The translations under genes were made by a program, and so were the position numbers. Under the pieces are notes generated by a model. It made no database searches. It saw only the letters and a program-made list of their open reading frames with translations, and was not told the origin of the DNA. A DNA stretch of 64,000 nt from Thermoplasmata archaeon. GTDB lineage: Archaea > Thermoplasmatota > Thermoplasmata > Lutacidiplasmatales > UBA184. Of the stretch, positions 1 to 64,000 are shown piece by piece (the stretch's first letter is position 1; each line of letters opens with the position of its first letter). The stretch spans positions 71,710 through 135,709 of the forward strand of contig JASHOK010000006.1 in assembly GCA_030041175.1 (NCBI GenBank). Direction: 5' to 3'.

Positions 1-683
1 GATTCGCCGGACCCCACGCCAAGGAGTCCGACGGCCGCTCCGGCCACGGCGAACTGTATGGAGAGCGTCCAGAACGTAGTCGCCGCGCTCGAGGTCCGGC
101 GCAACAAGACCGAACCCGATGCGAACGCCATCACCGCCGCGAACACGAATAGCGGGCCGACGAGACCGCGACCGGCGGGGCTTGCGGCGCCCGGTAACGC
201 GAGTACGGCCACGCCGGCAAAGCCGATCAGCAGACCTGCAACGCCAGGGCCCCCGAACCGTTCGGACGGAAGCAACCGGTACCCGATCAGTGCGCTGGCC
301 AGAGGCGCCGAAGCGGTCAGGACGGCGGCAAACCCGCCGGACACCGACGATTCGCCGACGTAGAGGAGAGCGCCATAGCCGGCGATCATGAGCAGCCCGC
401 CGAAGGCCACCGCCGGTAGCAACTCCGCCCTCGTCGGCCGCGGAGCTTTGAGCAGAATCGCGATCGGTACGAGCGCGAGGGCGGTCAGGAGATACCGGAC
501 CGAGGCAAACAGCAGCGGGGGTGCGCCGGCGACAATTCCGGCACGGATCACCGGAAACGCTGACCCCCAGAAGACTCCCAGGAGAACCACGAGCAGGAGA
601 TCGGCCGTGCCCGGATCGATGGGGGCTGAGCTCCGACCGGTCGGCGCGGGTGGTGCGGCCGGCGCGGCGCTCGAGTCAGACAC
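1..683 (-). CDS. DMT/EamA-family membrane transporter (3' end cut by window edge)
   Basis: Not in the ORF track because it runs off the edge. My minus-strand translation from GTG at 683 reads VSDSS..IDPGTADLLLVVLLGVFWGSAFPVIRAGIVAG..LLFASVRYLLTALALVPIAILL..GLLMIAGYGALLYVGE. It shows successive hydrophobic helices and an EamA-like WGS.F..IR motif. The GTG overlaps the stop of the upstream gene (GTGTCTGA). The start choice is uncertain. Confidence 0.6.
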   Translation of the reverse strand, partial: MSDSSAAPAAPPAPTGRSSAPIDPGTADLLLVVLLGVFWGSAFPVIRAGIVAGAPPLLFASVRYLLTALALVPIAILLKAPRPTRAELLPAVAFGGLLMIAGYGALLYVGESSVSGGFAAVLTASAPLASALIGYRLLPSERFGGPGVAGLLIGFAGVAVLALPGAASPAGRGLVGPLFVFAAVMAFASGSVLLRRTSSAATTFWTLSIQFAVAGAAVGLLGVGSGE

Positions 684-1926
684 GCTTGCCTCGGTCCTTG
701 GAAGTGGGAGTGGGCGCAGAGGCCGCCGCACGTTCTGTCTCGAGTAGCCGACGCTTGGTTTCGGGACCTCCCTCGGCCGAGTACTGCCCGATCCCGCCCC
801 GGGATGGGACGACCCGGTGGCAGGGAATGACAACGACCGCGGGGTTGTGGGCGCAGGCATTCCCGACGGCGCGTGCCGCCGTAGGTTCTCCAAGGCGGCG
901 GGCGATGTCGGCATAGGTGCGGGTTTGACCGGGAGGGATTCGGCGGAGTTCCTCCAGGACTCTCCGCTCGAAGGGGGAGACGTCCAGGTCCACGGGAAGA
1001 TCTCGCAGATCGCCGGTCCCGGTCCGGATATGCTCAATGATTCGGTGGAGAAGTGGGTGGCTTCGGTCGTCGCTGCGCGCGGGCATGCGGCGAAGGAGGC
1101 GGACCGCCGCGATCCGATCTCCGCGCATGGCGAGCTCTACGTAGAGGTCCAGTTCGGTGGAGAACTCGGCGAAGTGCTCCGTCGCCGGGTGGCTCTGACT
1201 CGGACCCTCGGGCGGGTTCGGTAGGCTGATCTCGTGCACCGCCGACCGGATCACGGCGGATTCGGCCGCCCGAAGGTGCTCTTCGGCCGTGCTGCGGCCC
1301 AGGGACAATCGCCGAGCCACCTCCCGAACGTCGGCACGGCGTGGTACCTCGTAGTATCCAGCGCGGACCGCCTCGAGCAGCACTTCCGACTGGCGCGGAG
1401 TCAGGCGCGGGCCGCTCGGGATCTGTCGGTCAAGTTCCGTCCGGAGCTTGGTCGGAGAGAGCCGGCGCTTCGAGACCAGCGCCGCTCGAGCGGACCATGC
1501 GGCCGGGGGTGCAGCCCCGGCCTCGGAGGTCGATAGGAAACGGACGCGCAATCGCCCGTCCCGCATCTGGAGCGGAGGGAGGATGAAGCCGCCTCCGGCG
1601 GCGATCCGCTGGAGAACACTGGTCTCTGAGGCCGCCGGCGCGTATGCGAAGGTCAGCGGTACCTCGCCGGATGCGCTCAGCAGGACCGTTGACGGATCCC
1701 ACCGCGTGTCGTCCCGGATCTCGGCGACGGCGGCTACGGGACCGGAGCACCGAACAGCCCACCGAAAGCCCAGGGGTCGGATCGCCCACGACAGCGTGGG
1801 ATGCCGTCTCGCAAGGTCCGCCAGCGGAGACTGTGTGGAACAGTCCCATTCCACGACGAACGGGTCCAGCCTACCCGTTCCCACGCCGGGTGGAGCGTCA
1901 TCCTGGGCCGCAAGTGTCGCGCGCAC
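676..1926 (-). CDS. HTH_10 (Bat-type) regulator domain fused to methylated-DNA-protein-cysteine methyltransferase (MGMT/Ogt)
   Basis: The C-terminus carries SPFERRVLEELRRIPPGQTRTYADIARRLG..ARAVGNACAHNPAVVVIPCHRVV, which is the MGMT active site PCHRV plus its HTH. The middle carries LTPRQSEVLLEAVRAGYYEVPRRADVREVARRLSLGRSTAEEHLRAAESAV, a typical archaeal HTH_10 motif. Confidence 0.85.
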   Translation of the reverse strand: MRATLAAQDDAPPGVGTGRLDPFVVEWDCSTQSPLADLARRHPTLSWAIRPLGFRWAVRCSGPVAAVAEIRDDTRWDPSTVLLSASGEVPLTFAYAPAASETSVLQRIAAGGGFILPPLQMRDGRLRVRFLSTSEAGAAPPAAWSARAALVSKRRLSPTKLRTELDRQIPSGPRLTPRQSEVLLEAVRAGYYEVPRRADVREVARRLSLGRSTAEEHLRAAESAVIRSAVHEISLPNPPEGPSQSHPATEHFAEFSTELDLYVELAMRGDRIAAVRLLRRMPARSDDRSHPLLHRIIEHIRTGTGDLRDLPVDLDVSPFERRVLEELRRIPPGQTRTYADIARRLGEPTAARAVGNACAHNPAVVVIPCHRVVPSRGGIGQYSAEGGPETKRRLLETERAAASAPTPTSKDRGKRV

Positions 1927-2055
1927 GCGAACCCAAAGGCGCGTCCGTAGATGAGGCTGAACCCGTCATATGTCGGGTTCAGAGCACCCACCGTCTTCGG
2001 AGCCGCCGGGAGGGCATCGACTCATGCCGGGCGCACGACCCGCGGGAGCGGAAGA

Positions 2056-2157
2056 TGCTCCCGCCGGGATTTGAACCCGGGTTGGAGGGTGTCCTTGGCA
2101 GGGGGGTATCCCCACCTCGAAGGCCCTCTATCCTTGACCGGACTAGACTACGGGAGC
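2056..2157 (-). tRNA. tRNA-Glu (anticodon UUC) with a 27-nt intron at 37/38
   Basis: The minus strand reads GCTCCCG-TA-GTCT..GGAT-A-GAGGG-CCTTCG[intron]A-CCCTC-CAAC-CCGGG-TTCAAAT-CCCGG-CGGGAGC-A. The intron forms a canonical bulge-helix-bulge: a CCUU/AAGG helix flanked by 3-nt bulges CGA and ACA. The D-loop AGTCCGGTCAA is typical of archaeal tRNA-Glu. No CCA is encoded. The mature loop would be CCUUCGA, so position 33 is C, which is unusual. Confidence 0.8.
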
Positions 2158-2208
2158 TCGTCGGGCAGTGGAGCACCGGGGCTTATCCAACTTCGGGCGG
2201 TCGGCCGG

Positions 2209-3513
2209 CTAGCCCACGCGTTCCCATCGCTCGAGCTTCTGGACCTGCCCGAGCGTGCTTCCGCGCTGGATCTCCTCGCGGACCCGGTTCTCGTGCTCCA
2301 GAACGTCGAGCGCCCGATTGGCGATCTCCTGAGCTCGTTCCCGGGGTACGACCACCAGCCCCGAAGCGTCTCCCACGACCCAGTCACCGGGTCGTACCCG
2401 CTGGCCCCCGACCACGACCTCAACCCCGATCTCTCCGTGGCCTTTCGGCTCCCCGGCATTTGGGGAGATGGAACGGCTGAAGACCGGGAAGCCGAGGGCC
2501 ATGATCGCGTCGATGTCCCGAGCCGCACCGTCGATGACCACGCCCGACACCTTGCGCACATGCGCGCTCCAGGAGGCAAGCTCTCCCCAGATTGCGGTCG
2601 TCCCGCCGCCGGCATCGACCACGATCACGTCGCCGGGACCGGCGCGGTCAATCGCCTCGACCGGCTTGGCCCAGTCCCCGTCGCGCGTCACCACGGTCAC
2701 CGCCGGCCCGGCCATTCGGAAGTTGGGGTCCTGGTGGTGAGGGAGCAGTCCGTGCAGCGCACCCTTCCGTTGGAGGGCGTCGCTGATGTTCGGGGTTGAG
2801 ACCTTCAGAAAGGCCTGTCGGATATCGGCCTCGCTGACGCGACGGAAGAGGTCGGTCGCGACCTCGGACTGGGTCGTGATCGCCTGACGAATGCGGCGGG
2901 TGGCTTCGGCAACGTCCGGGCTCTTCGTGATCGCGCCGCCGACGATCAGGATCTGGGCACCGGCTCGAGTCGCCTGAGCGACCGTCTCCGAATTGAGACC
3001 CCCCGCCACCGCGACCGGGATCGGGGAGGCGTGGGCGAGGGCCTCCAGCGCCGCGAACGGGGTCTTGCCCGCCATCTGCATGTCGATCCCAATGTGCCAG
3101 CAGACGGCGGCCGCACCCAGCTCTGCGGCCCGTTTCGCGCGCGCCACAGGGTCCGCCACGTTCAGGAGGTCGACCATCACCTCCGCGCCGTACTTCTCGC
3201 CCCCGCGAACCGCGTCCGCAATCGTGTCGTCGTCCGCGGCGCCGAGCACCGTCACGAGGTCCGCGCCGGCCTTGGCGGCAATCTCGACCTCGAAAGCCCC
3301 GGTATCCATCACCTTGAGGTCGGCGACGATCCGCTGATTCGGGAACGCCCGTTTGAGCTCCCGAACGGCGTCGAGTCCCTCGCTCTTGATCAGGGGAGTC
3401 CCCGCCTCGACCCAGTCCGCTCCGCCCTCCACGGCCTCCTTGGCGGCCTGGAGGGCTCGAGACAGATTCTCGAAGTCGAGCGCGACCTGGAGAATCGGAT
3501 GGTCCAGCTTCAC
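2209..3513 (-). CDS. Bifunctional 3-hexulose-6-phosphate synthase (OMPdecase/HUMPS family) / RraA-like domain protein
   Basis: The N-terminal half reads LQVALDF..AGADWVEAGTPLIK..IVADLKVMD..GGLN..ILIVGGAITK, an HPS/KGPDC TIM-barrel pattern. The C-terminal half reads ISDALQRKGAL..AGPAVTV..GDVIVVDAGG..AIWGELAS..GVVIDGAARD, an RraA / demethylmenaquinone-MTase-like fold. Confidence 0.85.
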   Translation of the reverse strand: MKLDHPILQVALDFENLSRALQAAKEAVEGGADWVEAGTPLIKSEGLDAVRELKRAFPNQRIVADLKVMDTGAFEVEIAAKAGADLVTVLGAADDDTIADAVRGGEKYGAEVMVDLLNVADPVARAKRAAELGAAAVCWHIGIDMQMAGKTPFAALEALAHASPIPVAVAGGLNSETVAQATRAGAQILIVGGAITKSPDVAEATRRIRQAITTQSEVATDLFRRVSEADIRQAFLKVSTPNISDALQRKGALHGLLPHHQDPNFRMAGPAVTVVTRDGDWAKPVEAIDRAGPGDVIVVDAGGGTTAIWGELASWSAHVRKVSGVVIDGAARDIDAIMALGFPVFSRSISPNAGEPKGHGEIGVEVVVGGQRVRPGDWVVGDASGLVVVPRERAQEIANRALDVLEHENRVREEIQRGSTLGQVQKLERWERVG

Positions 3514-3565
3514 GACGCTTCGAGGCGTTGCGGACTATAAACGATGAGCCGCGTACCCCGGCCTC

Positions 3566-4369
3566 GTGGTTTCCCGAGGGTCGGTCCGAGTGGTCGCTGG
3601 CGATGCGCGCTCGATGGGGAGCGTGGCGTCGGGCTCGGTGGCCCTCGTGGTGACCTCGCCGCCCTATCCCATGATTCCGCAATGGGATCCCCTGTTCGCG
3701 AGCTGGGGGGCGACCGAATTCGAAGAGATGCACCGGGAGCTGGACCGCGTGTGGGCCGAGTGTGCACGAGCGCTGGTTCCCGGCGGTCTCCTGGCCGTCA
3801 ACATCGGGGATGCCCTGCGCAGCCAGGACGGCGAGTTTCAGCTCTGGCCGAACCACGCGCGGGTGATGCAGGCTGCAACCGGACTCGGGCTACGGGCACT
3901 GCCCTACGTCCTGTGGAAAAAGCCGACCAACAAGCCCAACGCCTTCCTCGGTTCCGGCTTTCTGCCCCCCAACGCCTACGTGACGCTGGACTGCGAGTTC
4001 ATTCTGCTGTTCCGGAAAGGGGGACTGCGCCGGTTCCCCTCCGGCTCGGCGGTCCGACGACAGAGCCAGTATCGCAAGGATGAGCGAGATCGCTGGTTCT
4101 CCCAGGTGTGGGAGGGGGTTCGTGGCCGCGCCCAGTCGGCGCACGACGGACGCACGGCCGCCTTCCCCGCGGAGATTCCGTGGAGGCTCATCCGGATGTT
4201 CTCGGTCATCGGCGACACCGTTCTCGACCCGTTCGCGGGCACTGGTACGACGCTCTGGGAAGCGGCCCGCCTGGGTCGGAATGCCATCGGGGTCGAGCTG
4301 GACCCGACCCGGGTCCGAGAGCTTCGCCGGACCAGTGTGCGACTCGCCGGACGCGGTAGCCCATCCTAG
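3566..4369 (+). CDS. Site-specific DNA methyltransferase, beta-class N4-C/N6-A (orphan; no nuclease seen)
   Basis: Catalytic motif IV reads VALVVTSPPYP near the N-terminus. AdoMet motif I reads TVLDPFAGTGTTLWEAARLGRNAIGVELD near the C-terminus. This motif order is typical of the N4/N6 (D12/ParB-less) MTase family. GTG start. Confidence 0.85.
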   Translation: MVSRGSVRVVAGDARSMGSVASGSVALVVTSPPYPMIPQWDPLFASWGATEFEEMHRELDRVWAECARALVPGGLLAVNIGDALRSQDGEFQLWPNHARVMQAATGLGLRALPYVLWKKPTNKPNAFLGSGFLPPNAYVTLDCEFILLFRKGGLRRFPSGSAVRRQSQYRKDERDRWFSQVWEGVRGRAQSAHDGRTAAFPAEIPWRLIRMFSVIGDTVLDPFAGTGTTLWEAARLGRNAIGVELDPTRVRELRRTSVRLAGRGSPS

Positions 4370-4881
4370 AGCTGACGGTGCTGGACCTCTTCCTCGACGG
4401 CACGCAGGAGGTACTTGAGCGACGCGTCCGACAACCGGTCCATGTGCAAGAGGAGATAGTGCAGGTAGATCCGCTCGGGACGGCGGGAAGGGCCGGGCGT
4501 ATGGGGCCGCGTCCCCGGCGTCGGCGGTTCTGGACTGGCGGTCATTTCGTCGAGCGTCGGCTGATGATGCTCGTGGCCGGCCCCGTGGAAGCTTCGGCCG
4601 GTCTCCCCCACCAGGGGTGGATGGATGCGAGCCACCGGGTCCTCCGCGGTCTCGGAGTCTTCCTCCGTCTCCGACATCGTCGCGGCGGACGCGGACAGCC
4701 GCGGAGTTCCCGGACCGGGAGGCGGTGGCACCGCCTTCAGAAAAGGGTGGGCCGGCCGGCTCGGGTCCTGCATCTCCTCGATGGAGCGTCCGGTGACGTC
4801 CTCCACGATATGCCGCAGGTTCCAGGAGTCACGTCGACGGCGTGCCGGTCCCTCCTGGGTCGCGGGAGCGATCTCCGCCAT
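4366..4881 (-). CDS. Hypothetical acidic/Pro-rich protein with C-terminal helix, last gene of the T4SS-like operon
   Basis: 171-aa ORF with high GC3 in the C-terminal helix ERIYLHYLLLHMDRLSDASLKYLLRAVEEEV. It overlaps the tail of the upstream ATPase gene by 53 nt and the stop codon of the convergent MTase by 4 nt. No recognisable domain. Confidence 0.45.
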   Translation of the reverse strand: MAEIAPATQEGPARRRRDSWNLRHIVEDVTGRSIEEMQDPSRPAHPFLKAVPPPPGPGTPRLSASAATMSETEEDSETAEDPVARIHPPLVGETGRSFHGAGHEHHQPTLDEMTASPEPPTPGTRPHTPGPSRRPERIYLHYLLLHMDRLSDASLKYLLRAVEEEVQHRQL

Positions 4882-6592
4882 CGTGAGGAGCCTCCCGAAC
4901 CGGCGGACTTAAACGTGCCGTTCGAGCCGAACTCGAGCCGGGTTCTCGAGTATCGAGGGATCCCTCCGGTAGCCCTTCCAGCCACTCGTACTCGGGGGTC
5001 GTGGCCACGATGGCAAGGGGCAGGTGCTGGGGCCCGAAGCGTAGGAGGCCCTCCGAATAGCCCGCCTCCGCCGGAAGTCGGGCCCGAGGCAGCCACTCGG
5101 CTTCTGCTTCGGTGAGCCGAAAGAAGTCCCGGGTCTCCGGGGAGACCTCGTTCAGGCGGAGCAGGAAGGTGGCGCGCAGGTTGCGCAGCAGGGACCGGCC
5201 CGGTGCGGTGACGAGGAAGTCGTCGGGGCTTTGGCTGAGTACGACCAGTCCCGCGTGGTAGTGACGGACGTGACGAACCAGCTGATCCAGAAACTCCAGG
5301 GTCGCAGGGTGCCGGGCGAGGTAGTGCGCCTCGTCGACCACCACGAGCTTGGGTCGATCGTCGGCCCGGAGCCGCGCCGTGAGCGCATCCAGCGCATAGG
5401 TCAGGTGGAACGGCAGTTGCTCAACCGGCACGTTGTGGAAATCTAGGTCCAACGGGGTTCCCTCGAGCGACACGGTCGTCGGGCCATCGAGATACCGCAG
5501 GGAGCCGGCCGCGAATACGGCGAGAAGGTCCCTCAGACGATCGGCGCCGGCCCGGCCGGCGAGATCCGCCAGGAGGTCCGACCACTGGGGGACCCGCGTT
5601 CCCTCCCGATACAGCCGGCTGACCGCGGTGTCCAGGAAGGAGCTCTCCGCATCGGAGAGGCTCGGGAACAATGCTCGCAGCATGGTGCCCACGCGGGCGG
5701 CCTTTCCCTCCCGGTCGCCCGCCGTCGACGCGGGATCGAGCGGATTCAGGCGACCCGGGCCCTGGGGCCCGAGCTCCACGACCTCCCCGCCGAGCTGCCG
5801 GGTCAGCCGGGCCAGCTCGCCCAAGGGGTCGAGGAAGAAGAGCTGCGTGTCGGGCTCGCACCAGCGGGACCGGAGAGCCCATAGCGCCGCTGCAAACGAC
5901 TTGCCGGAGCCGGTGCCGCCGAAGATCCCCCAGGAGTGACTGCTGTGAGACCACCGGTCGAGGAAGATCGGGTTGGCATCCGCGAGGAGGAGCCCGACGA
6001 GGATTCCGTGTGGTTCGTGGACGCCCTCGTCCACGAATGGAAACAGGGCGGTGACGGCATCCGTGGCCAGCGTGTGCCAGTACCCCGCCGGCCGAGGTCC
6101 CCGGTCCGGCAGTGTCAGATCCCGAGGTAGCAAGCCGACCTCGAACGTTGGGACGCGGCATCGGAAGCCGAGTCCGTTCAGCCGATGGACCAGTTTCTTG
6201 CGGGCCTGCTCAGCCGGCTCTCGCTGCTTTCCAAAGGCGTGAAAGCTCAGACCGAGATTCCAGAGGTCCTGGTCCCGGGCCGCCACCCGGGCGGCTAGGT
6301 CGCGGGCCGTCTCAGCGTCACGGGCGAGTTCGGAAGGACGGGCCCCTGCGCGGTTCACCCTCGTTTCCAGGTCGGCCTCCGCAGTCGCGGCGGCTCTTTC
6401 GGCGAGGCTGAGCGCTTCCGATCGCGGCAGCCGGTCGAGCGTCAATCGGAGCCCTGCCGCCTCTGATGTCGGCAGCACAGTACCGAGGAATCCGAAGGGT
6501 ACTGTGGGGGGCAGTTCGGTCACCAAGAGGGGTGCATCCACCCGGTTTCGAGCGGACGACCAGCTACGTCCCTCTCCGAGCCTCGCCGGCAT
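4829..6592 (-). CDS. VirB4/TrbE/CedB-like secretion ATPase (HerA-FtsK superfamily)
   Basis: Walker A reads WGIFGGTGSGKSF and Walker B reads KLVVVDEAHYL. The layout (N-terminal non-ATPase domain followed by the P-loop domain, ..FFLDPLGE.., ..LVVLSQSPDDF..) matches conjugative VirB4-type ATPases. It sits immediately downstream of the small membrane-protein genes. Confidence 0.8.
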   Translation of the reverse strand: MPARLGEGRSWSSARNRVDAPLLVTELPPTVPFGFLGTVLPTSEAAGLRLTLDRLPRSEALSLAERAAATAEADLETRVNRAGARPSELARDAETARDLAARVAARDQDLWNLGLSFHAFGKQREPAEQARKKLVHRLNGLGFRCRVPTFEVGLLPRDLTLPDRGPRPAGYWHTLATDAVTALFPFVDEGVHEPHGILVGLLLADANPIFLDRWSHSSHSWGIFGGTGSGKSFAAALWALRSRWCEPDTQLFFLDPLGELARLTRQLGGEVVELGPQGPGRLNPLDPASTAGDREGKAARVGTMLRALFPSLSDAESSFLDTAVSRLYREGTRVPQWSDLLADLAGRAGADRLRDLLAVFAAGSLRYLDGPTTVSLEGTPLDLDFHNVPVEQLPFHLTYALDALTARLRADDRPKLVVVDEAHYLARHPATLEFLDQLVRHVRHYHAGLVVLSQSPDDFLVTAPGRSLLRNLRATFLLRLNEVSPETRDFFRLTEAEAEWLPRARLPAEAGYSEGLLRFGPQHLPLAIVATTPEYEWLEGLPEGSLDTREPGSSSARTARLSPPVREAPHDGGDRSRDPGGTGTPST

Positions 6593-6593
6593 G

Positions 6594-6959
6594 TCAGGGG
6601 AGTACTCCTGCCAGGCGCGACGCTGGCCAAAGACTGGCTGCGACCACCATCAGGGCCCAGACGGTACCTGACGGCGCGAAGACGCCAACCGCAGCGATGC
6701 CCGACCACCCGGCCACGCCGGTCGCCCCTAGCGGTGCGAGGCGCCGGAGGCAGTATCCTGTCTTATGTCGGTTCCGAACCGTGTTCACGGTTCGAATCCA
6801 GACGATCCAAGATACAAGGACCGAGAGACAGAGTACGGCGGGCTGAAGCGCCGGCCACGCGACGGCCCCCGCCGCAGCGAGCACCGTACCCGCGACCGCG
6901 AGCGGCAAGGGATCGAGCTCGCGGGCCGACGCGATGCGGCTTCCGCCCGTCACGGACAT
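6594..6959 (-). CDS. Small integral membrane protein (3-4 predicted helices)
   Basis: 121 aa, with hydrophobic segments LAVAGTVLAAAGAVAWPAL, VLCLSVLVSWIVWI, GWSGIAAVGVFA and WALMVVAASLW. Its stop lies directly adjacent to the ATPase start (6594 vs 6592). Confidence 0.6.
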   Translation of the reverse strand: MSVTGGSRIASARELDPLPLAVAGTVLAAAGAVAWPALQPAVLCLSVLVSWIVWIRTVNTVRNRHKTGYCLRRLAPLGATGVAGWSGIAAVGVFAPSGTVWALMVVAASLWPASRLAGVLP

Positions 6960-6976
6960 GCAGCGCCTCCGGTCCG

Positions 6977-7684
6977 TCAGGGCAGCCAGTCTCGTTGCAC
7001 GGGCTCCGCCGGCACGCCGAGCCGCTGGAGGGCCTCGAGAAGGCCGAGCGTCGCGGACTCACTGTCCCCGCCGTCCCCGCCTATTCTCAAGTCTACCCTC
7101 CGCCGGAGGCGAGAGCCCACTAGCAACCGTACGAGCTCGCAGTACGAACGCAGGGCTGCATGGTCAGGGTCGCTCGTTCGGCCGGGCGCCGGCAGGTAGG
7201 GGACCGGCGAGAATCGCTCGGTCGTTACCTCGATCGCCACCGGAGCGTCGAGGGCCACCAGCGCCGCCCGCCAGCCTTCGAAGAGCCGTTGCAGTTCCTC
7301 CGGGGGCAGATACGCGACCGGGACGCCCCGCGCCCGGATGCCTCCGCCGGAGCGCCGGGTCAGCCCGCGGCGCGGGGATTTCCGTCCCGGGTCTCCACCC
7401 AGCATCGTGCGGAGCCCGTACCGGCAGTAGCCGAGGGCATACTCGTCCAAGGGCTGTCCTTCCACTCGAACGAAGGCCAAGAGGGCTCCGGCGCCCAGGA
7501 ACGGAAGCCAGACCACGGCCGAACTGGCCGAGGCCACAATGGCACCGACAATGGCGGCGCAGAGGAAGGTGGCAAGATTCCGCCCCGAGTCGAAGGGCCC
7601 CAGGTGGAGCCGTCGTTCCGCGAGCGGAAAGAACGGGATGTCCGCCAGAGGAGGCTCCCGGTCGACCACGGCGGTTCCCCTCAC
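6977..7684 (-). CDS. Membrane-hairpin protein, possibly VirB3/PrgI-like, with a soluble C-terminal domain
   Basis: 235 aa. The N-terminus reads FFPLAERRLHLGPFDSGRNLATFLCAAIVGAIVASASSAVVWLPFLGAGALLAFVRVEGQPLDEYALGY, two adjacent hydrophobic helices as in PrgI/VirB3-type proteins. There is a 4-nt overlap with the upstream gene. The family assignment is an inference. Confidence 0.55.
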   Translation of the reverse strand: MRGTAVVDREPPLADIPFFPLAERRLHLGPFDSGRNLATFLCAAIVGAIVASASSAVVWLPFLGAGALLAFVRVEGQPLDEYALGYCRYGLRTMLGGDPGRKSPRRGLTRRSGGGIRARGVPVAYLPPEELQRLFEGWRAALVALDAPVAIEVTTERFSPVPYLPAPGRTSDPDHAALRSYCELVRLLVGSRLRRRVDLRIGGDGGDSESATLGLLEALQRLGVPAEPVQRDWLP

Positions 7685-8847
7685 CCTCTCCGCGGTCCGG
7701 AGGTTGGCGGTGTGGCCCCGACCCGGGAGGAGTGCCCCGGAACCGGCGGCGTGGGGGCCGGGACAGTTCGTAGATGCCGGGCGAGGTGGCGACTGCCTTC
7801 GATCACCGCGTGTCCGGCGGCGAGGGCTACGCCTCCCGGCAGGGGTGCCTTCCCAAACTGGTTCGCGATGGACCGGACCGAGGAACCGACTTGCGCGGCT
7901 CGTCCCGACGAGGGGACGGCGGACGCCAGTGAATTTGCAGCCCCTTGAGAGGTCAGTGAGGCGACCTCCAGGCCCCGCTGCAGTCCGCCGGTGAGAGTGG
8001 CGCCCGCGGAGGGGAAACCCATGCCTCCAAGTTGCGTCCGCGAGATCGAGATCAGGTAGGGGGTCCCCACTGCGATCGAGAGATAGGCCAACAGAAGGAT
8101 GATCGAAGAGGAGCCCACGGCGAGCTCCAAAGGGACCAGCATCGCCGCCGGGACGAAGGCCAGCTCGACGAGCAGCGTCCAGCCGCGTCGTGCCAGCCCG
8201 GAGAGCGGCGGAAGCGCCCAGAGGAGCGTGAACAGCGGTAGCAGTACGACCAGAACGGCGATCATCGCGTCCCGGAGAGCGACCACCATCGCGAGCGCGA
8301 GGACCATCGAGAACAGGGCGAAACTGACCACGAAGGCGAGGACTCCGTTATCCCAGGAGAACGCGGCACCGCCCGCGGGAAAGAGATTCGTCCACTGACG
8401 CCAAGCCCCCCCGTCGAAGCCCGACAGAAGCCGGAACGTGTCGCCCGAGAGACTGAGAAGGGCGGCCACGAGGGGGATGGTGAAGTTCGCTCCCAGTACC
8501 GCGATGACCAGTCGCGGGAGCAAGGGCTCCAGCCGGGTCCCGACGGTGTACGAGAACGACCGGAGCAAGTAGAGCCCGGCCAGGGCCACGAGCACCAGCG
8601 CGATGCTCGGATCTACGAGATTCGTGACCAGAAAGTCGCTGAAGCGAACCGCAACGGCCAGGAAACCGTTTCCTGCACCCGGGTGGGCCAGTGAAGGGTA
8701 GAGCGAAGGTGCCGACAGCTCCGGAACAACGAGGTTGTCGTACGTCGGCTGAATGATCAGTTCCAGAACTGCGGTACCCGCCGTGAACAGCCCGAACAGG
8801 ATGGCCTGTGCCACGGCATTCCAGTCGATGGAGTTCCAGTCCACCAT
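7681..8847 (-). CDS. Polytopic membrane protein, VirB6/CedA-like candidate
   Basis: 388 aa with about 7-8 long hydrophobic segments (e.g. AQAILFGLFTAGTAVLELII, LVLVALAGLYLL, VIAVLGANFTIPLVAALLSL, AFVVSFALFSMVLALAMVVAL, LVVLLPLFTLLWALPPL, LLVELAFVPAAMLVPLELAV, ILLLAYLSIAVG) followed by a Gly/Ser/Ala-rich soluble tail. The assignment is by position and topology only. Confidence 0.6.
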   Translation of the reverse strand: MVDWNSIDWNAVAQAILFGLFTAGTAVLELIIQPTYDNLVVPELSAPSLYPSLAHPGAGNGFLAVAVRFSDFLVTNLVDPSIALVLVALAGLYLLRSFSYTVGTRLEPLLPRLVIAVLGANFTIPLVAALLSLSGDTFRLLSGFDGGAWRQWTNLFPAGGAAFSWDNGVLAFVVSFALFSMVLALAMVVALRDAMIAVLVVLLPLFTLLWALPPLSGLARRGWTLLVELAFVPAAMLVPLELAVGSSSIILLLAYLSIAVGTPYLISISRTQLGGMGFPSAGATLTGGLQRGLEVASLTSQGAANSLASAVPSSGRAAQVGSSVRSIANQFGKAPLPGGVALAAGHAVIEGSRHLARHLRTVPAPTPPVPGHSSRVGATPPTSGPRRG

Positions 8848-8864
8848 GGGGTCCTACTGCCCCG

Positions 8865-9245
8865 TCAGGTGCCGGTCACGACCCAGTTCGCCAGGGCCCA
8901 GATGAGGCCGCTGATCGCGCCGACGAACAGCAGGGTGCCAATCAGCGCGTCTCGGGCCCGTTCCTTCGCCAGGACTTTCTTCATGGAATCGTGAGAGAAC
9001 CAACTGAGCGCGACCCGCGCCCAGACCAACGAGAGCAGCCCTCCTCCCGCGACTGCGGCGAGCGTCACGAGCCGGTTGACGGCGGCGCTGAAGTTCGAGA
9101 CGGCTGGGTTCGTACTCGAGGCCCCACGAAGATCGCTCGGGACGGAGAGCACGTGCACCGGCGCCGCCACCGGCGTCGAAGCCACGGAAAGGACGATCGA
9201 GACCGCAGCGATGGCGAGGAGGGCCACGGAGACGGGAGGCTTCAT
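8865..9245 (-). CDS. Candidate VirB2/TrbC-like (CedA1/TedC-like) pilin
   Basis: I used the internal ATG at 9245, which forms an ATGA overlap with the upstream stop, giving a 126-aa product. It has a signal peptide MKPPVSVALLAIAAVSIVLSVAST. Two hydrophobic helices follow, AVNRLVTLAAVAGGGLLSLVWARVALSWF and ALIGTLLFVGAISGLIWALANWV, joined by the charged loop SHDSMKKVLAKERARD. This is the VirB2 topology. The longer 213-aa ORF in the track is Arg/Gly-rich upstream and overlaps the previous gene. Confidence 0.55.
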   Translation of the reverse strand: MKPPVSVALLAIAAVSIVLSVASTPVAAPVHVLSVPSDLRGASSTNPAVSNFSAAVNRLVTLAAVAGGGLLSLVWARVALSWFSHDSMKKVLAKERARDALIGTLLFVGAISGLIWALANWVVTGT

Positions 9246-10828
9246 CGGCTCGCCCCCGGGGGCTCCGCGCCCTGCCATCGAAGGATCTCGTCGGACCCGG
9301 GCCCAGCCTCCGAGACGACCGAGCCGGCTCGGAGCAGGGCCCGGAGCGCCACCGAAACCGACTCGGCAGACTCGCCCGCTTCCTCGCAGAGCAACAATAG
9401 GGTCTCCCGGTCGATTACGTGCTCCCTCTCGAGGATCGAGCGGACGGTCGGCAGGCCGGAGTGACCCGGGGCCGATTCGAGGGGAGGCTTCCCCCGTCGG
9501 CGCCACTTCAGCAGAAACAGGCCCGCGCCAATGGCGAGCAATAGGGTGAGGGCTCCCACACCAACGGCCGCGGAGGAAACGGTAGCGGATGCTGGAGGAT
9601 CCGGCGCCGGTTCGATGAGGACCTGACGGCTCAGTGTGACAGTGACCCCGAGAGCATCCGTTACCTCGACGTGTTCGACGTAGAGGCCGGGCTCCGGGGG
9701 GTCGAAAACCTGGACGAGAGCCCCCGGGCCGGAGAGAGAACCGTTGGTTTCCTCGCCATCGGACAACGTCGCGCGGTAGATGTAGGGAGGGAGCCCGCCA
9801 GAGACTCCAATCCGCACCTCGATCGCGTCACCCGACACCATCCCTCCGTCCGTGATGTTGACGCCGAGCGGCGGCAGGATCGTGAGCGTCGCGGAGGTGT
9901 TGTCCACAACTCCCAGGCCATCGAGGAGTGAGAGATTGAGCGTCAGCGTACCGGGCTGCAGGAAGGTCAGATTCCGAGCGAAGATTCCATCAGCCGGAAA
10001 GGCCCCAACGGAGGTAGTCCCGGGCGACAGCGGTAGAGAGCTCGACAGCGTCCAGCGGAACGGGGGCGTTCCGTAGGCGACGAGGACGTTCAGAAGGATC
10101 GGCGTACCAACCTCGCCGACCGACGAGGCCGGTAGCATCTGCACCGTCGTTCCCGGTACGACCGTGAACGTCGCCCCGACCGCGGTGGCGTTCACCCCTA
10201 ACGCGTCGCTCACCCGGACGACGATCGACGCGGGACCCGTGCTCGCGAACTCGACGCGTTCCGAGTACTCTCCGTCCTGATAGGCCGTAAAGTTCCCCGA
10301 TACCCCCTCCCCGGAGGCGTTCCAGGTTCCAACAAAGGGCGAAACTCCGCCTTGGAGATCCAGATAGAATGGCACTGGGACGTCGAGCTCGACCTGGCCG
10401 TACGGGAAGGCCACGGAGACCGACGGCGGCGGAACGACCCTGACCGACGCAGTCGCCGTGCCTACGGTCCCCTCGGACGTCTCGACTTGGAGGGTGACTC
10501 CCAGGAGGCCGGGAAGCTGGGCTACTAAGGTCCAGGTAGGTCCCGAGCCGGTAGCCCCCTCGCTATCGATCCACCGAAAGACGTACGGAACCACGGACGG
10601 GACTTGGAGGATCGCGGAGACCTCGAACGGGTGCCCCACATCGGCCGGGTCCGCCGACGCGTGGATGACGACATCGAGGGTTTCGGAAGCCGTCGGGGCC
10701 GTTGCAACCGCGGTCGGTGCCCAAAACAGCAGCAGAAAGACCGGGAGCACCGGGATCAGGACCCACGTCGTCCAGGTCCGCTGAGATCTCCGTCGGTCCC
10801 GAATCCCCGGTCCATGACTCGCCCGCAT
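9242..10828 (-). CDS. Surface protein with about 4 PKD-like repeats, C-terminal TM anchor and a small cytoplasmic helical (wHTH-like) domain
   Basis: The N-terminal TM/signal segment reads WTTWVLIPVLPVFLLLFWAP. Repeated PKD-type motifs are VVPYVFRWI, GGVSPFVGTW, GTPPFRWTL and GGLPPYIYRATL. A TM segment follows (AAVGVGALTLLLAIGAGLFLLKWRRRG), then LPTVRSILEREHVIDRETLLLLCEEAGESAESVSVALRALLRAGSV. Confidence 0.7.
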   Translation of the reverse strand: MRASHGPGIRDRRRSQRTWTTWVLIPVLPVFLLLFWAPTAVATAPTASETLDVVIHASADPADVGHPFEVSAILQVPSVVPYVFRWIDSEGATGSGPTWTLVAQLPGLLGVTLQVETSEGTVGTATASVRVVPPPSVSVAFPYGQVELDVPVPFYLDLQGGVSPFVGTWNASGEGVSGNFTAYQDGEYSERVEFASTGPASIVVRVSDALGVNATAVGATFTVVPGTTVQMLPASSVGEVGTPILLNVLVAYGTPPFRWTLSSSLPLSPGTTSVGAFPADGIFARNLTFLQPGTLTLNLSLLDGLGVVDNTSATLTILPPLGVNITDGGMVSGDAIEVRIGVSGGLPPYIYRATLSDGEETNGSLSGPGALVQVFDPPEPGLYVEHVEVTDALGVTVTLSRQVLIEPAPDPPASATVSSAAVGVGALTLLLAIGAGLFLLKWRRRGKPPLESAPGHSGLPTVRSILEREHVIDRETLLLLCEEAGESAESVSVALRALLRAGSVVSEAGPGSDEILRWQGAEPPGASR

Positions 10829-10899
10829 CGAACCGCCCCGGTGTTCGACCGGGGGCAGGGTATTTTCGCGAAACCGGCCCGATGAACGGTGGAGGGTGC

Positions 10900-11559
10900 C
10901 TAGGCTCTGGCCAGGAGAAGCGCGACGTGGTCCCGCGAGAACGGCGTGAGGGCTCGCTGGTCAACGACCCTCCACCCCTGCTGTCCGAGGGCCTCCCGCG
11001 TTTCGGACACTACGGCGTTCGTCGATTTCCGTTGGGTGACGGACCGGACCTTGAGCATCAGCAGACCGGTTCCCGCGGTGGCCAGACAGCTCCGAGCATT
11101 CTCGAGAAAGACCTCGGCCTGGTTGCGCTGGGCAATGTCCTGGTACAGGAAGTCGACCCTACCGACGTCTGCCGCATAACGCTCCGGAAGCTGGGCGTCT
11201 GCGAGGATCGGAAAGAGATTCGGCCGGCGTCGGGAAAGGCCCAGGAGTGTGCCGAAGGTGGTCGCGCTCTTCTCGATCGCGAAGAGCTGACTATCGGGGA
11301 GCAGATCCGAGAGATGGCTCAGGGTCGTGCCGTGAGCTGCCCCCAGGTAGAGCACCCGATGCGGATGCTCGAAGGGCAGCCGAGTCGCCCCGTTCACGAG
11401 GTAGGCCGCGAGTTTCGAGCGCCAGGGATCCCATCGTCGGTACTCGTCGCTGCCCTCGCGGACGACCTCCTCCCCGTACACCCGTTCCCCCGGCCGCAAG
11501 TTCCGGGTGTAGAGCTCGCGACCGCGTCGCAGAATTCCGGGCCAGTCGCTCGCGGGCAC
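10900..11559 (-). CDS. flpA: Fibrillarin-like rRNA/tRNA 2'-O-methyltransferase
   Basis: The sequence reads YRRWDPWRSKLAAYL..VLYLGAAHGTTLSHLSDL..LFAIEKS..NLFPILADA..P..Y...V..VDFLYQDIAQRNQAEVFLENA...L...G.GLLMLKVRS. The start is set at the in-frame GTG at 11559, 9 nt after the RidA stop. The 494-aa ORF in the track is an artefactual upstream extension. Confidence 0.85.
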   Translation of the reverse strand: MPASDWPGILRRGRELYTRNLRPGERVYGEEVVREGSDEYRRWDPWRSKLAAYLVNGATRLPFEHPHRVLYLGAAHGTTLSHLSDLLPDSQLFAIEKSATTFGTLLGLSRRRPNLFPILADAQLPERYAADVGRVDFLYQDIAQRNQAEVFLENARSCLATAGTGLLMLKVRSVTQRKSTNAVVSETREALGQQGWRVVDQRALTPFSRDHVALLLARA

Positions 11560-11567
11560 GGTCCTTG

Positions 11568-12038
11568 TCAGCCCTCGGTGATCGCGACCTGAACTTCCAG
11601 TTCCACCGGGGCGTTCAGCGGGAGGGCCGCCACGCCGATGGTGGCGCGGGCCGGGCGTCCGCGATCCCCGAACACGGCGACCAGGACTTCGGTCGCCCCG
11701 TTCGCGACCTCGTGCTGGCGGTCGAAGGAAGCGGCCGAGGCCACGTAGACCACCACGCGCACTACCTGCCGGATCCGATCGAGCGAGCCGAGCGCTGCCT
11801 GCAAGGCGCTGAGCGCCTGGAGCATCGCGTCGCGGGCGACGTCCCGGGCTACCTCGGGTGGCACCGTACCGCCCACGAGCCCGGGATGCACGATTCGCCC
11901 GTCCTTCCGGACAATCTGGCCGGAGACCCATGCGTAGGCGCCGTGTACCACGACGGAAGAGTAGGTGCCGGCCGGCTCCGGGGGGGCCGGAAGAACCACC
12001 CCTAGCTCTCGTAACCGCTGCGTTGCGCTGCCCGCCAC
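11568..12038 (-). CDS. RidA/YjgF/L-PSP family reactive-intermediate deaminase
   Basis: 156 aa with Y..VVVHGAYAWVSGQ.., ..VRVVVYVA.. and ARATIGVAALPLNAPVELEV, the typical RidA C-terminal signature. Confidence 0.85.
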   Translation of the reverse strand: MAGSATQRLRELGVVLPAPPEPAGTYSSVVVHGAYAWVSGQIVRKDGRIVHPGLVGGTVPPEVARDVARDAMLQALSALQAALGSLDRIRQVVRVVVYVASAASFDRQHEVANGATEVLVAVFGDRGRPARATIGVAALPLNAPVELEVQVAITEG

Positions 12039-12139
12039 GTCCTCCGAACTTCCGGTACTCCCAAAAGACTATGCCGGCGACACACCGGTGAGACCGTCGC
12101 CGCGAAGGGTAAAGTCTCGCACGGCGTCGAGGGGTTGGA

Positions 12140-12469
12140 ATGGTCTTCCTATTCCGTCGCTTCCGCAAGGAGAAGAAAGAAGAGCCGCCCAGCCCGGAGT
12201 CTACCCCCGAAGCCGCAGAGCCGCCGTCCCCGGAAGCCATTGCGCCAACACCCGCCCCCGAGCCGACGATCCCGGCCGCCCCGGAGCCGACGCCCGAGCC
12301 GGCGCCGGAGCCGGAACCGTTGCCGCCAGGCCCCCCTCCCCCTTTGCCAACGGCCAGTCCGGCCGTGAGCGGGGGGGCCCCCACGCCGCCGGGGTCGGAG
12401 TGCTTTCTCTGCGGGACGCCCCTCCAGGACCACTATTGCCCGAAGTGCCAGATGACCTGGGCCGAGTGA
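12140..12469 (+). CDS. Small Pro-rich protein with C-terminal zinc ribbon
   Basis: 109 aa. The basic N-terminus reads MVFLFRRFRKEKKEE, followed by a PEPxP-rich linker, and the protein ends in CFLCGTPLQDHYCPKCQ (CxxC-x8-CxxC). GC3 is high throughout. No homology recognised. Confidence 0.45.
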   Translation: MVFLFRRFRKEKKEEPPSPESTPEAAEPPSPEAIAPTPAPEPTIPAAPEPTPEPAPEPEPLPPGPPPPLPTASPAVSGGAPTPPGSECFLCGTPLQDHYCPKCQMTWAE

Positions 12470-12558
12470 AGTGCGCGGTCGAACGATGAGCGACGATCGG
12501 GTCTGCAGTCCGGCCGCCAGTCTTTTGACGAAGCAGCCCGTCGTTCTAGTCCCGGGGG

Positions 12559-14229
12559 ATGGTACGTGCCCCCTACAGAGCCGGTGGTAGACTGGGAGCT
12601 TCGGACGCTGCGTCGGAACTAGGGACCCTCGAACACAAGGTTGTTGACCACCTCTTCGTCCTCTCGCCGGCCTCCGCCGTGAGCTCGGGGATTCACGAGT
12701 ACGACGGCCGGCTCCCGGACCTTCGACGCGAGGCTACCGACCTGTGGGCCTCGGCGGCGGACAAACTACTCCGGCAAGTGCGGGACCTACCCCTGGAGTC
12801 GCTCTCCGCGGGCAGTCGGTACGACCGGATGCTACTCGAGATGGGTCTCGAAAGCGCGCTGTTCGACCTGCGCGATTCCCGAGACTTCGACGTCAATCCG
12901 ATGGTGCACGTGGGGGGGCTCTCCCTCACGCCCTACACGGTTCGGCCATACGCCACTCTGGAGATCCGAATCGAGGCCATGCATCGCCAACTCGGCGGGG
13001 TGCCCCTGGCGCTTAGCCGCGGATTAGACCGGCTCGAGCCCGCGGTGCCCGCCCCGTTCGTCCGGCTCGCCATCGGCATCGCTCGCGGCCTCGAAGCGAA
13101 CTACCGCGGCGTGGAGCCTCTCGTTCGGTCCTTTAGCGACGCCTCCTTCGAGCGGATTCGAGAGGTCCGAGACCCGGCGATCGACGCCGTACGATCGTTC
13201 GCCGAGCGGCTGGAGCAGGAGTGGCTGCCCCGGGCGACGCAGGACTATGCGTTGGGGGAAGAGAAGTTCCAGCGGCTGCTCTGGGTCCGCGAACGGGTCC
13301 GGGTTCCGATCGAGGACATTCTGAAAGCCGGTCGGGCCGACCTGGTGCACAATCAGAGCCGTCTCCAAGCGATCGCCAAGGCGGCCAACCCTCCGACGGA
13401 CGGACCGGGCCTGCTCCAGCGAGCCGCGGCGACCCACCCGACCGCCGCCGAGCTCATCGACCGGGCGCGGGTGTTCGTCGAGGAGATGAAGCTCTTCGTC
13501 CGGGAGAAGGAACTTGCGTCCATCCCGGAGCCGGCGGTCTGCCGAGTCGAAGAAACTCCCCCGGACCATCGGGGCCTCTCGACGGCGAGCATGAACGGTC
13601 CCGGCCCGTTCGAAACCGCCGGGCAAGAGGGGATGTACTTCGTCACCCCGGCCGACCCCACCTGGTCGGCGGAAACGCAGGACCAGTGGCTGCGCTCCTT
13701 CAACGACAGCGTCCTACGAAACGTAACCGCGCACGAGGTCTATCCCGGCCACTTCCTGCAGTTCCTCCACCTGCGTCGCTCCACGGGCGGCTTGGCCCGG
13801 AAGGTGATTCTCTCCGGGGCGTTCATCGAGGGATGGGCCCATTACGCGGAGCAGGTCGTCGTCGAGCAGGGCCTCGGAGCCGGGGCCCCCGAGGCCGAAG
13901 CGGCCCAGCTGTATGACGCGCTCCTCCGCGACTGCCGGCTGATTTCGGCGATCGGCCTGCACACCCAGGGAATGACCGTTGCCCAGTCGACCGAACTGTT
14001 CGAGCGGGAGGGGCTCTGCGAGCCCATCGTCGCGCAGCGAGAGGCCGGCCGCGGAACGTACGATCCGGTCTACTTCGGGTACACGCTCGGAAAGCTCGCG
14101 ATCCTAGACGCCCGCCATCGTCACTTGCAATCGCAATTCGGAGGGTCTCTCCGGGCGTTCCATGACCGGCTGCTGAGCTACGGGGCGCCCCCCGTCGGCT
14201 TCCTGGACGAGTTGCTGCGGGCCTCGTAA
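12559..14229 (+). CDS. DUF885-family (metallopeptidase-like) protein
   Basis: 556 aa. The motif AHEVYPGHFLQF followed by ..EGWAHYAE.. matches the conserved HE..PGH/EGWA.Y core of DUF885 proteins. Confidence 0.8.
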   Translation: MVRAPYRAGGRLGASDAASELGTLEHKVVDHLFVLSPASAVSSGIHEYDGRLPDLRREATDLWASAADKLLRQVRDLPLESLSAGSRYDRMLLEMGLESALFDLRDSRDFDVNPMVHVGGLSLTPYTVRPYATLEIRIEAMHRQLGGVPLALSRGLDRLEPAVPAPFVRLAIGIARGLEANYRGVEPLVRSFSDASFERIREVRDPAIDAVRSFAERLEQEWLPRATQDYALGEEKFQRLLWVRERVRVPIEDILKAGRADLVHNQSRLQAIAKAANPPTDGPGLLQRAAATHPTAAELIDRARVFVEEMKLFVREKELASIPEPAVCRVEETPPDHRGLSTASMNGPGPFETAGQEGMYFVTPADPTWSAETQDQWLRSFNDSVLRNVTAHEVYPGHFLQFLHLRRSTGGLARKVILSGAFIEGWAHYAEQVVVEQGLGAGAPEAEAAQLYDALLRDCRLISAIGLHTQGMTVAQSTELFEREGLCEPIVAQREAGRGTYDPVYFGYTLGKLAILDARHRHLQSQFGGSLRAFHDRLLSYGAPPVGFLDELLRAS

Positions 14230-14252
14230 CCCCCGGCGCGGCGGGGCCCGGC

Positions 14253-14741
14253 CTACGACGTGGCGCCGCAGTTCGGGCAACGCCCCCGGCTCTCGTCGTA
14301 CGTCGAGCGGCAGTACGGGCACCGCATCAGTACCGTCGTGGCCGCCGGCGCGGGTGGGACATGCACCTGCACCGTGATGGGCGCCGGACCTCCCCCGAGA
14401 ACCGGCGGTGGGGCGTCCTGCTTTGCCTCGGCAAAGAACTGGCGCCAGATTTCCGGATGGTCGACCACGAAGTCGACCTCTCCCCGATGCGTCTGGAAGC
14501 GCAAACGGGAAGAGTCGAAGAACCGGATCCGGAGTCTCGGCCGATTCACGTGCGCGTCGCTCACCAAGTCGAGCGGGAGGTCGAGCAGTGTGGAGGTCGA
14601 GCCGGCGCGGATCAAACCGGGGCGCGTCACTTCGAAGACGAGTCGATAGTTCGTGAGGAAGAGGAGCCCCGCGGCCTTCTGGTGGGTGAGAGACGTCGCC
14701 GGCCCCTGGGTCAGGACTTTCTCTCCACGATGGAGGATCAT
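14253..14741 (-). CDS. Hypothetical protein: PH/GRAM-like N-terminal domain plus C-terminal zinc ribbon
   Basis: 162 aa. GEKVLTQGPATSLTHQKAAGLLFLTNYRLVFEV resembles bacterial PH/GRAM folds. The C-terminus reads RCPYCRSTYDESRGRCPNCG. Confidence 0.6.
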   Translation of the reverse strand: MILHRGEKVLTQGPATSLTHQKAAGLLFLTNYRLVFEVTRPGLIRAGSTSTLLDLPLDLVSDAHVNRPRLRIRFFDSSRLRFQTHRGEVDFVVDHPEIWRQFFAEAKQDAPPPVLGGGPAPITVQVHVPPAPAATTVLMRCPYCRSTYDESRGRCPNCGATS

Positions 14742-14784
14742 GGCTGGTAGGGCCCCGACGGTGTGACCCGACCCGGGCTCGGGG

Positions 14785-15102
14785 TCACTGTCCTTTCTTG
14801 CCCTTCTGCAGGTCCTTCCCGAGGTTTTCCAACTCCTTGCCTACCTCGTGGACCGCCTTCCGGGTCAGATCGCTCACGTCGCGGACCGCCAGCTTGGCCT
14901 CTCCGAGGGCAGCCTTGCCCGTTCGCTTGGCCTCCGAGACGACCGCCTTGGTCGCCTCCACCGTATCCGCGGCGGCCTTGCGCACCGAGCCCGAGGCCCG
15001 GGGGGAACCGGGCGGGGGCGGGGCGAGGACCGCCGGTCGGCCACACGCCGGGCAGGCATTCGCTCCTGGGGGTAGGGGGGCTCCGCATCCATCGCAGTTC
15101 AT
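14785..15102 (-). CDS. Small zinc-ribbon protein with a helical Lys/Ala-rich tail
   Basis: The start is taken at the internal ATG, giving MNCDGCGAPLPPGANACPACG, followed by a Pro-rich linker and a repetitive helical segment (AADTVEATKAVVSEAKRTGKAALGEAKLAVRDV..). Confidence 0.5.
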   Translation of the reverse strand: MNCDGCGAPLPPGANACPACGRPAVLAPPPPGSPRASGSVRKAAADTVEATKAVVSEAKRTGKAALGEAKLAVRDVSDLTRKAVHEVGKELENLGKDLQKGKKGQ

Positions 15103-15231
15103 GGTCTTCGCTCCGAGGAATACAGTATCCGTCGCGGTCAGATATGGAGGTTGCCTCGGGGAGATCGGTCGTGCCGGCCCCCCGGCGGAGCTCATCTAGC
15201 GTCCGGAGTTTCGACCCTCGGGCAGGGACGC

Positions 15232-16131
15232 ATGGAAGACCAGGAAGGGTTCGTCTCCGTTCTCGGCTACAAGCAGTACTATCGGGTCGCGGGGCCGTCC
15301 GACGCGCCGGCGACGATCCTCACGCTGCACGGCGGACCGGGGAGCAGCCACCACTACCTGCTGTCGCTCCGGGACCTGACCCGCTGGGGGTATCGGGTCA
15401 TCTTCTTCGACCAACTCGGCTGCGGGGCTTCGGAGGTTCCGCCGACCACCGACCACTTCAGCCTCGAGCACAACGTCGAGGAAACGGAGGTCCTTCGACA
15501 GCAGCTCGGACACGGGAAGGTGCACCTGATCGGGTCCAGTTACGGGGGACTACTCGCGCTCGCGTACGCGATCAAATACCAACAGCACCTGCGCAGTCTC
15601 GTAACCGTCGGGGGCCTCGCCGACGTGCCGTTCGCCACCGCCGAAATGGCCCGCCTCATCGACGAGCTGCCGGCGGAAGATGCCCAGGCCATCCACGTAC
15701 ACGGAGACCGCGGCGAGCTCCAGCACCCGGACTATGTCCGGGCGACCCAGCGCTTCTACCACAGTTATCTCTGCCGCCTCCCCACCTGGCCTCCGGAGCT
15801 CACCCGGTCGCTCCAGCTCGGGGACGAGCGGCCGGTCTACCGATACATGAACGGCCCGAACGAGTTCACGATCACCGGGACCATCCGGGACATTGACCTA
15901 CGTCGCCAGCTGCCCACGATCCGCGTGCCGACCTTGGTGCTCGGCGGGAAGTATGACGAGGTCACGCCCGCGGTGGCGGAGCAGATCCACGCCGGCATCG
16001 TCGGCGCGCGGCGCGTCACCTTCGACCAGAGTTCCCATACACCCTTCTGGGAGGAACGCGAGGCGTTCATGTCGACGGTCGCATCGTTCCTGGCGGACGT
16101 GGACCGGGGCTCGGGCCCGACCCGAACCTAG
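15232..16131 (+). CDS. pip: Proline iminopeptidase (alpha/beta hydrolase; tricorn-interacting factor F1-like)
   Basis: The sequence reads TLHGGPGSSHHYLLSL..FFDQLGCG.S, with the nucleophile elbow LIGSSYGGLLALAYAIKYQ, then MNGPNEFTITGTIRD and PTLVLGGKYDEVTP. It is collinear with my recollection of Thermoplasma F1. Start at the internal ATG (MEDQEG..). Confidence 0.9.
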   Translation: MEDQEGFVSVLGYKQYYRVAGPSDAPATILTLHGGPGSSHHYLLSLRDLTRWGYRVIFFDQLGCGASEVPPTTDHFSLEHNVEETEVLRQQLGHGKVHLIGSSYGGLLALAYAIKYQQHLRSLVTVGGLADVPFATAEMARLIDELPAEDAQAIHVHGDRGELQHPDYVRATQRFYHSYLCRLPTWPPELTRSLQLGDERPVYRYMNGPNEFTITGTIRDIDLRRQLPTIRVPTLVLGGKYDEVTPAVAEQIHAGIVGARRVTFDQSSHTPFWEEREAFMSTVASFLADVDRGSGPTRT

Positions 16132-16157
16132 AAACGGTCGGACCCGGATTCCGGGAC

Positions 16158-16829
16158 GTGGCGGAGGATCACCGACCCCCCGCGTGGGACCTGTACTGGT
16201 CGACGGTCGAGGGGCAGCTCGGGGCCGGTCCGAGCGGGTTCGTTCGCTGGGCGCTCCCCTTTCTGCAGTCGGCCCCGGGCACCGAGCTGGTCGAGATCGG
16301 ATCCGGTGCCGGACGCGACCTCGGGTACCTCCTGGAGAACGGATTCTCGGTCCGCGGGGTCGACTTCTCCTCGGAGGCGGTCCGTATCACGCGGCAGCTC
16401 CTCGCGACCCTCCCGCCGGAGGTTTCCGCCCGGGGCCACGTCGAACTCGGTGAGGCCACCGCATTCCTCGGGCGGCTACCCGAGGGAGGTCTGTCCGGGG
16501 TCGTCGGCCTGGTGCTCTACGAAACGTTCACCGACCCGGAATTGGACGCGCTCTTCCGCGGCATCCTCCGGACGCTCCGACCGGGCGGCGTCCACCTGTG
16601 GTGCGTCCGGGACGACGCCCATCCGCTCCGCGAGAAGGTGACGATGGTACCGCCGAACCAGGGAGGGCCCCCGGGTCGGACGGTCGGGCACACCTTCTTC
16701 TCCCGGTCGAGGTGCGATATCCTCACCGGGCTTGGCTTCGAACGAATTGCGCTCGAGCCCCGACCCGAGACCCACTACTTCTTCGTCGCCGACCGAAAAC
16801 CGGTCGCCGGGGCGCCCGGCGCTCAGTGA
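16158..16829 (+). CDS. Class I SAM-dependent methyltransferase
   Basis: Motif I reads LVEIGSGAGRDLGYLLENGFSVRGVDFS and post-I/II reads LRPGGVHLW. GTG start. Confidence 0.75.
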   Translation: MAEDHRPPAWDLYWSTVEGQLGAGPSGFVRWALPFLQSAPGTELVEIGSGAGRDLGYLLENGFSVRGVDFSSEAVRITRQLLATLPPEVSARGHVELGEATAFLGRLPEGGLSGVVGLVLYETFTDPELDALFRGILRTLRPGGVHLWCVRDDAHPLREKVTMVPPNQGGPPGRTVGHTFFSRSRCDILTGLGFERIALEPRPETHYFFVADRKPVAGAPGAQ

Positions 16830-17200
16830 CGTCGCTTGGGGTGCACGACCTCGATCCAGATCCCGTCGGGGTCCGCGACATACCCGAGGTCATACTCGTC
16901 CGCGTGCTCAACCTCGCGGACGACCCGGCCTCCGAGTTCTACCAGCCGCGAGGCCGTCGTCTCTACATCGTCGACTTCGAAGGCGAGATGGTCGAGCTCG
17001 CTGCCCGGGGTATACCGGGCCCCGGGATACCAGTTGAGCTCGAGAAGCTGATGCCCGCCCGGTGTCCGGAGGGTCGCAGTCTCCCCGCCGGTCGCAGCGA
17101 CCAGGTCCCGTCCGACGACCTCCATGCCCAGGCCTTCCCGGTAGAACCGGAGCGACCGCTCGAGGTCGGTCACCTCGATACCGGTGTACAGGAACTTCAT
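16823..17200 (-). CDS. VOC-family protein (glyoxalase I / lactoylglutathione lyase-like)
   Basis: 125 aa: MKFLYTGIEVTDLERSLRFYREGLGMEVV.. ..LDHLAFEVDDVE.. ..DPDGIWIEVV. Confidence 0.85.
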   Translation of the reverse strand: MKFLYTGIEVTDLERSLRFYREGLGMEVVGRDLVAATGGETATLRTPGGHQLLELNWYPGARYTPGSELDHLAFEVDDVETTASRLVELGGRVVREVEHADEYDLGYVADPDGIWIEVVHPKRRH

Positions 17201-17275
17201 TCCCGGGCATCAACGCCCGGGAGTCCTTCAACCTGCCGGGACCGGACGGGCCGGCGAATGCGCTCCGTCCACCGT

Positions 17276-17680
17276 TCAGCGAACGGCCTTGGCACCGGCT
17301 TCCGCAACGGCATGGTCGTGCTCGACCGTGCTGCCGCTGACCCCGATGGCACCGATGACTTCGCCCTGCGCGTTCTTGATCGGGACGCCGCCCGGGAAGG
17401 TGATGAGACCCTCGTTGGAGTGCTCGATCGCGTACAGGGGACCACCCGGCTGGGAAAGTTTGCCGAGTTCTCCGGTGTTCATGTTGAAGTACCGGGCTGT
17501 CCGGGCCTTCTTGTGCGCGATATCGATGCTTCCGAGCCACGCCTCGTCCATGCGGATGAAGCCCTTGAGATTCGCTCCGGCGTCGACGATGGCAATGTCC
17601 ATTTTGGTCTTGAGTTCCTGCGCCTTCTTCATCGCGGCTTCGAGCGCAGCCCAGGCCTGAGCGTGTGTGATATCCGACAT
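17276..17680 (-). CDS. GlcG/HbpS-like heme-binding protein (DUF336)
   Basis: 134 aa: [41 protein letters not shown]...[24 protein letters not shown]. Confidence 0.85.
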
Positions 17681-17778
17681 GTGGGGTCTCCCCGCGCCGG
17701 GGAGCGGGACGGGCTACTTACTACTTCCGGAGCCGGCCCGCTGACGGACGGGCGGGACGGCCGGCCCGGTCCACTGCC

Positions 17779-18924
17779 CTACGGCTTCAGGACGACCTTG
17801 ATGATGCCCCCGACCCGCTTGTCGAACTGCTCGTAGAGCTTCGGGGCATTCTCGAGCGGCTCCCGGTGCGTCACCACGACCGAAGGGTCCACGCGACCGT
17901 TCTCGATCGCGCGCATGAGGTACCGGTTGTAGTTCTTCACATTGCACTGGCCCATCCGGAAGCCGAGTTCCCGGGTGAAGGCGGCTCCGAGCGGAAAACT
18001 CACCCGGCCCTCCTTGTCCTGGGGGGTGGGCGCGAACAAACCGGGCATGCCGATGACGGCGCCCTTCTTGGCGACCTTCATCAGCGTCTCGAGCACGACG
18101 AGCGGTTTGGCCTCCACCTTGGGTCCGGGTGCCACCACGCCCTTGCCCGTCGCCTCGTAGCCCACGGCCTCAACGCAGGCATCCGCGCCGGCCCCGTCGG
18201 TATCATCCAGGACCCGCTGGACCGGATCCTCCTTGTCGACGTTGACCGCCGTGGCGCCGATCTTCTTTGCCATCGCCAGCCGCTCGGGTACCCGATCGAA
18301 GGCGTAGACCTTGGCCGCGCCGCGCAGCAGCGCGGCCATCTGGGCCATCAGGCCCACAGGGCCGCAGCCCCCGACCGCGACGATCTGGCCGGGCCTTACG
18401 CCCGCGATGTCACACCCGAAGTACCCGGTGGGAAAGATGTCGGCGAGCAGTACGGCCTGGTCGTCGCGGACACCGTCCGGTATCTGGAGACACATCGTGT
18501 CGGCGTACGGCACTCGAAGGTACTCGGCCTGCCCGCCGTCGAATCCGCCCAACAGCTTGGCATAGCCGAATGCGGCGCCGGGCCCCTTCGGGTAGAACGG
18601 ATTCGCGTTGTCGCACATCGACCAGAGGCCGCTGTTGCAGAACTCGCACGCCCCGCAGCTGATGTTGAAGGGGACCACGACCCGGTCGCCCTTCTTGACC
18701 CAGTGAACGGCACCCCCGACCTCTTCGACGACGCCCACGTTCTCGTGGCCGAGGATTTGCCCGGGGAGATCGGGTGCAATGAGGCCGTGGTACAGGTGGA
18801 GGTCCGAGCCACAGATGCACGTCGCCGTGATCTTGAGGACAACGTCGGTAGGGTCCTTGACCTTCGGCTTGGGCTTGTCCTCGATTGCCAGCTGGTAAGG
18901 CCCCTTGTAGACGTTCGCCTTCAG
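17779..18924 (-). CDS. Zn-dependent alcohol dehydrogenase family, glutathione-independent formaldehyde dehydrogenase-like
   Basis: The track ORF (17779..18738) starts at a GTG inside the protein. My in-frame upstream translation gives (L)KANVYKGPYQLAIEDKPKPKVKDPTDVVLKITATCICGSDLHLYHGLIAPDLPGQILGHENVGVVEEV, which carries the catalytic-zinc Cys and His ligands. The structural-zinc CGACEFC and the Rossmann motif VGGCGPVG follow. The only start-like codon after the upstream TAG (18955-18957) is CTG at 18924. Confidence 0.8.
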   Translation of the reverse strand: MKANVYKGPYQLAIEDKPKPKVKDPTDVVLKITATCICGSDLHLYHGLIAPDLPGQILGHENVGVVEEVGGAVHWVKKGDRVVVPFNISCGACEFCNSGLWSMCDNANPFYPKGPGAAFGYAKLLGGFDGGQAEYLRVPYADTMCLQIPDGVRDDQAVLLADIFPTGYFGCDIAGVRPGQIVAVGGCGPVGLMAQMAALLRGAAKVYAFDRVPERLAMAKKIGATAVNVDKEDPVQRVLDDTDGAGADACVEAVGYEATGKGVVAPGPKVEAKPLVVLETLMKVAKKGAVIGMPGLFAPTPQDKEGRVSFPLGAAFTRELGFRMGQCNVKNYNRYLMRAIENGRVDPSVVVTHREPLENAPKLYEQFDKRVGGIIKVVLKP

Positions 18925-18989
18925 AAAATCACCCGGCCCGGAGTCGGGACCTCCCTACTTAATCGTTCGGTCCGCGGTTTCGGACTCCC

Positions 18990-20252
18990 TCACGGACGAG
19001 ACGCCGGTCGGACCGCTCGATTCGGGACGATGGCCCGCAGGGCGGGGAGTGTCGCAATGGCAAGGAGTCCGAACAGGACCCATCCCCACGTGAAATTCGT
19101 ATGAACGACGACGACCGCGAACAGAACGGCCGCGCCCCCTTGCGCCACTACCTGGGCCGTCTCCAGGAAGCCGATCGCGACGGCGGATCCGCCCTGTTGG
19201 ACCTCCGGAAAGTGCGAGGTCATCACGAAGAAGATCGGGAGAGTCGCCCCGGCCAGCAAGCCGAGGAACGCGAACTCCACGACGAGCTCCAGAGCGTCGA
19301 GGAACGGGATGGCTACGGCCGCCGCGCCGAATGCCGCCGTCAGGAGCGCCGCGACCCATCGCCGGTCCATCCCCCGCTCACCCACCCAGGTCCCGAGGAG
19401 GCTCCCCGGAATGGTGGTGGCGAGACCCACGGCCCCTAGCAGCCCGGCGAGGCCGATCCCCCACCCCGGGTGGACATCGTGGAGGTACGACGAGATGAAG
19501 TCCAGACCGACCGCGATCGCCATGGAAATGCCGGCGAATCCGATCGAGAGGCCCCAGACCGACGGGGAGCGGAGCACTCGACGGGCCGTGTCGGCTCTGG
19601 CGACCGGCGCTGGCGGTGCCTCTGGGTGGTGCAGGGCGGGAAGGGTCAACGCGCATACCACGGCCGCCGCGATGGAGAGGGAGGCGGCGATGCCGAACAC
19701 GTACTGCCACCCGTAGGTGGGTCCCCACAGCGCGCCGAGGACAAACCCGAGGGCACCGCCAAATCCGAGCCCGGTGCTGACGAAGAGTCCGAGGACGAGT
19801 GACCGCAGCCGCTCGGGGAGCAATTCCGCCTGGAAGGCAAGTGACGGCGCAAAGAACAGTCCGCCCCCCGCCCCGACCGCGACCCGGAGACTCGCCAGCT
19901 CGAGCGGAGTGGTCGCCCCGAGACAGAGGAGGCCGGCCAGTCCCATGAGGGAGAGACCCGCTACGAGGGTCGTGCGATGTCCCCATCGCAGGACGGCCAG
20001 GCCGGACGGCAGGGAGGTCGCCGCGTAGCCGATCGGGAATCCGGCTACGACCAGGCCGAGCTGTCCGACCCCCACCCGAAACGACTCGCCGATGATCGGC
20101 AGCAGAATCTCGGCGGCGGTCCAGGTGATCTCGAGGACGAAGACTCCGGCAAAGAGGGCGACGATTGCCGGCAGTCGTACCCCCACGGGATCGGGGGTCC
20201 CGGAGGAAGCGCCTTTCACAGGATCCGGGAAGACCACTCGGCGGGGGTACAA
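18990..20252 (-). CDS. MFS transporter
   Basis: 420 aa with about 12 hydrophobic helices and a short charged central loop (..LHHPEAPPAPVARADTARRVLRS..). The exact start is uncertain. Confidence 0.75.
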   Translation of the reverse strand: MYPRRVVFPDPVKGASSGTPDPVGVRLPAIVALFAGVFVLEITWTAAEILLPIIGESFRVGVGQLGLVVAGFPIGYAATSLPSGLAVLRWGHRTTLVAGLSLMGLAGLLCLGATTPLELASLRVAVGAGGGLFFAPSLAFQAELLPERLRSLVLGLFVSTGLGFGGALGFVLGALWGPTYGWQYVFGIAASLSIAAAVVCALTLPALHHPEAPPAPVARADTARRVLRSPSVWGLSIGFAGISMAIAVGLDFISSYLHDVHPGWGIGLAGLLGAVGLATTIPGSLLGTWVGERGMDRRWVAALLTAAFGAAAVAIPFLDALELVVEFAFLGLLAGATLPIFFVMTSHFPEVQQGGSAVAIGFLETAQVVAQGGAAVLFAVVVVHTNFTWGWVLFGLLAIATLPALRAIVPNRAVRPASRP

Positions 20253-20645
20253 GCCACTCTCGGCGGACTCACCGACCGGCCAACAGAACCATCAACCCCC
20301 ACGAACTGCCGGGCTCCGAGCGGATCCGAGTGGCTGGACCGTCCTCCTCCCCCGTTCCCGGCAGCGTCAGCACCCAGCCTTCCTGGGGGCGTCTCGGTCT
20401 CGAGTTCGTCACCGACCTCGTCGGCTGGCTCATCGTTCTGGGGGTGCTGGACGCCGTGGGCTCCGCGACGCTCGACAAGATCACCAAGAACCTCTTCGGA
20501 GAACTGGTCCTGATCCTGGTCCTGTTCTTCGCGGTAACGGTCATCGTCCGCATCGGGTTCATCGTGCTGGCGCGCCGGGCACTCGCGTAGGAGTCCGGGT
20601 GTCCCGCCGATCGTCCTCCGCGGGACCGTCGGGACGGGTTTACGA

Positions 20646-20664
20646 TTTCGATACGTAATCGAAA
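20646..20664. promoter_or_regulatory. Perfect inverted repeat TTTCGAT-ACGTA-ATCGAAA in an AT-rich patch upstream of padR (candidate operator/promoter)
   Basis: Read directly from the sequence. It lies about 45 nt upstream of the PadR ATG (20708) and is the only AT-rich stretch in this intergenic region. GGGAGGTG precedes the ATG. Confidence 0.5.
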
Positions 20665-20707
20665 ATTGACCCGTCGAGTTAAGTACCCGCCCGGAGTGGG
20701 AGGTGCG

Positions 20708-21232
20708 ATGACCGCTCGCACTTCGGGCCGAACGCCTCCCTGGCAGCGGGGATTCCTCGGACACTACGCGCTCTCCGTACTCGGCCAAGGGCCAGTGTAC
20801 GCGCATCAGCTGTCGGCCCAGATCGCGGCTCGTACGCAGGGCGCCTGGTCGCCGAGTCCCGGGGCGATCTATCCCGCCTTCCGATCCCTCGAAGCCCGGG
20901 GCTTGGTCCGAGCCGAGCGCCGCGACGGCCGGCGGATCTACTTCATTACGGCGGCCGGCCGGCGGCATCTGGCGCAGGTCCGGGAGGCCCGAGGGCGATG
21001 GGGGGAGCGCTTCGGCGGCTCCTGGCGCCTGATGCTCGATATCATCGGGCCCGAACGTCGGGCGGAGACGGGGCTCCGCCGGCTTCGACAGGCCCTGGAG
21101 ATGAGCGAAGCCTTGGTGGGCGGCGAGGAGGAACTCTTGACCGCCTCGGAACGGGCGGCCCTCCGCCGCTCCGTCATGGCCGAGCTCCGGGGCTCGCTCC
21201 GCCGTCTCGGTACCGGAGGTCGGAGGAGCTGA
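20708..21232 (+). CDS. PadR-family transcriptional regulator
   Basis: The winged-helix core reads HYALSVLGQGPVYAHQLSAQIAARTQGAWSPSPGAIYPAFRSLEARGLVRAE...GRRIYFITAAGR. Start at the ATG preceded by GGAGGTG. The stop overlaps the ABC ATPase start (ATGA). Confidence 0.85.
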   Translation: MTARTSGRTPPWQRGFLGHYALSVLGQGPVYAHQLSAQIAARTQGAWSPSPGAIYPAFRSLEARGLVRAERRDGRRIYFITAAGRRHLAQVREARGRWGERFGGSWRLMLDIIGPERRAETGLRRLRQALEMSEALVGGEEELLTASERAALRRSVMAELRGSLRRLGTGGRRS

Positions 21233-22227
21233 TGCTCGCGGACCATTCTGCCGACGCCATCTGGGCGCACGACCTCACGAAGGTCTACGGCAAGCTCACC
21301 GCGGTCGATCACGTCGAGATGGAGGTCCCCTCGGGCGGAGTGTTCGGCCTGCTCGGGCCGAATGGGGCCGGCAAGACGACGATCATCAAGCTCCTCACCG
21401 GGCTCACCGACCTGTCGGCCGGGGAGGCCCAGGTCGCCGGGTACGATGTGCGTCGGCAGCCGATGCAGGTGAAGCAGCGCATCGGCTGGGTCGCCGCCGA
21501 GGTGATCCTGGACGACGATTTCAGCGCCATCGAGAACCTCTGGCTCCAGGCGAAGCTGCAACGCCTGACCGATTGGCGGCCTCGGGCCGAGCAACTCCTC
21601 CGCTACTTCGATCTCACGGCCCGGGAGAAGGACAAGGTCAGCACGTTCTCCACGGGGATGCGGAAGAAGCTCGAGATCGCCCTGGCACTCCTGCATCAGC
21701 CATCGGTCATTTTCATGGACGAACCCACGATCGGGCTCGACCCGGGAACCCGGCGGATGCTCTGGGAACTCATCACGGGCGTGAACAAGGAGTTCGGCAT
21801 CACGGTCCTCCTGACGAGCCACTATATCGAGGAGGCCGACGCCTTGTGCAACCAGATCGCGATCATCGACCACGGCAAGTTCGTCGCGACCGGTGCGCCC
21901 TCCGAGCTCAAATCGAAGGTCCGGGGCGACTTCATCGAGCTCGACACGACCGAACAGGTCACGGAAGCCATGCTGCGGGCGATCCCGGGCATCTCCGAGG
22001 TCCGCACTCAGGGGAAGACCTGGGTTCTCCGCACCTCGTCCGCGGAGGAGGTCCTGCCGAGGCTGCTGACGCATGTGGACCCCCGGGACGTCCGCCGAAT
22101 CAATGTGGAGCGGCCGAGCCTCGAGACCGTCTTCCTGGACCTTACGGGTCGGAAGATCGATGAGGACAGCGGAGACGTCCACGATTACCGGAAGTTCTAC
22201 GCCACCGTACGGAGGGCCCGGCAGTGA
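21232..22227 (+). CDS. ABC transporter ATP-binding protein (ABC-2/DrrA-like)
   Basis: Walker A is GLLGPNGAGKTT, the signature is FSTGMRKKLEIA, and Walker B is VIFMDEPTIGLD followed by the H-loop LLTSHY. Confidence 0.92.
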   Translation: MLADHSADAIWAHDLTKVYGKLTAVDHVEMEVPSGGVFGLLGPNGAGKTTIIKLLTGLTDLSAGEAQVAGYDVRRQPMQVKQRIGWVAAEVILDDDFSAIENLWLQAKLQRLTDWRPRAEQLLRYFDLTAREKDKVSTFSTGMRKKLEIALALLHQPSVIFMDEPTIGLDPGTRRMLWELITGVNKEFGITVLLTSHYIEEADALCNQIAIIDHGKFVATGAPSELKSKVRGDFIELDTTEQVTEAMLRAIPGISEVRTQGKTWVLRTSSAEEVLPRLLTHVDPRDVRRINVERPSLETVFLDLTGRKIDEDSGDVHDYRKFYATVRRARQ

Positions 22228-23066
22228 GCGGAGAGACCCGGTTCGCCACGATCACTCGGCCCGCCGATGCGACGACCTCCCCCGCGATCGGTCAGGGAAG
22301 CCAGTTCGTGGGCCTCTATGCGCGGGAGCTGCTCCGGACCTTCCGGAATCCGTGGGTACTCGTCATCACGATCGTGCAACCGTTCATGTGGCTCGCCTTC
22401 TTCGGGAACAGCTTTGCCGCCGTTCCGCTCACCGAGCTCGAGGAGCTCCTACACATCCAGATCCAGAGCTACGTCCAGTTCCTGCTGCCCGGCGTCCTCG
22501 CCACCTCGATGCTCACGGTAGGCATGTTCGGCTCGATGAGCACCATCCAGGACAAGCGGTTTGGGTACATGAAGCGGATTTTGCTGACCCCGACCCGACG
22601 CGCGACCATCTACCTCGCCAAGGCACTGGGCTCGGCCAGCCGTGGACTGGTCCAGATCCCGGTCATGATCGCCGCCGCGCTGGTGTTCGGGGTCCGGTTC
22701 AACGGGGACCCGTTGCTGTGGGCCGCCTGGATCCTGTCGCTGGCCCTGCTCGGGTTCGGCTTCTCCTGCATGTTTCTCGCGGTCACGGCCTCGAGTACGG
22801 ACTGGCAGACCCCGGGGGTCATCTCGAACTTCATCACGATGCCCCTGATGTTCGCGAGCGGCGCGCTGTTCCCCTCCGTCAACTTTCCCGAGTGGATGCG
22901 GGTGATCGCGAACTGGAACCCGGTCGGGTACACCGCCCTCTTCGGACGGGCGGTCGTGGTACAGGGGGTGGCCCACTGGAACTATCTGGGCTACGTGGCC
23001 ATCTTCGCGGCCATCATGGTCACGATCGGAACGTTCGTGGCGTCGCGCTACCTCAAGGCGGAGTGA
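22224..23066 (+). CDS. ABC-2 type transporter permease
   Basis: 280 aa with 6 hydrophobic helices. The GTG start overlaps the ATPase stop (GTGA). The N-terminus is typical of ABC-2 permeases: LRTFRNPWVLVITIVQPFMWLAFFG. Confidence 0.85.
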   Translation: MSGETRFATITRPADATTSPAIGQGSQFVGLYARELLRTFRNPWVLVITIVQPFMWLAFFGNSFAAVPLTELEELLHIQIQSYVQFLLPGVLATSMLTVGMFGSMSTIQDKRFGYMKRILLTPTRRATIYLAKALGSASRGLVQIPVMIAAALVFGVRFNGDPLLWAAWILSLALLGFGFSCMFLAVTASSTDWQTPGVISNFITMPLMFASGALFPSVNFPEWMRVIANWNPVGYTALFGRAVVVQGVAHWNYLGYVAIFAAIMVTIGTFVASRYLKAE

Positions 23067-23251
23067 CGCATCGGCCCTGGACCCCCCCGTCGTCGGCGAC
23101 CGAGCGCGTCGTTCCTCTTCGGGCGCCCCGCCGTTGGCCACGCTCGGTGACGGAGGGTCCGGTGGGCCGATTCGCTCCCGTCCCCCGACGCGGGTCTGCC
23201 GGCTTCGAGGGGAACCAAGCGATTATGTGACCTGGCCCGAGATGGTCGGGC

Positions 23252-23530
23252 ATGGGCCTCGCGCTGCTGTTCGTAACTGCCCTCATTGCCGGCCTCTCCC
23301 TGGTCAACGTCACGGTCGCGGGGGCCGCCTGGTCGCGGGCCCGGGACCCACGGCTCCTCCTGGTGGCCGGAGCGAATACGGGACTGTTCCTGGTCGGGCT
23401 CCTGTGGGCGTGGGGGCAGGTCCCGAGCGGACCCAGCGAGTTCGCAACTCCGTCCTGGCCGATCGTGCTGCTGGTCCTCCTGGTCACAGTGCTCCTGCTC
23501 GGGACCGCCCTGATCCCCCGTCGCGCGTGA
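23252..23530 (+). CDS. Small membrane protein (3 helices)
   Basis: 92 aa: LALLFVTALIAGLSLVNVTVAGA, LLLVAGANTGLFLVGLLWAW and WPIVLLVLLVTVLLLGTALI. It ends 3 nt before the next gene. Confidence 0.6.
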   Translation: MGLALLFVTALIAGLSLVNVTVAGAAWSRARDPRLLLVAGANTGLFLVGLLWAWGQVPSGPSEFATPSWPIVLLVLLVTVLLLGTALIPRRA

Positions 23531-23533
23531 CCG

Positions 23534-24061
23534 ATGGAGGACGACCTCCTCGCGCTCGAAAGCCGACGCCGGATTTACACCATCGTCGTCGGATCGCCAG
23601 GGCTCGGCAGCCGGGAGATCCAGCGGCAGGCGGAGATGGCGTGGGGGGAAACCACCTACCATCTGGACCGGCTGGTGTCCGCGGGCCTGGTCCACCGGGA
23701 GACCGGGGGGCATCAGGACTTCTACTTCGCGTCGACCGTGCCGCTCGGCGATCGCACGTTGCTGCGTCTGGCCCGGGCCGAGGCCTCTCGACGTCTCCTC
23801 GGGGCGTTGCTGACCGAATCCGACCTCACCGTGCCCGAGCTCGAGCAGCGCACCCAGCTCAGCGCGGGACGGTTGTCCATCCACCTGCGTCGGTTTCTCG
23901 AGACCGGCTTGGTGATGGCCGGACGACGTGAACGGTTCCGAACCTTCCACATTGCGGACCGCGAGCGGGTGATCCGCCTCCTCGTCGCGTATCGCCAGAG
24001 TTACGCCGATGGCTGGGTCGACCGCCTGCTCGAGACGTGGTCCGAGGTGTTCCGTCCGTGA
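23534..24061 (+). CDS. Winged-helix (ArsR-like, apparently tandem wHTH) transcriptional regulator
   Basis: 175 aa: RRRIYTIVVGSPGLGSREIQRQAEMAWGETTYHLDRLVSAGLV and a second unit LTVPELEQRTQLSAGRLSIHLRRFLETGLV. Confidence 0.7.
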   Translation: MEDDLLALESRRRIYTIVVGSPGLGSREIQRQAEMAWGETTYHLDRLVSAGLVHRETGGHQDFYFASTVPLGDRTLLRLARAEASRRLLGALLTESDLTVPELEQRTQLSAGRLSIHLRRFLETGLVMAGRRERFRTFHIADRERVIRLLVAYRQSYADGWVDRLLETWSEVFRP

Positions 24062-24138
24062 AGGTTTCGGGATTGGACCATCGGTTTTCGTGGCCGCACC
24101 AAAAACGAGGTGATGGCTCCCTGCCGTCCTCACGTCCG

Positions 24139-25107
24139 ATGAGGAGCGGGCCGGCCCACGGGTCCCCACGTGTCTGCCTCTCCCGGACGCGTCTCCCCGC
24201 CGGTTCGTTCCTCGTCCTGGGCGCGGTAGCCCTGCTGCTGGCGCTGTCGACCGTCCGGGCAGATTCCAGCGGCTACGGAGGCGAGGAGTACGAGTGGACG
24301 AACGGCTCCGTGCTGTGTGTCTTCAACGACAGCGTTCCGTCCGTCACGGTATCGGCCGATGACCTCAACGCGTCCGGCATGGACGGCGGCCTCGGAGCGG
24401 TCGAGGAAGTCTCCACGGCGACGGGTGCGGTCGTCAGCCAGGCGTTGATGAGTTCGCTCTCCTGGGAGCCCGAGAACGTGAGTTCCGCGTCCGCCTATGC
24501 GATGAGCTACTCGGAGGACGTCACCGTCTCCACGGTCGGCTCGACGCCGACGGCCCTCGGCGCCGCCGGGATCTCCGTGACCTTCACCCTCGACCGAACC
24601 GCGACGGCGCCCAACCTCTCGGACCGGGTGACGTTCCAGGTCGCCGTCGACAATTGGCCATGGCAGTCGACGCAAGACACGCTCGCGCTGATCGTGCCGA
24701 TCTGGTCGGCCGATGCGTCGACGGAGCATGTCGTCGTGTCCTCGTCGTCGAGCGCCCGGGTCGAGAGCGTCTCGTCGTCGACCGGTCAGATGCGGGAGTA
24801 CTTCGAAGCCGGCACTACGGCCGAGACCGCCACCGGGACGTCGGTGCCGGTGGGCGTGAAGACCGTCGAGGCCGACGGGGTGGCCACCGCCACGCTGACC
24901 CTGGGGAGCCCGGCCACCGGTGCGACGGGCCTGACGTACTCAGCGACCTTCGGGGTCGCGCCGACGACGCGGGTCCTTGGCATTCCGCTCTACGACTACG
25001 CGGTGGTGGCCGGCGGAGCCGGGCTGGTGGCGCTCGTGGTGGGCGTCGGAACGGGCCGGATCCGTCGGACCCCGTCGGATCTGACCTATGTGGAGGAGTC
25101 GGAATGA
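24139..25107 (+). CDS. Secreted Ser/Thr/Val-rich protein with C-terminal TM anchor
   Basis: The signal-like N-terminus reads LPAGSFLVLGAVALLLALSTVRA. Several N-x-S/T sequons are present. The C-terminus reads YAVVAGGAGLVALVVGVGTGRIRR. Start set at the internal ATG at 24139, after the upstream gene ends. Confidence 0.6.
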   Translation: MRSGPAHGSPRVCLSRTRLPAGSFLVLGAVALLLALSTVRADSSGYGGEEYEWTNGSVLCVFNDSVPSVTVSADDLNASGMDGGLGAVEEVSTATGAVVSQALMSSLSWEPENVSSASAYAMSYSEDVTVSTVGSTPTALGAAGISVTFTLDRTATAPNLSDRVTFQVAVDNWPWQSTQDTLALIVPIWSADASTEHVVVSSSSSARVESVSSSTGQMREYFEAGTTAETATGTSVPVGVKTVEADGVATATLTLGSPATGATGLTYSATFGVAPTTRVLGIPLYDYAVVAGGAGLVALVVGVGTGRIRRTPSDLTYVEESE

Positions 25108-25370
25108 ACGAACCCCCGGAGCCGGTGGAGGGACCTACCCAACCGCAGCGCGTCGTGACGCTTCCGTGCGGCCACCTCGTAGAGGTCGACCGGGAAGCGT
25201 CGTGGATCGCCCTCTCGGGCCCGGTACTGAATCATCAGGCCGAATGTCGCCCTCCGTCTCGCGTCGTATCGGCGTGGTTCCTCGATGACGGCCTGGATGC
25301 CCCGATACCTCTGGAGCGTTCTCCATCGCTGCCGGAGCTCCGGCCGGCCTTGCCCATCGCTTGGATCTAG
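25104..25370 (+). CDS. Small hypothetical protein translationally coupled to the upstream gene
   Basis: 88 aa beginning MNEPPEPVEG. There is an ATGA start/stop overlap at 25104-25107. No domain recognised. Confidence 0.4.
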   Translation: MNEPPEPVEGPTQPQRVVTLPCGHLVEVDREASWIALSGPVLNHQAECRPPSRVVSAWFLDDGLDAPIPLERSPSLPELRPALPIAWI

Positions 25371-25451
25371 TCGGCAACCCGGGAACCCGACCGGGCGGTT
25401 CGGGGTTCGCACCCCATCGACCGCTCGGTCGGGCCCGGGGAACGGGTTCTC

Positions 25452-25979
25452 CTACCGGATTCGGATCCGGTGCTCTTCCCCCGGCTCGAGCTTCGGCACC
25501 GTCACGGTGAGGATGCCGCTGTCCAGGTTCGCCTCGGCCTTCGTGGGGACGATCGGGGTGGGGAACGTCACCCGGCGCCGGTAGTGGGCTCCGCTCCGCT
25601 CGCGGTAGACGTAGTTCTTGGTCTCCGTCTCCTTGACGGCTTCCGTCGTCGCCTTCAGGTCCAGGTTCTGGCCCCAGAACCGGATCTCCACCTTGTCCTT
25701 CGGTACGCCCGGGAGGTTCGTCCGGACGAGGTAGCTGGTCGGGGTCTCCTCGAGGTCGACGGGGGGGGTCAGGCCGATCTCCAGTTCGCTCGGGAGCATG
25801 CGGACCGTCGGGGTACGCATCAGGTTGCGGATCCGGTTCTCGAAGAACTCGAGGTCGAGTCCGACATCCCGTACGTCCTGGCGGAAGTGCTCCAGCATCT
25901 GGTCTCCCGCGATCTCGATCTGGCGGGGGCTCAGGGGTTCGTCATAGGTCTTGACACGGCGTTCGGTGCTCACGGCCAT
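25452..25979 (-). CDS. Hsp20/alpha-crystallin small heat-shock protein
   Basis: The ACD core reads VDLEETPTSYLVRTNLPGVPKDKVEIRFWGQNLDLKA......E.....YVYRERSGAHYRRRVTFP..V....A.A.LDSGILTVTVPK. Start at the internal ATG (MAVSTE..). Confidence 0.88.
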   Translation of the reverse strand: MAVSTERRVKTYDEPLSPRQIEIAGDQMLEHFRQDVRDVGLDLEFFENRIRNLMRTPTVRMLPSELEIGLTPPVDLEETPTSYLVRTNLPGVPKDKVEIRFWGQNLDLKATTEAVKETETKNYVYRERSGAHYRRRVTFPTPIVPTKAEANLDSGILTVTVPKLEPGEEHRIRIR

Positions 25980-26120
25980 GCGTGTCTGCCTCCGCAGCGA
26001 GCACCGAGCGCGTTCGGAAAGAGCGTCCGTCGATGCGTGTTCACGAGAGAGCTTCTTAGGCACCGGGGCATCTAGGATGCCCTCGTATCCGGGGCGGGAG
26101 CCGCCGCCGCGCCCCGTCGC

Positions 26121-27089
26121 TCAGCCCTTCGTGAACAGGTAGTCGCGGATCGCCCCCTTGTCGAGCGTCAGCAGAACGCCCCGCAGCACGCCCGCGTTGT
26201 ACTCGCTCCCCGGGTTGAACACCGGGACGGGCCGGCCGCCCGTCGCGCCCACCAGGTCCCGGCCCGAGGATTCATGGATGTGTCCGTGGAGGCCGGCGAT
26301 CGGCCGGAACTCCTCGAGAACGGTCCGGACCGCCGGACTGCCGACCGAGGACATCACGAGCTGTCCGGCCTGCATCACGGGTCGGAGGTCGGGGGTGAGC
26401 TGGGGCGCCTTGTCGATCACGGTGTCCCGGGGCGGGGCGTGGGCGACCAGCAGGGTTCGACTCGGGTCGGCGGTCCGGACGAGCCGACGCAGGCCCTCCA
26501 GCAGCTGGGCGTCGGGGATCTCGCGCGGGGTGTTCCATGGCGTCGGGTTCGAGTATCCGTATCCGGCGATCTGGTAGCCCTCCCGGAACTCCACCACCTG
26601 TTCGTCGTAGGCGACGACCACGTCGCTGGGGGTCGTGCGGATGAACTCCGCCACTTCGGGATAGTCGTCGTTGCCGGCCAGCAGGTAGATCCGGGTACCG
26701 AGGGAGCGGAGCTTCTCCTCGGCCTTCGCGTAGAATCGTCGGAGGTCGGCGAGCATTTCCCGGAGAAAGACCGCGCGCTGCCGCGACTTGTCGGCCGCGA
26801 GCTCGGCGTATTCGCCCGGGGAGACGACCGTGTAGTAGAACCCCGCGTTCCGGATCTGCTTCTGGACGTCCGGCAGCTCGGCCCGGGAGAACTCCCGGTT
26901 GACGCCGAACAACTCGCCGGCGAGCGACCCGTCGGGCCGCTCGAGGATCGGCACGAGTACCTTCCCCGTGATGTCGCCCGCAACGACCAGGTCCCGAACG
27001 CCGTAGAACTTCGCCGAGTTCACGGCCTTGTTCATCACGACCTCCGAGCCGTGGAGGTCGGCGACCAGCAGGAACTTGACCGCGGCCAT
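26121..27089 (-). CDS. Metallophosphoesterase (calcineurin-like)
   Basis: Motifs present: VKFLLVADLHGS, LVVAGDITGK, LLAGNDDYPE, LLVAHAPP and GLHGHIHES. Confidence 0.85.
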   Translation of the reverse strand: MAAVKFLLVADLHGSEVVMNKAVNSAKFYGVRDLVVAGDITGKVLVPILERPDGSLAGELFGVNREFSRAELPDVQKQIRNAGFYYTVVSPGEYAELAADKSRQRAVFLREMLADLRRFYAKAEEKLRSLGTRIYLLAGNDDYPEVAEFIRTTPSDVVVAYDEQVVEFREGYQIAGYGYSNPTPWNTPREIPDAQLLEGLRRLVRTADPSRTLLVAHAPPRDTVIDKAPQLTPDLRPVMQAGQLVMSSVGSPAVRTVLEEFRPIAGLHGHIHESSGRDLVGATGGRPVPVFNPGSEYNAGVLRGVLLTLDKGAIRDYLFTKG

Positions 27090-27154
27090 CGCGTCCCAAA
27101 CGCCCGAATCCACCGTACGGGACTACAAGAGCGACCCGGCACCGGCCGGGTCGG

Positions 27155-28774
27155 TCACTCCGGCGGGATCTCCTTGAGCGCCAGCTCGAGGTCGATGCCG
27201 CGCGCCCTTCGGGCGGCCTTCGAGATGTAGTAGACGACGAATCCTCCGATGAACAGGGAGACCGCCACGAACGAGCCGATGATCGTATCCGTCGTGTTGC
27301 CCGGCACGTAGATCAGGAAACCGGGCTGGGTGAAGAAGCCGTACAGCAGCACCCCGATGAACACGGTCGCGATCGCCCCGACGAGCGAGATGACCGGTAT
27401 CGGCCCGATCCGCTTGGACTGGATCCCGGAGTTCGTGTAGAGCGTCTTGCGGAGCGGGAAGAAGATCGCCGCGATCGACACGATGAAGAAGTCGATCACG
27501 AGCCCGGCCGTGCTCGCCGCGAAGAACTGCACGAACTGCGCGACGTACGTGTAGGGGATCAGGAACGCTTCGGAGAGGATGAACGCGAACAGGATCGCGT
27601 AGGTGGGCGAGTGGAACCGGGGACTCACCCGGGAGAGCCGCTCGGGCAGGATCCGGTCGAACGACCAGGCCATCACATTCCGGCTCATGGTCAGGTACAG
27701 GAACGGGACGATCGCGAGCGACCAGGCCGTGATCCCGAGGCCGATCAGGTTCAGGACGAACTGGTTCTTCCCGGCCAGGATTCCCGCGAAGAAGACCAAG
27801 GACGGCGGGACCGACAGCGGATAGTTCGCCGGTGCCGCATAGTAGAGGGCGTACAGGGAGCCCAGGAACTGGTTCCCGATGGTGTGCGTCAGTCCCCAGG
27901 CCATCAGCAGGACGAGGCCTGTCAGGATGAGCAGCGAGCCGATCAGGGCCACCGGTGCCGCCCGCCGGGCGTTCCGGATCTCCCCGCCGACGTACGACGA
28001 GTACTGGAAGAAGATCAGGGTCTCGGCCGCAAAGCCGATTCCGAGGAGCGACGGGGCGAGCTGGTTCCAGTTGGCGACCGTGGGGAAGACCCCGGTCGTG
28101 TTGGCGGTGGTGATGACGGCCTGGTAGTTCGCGTAGGCGTTGAACGCGGTGACGAACTGGGCGTGGGTGCTCGCAGCGATCACGATGATCGCCGTCACCG
28201 TTCCGACGATCGCCACCGCGAACAGGACCCGGAGGACGTTGAGGGTGAGCCGCAGGCCGGTGAGGACGAGACCGGCCATCACGATGTTGACGATCGTGGC
28301 CGTGATGAATTCGCCATTCTGGGTCCCGAAGTAGTTGCCCAGACTCACCAGGCCCGAGCTCCCGTTGATCGTGCCGAGCGTGGTGAGCCAGCCCGACAGC
28401 CCAAGCGACGCGACAAAGGATGCGTAGGCTGCGATGTAGAAGATCGTCCAGATCGTCAGGGAGAAGTTGGCGGCGAAGCCGATCGACGGAAAGAGCGAGC
28501 GCGTGTTGTAGACGTAATCGCCACCGGACCGGGGCATGGCGACGTTGAACAGCCAGTAGACGATCGACAGCGAGAAGCTGGCCACGGCGGCGAACAGAAC
28601 GGCCTCGAGAAGGTTGACCCCGGGGAGCGTGTACGGCAGGACCAGGAGTCCGACGCTCCCGATCACCAAGTTCGCGATGACCAGGTTGATGATCACCGCG
28701 TCCGCGGTCGTTATCTGACGAACGAGGCCGGTCGCCTCCCGGACGAACGCCTGGGGGACTTGTTTGACGTCCAA
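27155..28774 (-). CDS. APC-superfamily amino acid/polyamine permease
   Basis: 539 aa with about 12-14 helices. The N-terminus (REATGLVRQITTADAVIINLVIANLVIGSVG..) and the early SGGDYVY motif are typical of APC permeases. Confidence 0.8.
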   Translation of the reverse strand: MDVKQVPQAFVREATGLVRQITTADAVIINLVIANLVIGSVGLLVLPYTLPGVNLLEAVLFAAVASFSLSIVYWLFNVAMPRSGGDYVYNTRSLFPSIGFAANFSLTIWTIFYIAAYASFVASLGLSGWLTTLGTINGSSGLVSLGNYFGTQNGEFITATIVNIVMAGLVLTGLRLTLNVLRVLFAVAIVGTVTAIIVIAASTHAQFVTAFNAYANYQAVITTANTTGVFPTVANWNQLAPSLLGIGFAAETLIFFQYSSYVGGEIRNARRAAPVALIGSLLILTGLVLLMAWGLTHTIGNQFLGSLYALYYAAPANYPLSVPPSLVFFAGILAGKNQFVLNLIGLGITAWSLAIVPFLYLTMSRNVMAWSFDRILPERLSRVSPRFHSPTYAILFAFILSEAFLIPYTYVAQFVQFFAASTAGLVIDFFIVSIAAIFFPLRKTLYTNSGIQSKRIGPIPVISLVGAIATVFIGVLLYGFFTQPGFLIYVPGNTTDTIIGSFVAVSLFIGGFVVYYISKAARRARGIDLELALKEIPPE

Positions 28775-29009
28775 GCTATCGCTTTCCCGTACGGCTGGGG
28801 CGGGGAGTCGCCTCCGGCTATTTCAATCTTCAGAAACGCATCGAGCGCGGTCCGGCCCGGCCGTCCGCGCGCCGGACGCACGCACCGGCTCGGCACCGGT
28901 CGACATCTGCCGCACCCTGCCGCATCCCCGCCGGCGCGCTGGACTGGGCGTCCATTCGGCTCGACGGGGCCTCCATATGCCGGCCCTCGGGTCGCTGCGC
29001 GAGGGAACG

Positions 29010-29585
29010 ATGCCGCGAACCCACGCGACCCCGGTGCTATCGCATCTGCTGAGAGAACAAGCGAACGCCGTCCAGCTGTACCTGCAGTACAAGGGCTACC
29101 ACTGGAACGTCGCCGGCCCGCTGTTCCGGGAGCTGCACCTGCTCTTCGACGAGCACGCAGCCACCGTGTTCGGGACGATCGACGCCCTGGCCGAACGTCA
29201 GCGGATGCTGGGAGCCCCCGCGGCCTACACGCTCGAGGAACTCCGGAGCGCGTCCACGCTGCCGGCGGAGGGCACGCTTCCCGGATCGACCCGGGAGATG
29301 CTCGCACGTCTGCTGGCCGCGCACCGGACGATCATCGAGGGAATGCACGCGGGGTTCAAGGCGGCCGACGTGGAGGGAGACCCGGGCACGGCGGACCTGT
29401 TCGCCCGGTTCGTCCAGTCGCACCAGAAGATGGAATGGTTCCTCCGGGAACTGGCGAGCGAGCCGCCGGTCGTTGCCGAGGAGCAAAGCCGTTCGGCGTA
29501 CGTCGGAGAGAAGGCGACCTACGGCTCCACGATCCCGACATCGCACGGTACCCCCTCGTTCCCGGGGCACCCGATGACCTCGTGA
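29010..29585 (+). CDS. dps: Dps-family ferritin-like DNA-protecting protein
   Basis: The sequence reads LLREQANAVQLYLQYKGYHWNVAGPLFRELHLLFDEHA..IDALAERQRMLG, which includes the ferroxidase ligand pattern. Start at the ATG at 29010, preceded by GAGGGA. The protein carries an unusual C-terminal tail of about 35 aa. Confidence 0.88.
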   Translation: MPRTHATPVLSHLLREQANAVQLYLQYKGYHWNVAGPLFRELHLLFDEHAATVFGTIDALAERQRMLGAPAAYTLEELRSASTLPAEGTLPGSTREMLARLLAAHRTIIEGMHAGFKAADVEGDPGTADLFARFVQSHQKMEWFLRELASEPPVVAEEQSRSAYVGEKATYGSTIPTSHGTPSFPGHPMTS

Positions 29586-29640
29586 ACGGTCCGGGTTCGC
29601 CCCCCGGCCCCGGGACCCTGGTCCCGGGGCCGGCCGTCAC

Positions 29641-32600
29641 TCACTGCGACGGCGGCGGACTCGCGGGGGGCTGGCTCTCGTCCCACTCTTTCGGCGGGGG
29701 CGCCGACTTCCATTCCTGCGCCGGCGGCGGTGAGGGCGCGCCGGGTCGGGAGCTCGCTCGGCGAGCGTAGTAGATCATGCCCACCAGGAACACGACGGCG
29801 AGGATGCCCAGGAGCACGACCAGTCCCTCGAAGAGCAGTCCCGGTCCGGAGCTCGTCGTCGGTGTCGACGTGAGGGTGACGTTGAGGTAGCCCGTGCCTT
29901 GGGACGGGACGGAGACGTTGTTGAAGTAGGTCTCGTACCCGGTCGCAGAGACCTCCACGGCGGCGACGCCCGCGGCGACGCTGGCCGTGACCGCACCGTT
30001 CGCGAGCACGACGGGGGTCCCGTCCACCCACGCATGGGCCGCCACGGGGAGGACGGCCAGCTTGAGCGAGCCGGGCAGGAGCGTGAAGGCCACCGACGCC
30101 GTGGCCCCGGAGCTTCCGACCTGTACGGGTTCGGATGCGGGGGACGGCGTGTAGCCCGTCGCAACGAAGGAGGCGGTATAGCTGCCCGCCGCGACGTCGA
30201 ACGTGACCGTCGGGGTGTCGCTCGAGGAGCTCTGGGGGAGGTTGTCCGTGCCGGCACCGGTGATGGTGGCCGTCCACTCTGCGCCGATGCTGAGGCCCGT
30301 CGCCGTGATCGTGAGAGGCACTCCGACCGCAAACGTGACGTCGAAGCTCGTCGGCGCCCCGTCGACCGTGACGGTCGGCGACGCGATGACCACGTATCCA
30401 CTCGGCCCGGACACCGCGACCGCGTACGTTCCATCCGCGAGAGGAATCTCGATCGTGGAGGTCGTCGAGCCCTGCGTCATGCCGGCGACCGACACGCTCC
30501 AGTTGTCCCCCGCCGGGAGACCGCTGGCGCTGAACGTCACCACAAAGGTCACCTCGGGTACGAGCGGGACGTAGTCCCCTCCGGTCAGGATCAGCCCGTT
30601 GTCGGTGAACGGAAGCGGTCCTCCGCTGTAGCTGGTCCAGTAGTTGCCGCCCTGATAGTTCGTGTCCACGATGCTGCCCGTCAGGATGAAGCCGTTGACG
30701 ACCCGCTGGTCGGTGAGAGGCTGCCGGGAAACGTTCCAGGCATCGGCGTAGGGAACGAAGCCACACTCGCCGAACTGCGCGCACAGGAACGGGTCGAACG
30801 GGTCCGTGAGCGCCGAGAGCGGTACCTCGAAGGCGTTGTCGTAGATCAGGTCTCCCGACTCGGACTCGTTAACGCCCGTCACGTTGGCGCCGCTGTCGTC
30901 GATCGAGCCCAGGCTGGTGGTGTCGATCGTTCCCGATACGAAGGTGTTCCCCCAGATCGTGTTGCCGGAACCGCCGTAGAGCAGGATGGCACCGCCCTGG
31001 TCTTCGAACGTGTTCGAGGCGATGAGCACGTTCTCGCAGCCCCACACGAGCACCGCGCTCTCCGGGTACTCCGTCTGGAAGAGGCTCATCCACCCCGAGA
31101 TCCCCGTTCCGTCAACGAGGGAGATGTCGGACGCGTCGTAGAAGTTGATGCCGAGGTCGTTCGAGGTCGGAAGACCCAGGCCGGCCGTGAACCCCGGAAC
31201 GTACGGCGCGGTGAACTCGAACGCCGGGATGTTGATGAGGAACGACGGCGGGGTGACGTCGACGAAGGCGGTCGTGTTCGCCAGGAGCAGTCCGGGGAAG
31301 ACCGGGAAGAGATAATCGTCCCACTGCGCGAACACGGCGTCCAAGGGGCCGACCTGGTTGTTGTCCAAGACGTAGGGGTCCGCCGCCGTTCCGGTGCCGC
31401 TCGAGGAGATCGCCCCGAGCTCACTGTTGTTGAGCGCAAAGAGGGGCGTATAGATCCCCTGCGACCTGTCGAGCGCCAGGTCTTCGGTCAGGGTTCGCGG
31501 GCTCCCGTCGAGCGTTAGGCTCCGGGCCACGGGGTCGTGGTCACTCAGCAGGAAGTCGAGATAGAACGTGCCGTGCGACGGCAGGTAAAACGTGGTCGGC
31601 GAGACCGCCGGGCTCGGGACCCACTGCGCCTGCTTCGTCTTCTCGGTGCCGCCGGGGTTGACGAAGATGAACGAATTGGTCGGGTGCAGATGCACCGTGA
31701 CCGCTACGGCGCCGGAGGCCCCGGAGTAGTTCCAAAGCCCGCCGACGAACGCCGGGCCGCTTCGGACCTCCGCGATGGGGTGAGTGCCGCCACTGGAATA
31801 GACGAGCAGGCCGACGGAGGTCTCGCCGGTCTCCTCCCCGGCGTTGTACGCCGAGGGCACAGTTTCCATCTGATCGGCGGTCTCATTCCAGAACTGAAGG
31901 TTGACGGTGGCGTTCGCCTCGTAGAAGGCGGTCGTGTCGCCGTCGTCGTTGCCCAGGAGGTCGATCTCCATGTCGTTGATGAGGCCGATCGGGTCGTACT
32001 GGTAGCCGTCCGACTGGTACTGCGGAGTAAGGGCGGGCGCCGTCGGCGTCCCGACCGTGGAGTTGAAGATGAGCCAGTCGAACGAGGCGGCCTGGTGGAA
32101 CGTCGCGTTGGTCACGCTGTAGTTGAAGTAGAAGGCCGGCCGGTCGTCGATGACGGTCGTATTCAGGTACATCGTGAGCGAGAACGGGTACCCGACCGTG
32201 ATGGCGGGCCCATACCCCTGGTAGAGGTACGGGAAGTCGGCCGTGGTTCCGTTGGGGCTGAACTCGTACACGCTGTTGGCGGGGAAGTACCCGGAGGCGT
32301 TCGAGAAGTTCCAGACTTCGTCCCCGAAGACCAGTTGCTGCGTGCTCGGCGTGTAGTCGACGTAGTTCTGGCTCCAGTACTGGTACGTGTCATTCCCGAA
32401 GACCGTGACGTTCGCGGCGACCGAGTTGAGCTGGATGCCGTAGGTGTTCGGTCCGTCGCCGTCCACGTAGAGCGACTGCAGGTTCGTGATGTTGACCGTC
32501 CCCGCCACGCTCGTCGTGTTGAGCTCGTAGGGCGTGAGCGTGCCGGAGTCGTTGCGGAGGCCGATGTCGGCCACCCCCATCGGAGCCGGAGCGTCGACGT

Positions 32601-32910
32601 AGCTGGGAGCTACCTGCTGATGGATCTGCGTGACGGCATTGAGGAAGTTGGGGAGGTGGATATGGGTCGGGTCGATCCCTTTCGCCCGGAGGCCCTCTTC
32701 GATGGCTTGGACCTTCTGGACCGCCGCCGGGGTCGTCGATCCGGCGGCGGAAGCGGTCGTCGCTTCCGCGGAGAGGGAGGCGGAGGCGGGAGCGGCGCGC
32801 GGCGAACTGGCCGTTGGAACCGCAACGGTCAAGGCGACCCCCAGGCCGCTCACGGACACCACGACCGCAAGGGCCAGTACGCACGCCGTGCGGCTCGCAG
32901 AGCGCCTCAT
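29641..32910 (-). CDS. Large membrane-anchored surface protein: thermopsin-like (peptidase A5) N-terminal region, beta-helix repeats, Ig/PEGA-like domains, TM anchor, Pro-rich tail
   Basis: The signal peptide reads MRRSASRTACVLALAVVVSVSGLGVAL. PAPMGVADIGL...G...PY...T.S..G..NI..L and many N-x-S/T sequons resemble thermopsin family proteins. CENVLIASNTFEDQGGAILLYGGSGNTIWGNTF is a right-handed beta-helix repeat. The C-terminal anchor reads LLFEGLVVLLGILAVVFLVGMIYYARR. Confidence 0.75.
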   Translation of the reverse strand: MRRSASRTACVLALAVVVSVSGLGVALTVAVPTASSPRAAPASASLSAEATTASAAGSTTPAAVQKVQAIEEGLRAKGIDPTHIHLPNFLNAVTQIHQQVAPSYVDAPAPMGVADIGLRNDSGTLTPYELNTTSVAGTVNITNLQSLYVDGDGPNTYGIQLNSVAANVTVFGNDTYQYWSQNYVDYTPSTQQLVFGDEVWNFSNASGYFPANSVYEFSPNGTTADFPYLYQGYGPAITVGYPFSLTMYLNTTVIDDRPAFYFNYSVTNATFHQAASFDWLIFNSTVGTPTAPALTPQYQSDGYQYDPIGLINDMEIDLLGNDDGDTTAFYEANATVNLQFWNETADQMETVPSAYNAGEETGETSVGLLVYSSGGTHPIAEVRSGPAFVGGLWNYSGASGAVAVTVHLHPTNSFIFVNPGGTEKTKQAQWVPSPAVSPTTFYLPSHGTFYLDFLLSDHDPVARSLTLDGSPRTLTEDLALDRSQGIYTPLFALNNSELGAISSSGTGTAADPYVLDNNQVGPLDAVFAQWDDYLFPVFPGLLLANTTAFVDVTPPSFLINIPAFEFTAPYVPGFTAGLGLPTSNDLGINFYDASDISLVDGTGISGWMSLFQTEYPESAVLVWGCENVLIASNTFEDQGGAILLYGGSGNTIWGNTFVSGTIDTTSLGSIDDSGANVTGVNESESGDLIYDNAFEVPLSALTDPFDPFLCAQFGECGFVPYADAWNVSRQPLTDQRVVNGFILTGSIVDTNYQGGNYWTSYSGGPLPFTDNGLILTGGDYVPLVPEVTFVVTFSASGLPAGDNWSVSVAGMTQGSTTSTIEIPLADGTYAVAVSGPSGYVVIASPTVTVDGAPTSFDVTFAVGVPLTITATGLSIGAEWTATITGAGTDNLPQSSSSDTPTVTFDVAAGSYTASFVATGYTPSPASEPVQVGSSGATASVAFTLLPGSLKLAVLPVAAHAWVDGTPVVLANGAVTASVAAGVAAVEVSATGYETYFNNVSVPSQGTGYLNVTLTSTPTTSSGPGLLFEGLVVLLGILAVVFLVGMIYYARRASSRPGAPSPPPAQEWKSAPPPKEWDESQPPASPPPSQ

Positions 32911-33018
32911 GGCACGCGACCGGAGAGGGCACCTAAGATAGCCTTTTCCTCGGAGAGACTCGGCGGTGGACGACCCATCGACGGGCCGCGCCGCGGGACC
33001 GACTGGGACCGAGGGCGC

Positions 33019-33987
33019 CTACGCCTTCGCGGGTGCCCGCAGGGAGCGGGCGTCGCCGGGAGGATTTCCCGGACCCAGGATGCGCGCCGCGAGCGCCTCG
33101 ACCACTTCTTCCGCATCGTTCGGCATCGGGACCCGACGGTATCCGATCCCGTGCGCCTCCGCAAATTCCCGCACTACCACGTCCAGGTCGTACAGCGTCT
33201 CGAGGTGGTCGAAGACGAAGCCGAAGGACGCGATCAGCTGGTTCCGTGCGCCTCGCCGCTGCCATTCCACCATGACGTCATTGATGTCGGGACCCAGCCA
33301 CGGTTCGGTGGTGTTGCCAGGGCTCTGGTACGTGAACGACCAGCGGTCGAGCCGGGCCTCGTGCGCGATCGCCGAGTAGGTGTCCTGAAGGATCTCGGGG
33401 TAAGGGTCGCCCCGGTCTCGCATCTGCTGGGGAAGGCTGTGGGCCGACAGGAGGACGGCCCCATCGGGGTCCGGATGCGCGGCGAGCTCCGCGCGGATCG
33501 CCCGGCTCCAGTACGCGATCCAGTTCGGGTCGAGATGCCAGTCGAGCCGCACGTCCACGGTGATGGGAGTACTCGACGCGCGGATTCCGTCCGCCACACC
33601 CTGCTGGTACGGTTCGCTGATCCAGAGGGAAGCATACGGAGTCAGCGGCACGGCGACGAGGTGCTGGAAGCCCGCATGGGCCGCCTCGGGGATGACGTCC
33701 CGGAGCGCGGGATGGCCGTGCTTGACTCCGAGGAAAACGCGGGTGCCCGGCCAGTCCCGGCCGACCCGACGCTCCAGCTTTTCTCGCACCGACGCCAGCG
33801 TCCGGTTCTGCGGAGAGCCGCCGATGCGCTGGTAGCGCCCGACGTACTCGTTGACCATCTCGGCAGAGGGCCGATGGCCGTGGAGGACATCGGTCAGATA
33901 GGCCGCTAGGTCGTCCGCGCCGTTCGGGCTCCCGTACCCCATCAGGAGTACGGCCGTGGTCTCGGAGGGTCCGTCCGCTGGCGTCAT
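33019..33987 (-). CDS. hemH: Ferrochelatase (coproporphyrin ferrochelatase type likely)
   Basis: The sequence reads VLLMGYGSPNG..DLAAYL..V......P...V.EY..RY..IGG.SP, then LLSAHSLP and FTYQS.G.....WLGPD. Confidence 0.88.
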   Translation of the reverse strand: MTPADGPSETTAVLLMGYGSPNGADDLAAYLTDVLHGHRPSAEMVNEYVGRYQRIGGSPQNRTLASVREKLERRVGRDWPGTRVFLGVKHGHPALRDVIPEAAHAGFQHLVAVPLTPYASLWISEPYQQGVADGIRASSTPITVDVRLDWHLDPNWIAYWSRAIRAELAAHPDPDGAVLLSAHSLPQQMRDRGDPYPEILQDTYSAIAHEARLDRWSFTYQSPGNTTEPWLGPDINDVMVEWQRRGARNQLIASFGFVFDHLETLYDLDVVVREFAEAHGIGYRRVPMPNDAEEVVEALAARILGPGNPPGDARSLRAPAKA

Positions 33988-35033
33988 CGCTTCCTCTGCT
34001 GCCGGCCGGCGGCGTGCACGTAGTCGACGAGCTCGCGCACACGCTCGGGGTCGGTTTCGGGAAGGACGCCGTGCCCTAAATTGAAGACGTGTGCACGGCC
34101 GTCCGGAATCTCGTCCAGGACCCGCTGCGCCTCTTGGCGGACGGCCTCCGGTGAAGCCAGCAGCACTCCGGGGTCCAGGTTCCCCTGCAACGCCAGATCG
34201 GGGCCGACCCGGGACCGTACCCGGCCCAGCGGCTCGCGCCAGTCGACGCCGAGCGCGTCCGCGCCGGTCCGGCGGAGCAGGTCGAGAAGATGCGCCGATC
34301 CCGTGGAGAAGTAGATCGTCGGGCGGTGGAGCGGCCGCAGCGCAGCGAAAATCCGCTGCAGGGCCGGTAGCAGATGCCGCTCGAAGACCGCCGGCGACAC
34401 GGCGCCGACCCAGGTGTCGAACAGCTGGAGCGCGGCGGCGCCGCTGTCGGACTGCATCCGCAGATAGTCGACGGTCATTCGCTCCAGCCGCTCGATCAGC
34501 CGGTCGAACGTGCCGGGGTCGGCGTAGAGTAGGCGTTTCGTCTCGGCGTACTCCCGCGAAGGCCCTCCTTCGATCAGGTAGGAGGCCAGGGTGAAGGGGC
34601 CGCCGGCGAAGCCGATGATCGGCCGCTCGGACTCGCGCTCCAGGAATCGTTCGATGGCGTGGCCGACGAATGGGACGGAGGCCCGGGCGTCGAACTCGGT
34701 GAGCGCCTCGACGTCCGCGCGGGATCGGAGGGGATGAGGGATCACCGGACCCCGGCCGGGGTCGATCGAGAACGGAACACCCAGACCCGCGAACGGAAGG
34801 GAGATGTCCGCAAACACGACGCCCGCATCGACGTCGTACCGCTGGAGCGGTTCGAGGGTCACCTCGGCCGCCATCTCGGGGTCCCGGGCAATCTCCAGGA
34901 TCGGATGGGCGGCTCGCATCGCCCGGTACCGGGGCAGGTGTCGGCCGGCCTGGCGCATCAGCCAGATGGGCGTGGTGTCGGTCTCTTCTCCGCGCAGCGC
35001 GCGGATCAGACGGTCTCGGCGCATCTCAGGCAC
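33984..35033 (-). CDS. hemE: Uroporphyrinogen decarboxylase
   Basis: TPIWLMRQAGRHLPRYRAMR is the UroD N-terminal signature. Further motifs are FDTW and NLGHG. Confidence 0.92.
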   Translation of the reverse strand: MPEMRRDRLIRALRGEETDTTPIWLMRQAGRHLPRYRAMRAAHPILEIARDPEMAAEVTLEPLQRYDVDAGVVFADISLPFAGLGVPFSIDPGRGPVIPHPLRSRADVEALTEFDARASVPFVGHAIERFLERESERPIIGFAGGPFTLASYLIEGGPSREYAETKRLLYADPGTFDRLIERLERMTVDYLRMQSDSGAAALQLFDTWVGAVSPAVFERHLLPALQRIFAALRPLHRPTIYFSTGSAHLLDLLRRTGADALGVDWREPLGRVRSRVGPDLALQGNLDPGVLLASPEAVRQEAQRVLDEIPDGRAHVFNLGHGVLPETDPERVRELVDYVHAAGRQQRKR

Positions 35034-36330
35034 TCCGAGCGGCCCGGAATCCGGCCCGAAGAGCGGATTCGGCGAGCTGGAGGTCCCGGGGACGGATGGC
35101 CGCCGAAAGGAAGGTGGTCTCTAACGCGGACGGCGGGAGGTAGACCCCGCGGTCCAGCACCGCGTGGAAGAATCGCGCGTAGCGGTTCCGGTCCGACCGT
35201 TCCGCATCCTGGCGGTCCCGAATCGGGCCGCCGGCGAAGAAGAGGCCGAGCATCGACCCTGCGCGCGTCAGCGTTACCGGAGCTCCACCGACCTCGTCCG
35301 ACAGGCGGTGGAGGAGCGCTTCGAGCTGGGCGCCGAGGCGCTCCAGGGTCGAGTAGGTGGACGCCGTCAGACGGTCGAGCATCGCCCGGCCGGCCGCCAT
35401 GGCGACCGGGTTCCCCGAGAGGGTGCCGGCCTGGTAGACGGGTCCGAGCGGTGCGACAACCTCCATCACGTCTCGCCGCCCGCCGTAGGCGCCCACCGGC
35501 ATCCCGCCACCGATGACCTTGCCCAGCGTCACGAGGTCGGCGTGCAGGCCCAGGGATTCGTGAACGGTTCCCCGACGCAGCCGGAAACCGGTGATCACCT
35601 CATCCGCGATGACCAAGGCGCCGTGGTCGTGAGCGAGCCGGGAAACGGCCGATAGGAATCCGGGTTGGGGAAGTACGACCCCCATGTTCCCGGCCACCGG
35701 CTCCACGACGACGGCCGCCACCGCCGATCCCTGCCGTTCGAACAGATCGGCGAGGCTGTCGGGGTCGTTGTACCGGCTCACCAGCGTCTCGCCCACGACG
35801 GCCGACGGCACGCCGGCCGAGTCCGGCAGAGAAGCCGTGGCCACGCCGGAGCCCGCCCGGGCCAGCAGACCATCGGAGTGCCCGTGGTAGCCCCCGTCGA
35901 ACTTCACCACCTTCGAGCGGCCGGTGAAGCCGCGAGCCGCTCGAACCGCACTCATCACCGCCTCGGTGCCGGAGCTCACGAAGCGCAACCGTTCGGCTAC
36001 CGGAACGGCACGGCGAATCTCTTCCGCCAGTTCGTGTTCGAGCGGCGATGGGGCGCCGAACGTGAGTCCGCGCACGGCGGCGGCTCGGACGGCGGCCACG
36101 ACGCCCGGGGGCGCGTTCCCGAGGATGTTGGCGCCCCACGAACTCACCAGGTCGAGATAGCGTCGGCCATCCACGTCGATGAGATACGCGCCGGTCCCCC
36201 GGGCGAAGAAGACCGGGGAACCACCGACCGATCGGAAGGCCCGGACCGGACTGTCCACCCCCCCGACCAGCACCCGGGCGGCCCGTCGGCCCAGTGCACG
36301 GGAACGGCGGCCGGGCGCCGCAGGGCTCAC
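35026..36330 (-). CDS. hemL: Glutamate-1-semialdehyde 2,1-aminomutase
   Basis: The sequence reads GGVDSPVRAF..VGG.P.F..RG.GAYL.DVDG..YLD.V.SWG, then FVSSGTEA, then ALVIADEVITGFR and VTLGKVIGGG (PLP lysine). Confidence 0.93.
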   Translation of the reverse strand: MSPAAPGRRSRALGRRAARVLVGGVDSPVRAFRSVGGSPVFFARGTGAYLIDVDGRRYLDLVSSWGANILGNAPPGVVAAVRAAAVRGLTFGAPSPLEHELAEEIRRAVPVAERLRFVSSGTEAVMSAVRAARGFTGRSKVVKFDGGYHGHSDGLLARAGSGVATASLPDSAGVPSAVVGETLVSRYNDPDSLADLFERQGSAVAAVVVEPVAGNMGVVLPQPGFLSAVSRLAHDHGALVIADEVITGFRLRRGTVHESLGLHADLVTLGKVIGGGMPVGAYGGRRDVMEVVAPLGPVYQAGTLSGNPVAMAAGRAMLDRLTASTYSTLERLGAQLEALLHRLSDEVGGAPVTLTRAGSMLGLFFAGGPIRDRQDAERSDRNRYARFFHAVLDRGVYLPPSALETTFLSAAIRPRDLQLAESALRAGFRAARSA

Positions 36331-37067
36331 AGGAGCCCTTCCGCCAGGTCGATCATGCGCCGGGCCGGGGTGAGGACGCAGGTGAAGATTGGAGTCTCGA
36401 GTGCGGTGTACCGGCTGGCTTCGGTCGGCCGGAGGTCGTTCACGAGGTCGAGAAACTCGGCCGGGGACTCGGACTCGAACGACAGGATGAACTCCGCGTC
36501 ATCGATTCCGAACGAATACCCGGTGTGGATCCGAACCCGCGGATACTTGTGACCGATCCGGAAGTGCTCCCCCATGATCCGTCGCCGCTCCTCGAACGGA
36601 AGCGCGTACCATTCCCGCTTCTTCACGAACGGATACACGAAGAGATAGGGCATATCGAAGGGGCGTCGCTGGACGTCCGACCCCTCCCCGCCATGGGCGT
36701 GCTCGCCGAGATACTCCGAACGGCGGGCCATCCCGAGGTAGGAGTACGGTGTGTCCAGGTAGCCCCCGAGCGGCGTGCCAAAGAGCCGGGAGTGGAACTC
36801 CTGGAGCGGCCCCAACTCCGAGCCGACGCTCCAGACCAGCATTTCCGCCGCGGCCTTGAGCCCCATGAGCGAGTACGTACGGGCGAGGACTCCGTCCGGC
36901 GGGTGGTCGAGCACCCGAACGAGCTCCTGCTTGCCGTCCTCGCGCTCCCCGCGCGGAAGGCGTCGCCACTCCGGCCGAAGGTGAAAGAAGGCGTACCGGA
37001 CGAAGTCGCGGGGGCCCTCGACCTCCTCGGCCGGCGGGGAGCCGGAGGTCGACGCGGGGCCGGTCAC
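36327..37067 (-). CDS. hemQ: Chlorite-dismutase-family protein, coproheme decarboxylase-like (HemQ/ChdC)
   Basis: 246 aa: YAFFHLRPEWRRLP..ER..GKQEL....., ..YSLMGLKAAAEMLVW.., PYLFVYPFVKKREWY.LPFEERRRIM.EH. and SFGIDD.EF.L.FE. It sits inside the heme operon. Confidence 0.8.
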   Translation of the reverse strand: MTGPASTSGSPPAEEVEGPRDFVRYAFFHLRPEWRRLPRGEREDGKQELVRVLDHPPDGVLARTYSLMGLKAAAEMLVWSVGSELGPLQEFHSRLFGTPLGGYLDTPYSYLGMARRSEYLGEHAHGGEGSDVQRRPFDMPYLFVYPFVKKREWYALPFEERRRIMGEHFRIGHKYPRVRIHTGYSFGIDDAEFILSFESESPAEFLDLVNDLRPTEASRYTALETPIFTCVLTPARRMIDLAEGLL

Positions 37068-38083
37068 GGCCCACCCCGAGACCAGTGCGCCACGTCTCGG
37101 GCGAAGTAGGTCACGATGAGGTCGGCTCCGGCCCGTCGGATCGCCGTCAGGGTTTCTTCCACGGCGGCCCGTTCGTCGACGACCCCCGCCGCTGCGGCCG
37201 CCCGCAGCATGGCGTACTCGCCACTCACCTGATACGCCGCGAGTGGTAACAGGAATCGCTGACGGGCCCGGGCCAAGAGGTCCAGGCTCGTCAACGCCGG
37301 CTTGACCATGAGGACATCGGCGCCCTCGGCGACGTCCTGCTCCATTTCCCGGAGCGCCTCTCGGGCGTTCCGGAAGTCCATCTGATATCCCCGACGGTCG
37401 CCGAACTCCGGCGTGGACTGCTCCGCCTCCCGGAACGGACCGTAGAACGACGAGGCGTGTTTGGAGGTGTAGGCCAGAACGCCGGCATCCTCGTGGCCGG
37501 CGCCGTCCAGCGCCGCGCGGATCGCCGCGACCTGTCCGTCCATCATGGCGCTCGGGGCCACCACGTCGGCGCCGGCCTCAGCATGCGCCACCGCTACCCG
37601 GGCGAGACGCTCGCAGGTCGCATCGTTCACCACGGTGCCGTGAGCGACGACACCGCAGTGTCCGTGCGTGGTGTAGGCGCAGAGGCAGACATCCGTGGAG
37701 ATGACCATCTCGGGAGCAGCCCGACGGATCGCCCGAACCGCCTCCGGAACGACTCCGTCCGCCGCCCAGGCATCGCGGCCCTCCGGGTCTTTGCGGCGTC
37801 CTACTCCAAAGAGCAGTACCGAGTGGATGCCCTCGGACGAGAGTTCCCGGGCTAATGCCGAGACCCCACGGACGGAGTACCGGAACACGCCCGGAAAGGA
37901 CGGGATCGGTTCCGGCCTTCCGGTTCCGGGGCGAACGAAGACCGGATAGATGAGCCGCCGCAGCTCGACGGTCGTTTCCGCCACCCACTCCCGCAGGGAG
38001 GGAGAGCGTCGGAGACGCCGGAGCCGGACCCGGGGCACGGTATCACGGCCGACGGCACGAGCGGACCGTCTACGGACTGGCAT
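37064..38083 (-). CDS. hemB: Porphobilinogen synthase (delta-aminolevulinate dehydratase)
   Basis: The sequence reads RLRRLR.SP.LREWV.ET.....LIYP.FV, then ..DVCLC.YT.HGHCG.. and ..APSAMMDG... The active-site Lys context is VLMVKPA and Y.VSGEYAM. Start at the ATG at 38083 (14-nt overlap with the hemD end). The 437-aa track ORF is an upstream extension. Confidence 0.9.
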   Translation of the reverse strand: MPVRRRSARAVGRDTVPRVRLRRLRRSPSLREWVAETTVELRRLIYPVFVRPGTGRPEPIPSFPGVFRYSVRGVSALARELSSEGIHSVLLFGVGRRKDPEGRDAWAADGVVPEAVRAIRRAAPEMVISTDVCLCAYTTHGHCGVVAHGTVVNDATCERLARVAVAHAEAGADVVAPSAMMDGQVAAIRAALDGAGHEDAGVLAYTSKHASSFYGPFREAEQSTPEFGDRRGYQMDFRNAREALREMEQDVAEGADVLMVKPALTSLDLLARARQRFLLPLAAYQVSGEYAMLRAAAAAGVVDERAAVEETLTAIRRAGADLIVTYFARDVAHWSRGGP

Positions 38084-38840
38084 GACGGAGCTCCTGCAAG
38101 AGGCGCTGGGTAAATCGCTGTGCGGTGGTCGGGGCAGCGACGGAGGTCCGCCGGAATCCGAGGTCGGCCGCCGCCCGACGTGAGCGAGACCCCAGCACCA
38201 CGAGCCGGGCGGTGCGGGCCAGCCGGCGGAAGGCAGCGCGACCGAGCTGTCGTCGGGCCTGCACCAGTCCGGACGGGCTTGTAATGACCAGCAGGTCGGC
38301 CCGGGCCAGTCGTTCTTTTTCGCGCGCCGTCCAGCTTCGGCCGGCCCGGAGTCGGTAGACCACGCGTTCGGTAACACGGTGGCCTCGGCGCCGGAGCTTC
38401 CGGGCGAGCTCGACGCCGGCCCGATCCGAGCGGAGGTAGAGAATCCTGCGTCGCGATCTTGCCCCGAGGGCGGAGACCACTGCCACGGAGCCGAGCCCGG
38501 CAGGTCGCCGAACTCGGCGAACGCCGGCCGTCCTCAGCGCGTCCACCGTGCCCGGACCGGCTGCCCAGAATTCGGTGTCCACCAGGGAGGATGGAATGGC
38601 CCGGCTCCAGGGGACTACGCCTGCGGTAACTCCAGCGCGGCTGGTGACCACGACGGTGTCCGGTGGGGCCCTCCGCAGGCTGGGCCCCAGCCAAACCCGG
38701 GGCGAGACCGGTTGGGCCTCGACCGACCGAAGCCGTACGACGTTAACGCCGGCTCGCCGGAGGCGGGCGTCAATTCCGGTCAGGGTTCCCCGGGCCGAGA
38801 CCAGCGCGATCAACGGTCGCGGGGTCCGCTGCGCTCGCAT
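38070..38840 (-). CDS. hemD: Uroporphyrinogen-III synthase
   Basis: 256 aa. It sits between hemC and hemB. It is weakly conserved but shows the two-lobed repeat layout (..LVITSPSGL.., ..VVVTSRAGV..) typical of HemD. Confidence 0.7.
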   Translation of the reverse strand: MRAQRTPRPLIALVSARGTLTGIDARLRRAGVNVVRLRSVEAQPVSPRVWLGPSLRRAPPDTVVVTSRAGVTAGVVPWSRAIPSSLVDTEFWAAGPGTVDALRTAGVRRVRRPAGLGSVAVVSALGARSRRRILYLRSDRAGVELARKLRRRGHRVTERVVYRLRAGRSWTAREKERLARADLLVITSPSGLVQARRQLGRAAFRRLARTARLVVLGSRSRRAAADLGFRRTSVAAPTTAQRFTQRLLQELRHASP

Positions 38841-38843
38841 GCG

Positions 38844-39749
38844 TCACCGAGTCGCGGAGAGCAGCTCATTCGCGCCGGCCTCCAGGAAGTCGCGTCCGAG
38901 CTCCTGACCCAGCGAGTGCGCGGACGCCGCGGGCCCTCTCCGGGACTTCCGGAGCCGGAGCCGTCCGTCCGGCGCTAGCACCTCTCCGACCAGCCCAAGC
39001 GTTCGGCCCCGGGCGACGGCCAGGGCCCCCAGGGGCAGGTTGCAATCCCCACCGAGCTCGGCAGCGAACGCCCGTTCGGCCGTGACTGACGCATGAGTTG
39101 GCGGGTCGTCCAGAGCGCGGGCCAGTGCCGCTACGGGGCCGTCACCCGTTCGTGCGACGACCGCCAGCGCGCCCTGCGCCGGAGCGGGGAGAAAGTCGCG
39201 GAGAGGGAGCCGTCGGCCGATCTCGCTCTCCCGCGCGAGCCGGAGGAGTCCTGCAACGGCGAGGATCGCGGCGTTGACAGCGCCCGAGCGAACCACGCCG
39301 ATCCGGGTGTCCACGTTGCCTCGAATCTCCACGACGTTGAGGTCGGGTCGCCACCGGAGCAGCTGGGCCCGTCGCCGAAGACTGCTCGACCCCACCCGTG
39401 CGCCCGCGGGCAGCGAGCCGACGCGGTGGGGACGACTCGTTACGAGACAGTCGCGGGGATCGGCGCGCACCGGGCAAGCGACAAGGTCGATGCCCGGGTC
39501 CAGCTCGAGGGGAAGATCCTTGGCACTGTGGACCGCCAGATCGATCTCCCCCCGAAGCAACGCGCGGTCGAGCGCGTCGGTAAAATCGGGGGAGCCTCCC
39601 GGGGTCCGGTCCGTATCGCCACTCGCATCGATCGGGACCGCTTCCAACTGGACCCGGGGGTTCCGCCGGTGAAGCCGTGCCAGTACCGAGTCCGTCTGGG
39701 CCCGGGCGAGCGCACTCCTCCGGGTGCCGACCCGGAGTCTATCGGTCAC
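38844..39749 (-). CDS. hemC: Hydroxymethylbilane synthase (porphobilinogen deaminase)
   Basis: Motifs present: LRVGTRRSALARAQT, ..GEIDLAVHSAKDLP.., RGNVDTR, ..PAPAQGALAV.. and the cofactor Cys context GGDCNLPLGA. Confidence 0.92.
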   Translation of the reverse strand: MTDRLRVGTRRSALARAQTDSVLARLHRRNPRVQLEAVPIDASGDTDRTPGGSPDFTDALDRALLRGEIDLAVHSAKDLPLELDPGIDLVACPVRADPRDCLVTSRPHRVGSLPAGARVGSSSLRRRAQLLRWRPDLNVVEIRGNVDTRIGVVRSGAVNAAILAVAGLLRLARESEIGRRLPLRDFLPAPAQGALAVVARTGDGPVAALARALDDPPTHASVTAERAFAAELGGDCNLPLGALAVARGRTLGLVGEVLAPDGRLRLRKSRRGPAASAHSLGQELGRDFLEAGANELLSATR

Positions 39750-41170
39750 GGCTCCGACGGGGCCGGGCGGAGAAGCTCCACCGCCAGCCGTCGCTCGAGG
39801 TCGCCGGCGGGTCCTGCCGGCAGAGAGCGGATTCGCTCCGTGGAGGGAGCGAGCAGCTGAGCCACTAATCTTCGGGTGAGCCGGTCGATGGCGGCCTCCT
39901 GATCCGCATCAAGGGGGCCCAAGAACTTTCGCGCCCGCTCGACCTCGGCCCGCCGGGTCGCCTCCGCGGTGCGATACAACGCATCGATCCAGGGCTCCAG
40001 CAGGAGCCGCTCGATTCGACCCGAGAACCGGTCCGCGAGCTCCTGTACCCGGGCATCCGGCCGCGAGGGGGCCCGAGGGTCTCGGGACCAGGCATGGAGT
40101 TCCTCCAGATCGACGAGCCGGATGCCCGGTCGTTGACGGACGGCGGGATCGATGTTGCGAGGCATGCCTAGATCCACCAAGATCATCGGCCGATCGGGCG
40201 GAAGATCCGCGGCGCGGATTCCGTGGTGGCCGAACTTGGCCGCGGTCACGATCGCGTCCGCGTTCGCCGCTAGGCTCCCCAACCGATCCATGGGCGCCGC
40301 ATCGACGCCGATGTTCCGAAGGAACTCATCGCTCGGAGGCCGGGTGTGGTACACGAGAGTGGCCCGAATATCAGGAGAAAGGCAGCGGGCGACCTGCCGG
40401 CCGACCGTCCCCGACCCCACAACCAGCACCCGCGCCGACGGCGCTGCCAGGAGTGTTCGAAGGTAGGTCACCGCCATCGACGCGATCGACTGCGGGGGAG
40501 CCTCCCCGGAGGCCAGTTCCTGGGCCGTGGATGCGGCTCCCTGCAACACCTCCCGAAGTACGGGCCGCGGATGCCGGCTGAGAACCCGGAAACCGGCGGC
40601 TCGTACCTGCTGGCTGACCTCGAGTTCTCCCCGAGCGAGAGACTCCCGACCGGTCGCGACCCGGAAGAGGTGCCGGACGAGTTCTCGACCGTCGCGGAGC
40701 CGCCAGACACTCTGGGGGCCCGGCAGATCCGCGAGCCAGCGGTCGACACCGGCGGGGTCGCGCAAGAGCAGGACGAGTTCGACCCGGTGGCAGGTGGTTA
40801 GGAGCCCAACCTCCTCGGTGCCGGAGTGGCGCTCAAAGAGCGGGGGGAGTACCTCCAGAGGGAACGACCGAACGATGGATTCTAGCTGGTCCAGCGTGGC
40901 CGTGTCGAAGCTGCACTCGAGTCCGACGAGCGATAGCGGCTGGGTCGGACCCTCGCGTTCGGCCGAGCCGTCCGGCCGGGGGAGGACAAGGCGGTACGCG
41001 GAGAGACGGTTCGCGGGGGTAGATGACACACTCAACCCAGGGCCACGGTTCGAACCGCGGCCGACCTTTATGAGTCGAGGTACGAACCCGGAGCCGGTCC
41101 AGTCCTCCGCCGGAGAAGGTCTCTTCGGCCCCGCGGGGTCGTGGGGTGACTCGGGCCCGGAACGGCTCAA
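39746..41170 (-). CDS. hemA: Glutamyl-tRNA reductase (start uncertain)
   Basis: The sequence reads LLTTCHRVELVLL (catalytic Cys), then ..FRVATGRESL..GE.EV..QVR.., with the NADPH site VLVVGSGTVGRQVA. Alternative in-frame starts are TTG at 41035 and GTG at 41029. The ATG at 41170 adds a Pro/Gly-rich leader of about 45 aa. Confidence 0.85.
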   Translation of the reverse strand: MSRSGPESPHDPAGPKRPSPAEDWTGSGFVPRLIKVGRGSNRGPGLSVSSTPANRLSAYRLVLPRPDGSAEREGPTQPLSLVGLECSFDTATLDQLESIVRSFPLEVLPPLFERHSGTEEVGLLTTCHRVELVLLLRDPAGVDRWLADLPGPQSVWRLRDGRELVRHLFRVATGRESLARGELEVSQQVRAAGFRVLSRHPRPVLREVLQGAASTAQELASGEAPPQSIASMAVTYLRTLLAAPSARVLVVGSGTVGRQVARCLSPDIRATLVYHTRPPSDEFLRNIGVDAAPMDRLGSLAANADAIVTAAKFGHHGIRAADLPPDRPMILVDLGMPRNIDPAVRQRPGIRLVDLEELHAWSRDPRAPSRPDARVQELADRFSGRIERLLLEPWIDALYRTAEATRRAEVERARKFLGPLDADQEAAIDRLTRRLVAQLLAPSTERIRSLPAGPAGDLERRLAVELLRPAPSEP

Positions 41171-41239
41171 GGCCCCCGTCGTCGCCCGAGGGCCGCGAAG
41201 CGTTCATTAGACGGCCCCCGGTCCCGGTCGTCGAGGGGC

Positions 41240-43891
41240 GTGTCGATGCAACCGGTCGTTCCCTTGCTCAGCGACCTCGCCCCCGACGGATTCGATTTCT
41301 CGGGCCAATACATGGTCGAATTCGATGCGGATTCCTTGTGGTACGAAACGTCCCTGACGATCGCCGCACGGGCGCTCGAGGGAGGATTCAAGACCGAATA
41401 CCACGTCTTCGAACATTTTCCGCGCGAGGCCCGTCAGGCGCTCACCCGCCTCGGCGTCGACGCGGCCCGGCTGGAGGCCGACGGCCTCCTGAACATCTGG
41501 GATAGCTACACCGAAACCACCGAGTTCGAGAAGGCGCGGACCACGGGACCCGGCTGGGAAATGGCGGGTCCAAAACCCCTGGACATCGTCCAGGGCGCGG
41601 CCCGGTGGGTAGAACGCACCAAGAAGGGGTTCGATCCGAGGGAAATGCGGTGGCTGCACCTCGACGACAACACGGGCATCTTTCTCCAGTACAACGACGA
41701 GCAGACCGTAGTGGATCGCTGGCGGACGGCGCTCCTTCCGGCCATACGAGCCCGGGAGTGTCCCCACTTTCTCGCCTTTCCCAAGGGCATCGCCTCGGAG
41801 GCGTTCTACACGAAGTTCGAGGCGCTCTGCGATGGAATCATTGACCTGAAGACGGAGGAGGTCGAGGGTCAGGTCGAGCGATTCCTGCGGATCCGACGGT
41901 TGAAGGGTCGGGTCGCCGATTCGCACTGGCATCGACTGGAAATGCAGGCCGACGGAGCGGTCCGACTCGGCCACCCCCCGTCGCTCGGTCCTGCCCGGCG
42001 GCTCGCGGCTATCATGTTCACCGACATGGTGGGGAGCACCCGCGCGGCGCAGGAAGACGAGGCGAGCGCGCTGGAGCTGATCCGGGCCCAGGAAGAGCTG
42101 CTACGGCCCCGATTCTCGGCGCATCAGGGCCGGGTGATCAAGTCGCTGGGAGACGGGTTTCTCGTCGTGTTCGATAGCGCGCTGCGCGCGGTCCAATGCG
42201 CCGTAGACATCCAGCAGGCGATTCGAAGCCGGAATGCCGGCAGCGGGACTCGGCCGATCCAACTCCGGATCGGGGTGCACCTCGGTGACATCGAGGAACG
42301 CGGAAGTGACGTCTTCGGAGATTCGGTCAACATTGCCGCCCGGATCGAACCGTTGGCCGATCCCGAGGGGATTTGCATCACGGAACCCGTGTTCGGACAG
42401 GTCCAGAACAAGATCACGAACCGTTTCGAGAAGCTGGAGCCTCAGACGCTGAAGGATGTACGGTTTCCGGTCGACGTGTACCGGATGCGCATGTCCTGGG
42501 ACCCGGGACCGGCCCTCGCGGCGACCTGGGACCCCCGCCGGGTCGCTGTCATGCCGCTGGTCAACATGATCCCCGACCCCAGTGAGGCGTACTTCGCGGA
42601 TGGCATGACCGAGGAGATCATCTCCGCGATTTCCAAGGTCCGGGACCTTGCCGTTATCTCGAGAACGTCGGTAACACAGTACAAGAACACCACGAAGAAG
42701 GTTGCCGAAATTGCCCGGGACCTGAACGTGGGCACCCTGTTGGAGGGTAGCGTCCGCAAGGCGGGAAACCGGGTCCGGATCGCGGTCCAACTGATCGACG
42801 CCAATAGCGACAAGCACCTGTGGTCCGAGAACTACGACCGTACGCTCGATGACGTGTTCTCCATCCAGAGCGAGATCGCTCAAGGCGTGGCCTCCCGTCT
42901 GCAGGTCACCCTGCTGGACAGTGACCGAAAGCGGCTCGAAAGGGCACCGACGAGGGACCCGGAAGCCCACGCCTTTTTCCTCAAGGGGCGAGCGGCGCAC
43001 GGGCCCGTGAACGCGATCGAGTTCTACCGGAAGGCCGTCGAGAAGGACCCGCGGTATGCGCTGGCCCACGCGTGGCTGGCGATTGCAACTCTCAACCGAG
43101 GGTTCTCGGACATCGTCCCGGCGCTCGACGCCGCCCGGGAGGCGGAGTCGAGCCTCCAGCAGGCGTTGGTCCTGGATCCGGCCCTGCCAGAAGCGCACGC
43201 GGCGCGGGCCTTCGCGCTGTACCTCCGATGGGACTTCGAAGGCGCCCAGACGGAAGCAAACCGAGCGCTCGAGCTGGACCCGAACTCCCACGAGGCCCTC
43301 GCCTATGGCGCGTTCCTGTTGCGGCTCCCGCGACGATTCGAGGAATCAGAGAAGCTGGTCCGGAGGGCGTTGGAGCTGGACCCCCTGTCGCCGGCAACAC
43401 TCCGCGACGCCGGGACGGATCTACTCTACCTGGGTCGGCCGGAGGAGGCCGCCGCTCTCTTCAAGACGGTCCTCGAGATCGAACCCGAGGAAGCGACCGC
43501 GCGCGGTAACCTCGGACTCGCCTGCGTGCAGCAGGGGCTCTTGGACCAAGGGGTCGCGATGATTCGCGACGGGATCCGGATGTCCGGAGGGATCGAGGTG
43601 GCGACGGCCTGCGACCTGTCCTACGCCCTGCGGAAAGCCGACCGGCTCGGCGAGTTGCGCGAGTTTCTCACCGAGGTTCTCGCGTGGTACACGCAGAGGG
43701 GGTACGGCGCCACTGCGCTCGTCGCCGTCTACGCGAACCTCGGGGAGCTCGACCCGGCGTTCGAGTGGTTCGGACGCGCGTTGGACGAGCATTCCGCCTA
43801 CCTGCCCACCGCCGTCTTCGATTTCGCTTTCGAGAATCTGTGGCCCGACCCTCGGTTTGAGTCCCTCAAGGAACGTCTGGGCCTCCGGTGA
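41240..43891 (+). CDS. Multidomain signalling protein: N-terminal RecA/KaiC-like domain lacking a P-loop, class III adenylate/guanylate cyclase domain, TolB-N-like domain, TPR repeats
   Basis: The cyclase core reads RRLAAIMFTDMVGSTRAAQ..GRVIKSLGDGFLVVF......V.CA..IQ......IQLRIGVHLGDIE..G.DVFGDSVNIAARIE. The next domain reads RVAVMPLVNMIPDPSEAYFADGMTEEIISAISKVRDLAVISRTS..., then LLEGSVRKAGNRVRIAVQLIDA. The C-terminal third has TPR-type A..A...A/L..P repeats. The call for the N-terminal 250 aa is a low-confidence inference. Confidence 0.85.
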   Translation: MSMQPVVPLLSDLAPDGFDFSGQYMVEFDADSLWYETSLTIAARALEGGFKTEYHVFEHFPREARQALTRLGVDAARLEADGLLNIWDSYTETTEFEKARTTGPGWEMAGPKPLDIVQGAARWVERTKKGFDPREMRWLHLDDNTGIFLQYNDEQTVVDRWRTALLPAIRARECPHFLAFPKGIASEAFYTKFEALCDGIIDLKTEEVEGQVERFLRIRRLKGRVADSHWHRLEMQADGAVRLGHPPSLGPARRLAAIMFTDMVGSTRAAQEDEASALELIRAQEELLRPRFSAHQGRVIKSLGDGFLVVFDSALRAVQCAVDIQQAIRSRNAGSGTRPIQLRIGVHLGDIEERGSDVFGDSVNIAARIEPLADPEGICITEPVFGQVQNKITNRFEKLEPQTLKDVRFPVDVYRMRMSWDPGPALAATWDPRRVAVMPLVNMIPDPSEAYFADGMTEEIISAISKVRDLAVISRTSVTQYKNTTKKVAEIARDLNVGTLLEGSVRKAGNRVRIAVQLIDANSDKHLWSENYDRTLDDVFSIQSEIAQGVASRLQVTLLDSDRKRLERAPTRDPEAHAFFLKGRAAHGPVNAIEFYRKAVEKDPRYALAHAWLAIATLNRGFSDIVPALDAAREAESSLQQALVLDPALPEAHAARAFALYLRWDFEGAQTEANRALELDPNSHEALAYGAFLLRLPRRFEESEKLVRRALELDPLSPATLRDAGTDLLYLGRPEEAAALFKTVLEIEPEEATARGNLGLACVQQGLLDQGVAMIRDGIRMSGGIEVATACDLSYALRKADRLGELREFLTEVLAWYTQRGYGATALVAVYANLGELDPAFEWFGRALDEHSAYLPTAVFDFAFENLWPDPRFESLKERLGLR

Positions 43892-44036
43892 CCGGAATCC
43901 GGTCCGCCCTCCGGTTCGGGTGAGGGGCCATCGTCCCGGACGAGAAATTTCTGAGTCGCCCGATGTATCGGGCGGAAGAATTTCGATGGCGAGGGTAATG
44001 GCACCCCAGGAGTCGGAGGGGGTCTTCGCACCCCCA

Positions 44037-44051
44037 GGGGTTCAGATCCGG
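44037..44051. repeat. tRNA T-arm-like motif GGGGTTCAGATCCGG (left copy of direct repeat set)
   Basis: Read directly from the sequence. It is nearly identical to GAGGGTTCAAATCCGGG at 44704-44720, and the two copies bracket the toxin-antitoxin pair. Confidence 0.5.
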
Positions 44052-44073
44052 TGAAGAACCGGTCCGGCAAGGT

Positions 44074-44331
44074 CTAGCGCTGGTAGACCCTGCGGCGGTG
44101 GTCGACCCTTTCCACCGTGATCACCCGCTCCGAGGGCGAGAGTGCCGCGAGCAAGCGATAGTCGCCCACGCGGAGTTTGCGTTCGTCGGAGCCCACCAAC
44201 TTCTCGAAATAGTGGTCCGGATCGGTGGAAGCCCTCTCCAAGCGGCCGACGATCCGGCGCGCGACGGTTCGGTCCAGGGACTGCAGGTCACGAATCGCCG
44301 TGTCGGTCCACTGGATCTTCCAAGGCCTCAG
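44074..44331 (-). CDS. RelE/ParE-family toxin (start apparently CTG)
   Basis: Not in the ORF track. My translation gives (L)RPWKIQWTDTAIRDLQSLDRTVARRIVGRLERASTDPDHYFEKLVGSDERKLRVGDYRLLAALSPSERVITVERVDHRRRVYQR*, a classic RelE/ParE pattern (A..DL..L.......I...I..L...P; RlRvGdYRl.y.......i.i..v.hR...Y). The CTG overlaps the antitoxin stop (CTGA). Confidence 0.7.
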   Translation of the reverse strand: MRPWKIQWTDTAIRDLQSLDRTVARRIVGRLERASTDPDHYFEKLVGSDERKLRVGDYRLLAALSPSERVITVERVDHRRRVYQR

Positions 44332-44564
44332 AGACCCAACCGCTGCTTGACGAGATCGTGGTCGGTCACCTGTCGCGCGCGGATGTCGAGTCGGGCACTG
44401 AGGAGCCCGATACGGAACGAGTCGGTGTACACTCCCTCGTCGTCGCCCTCCGGAACCAGGGCGATGAGCTTGTTCACCAATTCGTCATAGGTCTCTCGCG
44501 GAGTCGCCTTGAGCGCTGCCAGCCTTTCCCGAGTGGAGGAGGACAGCTGGATGGTCGTAATCAT
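44328..44564 (-). CDS. Antitoxin (archaeal putative-antitoxin / ribbon-type N-terminus)
   Basis: 78 aa. MITTIQLSSSTRERLAALKATPRETYDELVNKLIALV resembles the small archaeal antitoxin family (TI.lsdet...L..lK...eSfsdvI..Ll). It lies directly upstream of, and overlaps, the RelE-like ORF. Confidence 0.7.
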   Translation of the reverse strand: MITTIQLSSSTRERLAALKATPRETYDELVNKLIALVPEGDDEGVYTDSFRIGLLSARLDIRARQVTDHDLVKQRLGL

Positions 44565-44565
44565 C

Positions 44566-44587
44566 AGCTATGTGATGCCACATAGCT
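44566..44587. promoter_or_regulatory. Perfect palindrome AGCTATGTG-ATGC-CACATAGCT abutting the antitoxin start codon (candidate TA operator)
   Basis: Read directly from the sequence. It begins 2 nt upstream of the antitoxin ATG (44564) on the minus strand. A TATA-like ACTATATG (complement of 44589-44596) follows just upstream. Confidence 0.55.
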
Positions 44588-44703
44588 CCCATATAGTTTT
44601 GGACATTCCAGGTCGGTGAGGGAGGTCCGGCGAACTGAATCGCGCCCCGCATCAGAATCCCATCTCTCCCGCCACACTTCAGTAGTGAGATGGTCACACC
44701 CAC

Positions 44704-44740
44704 GAGGGTTCAAATCCGGGTACCTGAGGGTTCAAATCCA
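44704..44740. repeat. Tandem direct repeat 2 x GAGGGTTCAAATCC (22-nt period), plus a degenerate third copy CGTTCAAATTCC at 44768-44779
   Basis: Read directly from the sequence. The copies resemble the GGGTTCAAATCC core of the T-arm of the tRNA genes in this window, but the flanks do not form T-stems. Confidence 0.6.
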
Positions 44741-44899
44741 AAATGTCGGAGGGGGGAACTGCTGAATCGTTCAAATTCCCTACGTGGCGGGTGTATGGCG
44801 ATTGGCCTCTTCAGGGACCCAGGAACACCAGGTGCCCTGGGCGGCGCACGTTTTCGCGGGTGGACCGGGGCTTAATCTAACAAAGACCGTTCTCAGGTC

Positions 44900-46828
44900 G
44901 TGCCGACGACCCGACGGCTGGCGGCCATCATGTTCACCGACATGGTGGGGTACACTGCGGCCGCCCAGGTCGACGAAAGGGCCACGCTAGCGCTACGCAA
45001 CGAGCAGGAGGCTATCGTCCGTCCGATGCTCACCAAGCATCAAGGCCGGGTGGTCAAGTCCACCGGCGACGGGCTCCTCGTCGAGTTCGACAGTTCTCTC
45101 AAAGCGACCGAGTGCGCGATCAGCATCCAGCGGAAGCTTCACGAACGCAGCGAGAGGACCACTGCTACCCCTATCAACCTACGGATCGGCATTCACCTAG
45201 GGGATGTAGAACAGCAAGGGGCTGACATTTTCGGTGACGCGGTAAACATCGCCTCTCGAATTCAGCCGGTGGCGGAGCCGGGCGGAATCTGCGTCTCGAA
45301 CGCTGTCCATGAGCAGGTCTGGAACAAGATCTCCGACAAGCTCGAAGAGCTCCCTCCGACGGCACTCAAGGGACTACGGGTTCAGATGGACCTCTACCGG
45401 GTCATCTTGCCGTGGACCGATGAGGCATCCCGATCCGCGACCCCCGGTCCAACCGGAATCGCGGTCCTCCCCTTCACCAACATTAGCCCGGACCCGAAGG
45501 ACGAGTACTTTGCGGACGGACTTACTGAGGAGCTGATCTCCGTACTCTCCCGGCTGCGGGACCTTCGGATTATCGCGCGAACGTCGATAACACCCTACAA
45601 ATCGACCTCGAAGGGTGTCTCCCAGATCGGAGCGGAGCTGGGCGTCTCGTCCATTTTGGAGGGGAGCGTGCGGAAATCCGGGAGCCGTTTGCGGATCACG
45701 GTCCAACTAATCGACGTCGGTTCCCAGGGGCATGTCTGGGCGCACACATACGACCGGGAGCTCGACGACATCTTCGCGGTCCAAACCGACATCGCCATGC
45801 AAGTAATGGATGCCCTAAAGCTCGAATTGGCAGGAATTGAGAGGACCCGCCTTCACGCTAGACGTCCGGCGCGGAAGGACTCCTACCTGGCCTACTTGAA
45901 AGGGCGAACTCTGGCTCACGACAGATCCGAAGCGGGCCTGAAGGCGGCGAAGGAACAGTTCGAAATTGCGATCCGCCTAGACCCCGAAAACGCGTCGGCC
46001 TATTCGGGGCTCTCCGATACACTTTACCATCTGGTGACCTACGGCTACACGGGCCCGAATCGGGCCGAGGACATCGCCCTCGGCCGCACCTACGCCGCCC
46101 GGGCGGTCGAACTAGACGCGGACCTCGCGGAAGCCCATGCGTCCCTCGGGAGTGTCTATTGGTACGATTTCCGACACGCTGACGCAGAAAGGGAGTTCTT
46201 GCTTGCGCTATCGCTCAACCCGAGCTATCCCCAGGCCCACACGTGGTACGCACTCCTACTGGAAGAGCTCGGACGACCTGAGGAGGCTCTTCAGGAATTC
46301 GCGCTGGCCGAGCAGGCGGATCCGCTCTCACTGCCTCTCCTCGTGTCGACCGCCCAGCTGCTCAGATGGCTCGGTCGGCTAGACGAAGCTCAAACGAGGA
46401 TCGAAAAGCTCTGGAATGCGAAGACGACACTTTGGGCGGGCCGGACGCAGATGTTCGAGTACTACATGGCCCGATCCGACCCCGAGCGAGCACTGAAGGT
46501 GCTGGATCAGACTAAGGAGGCCAGGCCGGGAGATCCGCGATTGCTGGCCAGTTACGCGGACTACTACGCGCGGACCGGGCAAACGAATCGAGCGATCGAA
46601 CTGCTTCGGGAGTTCGAGACGCAGACCGAAGGCCTCCCGTACCGAGAAGTGACCCTAGCGGACGTGTACACATCTCTAGGTAAGCTCGATGAGGTCTTCC
46701 GCTGGCTCGAAAAGGCGCTCGAGGCCCACTGGCTCGATGTCCGGAACTGGCGACTAAATCCGAACGCCGCCCGCGTGCGGGCTGACCCGAGATTCCAAGC
46801 CCTCCTGAAAAGGATGAAGCTCGCCTGA
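44900..46828 (+). CDS. Class III adenylate/guanylate cyclase, TolB-N-like domain, TPR protein (paralog of 41240..43891 without the N-terminal domain)
   Basis: The sequence reads RRLAAIMFTDMVGYTAAAQ..GRVVKSTGDGLLVEF......ECA..IQ.....INLRIGIHLGDVE..G.DIFGDAVNIASRIQ, then IAVLPFTNISPDPKDEYFADGLTEELISVLSRLRDLRIIARTS, then LEGSVRKSGSRLRITVQLIDV, followed by TPR repeats. GTG start. Confidence 0.88.
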   Translation: MPTTRRLAAIMFTDMVGYTAAAQVDERATLALRNEQEAIVRPMLTKHQGRVVKSTGDGLLVEFDSSLKATECAISIQRKLHERSERTTATPINLRIGIHLGDVEQQGADIFGDAVNIASRIQPVAEPGGICVSNAVHEQVWNKISDKLEELPPTALKGLRVQMDLYRVILPWTDEASRSATPGPTGIAVLPFTNISPDPKDEYFADGLTEELISVLSRLRDLRIIARTSITPYKSTSKGVSQIGAELGVSSILEGSVRKSGSRLRITVQLIDVGSQGHVWAHTYDRELDDIFAVQTDIAMQVMDALKLELAGIERTRLHARRPARKDSYLAYLKGRTLAHDRSEAGLKAAKEQFEIAIRLDPENASAYSGLSDTLYHLVTYGYTGPNRAEDIALGRTYAARAVELDADLAEAHASLGSVYWYDFRHADAEREFLLALSLNPSYPQAHTWYALLLEELGRPEEALQEFALAEQADPLSLPLLVSTAQLLRWLGRLDEAQTRIEKLWNAKTTLWAGRTQMFEYYMARSDPERALKVLDQTKEARPGDPRLLASYADYYARTGQTNRAIELLREFETQTEGLPYREVTLADVYTSLGKLDEVFRWLEKALEAHWLDVRNWRLNPNAARVRADPRFQALLKRMKLA

Positions 46829-46847
46829 CGTCCGCACGCTCGCGAAG

Positions 46848-46955
46848 TGTCGGAGGGGGGATTTGAACCCCCGACCCCAGGATCTCTCCAGCGGCTCGGT
46901 CCGTGGCCGAAGCGCTCTATGAGTCCCGTGCTCTGCCAGGCTGAGCCACTCCGAC
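46848..46955 (-). tRNA. tRNA with CAU anticodon (elongator Met, or Ile2 if modified) with a 34-nt intron at 37/38
   Basis: The minus strand reads GTCGGAG-TG-GCTC-AGCCTGGCA-GAGC-A-CGGGA-CTCATA[34 nt]A-TCCTG-GGGTC-GGGGG-TTCAAAT-CCCCC-CTCCGAC-A. The G1-C72 pair argues against an initiator. The intron can form an AGCG/CGCT helix plus a partial BHB. Confidence 0.85.
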
Positions 46956-46998
46956 GGTGCCCCCGCGCGGCCGCGCCCTCCTCGCGATCGGGACGGGC

Positions 46999-47727
46999 TC
47001 AGGCCGCCGACCCGGCGCTCTCCTCAGCGGCTGGCGCCTCGGGAGCGGAAGGCCCGGACGGCCCGGCGTCGGCGGTCGGCGCCTCGGCACCGGCCGGCGT
47101 CGGCTCGTCGGCGATCGGCCCGAGGATCTCGGACCGGCGGATCTCGATCTTCTTGAGCGGGTAGAGCGTCCGAAGCCCCTGGGATAGGGTCTTTCCGAGA
47201 TCGCCCTGCAGCATCTCGCGGACGAAGTCGGCGGCGGTTCGCTTGCCCGCCTCGTCCACCAGCAGCTGGCGGAGGGTGTTCCGGAGCTCGCTGCGGAGCC
47301 GGGACTGCAGTCGGTGCTCGCCGACGGCGACCGGCTTGAGCCGCATCTGGACCCCGTCCTTCGTCGTGACAAGCAGCGAGGCATCGATCTTGGAGCGCTT
47401 GCGTCGGGCCAGTCGACGGACGTAGTCCGACGTCAGGTCGTGGCCCACGAAGCGGGTCTCGGCCACGCCCTCGCCGCTGATCCGCTCGATCTGAAATCGT
47501 AGCTTGATGTGGGCCTTGGAAATGTCCGCCCCACCGCCCAGCTCGGAGAGCGTAATGTCGATGGTCCGTCCCGTGAGCTGCTCCGGCTCCGTCGAGACGG
47601 TCTCACCGAGGTCGACATGCTGGAAGATGCCGGGGGCCTTGAGCTTGTACCAGCGCTTGGCCCGCCACTTGTCCTTGACGGTACGGGCCAGCGCGGGCTT
47701 CTTCGCAGAGGTCTCCTTTTCGGCCAT
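46999..47727 (-). CDS. rps3ae: 30S ribosomal protein S3Ae (eS1)
   Basis: The sequence reads DKWRAKRWYKLKAPGIFQ...LGET.......L.GR.I...L.EL.G......HIKL.F.I......A.T.F.GH.LT.DY.R.L.RR. Start at the internal ATG (MAEKE..). There is an Ala/Pro/Glu-rich C-terminal tail. Confidence 0.92.
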   Translation of the reverse strand: MAEKETSAKKPALARTVKDKWRAKRWYKLKAPGIFQHVDLGETVSTEPEQLTGRTIDITLSELGGGADISKAHIKLRFQIERISGEGVAETRFVGHDLTSDYVRRLARRKRSKIDASLLVTTKDGVQMRLKPVAVGEHRLQSRLRSELRNTLRQLLVDEAGKRTAADFVREMLQGDLGKTLSQGLRTLYPLKKIEIRRSEILGPIADEPTPAGAEAPTADAGPSGPSAPEAPAAEESAGSAA

Positions 47728-47859
47728 CGGGGTGGGGCCGCCCACTGGGGATTCCTACTTAAATTTGCCGGCTGCGCCGGCGGCGCACCGGCGGCCGGAG
47801 CCGTTTCCCGACTCGTGCCGCCCCAAAGCTAATTAGAGCCGCCCGGGCTCGGCCGCGTC

Positions 47860-49410
47860 GTGGCCGACGTGCCTGCTGCCGGCGCCCGGCCCGCTCCGTC
47901 CGTCGGTGCCCGTTCCACGGCCGCCCAACTCCGGGCGCAGGGCGTTCCCCCTCAGACCCCGGGCGAGCTGTTCCGCGCGGAGATCCTCCGGCGGGTCGAC
48001 GAGACCCGCCGGCACGGCTTCTCTCACTCCGAATCCGTTGCCGCGTTGTTTCCCCACACGGTCCTCCCCAGCGAAACCTACGAAGACTTGGTCGCCGCCC
48101 TGGTCTCCGGGGCGCATCTGCTCTTCTTCGGTCCTTCCGGAGCCGGAAAGACCTCCCTCGCGAAGGAGCTGTGGGACCTGTTCCCGAAGGACCTCTGGGT
48201 CGTGGAGGGCTGCCCGGTCGGCGACGACCCGCTGAGCCTCGTGACCAAGGAGGCGGCCGAACGGCTGCCGCCGTGTCCGATCTGCCGCCGCCGGTTCTCG
48301 CCGGGCGGTGAGGTCGCGGCCTTCGACCCCGCGCTCATCGACGCGAGCAAAGTGCCGGCAGTCCGGGTCCGTCGCCGGGAGGGGTACGGCTTCGCCCGCC
48401 TTCAGGGATCGAGCGAGGTCTTCCCGGATCACCTCACGGGCAACGTCAATCTCCGGAAACTCGAGGAGATTGGCGACCCGATGAGTCCGCTCGTGCTGGA
48501 GCCCGGAAAGCTCCTTCAGGCGAACCGGGGCCTGCTGCTGGTCGACGAGATCGGGAAGCTGCCGCTTGGAACACAGAACGTGCTGTTGCAGTCGCTCCAG
48601 GAGGGCACGGTCACTCCCTCGAAGTCCCGGGAGAGCTTTCCGGCCCTCTTCGTGGCCATCTGCACGTCGAACCTGTCGGACCTGGACAACATCAACGACC
48701 CGCTCTCCGACCGGCTGACGAGCTTGCACGTCGGCTTCAACAAGCGACACTCCGCGAACCGCCAGATCGTGGACCGGGCCCGGCGCGACGCCCCCAGTGG
48801 ATACGTGCCCGAGATCCTCCTCGACGCGGGCGTCCGCATGATCGAGGCCTGGCGGCTTCGGATGTCGGACGAGGACCCCGACATGGGAGAGGTCGGATCC
48901 AACCGCACGCTGCTCGATGTGATCGCCCGGGCGGAGGCCTACGGGACGCTCGGTACTCGGGCGGTCCCCACGCTGGACGACCTCAAGGCCGGCATCCTCC
49001 ACGCCATGCGGGGCCGGATCCGGGCGCGGAGCGGGGATTCGTTCCAACAGAACTCGAAGCGGGTGCAGGACTTCCTGGACCAGCACCTCGACGACTCGCT
49101 CAAGGACAGCGCGAAGGTCTACTGGTGCCGGTACTTCCGGGACGTGCTCAAGTCGAAGAATGACGACGCCCAGGCGCTGATCGGTGAGGGCCGTCGGCTG
49201 CTACCGGACGCGGCGCTGCAGAACGAGGCGAAAGGGAAGGCCGAGATGTTCCCGCGCTTCCACGCGTTCGTGACCTACGTGCAGGAGCGAGAGCACCCGT
49301 CCGCGTCCGCGGGCCCATGGCCCGCGGCGGTGGCCGAGTTCGGCCTCGTCGAGAAGTACTCGCTCTTCAGCTGCGCCGAGGAGCCGACGGATGACGTCGC
49401 CGCCGGCTGA
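47860..49410 (+). CDS. AAA+ ATPase, Mg-chelatase ChlI/BchI-like, with a Cys4 zinc-ribbon-like insert
   Basis: Walker A is LLFFGPSGAGKTSLAKEL and Walker B is RGLLLVDEIGKLP. QNVLLQSLQEGTVT......FPA.F.AICTSN......I.DPL.DRL parallels the ChlI sensor/arginine-finger region. An insert, EGCPVGDD...(20 aa)..PPCPICRRRF, lies between Walker A and Walker B. Confidence 0.75.
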   Translation: MADVPAAGARPAPSVGARSTAAQLRAQGVPPQTPGELFRAEILRRVDETRRHGFSHSESVAALFPHTVLPSETYEDLVAALVSGAHLLFFGPSGAGKTSLAKELWDLFPKDLWVVEGCPVGDDPLSLVTKEAAERLPPCPICRRRFSPGGEVAAFDPALIDASKVPAVRVRRREGYGFARLQGSSEVFPDHLTGNVNLRKLEEIGDPMSPLVLEPGKLLQANRGLLLVDEIGKLPLGTQNVLLQSLQEGTVTPSKSRESFPALFVAICTSNLSDLDNINDPLSDRLTSLHVGFNKRHSANRQIVDRARRDAPSGYVPEILLDAGVRMIEAWRLRMSDEDPDMGEVGSNRTLLDVIARAEAYGTLGTRAVPTLDDLKAGILHAMRGRIRARSGDSFQQNSKRVQDFLDQHLDDSLKDSAKVYWCRYFRDVLKSKNDDAQALIGEGRRLLPDAALQNEAKGKAEMFPRFHAFVTYVQEREHPSASAGPWPAAVAEFGLVEKYSLFSCAEEPTDDVAAG

Positions 49411-51202
49411 AGCCCTTCCGCTCCCCGATTGTTCGCAGGTCGTCGAGGACGTCGAGAGCGACGACCTTCTCTCGACCATCGACAGCGCGGCGGTCATCCA
49501 GGTCCTCGCGGAGCAGGGAGAGGCCGGGGTTCACTCCCTCGTCGAGCAGCTGGCCGCTGAGAACTCCGAACTCGCGCGACGGATCGCCCGCCTCCGGGAG
49601 CTCCTGAAGCGCCAGGCCTCGTCGCGCGTCTCCCGCGTCCTCGAGGAGTACGACCGGCGGAGCCATGAGGTCGAGCTGGACCGCCGCGCCCGAGCCGACG
49701 AACTCCAGCACGAAATGGATGCCCTGGAAGCCCGGCTGGCCGAGGCCCGGAGGCTCCATCTCGGGGAGCTCCCCGATACGTCCCTCTTTGCGGACGTCCA
49801 GCAGGCGCTGCTCCTGCCGACGGCTTCGTGGATGCAACCCCCTCCGCCTCCCACCCTCTGGGAGCGGATCCGCGCCTTCTTCGCGCGGATCGGGGCCTTC
49901 TTCCGCCGCCTCTTTGGCGGCCGGAAGACCCCGGCCGACGCTCCCCGCGAGGAACGGACCGTCCCGATCGCCACGCTCCTTCCGGTCGGTCGGGGCCTCA
50001 CCCCCTCCGAACTTTCCGAGGCGCTCGCCCGGCTGACCCCCCGACAGCAGGAGGAGCTCGAGACGAGCGTCACGCGGGATATTTCGGAACGAGAGCGGGC
50101 TCTCGCGCGCGAGGCCGAGGCCAAGCGCAAGGAGGCCGAAGCCCAGCGCCGCCGTCTCGAGGAGGAGCGGAAGGAGGCCGAGCGACGTGCGCAACGGGAG
50201 GCGGACCAGTGGGCCCGTCAGGCGGAGGAACAGCGCCTTCGACGGGAGCTGACCGAACGCGGACTCGCGACCGAGCGCGGAGGGCAACTCGCCATCACCT
50301 ACTCACTCGTCGAGCGATTCGCCAAGCTCGTCCTAGAGGCGGAAAGCCGGTCGCTGCCCGGGGACGTCCGGATGAGCCTGAAGGGCGGCGCGGCGACCGG
50401 GGTCTACGAGAAGGCCCGATTGCGGATTCCCGACGAGGTCGCCCATCTGGACATTCCCTCCTCCGTGCTGGCGGCCCGCCAAGCCGGCTCCCGGCACATT
50501 GACGAGTCGACGAGCTACGTGTTTCGGGAGATCCTCGCCGAGCGGGTCCATGTGGTCCTTGCGCTCGACAAGTCCGGCAGCATGGGGGAGGGCGAGAAGC
50601 TCCCGGCGGCGAAGAAGGCCCTCCTGGCGCTCTACGTGGCCGTCCGCCGCCGGTACCCGGACGCCACGATCGACGTCCTCGCGTTCGACAACGAGGTACG
50701 ACTGCTCGACCTGGTGTCGCTCTGGGAAACTCCACCCGGGTCGTTCACCAACACCGGAGAGGCGCTCCGCACCGCGTTCCTCCTGCTCCGATCGTCTCGG
50801 GCGAACCGAAAGGAGCTCTACCTTGTGACCGACGGCCTCCCGGAGGCGTACACCGACGCCGATGGGACGACCAAGAGTGGCAACCTGGACCGGGCGATGG
50901 AATACGCGCTCGCCCGGTCGCAGGAGCTCAGCTCGGTGAAGCCGTTCCGGGCCACCATGGTCCTCATCAAGTCCGAGCATCCGGACTACGAGAAGGCCGC
51001 CCGACTGCTGACCCACCAGCTGGGTGGGGAGCTCGTCGTGACCGAACCGCAGCGCCTCGGGATCGAGCTCTTGGTTCGATGGGCCAGCGGCAAGGAACAG
51101 ATCCGGCAGGTCTCTCCCGAGACGAGGACCCCGGTGGCACCGCCGGCCGCCGCAGGTCCGAAGGGACGCCGTCGCAAACGCGACCGCCGGATGGGCGGCT
51201 GA
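49391..51202 (+). CDS. vWA-domain protein with a long Glu/Arg-rich coiled coil (ChlD/BchD-like partner)
   Basis: The C-terminal vWA domain has the MIDAS motif VVLALDKSGSMG ...TNTGEAL... LYLVTDGLP. The middle is REAEAKRKEAEAQRRRLEEERKEAERRAQREADQWARQAEEQRLRRE. The start overlaps the AAA+ gene by 20 nt. Confidence 0.75.
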   Translation: MTSPPAEALPLPDCSQVVEDVESDDLLSTIDSAAVIQVLAEQGEAGVHSLVEQLAAENSELARRIARLRELLKRQASSRVSRVLEEYDRRSHEVELDRRARADELQHEMDALEARLAEARRLHLGELPDTSLFADVQQALLLPTASWMQPPPPPTLWERIRAFFARIGAFFRRLFGGRKTPADAPREERTVPIATLLPVGRGLTPSELSEALARLTPRQQEELETSVTRDISERERALAREAEAKRKEAEAQRRRLEEERKEAERRAQREADQWARQAEEQRLRRELTERGLATERGGQLAITYSLVERFAKLVLEAESRSLPGDVRMSLKGGAATGVYEKARLRIPDEVAHLDIPSSVLAARQAGSRHIDESTSYVFREILAERVHVVLALDKSGSMGEGEKLPAAKKALLALYVAVRRRYPDATIDVLAFDNEVRLLDLVSLWETPPGSFTNTGEALRTAFLLLRSSRANRKELYLVTDGLPEAYTDADGTTKSGNLDRAMEYALARSQELSSVKPFRATMVLIKSEHPDYEKAARLLTHQLGGELVVTEPQRLGIELLVRWASGKEQIRQVSPETRTPVAPPAAAGPKGRRRKRDRRMGG

Positions 51203-51285
51203 GCGACCGACGCGCCGGCGGCTTGCCACTGGAGACCTGTACATTTATCCGAGGGTGCCGTACGAACGACCGACCGGAGCGGCCT

Positions 51286-51717
51286 ATGGATACTCCCCAG
51301 CAAGCCCAACTGCGCGAACACATGGCGGAACTTCGACGGGCGACTCGGGGGCTCGGCCGGGACTTCGCGATCGAGTTCGACAACCTCGACGAGAAGATCG
51401 CCCGCCTCGGGACCCTGACGGCGAAGGAGGCCAAGTATGCCATGGAGGATATCGAAGACGACTTGACGGCCCTCGGTCATTCGATCGGCACCGAGATGCG
51501 CCGCCTGCCGGGCCAGGTCGCCGGCGGGCTCACCAGCGCTGGGAACGCCATCGCCTCGGGCGCGGCCCGGGCCGGTGCCGCCACCGCCGATGCGCTGACG
51601 GCCGCGGGCCACGCGACGAAGGAAGGCACGAAGAACGCGTTCGCGTCGATGGCCGGCGTTCGGCGCACTCCGATGAAGGAGTGGACCGCGCCGGGGTCCG
51701 GCGAGACTGAGCAGTAG
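51286..51717 (+). CDS. Hypothetical all-helical Ala-rich protein
   Basis: 143 aa starting at the internal ATG (MDTPQQAQLREHMAELRR..). The composition is amphipathic and repetitive (phasin/apolipoprotein-like). No domain recognised. Confidence 0.5.
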   Translation: MDTPQQAQLREHMAELRRATRGLGRDFAIEFDNLDEKIARLGTLTAKEAKYAMEDIEDDLTALGHSIGTEMRRLPGQVAGGLTSAGNAIASGAARAGAATADALTAAGHATKEGTKNAFASMAGVRRTPMKEWTAPGSGETEQ

Positions 51718-51848
51718 ACCGACCTCCCTCCGCGTCCTTTATCCGCCCGCGGGACGGCTCCCCCTCCTTCTGGAGGGGAGGAAAGATCCCAGCCCGGGCG
51801 CTCGCGGAATGGCATCCGCTGCGCCGCGTCGTCGTCCGGCCTCCGCGC

Positions 51849-53069
51849 ATGGAGGCCTTCTTCGGCCTTCTCGAACCGTATTCTAGTCTCTACGAGCGCG
51901 TCTTCAGCCTCTCCCGCGCACGGCACGAGCATGAGGAGCTGGTCGAAACGCTCCGGTCAGGCTTCGGGGTCCACGTAGAGGACCTCGACCAGCGGCTGCT
52001 CCAGGCCGCGGGCCGGAGCCCCTCGGTAGCGGCGGACCTTCGGGACCGGGTGGTCGAGACGATGGCCTTCGCCGGGCCGGGGGCTCAGGCGGCCAAGTCC
52101 CGCTTCCAGGACACGGTCGCGCGGCTCGACGGCGAGCAGCTGATCCAGGTCCTGACCCTGGCCCCGGCGATCCGTTTCGAGCGGGGCCGGGGCTCGCGAT
52201 CGCTTGCATCGTTCACGACGCTGCGCGTGCCGCTCACGAACCTGTTCTTCATGAGGGATCAGCAGGCCGTCACGGACCGCGGGATCGTGATCGGTCGGCT
52301 CGCGAAGCCCCAGCGGAGACGCGAGACCGAGATCACCTCCTTCGTCTGGCGGTCCTCCGGCGAACCGCCGATCGCGGAGGTCGAACGGGGCACCTTCGAG
52401 GGCGGGGACTTCCTGCCGGCCGACAACTTCGCGCTCGTCGGCACCGGGGACCGGTCGAACCCGACCGGCGTGCGGGAGTTCCTGGAGCGCGGCCTCGGCT
52501 TCCCCGAGGTCGGCGTCGTGCACCAGCCCCGGCACCCGCTGCTCGACCGGCCGGACCCGATGGTGAACATGCACCTCGATACGTACCTCAACTTCCCCGC
52601 CGAAGGCGTCGCGGTCGGGTACCCGGAGATGCTCGCGACCGCCCGGGTGGAGGTCTACGTTCGGGATTCGCAGAGCTATCACCGACTCCGGGAAACGACC
52701 CTGCTCTCGTATCTCCAGTCGGACCACGGATTCCGCGTGGTTCCGATCTCGACGCTCGAGCAGTTGTGCTACGCCACGAATTTTCTCACGATCCGGGACC
52801 GGGTGATCGTCGTCCCGGACGTCTCCCGGAACGCCGAGCGGGTGCTGACGAACCTGCGCCAGGTCGCCGAACGCGACCCGCGCCGGTATCATCGCCTGTA
52901 TCTACGGGCCGCCCGGGAGTTCACGGAGCTACGGGCCGAGGACCGGTTCTTCCCCCGGACGCCCGAGGCACGGGAGGTCGGCCTTCAGTCGGTCCGAGTC
53001 CCTCTCGAGAACCTCACCGGGGCCTTCGGCGGCGCCCACTGTCTCACGGCCACGCTCGAGCGGGGCTGA
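51849..53069 (+). CDS. Arginine deiminase-family (guanidino-group modifying) enzyme
   Basis: Motifs present: NLFFMRDQ, FEGGDFLP, VGTGDRSN, VNMHLDTYLN and C-terminal GGAHCLT (catalytic Cys). This motif order matches ADI/amidinotransferase-fold enzymes. Confidence 0.8.
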   Translation: MEAFFGLLEPYSSLYERVFSLSRARHEHEELVETLRSGFGVHVEDLDQRLLQAAGRSPSVAADLRDRVVETMAFAGPGAQAAKSRFQDTVARLDGEQLIQVLTLAPAIRFERGRGSRSLASFTTLRVPLTNLFFMRDQQAVTDRGIVIGRLAKPQRRRETEITSFVWRSSGEPPIAEVERGTFEGGDFLPADNFALVGTGDRSNPTGVREFLERGLGFPEVGVVHQPRHPLLDRPDPMVNMHLDTYLNFPAEGVAVGYPEMLATARVEVYVRDSQSYHRLRETTLLSYLQSDHGFRVVPISTLEQLCYATNFLTIRDRVIVVPDVSRNAERVLTNLRQVAERDPRRYHRLYLRAAREFTELRAEDRFFPRTPEAREVGLQSVRVPLENLTGAFGGAHCLTATLERG

Positions 53070-53074
53070 CGCCG

Positions 53075-53440
53075 TCAGCGCGCCGGTCGGGCGGCGGCGA
53101 CCACCACGAGGTCCTGCGCCGCCGGCGTCGCCGAGATCACGGTGGTCAGTCGGACAAGGACGGCGGGCGTGGCGCGTCGCCGGGACGCGGACAGCTGCTC
53201 GATCAGCACGAGGAGCTCGTGGCGGCTGCGGCCGGTGAGCCGTTCCAGGGCGTCGAGCCGGCGGTCCCGGATCGCCCGCCGAAGGGCGTCCCGGACCCCT
53301 CGAGAGGCGCGGTCCCCCAGCGCCGGCACCACGACGGCGGCGAGGTACGCGAGCGCCTCCCGGTCGGCGGGGTCGGGCGGCGCGTCGGCGCTCGAGACGG
53401 GCCCGGACCAGCCGGCGGACCCCGAGGACGGAGTTTCCAT
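53075..53440 (-). CDS. Hypothetical protein downstream of the DNA methyltransferase
   Basis: 121-aa ORF starting 6 nt after the MTase stop. It is Arg/Ala-rich and helical (..LTGRSRHELLVLIEQLSASRRR..). No domain recognised. Confidence 0.4.
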   Translation of the reverse strand: METPSSGSAGWSGPVSSADAPPDPADREALAYLAAVVVPALGDRASRGVRDALRRAIRDRRLDALERLTGRSRHELLVLIEQLSASRRRATPAVLVRLTTVISATPAAQDLVVVAAARPAR

Positions 53441-53446
53441 CGGGGA

Positions 53447-54316
53447 TTACTGGCGTCGGTCCGGGGGATGAGTCTTGCGCCGGAGTTGCCGCGGCCCAAT
53501 GGGAACTCGGGCCAGCTCGGTCTCGACCCGGCGCCGGGCTACGGCCAGATACTGCTCGTCCACGTCAAACCCGACGAAGGGCAGGCCGAGTCTCGCCGCC
53601 GCGATCGCCGAGGCGCCGAGGCCGAGGAAGGGGTCGACGGCCTGGCGGATCCGGTCCACTCCGTGCAGCCGGAAGCAGCGCTCGGGAAGCTCCGGGGGGA
53701 AGGTCGCCGGATGCGGCCGGTCCGTCGCCCGCCGCCGGATGGTGGCATAGGGCAGGAACCAGGTGTTCCCCCGGCACCGCAGGTCCCGACGAGCGCCTCC
53801 CCAGCGGGCGACGTTGCTCTTGTCCTGGTACGGGACCCCGACCGCCAGTCGGTCGAGTCGGACGTCGCCCCGGTGGCTGAAGTGGAAGATGTACTCCTGA
53901 GCGCCGTGCAGGAACCGGGACGACGGAACGGGCTTGTAGTGCCCGACCGCGATGTCCCCGGTGAGGTGCGATGTGGCGCCCGCCAGCGATCGCTCGATCG
54001 CGATCGACTTCACCCAGTGGATCACGTTCTGTAGGACGAACCGGGACCGTACCTCCTGGGCCACGTCGAGCGGCAGCCACGGGTCGGTCGGCGAGCCGCC
54101 GACGTTCAGGAAGAACGAGCCATCGGGCGCGAGAGCGGTGCGCACGGCATCGGCGACCCGCCCGATCCACGCGAGATACTCCGCCCTCGGGCGCCGGTCC
54201 GCGTACCGGTGGTACGCCATGCCCCGGTTGTAGGGCGGCGAGGTGACGACCACGTCGACGCTGCCGGCCGGCAGCCGCCGCGGCAGGCCCGGGAGGCAGT
54301 CCTCCTGCCAGAGCAC
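53447..54316 (-). CDS. Site-specific DNA methyltransferase, beta-class N4-C/N6-A (orphan)
   Basis: The sequence reads VLWQEDCLPGLPRRLPAGSVDVVVTSPPYN (motif IV), then ..FFLNVG.., ..HPATFPPELPERCFRLHG and AVDPFLGLGASAIAAARLGLPFVGFDVD (motif I). The start is set at the in-frame GTG at 54316. The 760-aa track ORF is this gene fused to an alternate frame of the ATPase gene. Confidence 0.85.
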   Translation of the reverse strand: MLWQEDCLPGLPRRLPAGSVDVVVTSPPYNRGMAYHRYADRRPRAEYLAWIGRVADAVRTALAPDGSFFLNVGGSPTDPWLPLDVAQEVRSRFVLQNVIHWVKSIAIERSLAGATSHLTGDIAVGHYKPVPSSRFLHGAQEYIFHFSHRGDVRLDRLAVGVPYQDKSNVARWGGARRDLRCRGNTWFLPYATIRRRATDRPHPATFPPELPERCFRLHGVDRIRQAVDPFLGLGASAIAAARLGLPFVGFDVDEQYLAVARRRVETELARVPIGPRQLRRKTHPPDRRQ

Positions 54317-54417
54317 GAGGGAGCCCCCGGACCGTTCCGTCAGACGGGCGAACGGTGGATCTGCAGAACGGGACGTGCCAAGCCCTCCGGTGCCGGAGGG
54401 CGAGACGGACCGGAACT

Positions 54418-56214
54418 TTACGCCGCCGCTGCCGCCGGTGCCTTCGCGGCCGCCGCCTTGGATCGCTCCAGGTCGGCGCGCGCCTCGGCCGCGGCGTTCG
54501 CGGGGTCCTTGTAGTACGATGCGACGACCCGGCCCACGTCCCGGTGGGTGAACGGCTGCGCGCGCGTGGCGAGCGAGTCCTTCCACTTGAGATACTCGAG
54601 CATGTCGGCGCGTCGGCGGACCTCCCGCTCCATCTCCTTCATCGTCCAGTTCTTGGAGACCGCCACTCGCTCGTAGATGTAGGAGTGGCCGCTGTAGAGG
54701 AAGGTGTCGTCCGCCGGGTTCCACGAGTAGACCGAGTTCGTGATGAGCTCGTTCGTCTCGGGGTCGAGACCGACGATCTCCGTCAGCGACTGCACCCGGC
54801 GGGTCATCTTCGTGCCGACCTTCACCTGACGCTGGAGCAGGACCAGGTTGAGCGCGCTCACGAGCGACCGCGGGAGCGAGATCGGGGGATTCTCCATCCG
54901 GTGGACCATCGCCGCCACGGACTCCGCGTGGAACGTCGTGTAGCAGGTCTTGCCGGTCGCCATCGCCTGGAAGACGATGAACGCCTCGGCGCCTCGGACC
55001 TCTCCGACCATCAGGTACTGGGGCCGCTGCCGGAGGGCGGCGGCCAGCAGGTCGAACATGTCGATCTCCCCCGGGGCCTTGCCGGTCAGCTGGTTCTTCG
55101 CCCCGAAGCCGCTCCGCGTCAGCGCCGGGATCCAGTTCTCGTGCGGCAGGTTGAGCTCCCGCGTGTCCTCGATGCTGACGATCTTCATCTGCGGCGGAAT
55201 GAACAGGAGCGTGGCGTTCAGCGTGGTCGTCTTGCCCGAGGCCGTGCCTCCGCAGACCATCATCGACTGGCCGTTCTCGATGGCGATCCAGAGATACGCC
55301 ATCATCTCGGGGCTCATCGTGCGGAATTTGATCAGGTCGACCGGCGTGAAGGGATTGTCCCGGAACCGACGGATCGTGAACGTGCTGCCGCGCTTGGTGA
55401 CGTGGGTTCCGAGCGTCGCTTGCAGCCGGGAGCCGTCCGGCACGGTCGCGTCCAGCACCGGGCTTGCGACCGAGATCGACTTGCCGGACCGCTGGGCCAG
55501 CCAGACCACGTACTCGTCGAGCTCCTTCGACGACGTGAACTTGAGATTCGACCGGATCGAGCCGTAGACCCGGTGGTAGATGTAGAGGGGAATGCCGACG
55601 CCATCGCAGGAAATGTCCTCGACCTGGCTGTCGGTCATCGGCACGTCGACAACGCCGTAACCGAGGAAATCCCGTTCCAGGTAGTAGACGAGCCGGCCCT
55701 TGGTGGCCGGACTGGGGGAGAGCTGCCACTTCAGGAGCTGGTCGTCGACCATCCGGCGGAGCTCCCGGCGCCGGGCATCGTTCTCGGCCTCGGGCAGCGG
55801 CTGGAACTCCTCGATCAGCCCGACCCGGAGCTTGTCGAGCAGGTCTCGCTCGAGCGCCGCCAGCGGCGGCTCGATGACCTCGTACAGGTGCTCGTTGTAC
55901 AGGTTGTTGAACGTGATCCGGACGTACGAGAAACCCTCCCGGATCGGGGCGATATCGAGTTCCGTGAGGTTCGCGTCATCCAGCGGAGGAATCGGCGTCA
56001 CATCGCCGACCGCGCCCTGGCCGGAGATGCCGAGCCGGGCCAGCTTGACCGACCGGGGTTCCTCGCGGCCCCGTCGCATGCGGGCGCCGATCCGGAGGAA
56101 CGGGGAGAAGCTGCTCTTCGGCTGCGACGACCCCGCGCCCTTGGCGGCCTTCCGAGGACGCGAGGGCGTCCCGGTTCCGCCCGAGTCCGTATCCGCTACG
56201 CCGGCATCGGCCAT
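54418..56214 (-). CDS. Type IV filament assembly ATPase, FlaI/ArlI/PilB (GspE) family, copy 1
   Basis: Walker A is MMVCGGTASGKTTTLNA. Other boxes are KIVSIEDTRELNLPHENWIP and LMVGEVRGAEAF, with TFHA as the His box. The archaeal-type N-terminal domain reads Y.EVIEPPL...E..LL. An Ala-rich C-terminal tail is present. Confidence 0.92.
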   Translation of the reverse strand: MADAGVADTDSGGTGTPSRPRKAAKGAGSSQPKSSFSPFLRIGARMRRGREEPRSVKLARLGISGQGAVGDVTPIPPLDDANLTELDIAPIREGFSYVRITFNNLYNEHLYEVIEPPLAALERDLLDKLRVGLIEEFQPLPEAENDARRRELRRMVDDQLLKWQLSPSPATKGRLVYYLERDFLGYGVVDVPMTDSQVEDISCDGVGIPLYIYHRVYGSIRSNLKFTSSKELDEYVVWLAQRSGKSISVASPVLDATVPDGSRLQATLGTHVTKRGSTFTIRRFRDNPFTPVDLIKFRTMSPEMMAYLWIAIENGQSMMVCGGTASGKTTTLNATLLFIPPQMKIVSIEDTRELNLPHENWIPALTRSGFGAKNQLTGKAPGEIDMFDLLAAALRQRPQYLMVGEVRGAEAFIVFQAMATGKTCYTTFHAESVAAMVHRMENPPISLPRSLVSALNLVLLQRQVKVGTKMTRRVQSLTEIVGLDPETNELITNSVYSWNPADDTFLYSGHSYIYERVAVSKNWTMKEMEREVRRRADMLEYLKWKDSLATRAQPFTHRDVGRVVASYYKDPANAAAEARADLERSKAAAAKAPAAAAA

Positions 56215-56224
56215 GGAGACCCTC

Positions 56225-57244
56225 TTACGAGGTCACCCCCGGGACGACCAGGTTGGGCACGAAGTATCGCATGAAGAGCCACCCGGAGGCCAGCATGATG
56301 GTGGCGTGCTGGAGTCCCTCGGAGATTCGGCCGTTGATGATGACGCCCGACATGATCCCGTCCCCGATCGCGTGCACGATGACGGCCACCATGAACGCGA
56401 GGAAGAGCTCCGGGATGGCACTGAAGTTGAGGGAGATGGCGGACGCTCCCCCGGCACTGGTGCCGGAGTTCGCGATGCTGCTGCCCGCGGTGATCATCTG
56501 CGGCAGGAAGACTGCCGCCATGATGTAGATCGTGACGAGGAACACGTAGAACGAGATGTAGATGACCGTGAGATAGGTCAGCATCGTGATCTGGCGCTCC
56601 TGGGTCGTGATCTGCACGTCCCGGGTGTCGCGCGCGACCATCGACAGAACATCGGCCACGTTGCCGCCGGCCTCGTTGGCCTTGATGATGATCGAGACGG
56701 TCCGAGCGACGAGCGGTGTCTGCACCCGGTCCTTGAACAGGGAGAGCGCCGTGGAGACCGGGACCCCCCATTCGAGCTGGCTCGCCATCTTCTTGATCTC
56801 GCCCGTCAGAAGGTCGTAGCGGCCCTTGCTCGCCACGATGATGGCGTCCGGCAGCGTCATGCCGAACCGGCCGGCTTCGGCCACATCGCGGAGGAAGTCC
56901 GGGAGGCGGCTCTCGATCCGGCTGATGCGTCGGTACTGCGCGCTCGCGAGGAATCCGTATGGGCCGATGATGACCAGCGTGCCCATCACGGCGAAGTCGA
57001 TGGCGGGGTTCGCCCCCACGGGCTCACCGGGTCGGACAAGGATCGATAGGATCCCGAGGTAGTTGAGCGCCGCGATCGCGTACAGCACGAACCCGATCGG
57101 CAGGCAGACGTAGAGCGCGAGCCGCTCCGAGGCGATCGTCGGGCGCACCTTCTCGGTGCCGAGCGTGACCGAGGCGCCGAGGGTTCGAGGGGCGGTGACC
57201 GTTGTCGTTGCCGTCGCGGTTGCCATCTTAGACCTCCGAAGCAA
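56225..57244 (-). CDS. Type II secretion F-domain membrane protein (half-size FlaJ/TadC-like platform subunit)
   Basis: 339 aa: RLPDFLRDVAEAGRFGMTLPDAIIVASKGRYDLLTGEIKKMASQLEWGVPVSTALSLF, flanked by TM helices. It contains one T2SSF domain rather than the two found in full-length FlaJ. Confidence 0.85.
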   Translation of the reverse strand: MLRRSKMATATATTTVTAPRTLGASVTLGTEKVRPTIASERLALYVCLPIGFVLYAIAALNYLGILSILVRPGEPVGANPAIDFAVMGTLVIIGPYGFLASAQYRRISRIESRLPDFLRDVAEAGRFGMTLPDAIIVASKGRYDLLTGEIKKMASQLEWGVPVSTALSLFKDRVQTPLVARTVSIIIKANEAGGNVADVLSMVARDTRDVQITTQERQITMLTYLTVIYISFYVFLVTIYIMAAVFLPQMITAGSSIANSGTSAGGASAISLNFSAIPELFLAFMVAVIVHAIGDGIMSGVIINGRISEGLQHATIMLASGWLFMRYFVPNLVVPGVTS

Positions 57245-58238
57245 GACCCTGCATGTAGAGGATGAAGACGAACTGGAAGGCGGGGATCATCGCCCCGATG
57301 ATGCCCCAGAGGATCTCGAGGAGACTGCCGCCCCCGCTGCCGATGATCGCAAAGATGGCGATCACAATGACCAGGAACAGGGGAAACGCCACGACCACTG
57401 TCACGAACGTTTCGGCGAGGAGACCCATCGTCTCCGTCCGGCGCATCACATCCAGCTTGTTCTCCCGCTGGTACTGTTCGGCCTTGAGCAGGAAGTACGG
57501 CTTGAGCTGGCCGCCCGAAGTGGCGGTCGTCACGACGCCCTGAAGGAAGTCCTGGAACCGCTTCGAGGGCGTGCGGTTCGCTCCGATGCGGATCGCACTC
57601 AGGATATCGACACCGAGCAGTTCGGTGTCGCGAGTGATCCAGGCAGCCTCCTCGGCCACCGCGCCGTAGATCTTCTCCTGGGCCAGGTCCCGGAAGATCT
57701 GGTCGATGTTGACGTCCGCCGACGCCATGGCGCTGACGAAGCTCATCGCCGCGCCAATCCGCCGGTCGATCTCGACCCCCCGGCGCTTGGCATTCGAGGC
57801 CGGGGTCGACTTGAGCAGCAGGTTGGTGAGGCCGGTGCCTCCGACCGGGATCAGGACGCCGACGAGCACCGCGAAGACCAGGGTTGTGAGGCCCGTGCCC
57901 GAGAGATAGATCAGGACGCCGAGAACCACTCCCGCCACGGCCAGCGCCGCGGCGGTGACGAACGTCGCGGCCATGACCCACGCCAGGTACTCTTCCGCTC
58001 GCAGGCGCATGTGGGCCTTGAGGAGATTCTCCTCGAGGAGCGCTTCCGCCGGGCCCATCTGGACCCGGTCCTTGAACCGGGTCCAGGCCCATTGCTGGAA
58101 CGGCGTCAGCGGGGCGCGCGACGGTTGCTCGCCACGCTTGACGCGAACCGTCCGGACCTCGGTGATATCGTCCGGTCCCTGGGTCCGAGCCCGGGCGGCA
58201 CGTGCGGCGGTAGGACTGGCCACGTCCGTCGCCGGCAT
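57228..58238 (-). CDS. Type II secretion F-domain membrane protein (half-size FlaJ/TadB-like platform subunit)
   Basis: 336 aa: IDRRIGAAMSFVSAMASADVNIDQIFRDLAQEKIYGAVAEEAAWITRDTELLGVDILSAIRIGA, flanked by TM helices. It overlaps the next gene by 17 nt, and its start codon shares a single base (58238) with the upstream ATPase stop codon. Confidence 0.85.
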   Translation of the reverse strand: MPATDVASPTAARAARARTQGPDDITEVRTVRVKRGEQPSRAPLTPFQQWAWTRFKDRVQMGPAEALLEENLLKAHMRLRAEEYLAWVMAATFVTAAALAVAGVVLGVLIYLSGTGLTTLVFAVLVGVLIPVGGTGLTNLLLKSTPASNAKRRGVEIDRRIGAAMSFVSAMASADVNIDQIFRDLAQEKIYGAVAEEAAWITRDTELLGVDILSAIRIGANRTPSKRFQDFLQGVVTTATSGGQLKPYFLLKAEQYQRENKLDVMRRTETMGLLAETFVTVVVAFPLFLVIVIAIFAIIGSGGGSLLEILWGIIGAMIPAFQFVFILYMQGLASEV

Positions 58239-59884
58239 CAGCTGGCCGCCTCTCCCGCCGGCTGGACCTTCTCCATTACGGTCTTCGGGTCCTTGTAGTA
58301 GTCAGTGACCATCTTCCAGAGTGCCCGGTAGTCGTCCATCTTCTGGTGGACGAGGAAGCGCACGACGAGGACGCGCCGCTGGAACTCGGCTTCCATCTCC
58401 TCGTGGGTGTAATTCTTGAGTTCCATGATCTTGTCGAAGAGGAACGAGTGGCCCTTGAACACGAACTTGTCCGTGGCCGGGTCCCACTCGTAGACCGTGT
58501 TGGTGATGAGCTCGTTCGTTTCGGGCTCGAACCCGACGATCTCGAGCACCTGCTTCAGCCGCCGGACCACGCCCTTCTCGGTCCGGGCCTGGATCTGAAT
58601 CACGACGTTGTTGAGCGCCGAGAGGAGAATCCGGGGGGTATTGATCGGGGGATTCTCGAGCCGGTTGACCATCGACTTCACGCTGTCCGCGTGCATCGTC
58701 GAGTACGTCGTGTGGCCGGTGGCCATTGCCTGGAACATCGTGTACGTCTCTTTCCCACGGACCTCTCCGACGATGATGTAGTTCGGCCGCTGCCGCAGCG
58801 CCGCCCGGACCAGGTCGAACATATCGACCTCGCCCGCGGCCTTTCCGTCCGGGCCGCGGTCACCGGTACCGCTGCGTGTGGCGCCCGGGATCCAGTTCTC
58901 GTGCGGGAGGTTGACCTCGCGGGTATCCTCGATGCTGACGATCTTGGCGGTGGGGGGGATGAATAGCGCGATAGCGTTGAGCGTGCTGGTCTTGCCCGCG
59001 GCGGGGCCGCCGCAGATCATCATCGACTCCCCCTGTTCGGCCGCGAGCCAGAAGTAGGCCACCATCTCCTCGTTGGCGCTGCCGGCGTTGACCAGGTCCA
59101 CCGGGGTCCACGGCCGCTCCTTGAACCGGCGGATCGTGAACGTTCCACCGCGGGTCGTCACCTCGTGCGCGTAGCTCGCCTGCACCCGGTGTCCTTCGGG
59201 TGTCGTTCCGTCCAGGATCGGGTTCGAGACCGAGACCGACTTCGAGCACCGCTGGCCGAGCTGGACGATGAAGGAGTTCAGTTGATCCTCGTCCGGGAAG
59301 ACGATGTTCGTCTTGACCGACTCGAATCGACCGTGAAAGACGAAGAGCGGGACCTCGACTCCGTCGCAGGAGATGTCCTCGATGTTCGTGTCCAGGATCA
59401 GCGTGTCGACGGGGCCGTAGCCGATGAAGTCGCGCTGGATGTAGTAGATGATGCGCTCGGTCGACAGCGGACTCAGCTGGATGCCCCGGGTCTTGAGGAA
59501 CTCCTCGACGACGCCGCGGAGGTAGGCCTTCTTGTCGCCCGAGGTCATCGAGGCGACCTCGGCGCCGATAATCTTCCCCATCGTCTCTTTGAGATGGTTC
59601 AGGAGCTCTCGTTCGTGGGTCGACAACTGGGGCTCGATGGCCTCGTAGATGTACTCCTTCGTTCGGTCGTTGTAGGTGACCCGAGAGTAGGAGTACGGCG
59701 GATTGATCGGCCGGATCTCGATGACCTTCGCTCCCTCGGCGGGGAGCGCCGGCATGGCGGTGATGAAGGTGCCCGGCAGGTCCGTGGTCGGGAGGCCTTC
59801 CTGGTCGACCCCCGCAGGGGGCTCGGGCTTTTCGCCGCTGGCGTTGCGCGGGATCTTGACGCGATAGGAGGCGAGACTCGCCAC
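58238..59884 (-). CDS. Type IV filament ATPase, FlaI/ArlI/PilB (GspE) family, copy 2
   Basis: Walker A is MMICGGPAAGKTSTLNA. Other boxes are KIVSIEDTREVNLPHENWIP, IIVGEVRGKETY and TMHA. Start set at GTG 59884, 2 nt after the pilin gene stop. The 617-aa track ORF is an upstream extension into the pilin gene. Confidence 0.9.
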   Translation of the reverse strand: MASLASYRVKIPRNASGEKPEPPAGVDQEGLPTTDLPGTFITAMPALPAEGAKVIEIRPINPPYSYSRVTYNDRTKEYIYEAIEPQLSTHERELLNHLKETMGKIIGAEVASMTSGDKKAYLRGVVEEFLKTRGIQLSPLSTERIIYYIQRDFIGYGPVDTLILDTNIEDISCDGVEVPLFVFHGRFESVKTNIVFPDEDQLNSFIVQLGQRCSKSVSVSNPILDGTTPEGHRVQASYAHEVTTRGGTFTIRRFKERPWTPVDLVNAGSANEEMVAYFWLAAEQGESMMICGGPAAGKTSTLNAIALFIPPTAKIVSIEDTREVNLPHENWIPGATRSGTGDRGPDGKAAGEVDMFDLVRAALRQRPNYIIVGEVRGKETYTMFQAMATGHTTYSTMHADSVKSMVNRLENPPINTPRILLSALNNVVIQIQARTEKGVVRRLKQVLEIVGFEPETNELITNTVYEWDPATDKFVFKGHSFLFDKIMELKNYTHEEMEAEFQRRVLVVRFLVHQKMDDYRALWKMVTDYYKDPKTVMEKVQPAGEAAS

Positions 59885-59886
59885 GG

Positions 59887-60831
59887 TCAGACCACCCCGA
59901 TACCGGCGGACAGCTGGAAGTTCGCCAGGAGGAGGGTCACCGTGGCAATGTTCGTAATCTCTACGTCGACGGTCTTGGCCTCGCCCCCGACGGACACACA
60001 CCCGGAGGTATCGACCGACGTGACGCTCATCTGGCTCGCCGTGACGTTGGCGGCAGAGCGCGACGAGAGGAAGAAGTTGGTCCAGGCGCACGGATAGTGG
60101 GTCGTCACGTTGAGGAAGAAGGAGGAGACAGCCGCCGTGTTGTTGTTCCGGAGGGTTTGCGTGTCGCCGAGCAGGCTGGAATAGGCCTGGATCGTTCCGG
60201 GCGAGGTCAGCCGGGTCGCGTTGCCGTACATCTGGGTCAGCGAGAGGGTCAGGCTGAGCGACGTACCCATCTTCTGGAGAGCAAAGATCGGTGGGTAGAC
60301 GATCAGCTGGTTCGTGTCACTCTCGTATTGGATGACGGCTCCGTCCTCCATCTCAAAGGTGGTCGGAGTGTAGTATCGGTTCGGGAGCGTGAGCGTGAGG
60401 GTCCCGAGCGACCCCCCGAAGGTCTGGTGGTAGAGGGTATTGGCGGTAAGGAAGTTGGGGATCGTGAGGCTGACGGACGCTCCCGGCGTACGGGGAAGGA
60501 ACGCCAGCGTTCCGGTGGTAGGTACCGAGAGCAGGGGCACCGACTGCGAACTCATCGTGAAGGGCGTGGACAGGACGGGCGGGCCTCCCGTGGCGGCCTG
60601 GAGCTGCATGTTGGACTGGAGCTCGGCCATCGAGGTGGCGATTCCAGCGGTGAAATCCGACTCGTTGTCCGACATCCAGAGAGGCATGTAGAAGGTCAGG
60701 AACGTTCCGAACAACGACAGGAAGACAAGTAGGGAGAGCAGGGTTCCTACGACCGCCACCAGGCCCCGACGGCTCCTCCGGAGCCGTCGAATGCGAGCGC
60801 GGTGCGCCCGAGTACGAACGGAAACCCCCAT
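59887..60831 (-). CDS. Archaeal type IV pilin-like protein (class III signal peptide), large 314 aa
   Basis: The N-terminus reads RRLRRSRRG-LVAVVGTLLSLLVFLSLFGTFLTFYM: a basic leader, a G at -1 and a hydrophobic helix typical of prepilin-peptidase (PibD/EppA) substrates. The remainder is Ser/Thr-rich with several N-x-S/T sequons. Confidence 0.75.
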   Translation of the reverse strand: MGVSVRTRAHRARIRRLRRSRRGLVAVVGTLLSLLVFLSLFGTFLTFYMPLWMSDNESDFTAGIATSMAELQSNMQLQAATGGPPVLSTPFTMSSQSVPLLSVPTTGTLAFLPRTPGASVSLTIPNFLTANTLYHQTFGGSLGTLTLTLPNRYYTPTTFEMEDGAVIQYESDTNQLIVYPPIFALQKMGTSLSLTLSLTQMYGNATRLTSPGTIQAYSSLLGDTQTLRNNNTAAVSSFFLNVTTHYPCAWTNFFLSSRSAANVTASQMSVTSVDTSGCVSVGGEAKTVDVEITNIATVTLLLANFQLSAGIGVV

Positions 60832-60891
60832 TGGCCCTGGACTCGCCCCGACCCGACGGCCCGGGGCAAGCAGAATTTACCCTCCTCCCTG

Positions 60892-60899
60892 TATAAATA
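60892..60899. promoter_or_regulatory. TATAAATA element in the divergent intergenic region between the pilin operon (-) and the ACT gene (+)
   Basis: It is the only AT-rich octamer in 60832-60985. It lies about 60 nt upstream of the pilin ATG and about 90 nt upstream of the ACT ATG. It could act as a TATA box in either direction. Confidence 0.35.
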
Positions 60900-60985
60900 C
60901 GCGCGGCCTCGGAATCGGCTCCGGAGCGGTACGGCGGAGCTAGCCTTTAGCTCCGGGCTCCTTGGGAGGCCCGAGGACGACCGGC

Positions 60986-61474
60986 ATGCCGGTGCAGGAG
61001 TTGTCGCTCCAGTTGCCCAACCGGCCCGGGCAGATGGCCGAGATTCTCCGGCACCTGGCCCGTGAGCGAATCAACATCGCGGCGGTCTCGGTCGACTCGA
61101 CGCGTACCCGTGGACGGATCCGACTCGTTGTGAGCGATCCGGACCGGGTGCTCCAGATCATGCGCCAGGCGCGGATTCCCGTCGAAACGCGGGAGCTCAT
61201 CACCGTCGCCTTGGAGGACCGCCCCGGGAGCCTCCTGCAGGCTCTCGACCTCCTCGCGAAGCACGGGGTCAACATCCTGAGCATCACGCTGCTCGTGACC
61301 CGGGAACAGTCGCGCGCGCTCGTCGCGCTCTCGGTCGATAACCATCCCAAGGCGCGGAGGGTGCTCACCGAGGGTGGCTTTCTCTCCCAAGATCCCTCGC
61401 ACCACATCACCAACGCCGACCTGTTGGGTGTCAGCCCGGCCATTCCCTCGGAATCGGTCGGCATGCTGCTCTAG
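60986..61474 (+). CDS. Tandem ACT-domain protein
   Basis: There are two repeats of the ACT pattern: L.LQLPNRPGQMAEILRHLARERINIAAVSV and ITVALEDRPGSLLQALDLLAKHGVNILSITL. Start at the internal ATG (MPVQEL..). Confidence 0.8.
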   Translation: MPVQELSLQLPNRPGQMAEILRHLARERINIAAVSVDSTRTRGRIRLVVSDPDRVLQIMRQARIPVETRELITVALEDRPGSLLQALDLLAKHGVNILSITLLVTREQSRALVALSVDNHPKARRVLTEGGFLSQDPSHHITNADLLGVSPAIPSESVGMLL

Positions 61475-61537
61475 GCCCGAGATCCGCCGCTCTCGGCGGA
61501 AAAGGTGATAGAGGCTCACCCCTCAGCCGCGGACGGC

Positions 61538-61609
61538 GCGGTTGTGGTCTAGTGGTTAGGACGGTAGCTTCCCAAGCTACCTACCCGGGTTCGAATCCCG
61601 GCAACCGCA
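61538..61609 (+). tRNA. tRNA-Gly (anticodon CCC), no intron
   Basis: The sequence reads GCGGTTG-TG-GTCT-AGTGGTTA-GGAC-G-GTAGC-TTCCCAA-GCTAC-CTAC-CCGGG-TTCGAAT-CCCGG-CAACCGC-A. All stems pair. No CCA is encoded. Confidence 0.92.
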
Positions 61610-61628
61610 TCCCGGACGAGGTCAGGGC

Positions 61629-62408
61629 ATGTCGGAACGAGCCGACTCCGAGGGATTCGGGTACTGGTACGACGACAAGCAGGGCGAGGTCGGGGACAAC
61701 TGGCATCGGACCCTGATTGACCCCGGCCTGTTCGCCCGTATCGGAATCCTCCCCCCGGGGACCCGGGTCCTCGACCTGGGCTGCGGGAACGGGTATCTCT
61801 GTCGTCGGCTGGCCCGGGCCGGCGCCCGCGTCGTCGGGGTGGATCGGTCCCCGGAGCTCCTCGAGCGTGCACGGGCACGGGAGCGGACGGAACCCCTGGG
61901 CGTGGTCTACGTAGAGACGGACGCCGCGGACCTCCGCCCGCTGGGCGACGCCGAGTTCGACCTAGCCATCGCGAACATGTCCCTCCTCGACATCGAGGAT
62001 GCGGCGACCTCCCTCCGGGAACTCGGCCGCGTGATCCGGCCCGGGGGACGCCTGGTCGCGTCCATCAGTCACCCGTGCTTCGACATCGATACCCGGTCGC
62101 ACTATGAGCTGGACGACTCCTCGAGTCCTCCGACAGTCTACCGGGCGGTCACCGGCTATCGCACGCCCCACTCGGATCGGTATCCGTGGGTGCTGCCGGA
62201 CGGCCGTACCGTCTGGACCGTCGGATATCATCGACCCCTGAGCTGGTACGTGAAGGCCCTCCGGGAGGCCGCCTTCGTCCTGCTCGATGTGGAGGAGCCC
62301 TCCCCCGCCGCGGGCTTTTCGTCGCAACGAATTCCGGCGGACTGGGTCGCGCAGATCCCGTTGCACCTCGTGCTCGAGGCCCGCCGCGAGCCCCCGACCG
62401 TCGGATGA
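61629..62408 (+). CDS. Class I SAM-dependent methyltransferase
   Basis: Motif I reads RVLDLGCGNGYLCRRLARAGARVVGVDRS, followed by ..FDLAIANMSL.. and IRPGGRLV. Confidence 0.8.
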   Translation: MSERADSEGFGYWYDDKQGEVGDNWHRTLIDPGLFARIGILPPGTRVLDLGCGNGYLCRRLARAGARVVGVDRSPELLERARARERTEPLGVVYVETDAADLRPLGDAEFDLAIANMSLLDIEDAATSLRELGRVIRPGGRLVASISHPCFDIDTRSHYELDDSSSPPTVYRAVTGYRTPHSDRYPWVLPDGRTVWTVGYHRPLSWYVKALREAAFVLLDVEEPSPAAGFSSQRIPADWVAQIPLHLVLEARREPPTVG

Positions 62409-62429
62409 ACCGCCGGCCCCGGAGCTCGA

Positions 62430-63122
62430 TCAGGCCTTTCCGCAGCGGTGAAGAAGGCGACGCGGGGTCTCCTCGAGTACGCGCGCGAGATGCGACTCCG
62501 GGAGTCCCGCGCCCCGAGCGATCTGGCGCGCCATCTCCGTCGAGACCAGCTGCTCCGTCTTGTGGGCGTCGGAGTCGACCACGAGGTCGTTGCCGACCTC
62601 GAGGGCGGTTCGTACCACATGGCCGTTGGCCCGACCGTGGAGTGTCCGTGCACTGACCTCGAGCACCACATCGTGGGCTTTCGCGAGCTCCGCCTCCTCC
62701 ACGGTGATGAATCCCGGGTGCGCAAGGACATCCACCTCGTTGAGCTCCACAGCGGCTCGATTCGTTCCGGCGAACACCGGCTCGGCGACCGTCTCACCGT
62801 GAACGATCACGATCTCGGCGCCGGCCCGGCGTGCGGCGCGCACCGCCTCGGGGATGTACCGGGGTGGGACCATCGTCACTTCGACGCCGACGAGGGTGAG
62901 AAGGTCGGTGCCTTCCCAGGCCCGGGCCTCTGCGCGCAGCGTGTCGAGGATGGGACCAGGGTCCTGGAGCGCCACATGGTCCGTGATGGCCAGGGCCCGA
63001 TGGCCGATCCGGTCGGCAGCGTACCACATGCTGCTCGCCGACTCCTCGCCATCGGTCAGGTAGGTGTGAGAATGGAAATCGTAGCGATTCCGCGGGAGGG
63101 AGGTCCGGGGAGCGGCCGCCAT
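62430..63122 (-). CDS. PHP-domain metal-dependent phosphoesterase
   Basis: Motifs present: YDFHSHTYLTDGE, ALAITDH, VGVEV, IVIVHGE, VLAHPG and VVDSDAH. Start at the ATG at 63122, because the longer track ORF would run into the tRNA-Tyr gene. Confidence 0.8.
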   Translation of the reverse strand: MAAAPRTSLPRNRYDFHSHTYLTDGEESASSMWYAADRIGHRALAITDHVALQDPGPILDTLRAEARAWEGTDLLTLVGVEVTMVPPRYIPEAVRAARRAGAEIVIVHGETVAEPVFAGTNRAAVELNEVDVLAHPGFITVEEAELAKAHDVVLEVSARTLHGRANGHVVRTALEVGNDLVVDSDAHKTEQLVSTEMARQIARGAGLPESHLARVLEETPRRLLHRCGKA

Positions 63123-63188
63123 ACGAAGTGTCGGGACCCAGCCTTGGATACGAGGTTTGCTCCCCGATGCCGGCGCCACAGCCCGGAG

Positions 63189-63294
63189 TCCCGGCTGCCT
63201 GACTCGAACAGGCGACCTGAGGATGTCCATGGGGGCCGCCGGCGACCGGCGGTCTCGACTACAGTCCCCCGCTCTACCACTGAGCTAAGCCGGG
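63189..63294 (-). tRNA. tRNA-Tyr (anticodon GUA) with a 34-nt intron at 37/38
   Basis: The minus strand reads CCCGGCT-TA-GCTC-AGTGGTA-GAGC-G-GGGGA-CTGTAG[34 nt]A-TCCTC-AGGTC-GCCTG-TTCGAGT-CAGGC-AGCCGGG-A. The C1-G72 pair is the archaeal/eukaryal Tyr identity pair. The anticodon pairs with the intron 3' end (CUGU/AUGG) between the 3-nt bulges AGU and ACA. Confidence 0.9.
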
Positions 63295-63319
63295 CTCGTG
63301 AGGAGGACCTTCCTCGGGG

Positions 63320-63325
63320 TATAAA
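63320..63325 (-). promoter_or_regulatory. TATA box (TTTATA on the minus strand) about 26 nt upstream of the tRNA-Tyr 5' end
   Basis: The plus strand reads TATAAA at 63320-63325. The tRNA 5' end is at 63294. This spacing is the canonical archaeal box A position. Confidence 0.55.
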
Positions 63326-63333
63326 CTTCTGGG

Positions 63334-63963
63334 TTATGCTAGCGCCGCGCGCACCCGAGCGGCCACTTCGTCCACCGAGCCGGAGGCGCTGACCGTCCGG
63401 AGTCGGCCCTGACGACGATACTGGTCCAGCAGCGGAAGCGTGACCTCCCGGTACACCCTGAGCCGGGTACGGACCGCTTCCTCGGTGTCGTCCGACCGCT
63501 GTACCAGCGGCGTCCCATCTCGGTCACACCGACCCGGGACCTTCGGGGGCTGCGTGACCAGGTTGTACACCGTCCCGCAGGTAGGGCAGTTGCGCCGCTG
63601 AGAGAGCCGCTCGACCAGCACGCCTTCGGGGATCTCAAAGTAGAGCACGTGGTCGATGGGCGTGATCTCGACCAGGCTCTCGGCTTGCGCCACGTTCCGC
63701 GGATATCCGTCCAGGATGAACCCGCGGCGGGTATCGGAAGACTCCAGCCGGGCCCGCAGAATGCCCAGGACCAGCTCGTCGGGGACGAGCTTCCCCTGGC
63801 TCATGAAGGCCTCGGCGCGCCGTCCGAGTTCCGTGCCTTGCGCGGCCGCGGCGCGCAGCATTTCCCCCGTGGACAAGTGCGGGATCCCGAGTTCCTGGGA
63901 GAGGAGTTTCGCCTGCGTTCCCTTCCCGGCCCCGGGCGGGCCGAGGAGGATAATGCGGTTCAT
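63334..63963 (-). CDS. adk: Adenylate kinase (long bacterial-type with zinc lid)
   Basis: The P-loop reads MNRIILLGPPGAGKGTQAK. Further motifs are HLSTGEMLR and GFILDGYPRN, with the lid CPTCGTVYN....PP...G.CD.DG..L.QR.DD. Confidence 0.93.
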   Translation of the reverse strand: MNRIILLGPPGAGKGTQAKLLSQELGIPHLSTGEMLRAAAAQGTELGRRAEAFMSQGKLVPDELVLGILRARLESSDTRRGFILDGYPRNVAQAESLVEITPIDHVLYFEIPEGVLVERLSQRRNCPTCGTVYNLVTQPPKVPGRCDRDGTPLVQRSDDTEEAVRTRLRVYREVTLPLLDQYRRQGRLRTVSASGSVDEVAARVRAALA

Positions 63964-64000
63964 CCGAGGTCGGGACGGGGAGGACCGTATAGCGTTGGCC

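Follow-up and report, generated by a model that had tools for sequence, protein, structure and literature searches.

A KaiC-like domain without a Walker A motif joined to a predicted class III adenylate cyclase in a peat-soil archaeon

Two paralogous cyclase genes and their surroundings

The window (the whole 64,000-nt stretch of contig JASHOK010000006.1 that was analysed) comes from a peat-soil archaeon of the Thermoplasmata and carries two cyclase genes, here called A and B, among the following features.

41240 to 43891, plus strand: gene A, a four-part cyclase of 883 aa (iKaiC, cyclase domain, TolB-N-like domain, TPR array), from ORF and Pfam
41240 to 41974, plus strand: iKaiC, a KaiC/RecA-fold domain without Walker A motif, A residues 1-245 (AF2, Foldseek, family profile)
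41987 to 42499, plus strand: cyclase homology domain of A, residues about 250-420 (PF00211; PDB 3mr7, Ma1120, Rv1900c)
42533 to 42934, plus strand: TolB-N-like alpha/beta domain of A, residues about 432-565 (AF2, Foldseek)
42947 to 43888, plus strand: TPR/alpha-solenoid region of A (multiple TPR Pfam families; consensus-TPR PDB matches)
44001 to 44051, no strand assigned: partial copy of a tRNA 3' end/T-arm (repeat D1; 44001-44035 is 74% identical to 46838-46872)
44074 to 44564, minus strand: toxin-antitoxin islet, a ParE/RelE-like ORF (44074-44331) and a DUF7557 gene (44328-44564) (PF05016, E 1.3e-5; PF24434, E 1.3e-10)
44704 to 44757, no strand assigned: two exact GAGGGTTCAAATCC repeats and a 17-nt copy of the tRNA 3' end (repeats D3 and D4)
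44900 to 46828, plus strand: gene B, a three-part cyclase of 642 aa (cyclase domain, residues 4-170; TolB-N-like domain, 186-320; TPR, 325-642), from ORF and PF00211 (51.9 bits), with PDB alignments fixing its Lys and Asp positions
46848 to 46955, minus strand: tRNA gene with anticodon CAU and a 36-nt intron (Rfam RF00005, 54.1 bits, E 3.9e-10)

The first-pass annotation had described A and B as two paralogous cyclase/TolB-like/TPR proteins, and this description holds, as do the ORF coordinates. Guanylate_cyc (PF00211, cut-off 21.9 bits) scores 49.8 bits on residues 257-389 of A and 51.9 bits on residues 9-166 of B, both proteins give many matches to TPR families of Pfam, and they are 38.9% identical over 643 residues (E 4e-132). 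Both contain the cyclase motifs RRLAAIMFTDMVG.T, GDG[FL]LV.F, LRIG[IV]HLGD[IV]E and FGD[SA]VNIA[AS]RI as well as the TolB-like module motif ..P..N...DP...YFADG.TEE.IS that had been read from the letters. The NCBIfam TPR end-of-group domain matches residues 830-876 of A with a score under the cut-off of the model. A and B are old paralogues; their origin by tandem duplication was ruled out by the 39% identity, the unlike GC content and the different nearest relatives. The genome encodes four such cyclases in total. Full-length homologues of A (885-920 aa) form 26 clusters, every one of them metagenomic, and the gene was found in no RNA run searched. The public gene call for A starts two codons downstream, with the ATG at 41246, and gives a protein of 881 aa.

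Catalytic residues of the cyclase domains

The best PDB matches of the two cyclase domains, 3mr7, Ma1120, Rv1900c and Rv1264, are all cyclases, the nearest solved domains being those of 3mr7 from Ruegeria/Silicibacter (E 1e-30 for A, range 1e-30 to 2e-32), Ma1120 and Rv1900c/LipJ. The earlier claim of two cyclases hung on the catalytic Asp, Asn and Arg residues, and all of them are present: the six canonical catalytic residues are kept and the core is intact in both A and B. The metal-binding Asp pair is D262 and D305 in A and lies within FTDMVG and TGDG in B, while the transition-state residues are N364 and R368 in A and part of VNIASR in B, the same pattern as in 3mr7. Both pairs of positions are invariant across 19 homologues, as is the complete set of A residues D262, K301, D305, R343, D357, N364, R368 and K405, which includes, besides the core six, two further phosphate-binding basic residues.

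Inspection of the positions that discriminate ATP from GTP, suggested at the first pass, found the substrate-specifying Lys/Asp pair in both proteins (K301 and D357 in A, with counterparts in B), which points to ATP. The Lys of B aligns with the Ma1120 residue that is replaced by Glu, and its Asp with the residue replaced by Gly, in the specificity mutant of that enzyme (PDB 5d0g compared to 4wp9; the specificity-swap mutant sequences used were 5d0g and 5d0h). No membrane-spanning stretch was found in A or B (best 19-residue Kyte-Doolittle means of 1.38 and 0.98), nor was a signal peptide or membrane anchor; because they lack membrane segments, both are predicted to be soluble, cytoplasmic proteins. 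On the basis of the Lys/Asp pair, A and B are predicted to be ATP-specific soluble adenylate cyclases. Class III cyclases catalyze the reaction through paired cyclase domains, with two active sites per dimer. By this established mechanism, the cyclase domains of A and B would each pair with a second cyclase domain, forming two sites for the conversion of ATP to cAMP. The model of the peptide-modification-system cyclase, TIGR04510, gives 58-60 bits, which is under its curated cut-off of 400.

A cytoplasmic TolB-N-like domain followed by TPRs

The middle domain of A (AF2 pLDDT 87.6) matches in Foldseek GNA1162, PelC, the TolB N-domain, LpoB, FlgT and the CadC periplasmic domain (GNA1162, PelC and TolB at E 1e-7 to 1e-5 with query-normalised TM of 0.6-0.7). 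Pfam scores are 14-15 bits for TolB_N and 13-15 bits for FlgO (E 0.03-0.05), under cut-offs of about 22.5 bits. The fold of the TolB-N/CsgG-like domain proposed earlier, which is that of TolB-N, PelC, LpoB and the CadC sensor (3ly7), is thus borne out, but the periplasm-facing location usual for such modules does not apply to these proteins: unlike CadC, TolB, PelC and LpoB, the domain of A and B is cytoplasmic, and its sequence similarity stays under the family cut-offs. As in A and B, a helical repeat region follows this fold in CadC, and the NCBIfam models of CadC and HilA weakly match this stretch. The TolB-N-like domain and the TPR array probably act together as a regulatory, partner-binding or ligand-binding module resembling the two-part CadC sensor.

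The architecture had been called common in bacteria, and the TolB-N-like plus TPR module does occur in hundreds of bacterial cyclases, the three-part class III cyclases being common in Rhizobiales, Verrucomicrobiota, Bacteroidota and Fidelibacterota. These share with A the domain order, the catalytic set and the soluble layout, with 33-41% identity over A residues 253-882; A differs from them by its N-terminal iKaiC, which the iKaiC profile detected in none of about 50 bacterial loci scanned. In a tree of the two groups all archaeal sequences lie on one side of a supported branch among the bacterial ones; this unrooted tree is compatible with the bacterial origin suggested previously, but does not amount to proof of it. 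Neither a published function for any member of the cyclase-TolB-like-TPR architecture nor relevant work on KaiC plus cyclase, or on TolB plus TPR plus cyclase, was found in the literature.

The iKaiC domain

The N-terminal domain of A, which had been likened to KaiC/RecA-like ATPases and said to lack a P-loop, has that fold by both profile and structure. Its AF2 model (pLDDT 90.7, pTM 0.88) matches KaiC, PH0284 and FlaH in Foldseek with E of 4e-14 to 5e-12 and query-normalised TM of 0.65-0.73 (E 4e-14 and TM about 0.7 for KaiC), and the profile of the family (alignment A2) detects PH0284 at E 7e-13 and PH0186 at E 2e-11. The archaeal KaiC/RadA-like ATPases PH0284, PH0186, SSO2452 and ArlH/FlaH have the same fold as iKaiC, with detectable sequence homology. 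KaiC of Pfam (PF06745, cut-off 26.6 bits) matches residues 57-239 of A weakly, with 22.8 bits, or 26.9 bits with neighbouring in-frame stretches summed, and the iKaiC domains of the relatives above cut-off, with 29-37 bits; neither Pfam nor NCBIfam has a model specific for the family.

The Walker A motif GxxxxGK[ST] is absent in A and in 23 relatives, that is, in all 24 aligned family members. VEFDADSLWYE of A occupies the position of GGPGTGKT in PH0284 and PH0186, and within it the family signature DxDSLWYE is invariant; a Walker-B-like hhhhDD motif (WLHLDD) is retained. Sixteen residues are invariant across 12 members that are 33-41% identical to the N-domain of A. When A is compared to P0002, iKaiC is 81% identical, the cyclase and middle domains are each 54% identical and the TPR region is 28% identical; across comparisons the identity is 72-81% in iKaiC versus 28-35% in the TPR region.

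According to the statements on "inactivated KaiC" (iKaiC) domains of archaeal response regulators in Galperin et al. 2018 (PMC5847659, citing Makarova et al. 2017), the loss of the ATPase motif and the use of such domains in signalling are already recognised. The response-regulator domains are joined to REC or HalOD1, whereas the present family is joined to cyclase domains. The present family is distinct in that an invariant signature of its own, DxDSLWYE, replaces the P-loop, although Makarova et al. 2017 may list it.

Distribution and mosaic evolution

The iKaiC family is almost purely archaeal, occurring in Bathyarchaeota, Nitrososphaerales and Thermoplasmata of soil and peat; the broad alignment A2 was too diverse for scanning genomes and the narrower A3 was used. 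The domain stands alone, precedes or follows a cyclase domain, is duplicated, or is fused to an AAA+ ATPase. Proteins of about 430 aa with iKaiC then cyclase occur in Thermoplasmata, Nitrososphaerales and Bathyarchaeia; the order is reversed in P0039, a double iKaiC lies upstream of the cyclase at locus L118, iKaiC, AAA+ ATPase and cyclase are combined in one protein in P0011, and at locus L108 iKaiC and cyclase are split into adjoining genes. The genes around stand-alone iKaiC copies suggested no functional link; in Bathyarchaeota they showed only housekeeping synteny among close relatives.

Class III cyclases are sparse in archaea, as had been said (16 of the 201 genomes of the class have any). 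Up to 14 copies occur in genomes of 1.7-2.1 Mb belonging to the same Thermoplasmata family. Most of the cyclases are without iKaiC (B-type), and the domain is patchy, being present in 7 of the 81 genomes of the family, which implies that it is dispensable for the cyclase. A separate upstream iKaiC gene that would serve the iKaiC-less cyclases was not found (80 loci gave three weak or unrelated matches). The tree of the cyclase plus middle domain requires at least 14 gains or losses of iKaiC, a count based on a rapidly built tree in which many branches are weak and on two sets that had been sampled differently, and several strongly supported clades contain both carriers and non-carriers. The evolution of these proteins is mosaic, and judging from these trees iKaiC has been transferred among cyclase backbones.

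Proposed arrival of gene B

A and B had been placed 1 kb apart in the same orientation with nothing but a toxin-antitoxin islet in between. Distance, orientation and islet stand; the spacer (43892-44899, 1008 bp), however, also contains partial copies of a tRNA 3' end. The source of these repeats is the tRNA gene downstream of B, the 3' end of which faces B, and the repeats bracket B together with the islet. This intron-containing tRNA was found by Rfam and missed by ARAGORN. The GC content is 0.612 in B and 0.611 in the spacer, compared to 0.673 in the genome, and at the locus of the closest relative gene A still adjoins the heme operon while B is missing. The 17-nt repeat pair, taken alone, may have arisen by chance; the case for a tRNA hot spot comes from the combination of several tRNA-like copies with the low GC. 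In each of the four peat runs the contigs assembled from short reads end at the repeats at 44704-44757, and as the link between islet and B spans a 30-nt repeat, their adjacency rests on the source assembly and matching depths. The neighbouring position of A and B does not stem from local duplication; we propose that the islet and B were inserted at a tRNA integration hot spot.

Interpretation

The search for cNMP-binding effectors recommended at the first pass revealed three single-domain cNMP-binding proteins in the genome, two of which (C8:2614-3075 and C88:5190-5624) have an intact FGE...R[ST]A cassette. None of the three genes is flanked by a regulator gene of the AsnC type. These small proteins are the likely receptors of the signal. 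In the reading that we consider probable, the locus encodes soluble class III adenylate cyclases, A bearing iKaiC as a control or assembly module, with cNMP-binding proteins as receptors and B added at the tRNA hot spot. iKaiC has no P-loop through which to bind ATP and yet is under strong constraint, which suggests a portable, non-catalytic module used on cyclases; it may bring the enzyme into oligomers or tether it to other proteins, thereby setting the timing of cAMP synthesis. We read this role from the patterns of conservation and fusion only.

The same constraint could reflect ligand sensing, the rebuilt nucleotide site binding a nucleotide, metal or metabolite and controlling the cyclase allosterically. 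In RecA-fold proteins the nucleotide is held at the P-loop/alpha-1 and at the C-terminal strand ends, and the invariant polar residues of iKaiC (S32, W34, Y35, E36, H55, D88, H140, D142 and D143) are located either within what was once the P-loop/alpha-1 segment or at most one residue from the C-terminal ends of parallel strands. The retained WLHLDD motif fits such a site as well; a protein interface, however, could explain the same conservation, and we regard a ligand sensor as possible but rather doubtful. It is also conceivable that iKaiC as a non-catalytic subunit or partner docks the cyclase on rings of active KaiC-family ATPases, so that cAMP would follow the state of KaiC-type hubs. A KaiC signalling hub in archaea is a proposal cited, among the statements on iKaiC, in PMC5847659. 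The family mostly retains the Arg-Gly of the KaiC R-x-L-x-I-x-K-x-R-G strand, aligned with PH0284, there are iKaiC-AAA+ ATPase fusions (P0043, P0061 and P0011), and the genome has about ten KaiC-family loci, while at locus L132 the orthologue of A is preceded, two genes upstream, by a canonical KaiC gene. Yet the residue before the Gly is Lys in A, not Arg, and neither the window nor the surroundings of stand-alone iKaiC genes showed a canonical KaiC gene in conserved adjacency, which leaves docking on KaiC rings unlikely. Equally improbable in our estimation is that iKaiC serves as an adaptor linking a bacterial-type cAMP generator to the native archaeal KaiC-ATPase network, by co-assembly with KaiC paralogues or by sensing their nucleotide or phosphorylation state; if it did, a KaiC-type energy or timing switch would gate cAMP synthesis in soil and peat archaea.

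That iKaiC is the decaying remnant of an ATPase, without function, so that A behaves like B, would agree with the lost P-loop, the patchy distribution and the majority of B-type proteins. We hold this to be very improbable, as no other part of the protein is as well conserved as iKaiC, which keeps its invariant residues among members of 33-41% identity, has a confidently predicted fold and has been recruited repeatedly in varied orders and copy numbers. There is a similarly slight chance that A and B are Pycsar-type defence cyclases or make a product other than cAMP. B does lie in an integration hot spot next to a toxin-antitoxin pair, and PADLOC gives weak PycC matches; these, at 23.5-36 bits, are no higher than general cyclase-domain similarity, the Lys/Asp pair is typical of ATP-specific enzymes, no membrane or TIR effector gene adjoins A or B, and proteins built in this way are widespread among free-living bacteria.

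Archaea contain cAMP. According to a 2023 review, none of their proteins had been characterised as making, degrading or binding it, and the CYTH "class IV cyclases", to which its synthesis was formerly ascribed, are phosphatases (PMC10249747). The locus and its relatives are candidates for archaeal cAMP signalling, since complete-looking cyclases and small cNMP-binding proteins occur in the same genome. Among them, the compact two-domain iKaiC-cyclase proteins would be easily expressed candidates, and the iKaiC-cyclase fusions offer a direct handle on the proposed KaiC-domain signalling hubs in archaea. The fusions are also examples of the grafting of an archaeal domain onto a module that bacteria share.

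Another combination of a class III cyclase with a P-loop-fold domain and TPRs in one soluble protein is found in the mycobacterial multidomain cyclases Rv0386, Rv1358 and Rv2488c (cyclase, AAA/NB-ARC ATPase, TPR, LuxR). Their NTPase is of the STAND/AAA type, has an intact P-loop and is C-terminal to the cyclase, whereas that of A is of the RecA/KaiC type, lacks the P-loop and is N-terminal; moreover, they have a DNA-binding domain, which A and B do not. The cyclase island of a relative includes a gene for a cyclase with an AAA_16 domain plus TPR.

Genes A and B and their archaeal surroundings

The two cyclase/TolB-like/TPR genes claimed by the first-pass annotation are borne out by the ORFs and by their Pfam domains: a class III cyclase domain scores above the cut-off in both proteins (A residues 257-389, B residues 9-166), and their C-terminal thirds match many TPR families. 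A has four parts (iKaiC, cyclase, TolB-N-like, TPR), while B has the last three. The neighbourhood is archaeal, with a heme operon on one side and S3Ae on the other:

39746-41170 (-), hemA, end of the heme operon, just upstream of A
41240-43891 (+), gene A, ORF of 883 aa; iKaiC is encoded by 41240-41974
43892-44899, spacer between A and B, with a DUF7557 gene and a ParE/RelE-like ORF, both (-), forming a toxin-antitoxin islet
44001-44051, repeat region; weaker 35-nt copy of a tRNA 3' end at 44001-44035, just before the islet
44704-44757, repeat region; two exact T-arm-like 14-mers at 44704 and 44726, and a 16/17 copy of the tRNA 3' end at 44741-44757, just before B
44900-46828 (+), gene B, ORF of 642 aa
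46838-46872, repeat stretch at the 3' end of tRNA(CAU), source side
46848-46955 (-), tRNA(CAU) gene with a 36-nt intron (Rfam 54 bits), 19 bases after B's stop
46999-47745, ribosomal protein S3Ae, near B

The source genome (1.79 Mb in 98 contigs, 89% complete; the window lies on its contig C14) has relatives in named records under the label "Thermoplasmata archaeon", MAGs recovered from soil and peat, and peat metagenomes hold DNA near-identical to the window.

iKaiC retains a KaiC fold and lacks the P-loop

The N-terminal domain of A was proposed to be a KaiC/RecA-like domain without a P-loop, and both halves of this proposal hold. Pfam KaiC matches A residues 57-239 below threshold (22.8 bits, cut-off 26.6) and scores above it in several relatives (29-37 bits). 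A search with A residues 1-250 against 1.8 billion representative proteins found 221 cluster representatives, many of them stand-alone proteins of 240-300 aa and others fused to further domains. The profile of 24 members matches the archaeal RecA-superfamily ATPases PH0284 (7e-13) and PH0186 (2e-11), and also KaiC; the AF2 model (pLDDT 90.7, pTM 0.88) matches KaiC, PH0284 and FlaH/ArlH with E-values of 4e-14 to 5e-12 and a TM-score of about 0.7. Walker A is absent from all 24 aligned members, and EF-D-x-D-S-L-W-Y-E occupies the position of GGPGTGKT in PH0284. Twelve members that are 33-41% identical to the N-domain of A have 16 invariant residues in common (S32, W34, H55, P61, D88, H140, D142, E154, F189, D198, R217, R219, G223, D227, S228 and W230), for which reason we reject the view that iKaiC is a decaying domain. 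Judged by the secondary-structure map of the model, several of the invariant residues would fall within what was once the P-loop or at the C-terminal tips of the parallel strands, the place of the nucleotide in RecA-fold proteins. The name iKaiC is borrowed here from the inactivated KaiC domains of archaeal response regulators (PMC5847659).

A conserved G-W-L-K-G-P tail closes many of the stand-alone iKaiC proteins and is absent in fused forms; it may be a short docking motif and is seen in the C-terminal columns of a broad alignment of N-domains in P0029, P0030, P0033, P0037, P0042, P0056 and P0063.

Distribution and architectures of iKaiC

Among species-representative genomes iKaiC occurs at 43 loci, 41 of which belong to archaeal MAGs from soil, peat or groundwater (Bathyarchaeota, Nitrososphaerales/Thaumarchaeota and Thermoplasmata). 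The two bacterial-named loci, L096 (Methylomirabilota label) and L130 (beta proteobacterium label), are on short MAG contigs of 5 kb and 25.5 kb and may be mis-binned archaeal DNA. The domain is patchy in the taxonomic family of the window (7/81 genomes). Its architectures are as follows:

iKaiC by itself, for the most part in Bathyarchaeota and often multicopy
iKaiC ahead of a cyclase (proteins of about 430-450 aa), in each of the three phyla
The four-part form as in A, in Nitrososphaerales and Thermoplasmata
Two tandem iKaiC then cyclase, L118:595-4128
Cyclase then iKaiC, the reverse order, P0039 (Bathyarchaeia protein MGA2239612.1)
iKaiC then AAA+ ATPase, P0043 and P0061
iKaiC, AAA+ ATPase, cyclase and TPR, P0011, with AAA+ inserted between iKaiC and cyclase
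iKaiC and cyclase split into a pair of adjacent genes, locus L108

In a Nitrososphaerales MAG (L123) a four-part gene is directly followed by a three-part cyclase, in the order of the window, whereas at L119 the order is opposite. Cyclase, TolB-like and TPR together form a known though unstudied backbone. Some iKaiC-family proteins already carry a JGI pipeline label; we found no published description of the iKaiC-cyclase combination, which, as far as we could find, is present in databases and apparently undescribed.

Cyclase domains with the residues of active, ATP-specific enzymes

The nearest solved structures are soluble bacterial cyclases: 3mr7 (E-values 1e-30 and 2e-32), Ma1120, Rv1900c/LipJ and Rv1264. 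Eight residues of A do not vary across 19 full-length homologues: the Asp pair that binds metal (D262, D305), the pair that sets specificity (K301, D357), the transition-state pair (N364, R368) and the additional basic residues R343 and K405. According to the PDB sequences, the specificity-swap mutant of Ma1120 (5d0g/5d0h) carries Glu and Gly where the wild type (4wp9) has Lys and Asp, and B aligns with Lys and Asp at both columns. With a full set in A and the Lys/Asp columns in B, the loss of catalytic residues, which would have made these inactive homology domains, is therefore not seen, and by their residues both domains look active and specific for ATP. Hydrophobic stretches of membrane-spanning length are absent from both proteins; by the known class III mechanism, soluble A and B would act as dimers that convert ATP to cAMP. 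A Pycsar identity was rejected, as the PADLOC PycC matches are weak (23.5-36 bits) and no effector gene adjoins A or B.

A cytoplasmic TolB-N-like middle domain

The model of the middle domain, made from an alignment of 30 archaeal and bacterial sequences, is confident (pLDDT 87.6), and its closest structures are lipoprotein GNA1162, PelC, the TolB N-terminal domain, LpoB, FlgT and the CadC periplasmic sensor domain (E-values 1e-7 to 2e-4, TM normalised to query 0.5-0.7); Pfam TolB_N and FlgO match weakly (E-values 0.02-0.09). The first-pass annotation thus named the fold correctly; in A and B, however, the domain is cytoplasmic. Taken with the helical repeats behind it, the domain is reminiscent of CadC's two-part sensor, and the NCBIfam CadC and HilA models match this stretch weakly. 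In the source genome the domain is confined to four cyclases.

Evolution of the backbone and mobility of iKaiC

These four cyclases of A/B type are 38-46% identical to one another, and A alone carries iKaiC. Class III cyclases are indeed sparse (16 of 201 genomes of the class), concentrated in the family of the window, and reach 13-14 copies in some genomes of 1.7-2.1 Mb. A lineage-specific expansion is seen in genomes G147, G188 and G065, each with 13-14 cyclase-domain genes in open frames of 343 to >1100 aa.

In a tree of cyclase plus middle domain (114 sequences, 325 columns, quick method), all 29 named archaeal sequences are grouped to one side of a branch (SH-aLRT 95), along with every metagenomic iKaiC-bearing protein except four; these four (P0023-P0026) are placed outside the archaeal group, beside Fidelibacterota. 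The other side, which surrounds the archaea under midpoint rooting, comprises Fidelibacterota, Ignavibacteriota, Bacteroidota, Verrucomicrobiota and Pseudomonadota. This split fits the bacterial origin raised earlier, by one old transfer from bacteria and a subsequent spread among soil archaea, but the direction is not proven because the root was not inferred.

The presence of iKaiC requires at least 14 changes on this tree, and well-supported small clades contain carriers together with non-carriers. A is 81% identical to its homolog P0002 in iKaiC, 54% in the cyclase domain, 54% in the middle domain and 28% in the TPR region. The backbone of B is closer than A's own to that of the iKaiC-bearing P0005-P0008 (56-67% in the cyclase, 66-79% in the middle domain, 44-47% in the TPR region). 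This mosaic of domain-wise identities argues that iKaiC moved between cyclase backbones.

Probable insertion of B at a tRNA gene

Partial copies of the tRNA 3' end and T-arm bracket the islet and B, so the islet is not, as had been stated, all that separates A from B. The tRNA(CAU) gene was not detected by ARAGORN, and a 105-aa ORF overlying it (46847-47164, +) is spurious. The GC content is 0.612 in B and 0.611 in the spacer, against 0.649 in A and 0.673 in the genome. At locus L132, from the closest relative represented by a long contig, an A orthologue occupies the same position beside the heme operon but has other downstream neighbours, among them cyclases of other kinds; this island (5668-16734) holds a canonical KaiC ATPase, a BNR protein, the four-part cyclase, DUF1330, a LipJ-like Hydrolase_4-cyclase, a HicB-like antitoxin, a cyclase-AAA_16 gene and then a TPR gene. 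Local duplication, which would also make A and B neighbours, was rejected, since the two are 39% identical and differ in GC content and in nearest relatives; to judge from the tRNA repeats, the GC content and the L132 locus, it looks as if serial integration at the tRNA gene brought B and the islet beside A. No integrase is left at the tRNA/B locus. At a 30-nt repeat (44728-44757) the short-read contigs from each of the four peat runs break off, and the A-B link therefore rests on overlapping pieces, similar depth and the source assembly.

Candidate readers of cAMP and the role of iKaiC

A search for cNMP-binding effectors yielded three predicted single-domain proteins of about 145-155 aa in the source genome, possible readers of the signal. 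Two have an intact FGE...R[ST]A cassette for phosphate binding; the third (C81:52209-52670, +) is degenerate, lacks it and may not bind cyclic nucleotides. None of the three has a DNA-binding domain, nor is an AsnC-type regulator encoded beside any of their genes. As their architecture suggests, both iKaiC and the C-terminal module (TolB-N-like plus TPR) would regulate or assemble the cyclase; iKaiC may serve to oligomerise the enzyme, to sense a ligand in its remodelled nucleotide site or to dock onto active KaiC-family ATPases. Archaeal cAMP signalling was listed as uncharacterised in a 2023 review (PMC10249747), and A, B and their relatives are concrete, easily testable candidates for it.

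The source genome also encodes two large proteins (C6:13964-16105, +, and C72:5034-7820, -) that combine long coiled-coil stretches with a KaiC-like domain at the C-terminus; the P-loop of this domain reads GPAHTGKE or GPAFTGKE, with Glu for Ser/Thr. The C72 protein has N-terminal membrane segments too.

Follow-up and report, generated by a model that had tools for sequence, protein, structure and literature searches.

The window, a stretch of 64,000 nucleotides, contains a locus for type IV filament assembly that encodes two assembly-type ATPases, an assignment supported by T2SSE and T2SSF domains and by afGspE and FlaI as the best solved relatives of the ATPases. Five minus-strand open reading frames are closely packed downstream of a TATA-like box (Table 1), in the order 314-aa class III signal protein, ATPase 2, platform N half, platform C half and ATPase 1. 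All five ORFs and their order agree with the original prediction, and the junctions are as described there or tighter. The stop codon of the pilin-like gene and the start of ATPase 2 read TGA-cc-GTG, the ATPase 2 stop overlaps the N-half start (TGATG), the N-half stop is followed after a single nucleotide by an ATG that provides the C half with an alternative to its TTG start (TAA-g-ATG), and 10 nt lie between the C-half stop and the start of ATPase 1. The TATA-like box is an AT-only octamer (TATTTATA) within surroundings of 65-68% G+C and is a candidate promoter for the operon. Because of these junction sequences and the upstream box, expression of the genes is likely to be coupled. The gene after the locus carries an N6_N4 methyltransferase domain, in line with its earlier designation as a DNA methyltransferase.

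Table 1. Positions of the features of the two-ATPase locus within the window
Feature	Position	Strand	Remarks
TATA-like box (TATTTATA)	60892..60899	-	61 nt upstream of first gene; read from sequence
Pilin-like protein, 314 aa, class III signal peptide	59887..60831	-	N terminus RRSRRG↓LVAVVGTLLSLLVF
ATPase 2, 548 aa	58238..59884	-	FlaI/afGspE-family hexameric motor ATPase; T2SSE E = 9e-32
Platform N half, 336 aa	57228..58238	-	One T2SSF domain (E = 3e-15); CdiPFa homologue
Platform C half, 339 aa from TTG (333 aa from ATG at 57226)	56225..57244	-	T2SSF E = 6e-18; CdiPFb homologue
ATPase 1, 598 aa	54418..56214	-	FlaI/afGspE-family hexameric motor ATPase; T2SSE E = 1.5e-33
N6_N4 DNA methyltransferase	53447 to about 54316-54400		Gene after locus; domain search

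The first gene does begin with the class III-type signal that had been proposed for it, and it is the only ORF of this type within the 64-kb window. Of 61 orthologues, 54 carry a related motif, (R/D/E)G↓V(A/V)xx(V/I)GT, and six of the remaining seven have near variants of it. In the AlphaFold2 model (pLDDT 86.8), a helix spanning residues 8-81 is joined to a beta-rich head; the protein matches no Pfam or NCBIfam family, and a Foldseek search returned no significant PDB match. The public gene call for this protein is 290 aa long and loses the n-region of the signal peptide. The protein fits the published description of arCOG02911, the signature minor pilin of Makarova clade 2, which is 250-550 aa long, FlaFind-positive and all-beta (PMC4858521); the two were compared by description, and Pfam adds no more than weak DUF7289 matches in two of the orthologues. 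In 51 of 76 related genome loci a gene of this type immediately precedes that of ATPase 2, and its product is a candidate minor pilin or assembly component. Among the ORFs of the 64-kb window there is no PilA-like ORF, no homologue of CdiPB and no Peptidase_A24. Euryarchaeal systems usually have their pilins encoded in trans (PMC4858521), and Cuniculiplasma divulgatum and Haloferax share this arrangement, with pilins and peptidase outside the machinery operon (PMC12448462). Other parts of the genome presumably supply the prepilin peptidase and the small PilA-type pilins.

The platform is split over two genes, as had been predicted, each encoding a single T2SSF domain. The N half aligns with positions 5-219 of an ArlJ profile of 555 positions, and the C half with positions 212-445 of a 465-position ArlJ profile and 282-477 of a 484-position UpsF profile. 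By BLASTP, the N half is 33% identical to CdiPFa over 297 aa (E = 2e-38), with the ends of both proteins coinciding, and the C half is 34% identical to part of CdiPFb over 176 aa (E = 1e-30). The halves are separate ORFs in 61/61 loci, and CdiPFa/b-like genes occur in 68-71 of the 76. The TadB-like and TadC-like labels first attached to the upstream and downstream halves are, if anything, swapped: NCBIfam profiles place the N half of ArlJ/UpsF first and the C half second, and it is TadC that represents the N half and TadB the C half (Denise et al., 2019). Nor is a divided platform unusual in archaea, as had been supposed: such platforms are common there and are known from, among others, Makarova clades 1 and 2 and Epd-like systems (PMC4858521; PMC6668835; preprint).

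The two ATPases are paralogues, as originally proposed, with 48% identity over 502 aa (E = 6e-180), and the shared strings quoted in support of that proposal are present in the sequence. Both have the same full-length domain layout. ATPase 1 is extended at its N terminus by about 50-70 aa of basic sequence, and ATPase 2 has a PilB3_C match of 26.6 bits, slightly below the cut-off of 27, with one orthologue scoring 32.8 bits. Compared with solved relatives, ATPase 2 is closest to afGspE (2OAP, 413 bits), followed by FlaI (280), CpaF (153) and PilT (about 36); the corresponding values for ATPase 1 are 394 for afGspE, 303 for FlaI, 137 for CpaF and about 30 for PilT/PilB. By these scores both ATPases are classed as assembly-type (afGspE/FlaI-like) and neither as PilT-like. 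Across 64 orthologues of ATPase 1 and 61 of ATPase 2, the Walker A motif, Asp box, Walker B motif, His box and conserved arginines do not vary, so that neither copy is degenerate and both are likely to be active.

Several known machines were compared with the locus and do not fit it. The ATPases score 409 and 411 bits against an ArlI/FlaI equivalog cut-off of 550, and there are no archaellins, ArlH, ArlF/G, ArlC/D/E or ArlX in the operon or the scanned flanking genes, so that the locus does not classify as an archaellum. The bacterial PilB/PilT pair (and BfpD/BfpF) resembles the locus in that two hexameric motors, paralogues from the same superfamily, serve one platform. Unlike that pair, the window copies fall outside both families (about 30 bits; PilT-family scores of about 28-43 bits, where the cut-off is 319), are both full length with an equal domain layout, and are known from sequence alone. 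In the Tad (TadA/CpaF, TadB, TadC) and Epd (EpdL, EpdJ, EpdK) systems, gene fission has likewise produced two single-T2SSF genes beside an ATPase (PMC6668835). Those systems, however, combine one secretion ATPase with an unrelated second ATPase (TadZ or FlaH-like), neither of which is found in the window operon; TadA-family scores, at 138-141 bits, stay below the cut-off of 373, and the CpaF match (137-153 bits) is far weaker than that to afGspE or FlaI.

The layout had been taken as undescribed, but two ATPases were noted in one Aciduliprofundum boonei locus by Makarova et al. (2016; PMC4858521), and a two-ATPase, split-platform operon was reported by Gaines et al. (ISME J, 2025; PMC12448462). 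The latter, the CdiP operon of C. divulgatum, contains CdiPE1, CdiPE2 and the split CdiPFa/CdiPFb, and was presented along with pilus structures. The window thus adds no new kind of system, its layout having been described in 2025 in one cultured relative. Like the CdiP operon, which belongs to the same phylum, the window operon has two FlaI/AapE-family ATPase genes, a platform encoded as N-half and C-half genes, no major pilin and no AapX; the stretch from the TATA-like box to the stop codon of ATPase 1 contains just five genes, none of AapX type, and domain and profile searches found no Fe-S or AapX-like domain among them. The window differs in deriving from an uncultured, high-G+C soil-type Thermoplasmata lineage and in its arrangement, with ATPase 2, N half, C half and ATPase 1 in that order behind a class III-signal gene of about 300 aa, a gene absent from the CdiP paper's description. 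Judging from the platform halves, the window ATPases would be orthologous to CdiPE1 and CdiPE2.

Similar comparisons can be made with the euryarchaeal Makarova clade 2, whose members include PilB3/PilC3 of Haloferax volcanii, afGspE of Archaeoglobus fulgidus and the two-ATPase locus of Aciduliprofundum boonei (PMC4858521). Shared features are the proximity of the window ATPases to afGspE, the PilB3_C tail on ATPase 2 and its orthologues, and the two tadC-like genes that are frequent in clade loci. The large pilin-like protein may correspond to the FlaFind-positive, all-beta minor pilin of the clade, and PilA-type pilins, in trans in the clade, are probably so in the window type too. Most loci of the clade have one ATPase, whereas the second is fixed and conserved in the window type. 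Given the domains and profile halves, the afGspE/FlaI/CpaF relatives, the CdiPFa and CdiPFb matches and the class III first gene, the region is very probably the core operon for type IV pilus assembly by a Thermoplasmatota-type archaeal machine of the CdiP kind.

Of the 76 related genome loci, which come from a scan whose confirmation used an ATPase 1 query and which would under-represent loci without that gene, 57 share the gene order ATPase 2, N half, C half, ATPase 1. These loci come from several Thermoplasmatota lineages, so that the architecture sought elsewhere by the original prediction does recur, and they include two of the DHVE2 (Aciduliprofundum) group (L029 and L034) with the same five-gene order as the window. 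In a neighbor-joining tree whose deep nodes are not resolved, the ATPase 1 orthologues (77-94% identity) and the ATPase 2 orthologues (76-94% identity) form separate clades, with bootstrap values of 83 and 87, respectively. Identity within a paralogue is 57-94% across Thermoplasmatota lineages and about 50% between paralogues; 61 and 44 columns are conserved in one paralogue only, and 8 are fixed differences. The separate clades and the conserved order rule out the recent tandem duplication that had been raised as an objection; the pair is ancient and conserved, neither a recent nor a degenerate duplication. Because the clades are separate, the paralogues have columns of their own, the order recurs in 57/76 loci and each paralogue is better conserved than the pair, the two copies are likely to be non-redundant as well as active motors.

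At 16 diagnostic columns, ATPase 1 states prevail in afGspE and in L060 and L074, two relatives with a single ATPase, and ATPase 2 shows derived states. With the outgroups leaning to the ATPase 1 profile, our best guess, based on just 16 columns and a few outgroups, is that ATPase 1 is the ancestral-like copy and ATPase 2 the derived one. In one lineage (L032, L044, L045 and L061), ATPase 2 lies outside the operon and is retained at 82-89% identity, being encoded alone in L061; since it is kept after leaving the operon, the motors appear to be separable. In the only Thermoplasmatales-labelled two-ATPase locus recovered (L052), the ATPases are adjacent, 66% identical, differently ordered relative to the other genes, and mosaic at the diagnostic columns.

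The best explanation of these features is a CdiP-kind machine with two active, non-redundant motors that divide the labour, and as a whole it seems reasonably, if modestly, likely to be correct. All five genes would presumably be read as a single, translationally coupled transcript from the TATA-like box, the two platform halves would jointly form one ArlJ/AapF-type platform, and the small pilins and their peptidase would reach it from loci elsewhere. ATPase 1 would retain the ancestral filament-polymerising role. ATPase 2, as a derived second motor, would form a hexamer of its own, take its turn at docking and power another step, for instance disassembly/retraction or, at initiation, the insertion of the large minor pilin. 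This more specific arrangement, with separate hexamers of which ATPase 1 polymerises and ATPase 2 does something else, is plausible, and is offered tentatively.

One sub-case of this explanation, whose probability overlaps with it, is a convergent extension/retraction pair that evolved within the archaeal assembly-type family, one paralogue polymerising and the other depolymerising the filament. PilT homologues are absent from archaea (PMC11178785), and such a pair would suit two active, non-redundant motors on one platform and an ATPase 2 gene that can be unlinked from the operon, as is usual for pilT. In Sulfolobus Aap, however, a single ATPase is enough for extension and retraction (PMC11178785). 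Neither window copy is PilT-like (about 30-36 bits), and with the same full-length layout in both, neither paralogue carries the marks of the retraction type. The Caulobacter Tad system also extends and retracts with a single ATPase, and because single archaeal and Tad ATPases do both jobs, a second motor is not needed for retraction. A retraction role is weakened further in that no twitching was seen in C. divulgatum despite its homologous operon, whose link to the pilus is itself inferred (PMC12448462). Overall, an extension/retraction pair appears unlikely.

A hetero-hexameric motor, in which ATPase 1 and ATPase 2 alternate in a mixed ring matching the heteromeric platform, is likewise unlikely. 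It could explain the strict one-to-one occurrence and translational coupling of two ATPases and two platform halves, their conserved mirror-like order, and the arginine fingers and catalytic residues kept in both copies. It sits poorly with the persistence of ATPase 2 outside the operon or alone, with the different order of the Thermoplasmatales-type locus, and with the lack of asymmetric motif loss, a trait of many heteromeric rings; no mixed ring is known in this ATPase superfamily. The uneven RNA-seq levels of the two platform halves in C. divulgatum (PMC12448462) also count against it.

Functionally overlapping duplicates, kept for dosage, differing conditions or differing pilin sets, would be consistent with the 66% identity and mosaic states of the L052 copies. 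They are improbable given that there is one platform only, that separate regulation is unlikely for two genes in one tightly coupled operon, and that the pair is retained in several Thermoplasmatota lineages with paralogue-specific conserved columns. Least likely of the three options originally listed, and highly improbable, is a T2SS-like or bindosome-like secretion or surface-protein assembly system rather than a pilus: the operon's one large class III-signal protein, its lack of a small major pilin and weak matches to bindosome BasE and BasF hint at it, but those matches stay below the family cut-offs (172-202 bits for BasE, cut-off 1000; 37 bits for BasF, cut-off 1300), pilins in trans are usual in euryarchaeal systems (PMC4858521), and the homologous C. 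divulgatum operon accompanies abundant pili with a remotely encoded pilin (PMC12448462). Between them, the first two alternatives would make ATPase 2 an independently evolved antagonist or partner of the ancestral assembly motor, as the first dedicated archaeal retraction ATPase (a convergent PilT analogue) or as half of the first hetero-hexameric type IV filament motor known, an outcome that is possible but rather doubtful.

Archaea are thought to use a single multifunctional ATPase for each type IV filament. A 2026 preprint surveying archaeal type IV filament machineries treats the ATPase gene as single-copy per system, and the sole experimental paper on a two-ATPase operon calls that operon unique (PMC12448462). 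The suggestion that such loci might be an already described, common class of known function holds in part: they are described, and common within one phylum. The comparison shows that several Thermoplasmatota lineages stably keep the operon of two ATPases and a split platform, with two separately conserved ATPase orthologue groups that are both catalytically intact by their motifs. Since both groups are conserved and intact, the second motor would do something that selection keeps, and why these archaea have two motors is now a well-posed question.

The five genes of the pilus locus are present on the minus strand as the original prediction had placed them, and the DNA methyltransferase that it reported after the locus is borne out by a match of the next downstream gene to N6_N4_Mtase in Pfam (see the table of features). 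The pilin-like gene and ATPase 2 are joined by TGA-cc-GTG, ATPase 2 and the platform N half by a TGATG overlap, and the N half and C half by TAA-g-ATG, whereupon 10 nt separate the C half from ATPase 1. Because these junctions are tight and a TATA-like octamer lies upstream, the five genes probably constitute a single operon with translational coupling. Its G+C content (64-67%) matches that of the remainder of the window, and the locus is therefore not a compositional island.

Features of the pilus locus and of its surroundings in the window
Feature	Position	Strand	Basis or remark
Thermopsin-family acid protease, 1089 aa	29641-32910	minus	C-terminal PEGA domain
Tetrapyrrole biosynthesis cluster	33984-41170	minus	
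Adenylate/guanylate cyclase domain protein	41240-43891	plus	long TPR array
Adenylate/guanylate cyclase domain protein	44900-46828	plus	long TPR array
MoxR/PrkA-like AAA ATPase	47860-49410	plus	
VWA-domain protein, 603 aa	49391-51202	plus	
Conserved protein, ~143 aa	about 51290-51717	plus	no family
N6_N4 (SPPY-motif) DNA methyltransferase	53447-54316	minus	~100 nt after ATPase 1
Perfect 9-bp hairpin, GCCCTCCGG-CA-CCGGAGGGC	54382-54401		just past ATPase 1 stop
ATPase 1, 598 aa	54418-56214	minus	ORF list; T2SSE (Pfam)
Platform C half, 339 aa	56225-57244	minus	ORF list; one T2SSF domain (Pfam)
Platform N half, 336 aa	57228-58238	minus	ORF list; one T2SSF domain (Pfam)
ATPase 2, 548 aa from GTG start	58238-59884	minus	ORF list; T2SSE (Pfam)
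Pilin-like protein, 314 aa	59887-60831	minus	ORF list
TATTTATA octamer	60892-60899	minus	TATA-like box, 61 nt upstream of first ATG

The proposed paralogy of the two ATPases is upheld by 48% identity across 502 residues (E = 6e-180) and by the presence of the shared strings that had been quoted for it. Both are closest to afGspE, the secretion-superfamily ATPase of Archaeoglobus fulgidus (2OAP; 394 bits for ATPase 1 and 413 bits for ATPase 2), followed by FlaI (303 and 280 bits, respectively) and CpaF (137 and 153 bits), and they reach only ~30 bits with PilB, PilT and GspE. Against the NCBIfam archaellum FlaI equivalog, which has a cut-off of 550, both score ~410 bits. This ranking, together with the sub-cut-off equivalog score, marks both as archaeal assembly-type ATPases, neither of them an archaellum motor or PilT-like. 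Membership in the archaellum, Tad, Bas or PilB/PilT systems is ruled out by scores and by gene content.

In the ArlJ and UpsF profiles, the N half matches the N-terminal part and the C half the C-terminal part, and BLASTP detects no mutual similarity between the two. Judged by sequence, they are one platform protein cut in two. The split platform of Epd and Tad systems is a product of gene fission (Denise et al., 2019, PMC6668835), and many euryarchaeal loci of clades 1 and 2 carry two tadC-like genes (Makarova et al., 2016, PMC4858521). [quoted passage not shown] The window locus has two ATPases and a split platform in common with CdiP, and the likeness by sequence concerns the platform halves, which are what the comparison with the sequence in the supplement of PMC12448462 covers. 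The N half is 33% identical to CdiPFa over 297 aa (E = 2e-38), with the same end point, and the C half is 34% identical to the available part of CdiPFb over 176 aa (E = 1e-30). These matches place the locus as a predicted member of the CdiP kind of system. The original premise of an undescribed layout thus gives way to this published operon and to the two distinct ATPases within one locus of A. boonei (Makarova et al., 2016, PMC4858521); its interpretation is, overall, partly supported, the gene inventory and the ATPase paralogy having stood and the novelty not.

At the head of the operon, the N-terminal sequence of the pilin-like protein, RRSRRG|LVAVVGTLLSLLVF, agrees with the pattern of archaeal class III signals; no other ORF in the 64-kb window carries such a signal. 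A related motif is found in 54 of 61 orthologs, with near variants in 6 of the other 7. An AlphaFold2 model built with 44 homologs (pLDDT 86.8) displays a long helix at the N terminus, followed by a beta-rich head. No family was matched in Pfam or NCBIfam, a Foldseek search of the model against the PDB returned nothing significant, and nearly all homologs are annotated as hypothetical. As a candidate minor pilin, the protein fits the published description of arCOG02911, the signature minor pilin of euryarchaeal clade 2 systems. Its public gene call (290 aa) places the start 24 codons too far downstream and so loses the basic n-region along with the RRG cleavage motif, both of which are conserved in orthologs of 314-328 aa. 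Searches of the 64-kb window gave no PilA-type small pilin, no homolog of the C. divulgatum major pilin (CdiPB) and no Peptidase_A24/prepilin peptidase. Since these are absent from the window, small pilins and the peptidase are presumably encoded elsewhere in the genome and would act in trans, just as pilins and peptidase are encoded away from the machinery locus in C. divulgatum and Haloferax.

The methyltransferase is probably a neighbor rather than a pilus component, because no loci but those of the window's own clade have it at this position. The MoxR/PrkA-like, VWA and ~143-aa genes are convergent to the pilus operon and syntenic in that clade only; pairs of VWA and MoxR/GvpN genes have been put forward as candidate type IV pilus regulators in Thaumarchaeota (Makarova et al., PMC4858521). 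Farther away, 8-15 kb from the operon, are the two cyclase/TPR genes, the first of which encodes a weak KaiC-like N-terminal domain. The tetrapyrrole cluster comprises uroporphyrinogen decarboxylase, a class III aminotransferase that is probably glutamate-1-semialdehyde aminomutase, ALA dehydratase and glutamyl-tRNA reductase, and the thermopsin-family protease is consistent with an acid-adapted member of the Thermoplasmatota.

Close relatives of each ATPase, at 76-94% identity, fall into >100 clusters, which derive almost entirely from metagenome-assembled genomes of Thermoplasmata, and many ATPase pairs lie on contigs that agree in length. When one genome per species was scanned, at least 594 relatives came up, and 76 loci were examined by tblastn with the window proteins. 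The order ATPase 2, N half, C half, ATPase 1 is found in 57 of the 76, most of the loci without it lying on truncated contigs; the pilin-like gene is immediately upstream in 51, and the platform is split in every one of the 61 loci that hold both halves. The sources (soil Thermoplasmata, Methanomassiliicoccales, Methanomethylophilaceae, the DHVE2/Aciduliprofundum group, Halarchaeoplasmatales and Thermoplasmatales) all belong to the phylum Thermoplasmatota. Clustering of flanking ORFs disclosed no additional operon member conserved across lineages, only lineage-limited neighbors: the methyltransferase, the VWA and MoxR-like pair and an ACT-domain gene adjoin the operon in the window's own clade alone. 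In a second clade (loci L014-L026 and relatives), flanking genes encode a conserved 150-aa protein, a ~670-aa zinc-ribbon/helix-hairpin-helix-like protein upstream of the operon and, downstream on the opposite strand, a ~880-aa protein that is possibly an adhesin or surface protein; none of the three is encoded in the window.

Every one of the 64 ATPase 1 and 61 ATPase 2 sequences retains Walker A (GKT), Asp box (ED), Walker B (GE), His box and conserved arginines without change, which rules out a degenerate duplicate in either position. Neighbor joining of 250 core sequences places the ATPase 1 orthologs (bootstrap 83) and the ATPase 2 orthologs (bootstrap 87) in clades of their own, deeper nodes falling below 40. 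The alignment contains 115 columns conserved in both groups, 61 conserved in ATPase 1 only and 44 in ATPase 2 only, with fixed differences at 8 columns, and the two group profiles tell members of one group from those of the other by ~200 bits each way. A recent tandem duplication is refuted by these separate ortholog groups and by the conserved gene order.

None of the 150 representatives of 50% clusters (P0355-P0504) belongs to either ortholog group; many of these nearest representatives span 700-1500 aa and carry extended N termini before the ATPase core, including one of 862 aa from the Thermoplasmata genome HGW-Thermoplasmata-1. The profile difference lies between -60 and +64 bits for 127/127 other relatives, and 0/127 of these sampled outside sequences fall in either group. 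Because they belong to neither, the duplication seems to go back as far as the sampled Thermoplasmatota and is not demonstrably older, which argues, weakly, for an origin within the phylum or at its base and, to that extent, against an older euryarchaeal duplication in which ATPase 2 and ATPase 1 would represent the PilB3 and PilB4 branches. In afGspE and two single-ATPase relatives, most of the 16 diagnostic columns show the ATPase 1 state, so that ATPase 1 looks ancestral-like and ATPase 2 derived.

Variant loci bear on the relationship between the two motors. In L032, L044, L045 and L061, one lineage that is sister to the canonical loci L046 and L047, ATPase 2 resides outside the operon and is retained, with 82-89% identity to relatives of canonical order. 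In L032 it is on the other strand, 6 kb away, and in L061 it is solitary and 89% identical to the L032 copy. Since ATPase 2 is kept after leaving the operon, these loci argue that the two motors may be separable and that ATPase 2 is needed. The only two-ATPase locus labeled Thermoplasmatales, L052, has the order pilin-like gene, ATPase, ATPase, N half, C half. Its adjacent ATPases (L052:8473-11503) are 66% mutually identical, closer than to any ortholog, and have mosaic states at the diagnostic columns, which suggests partial homogenization by gene conversion or a separate duplication or history within the Thermoplasmatales, an order that also contains Cuniculiplasma.

At the level of conserved residues, both motors are probably active and are shown to be separately constrained, and they would act on the same platform. 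The preferred reading, a tentative one, is that ATPase 1 and ATPase 2 dock separately, each as a hexamer, and divide the labor, ATPase 1 serving as the ancestral polymerization motor and ATPase 2 as a derived motor for another step, for example, retraction or an initiation step that involves the large minor pilin. A mixed hexamer, in which the paralogs would be combined in one assembly, seems unlikely, and plain redundancy of the two ATPases is more doubtful still. A role in secretion is very improbable. The two-ATPase layout is known already; its breadth appears under-appreciated, because the ATPase of archaeal type IV filaments is stated to be single-copy per system (2026 survey preprint). 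The second motor is clearly under selection.
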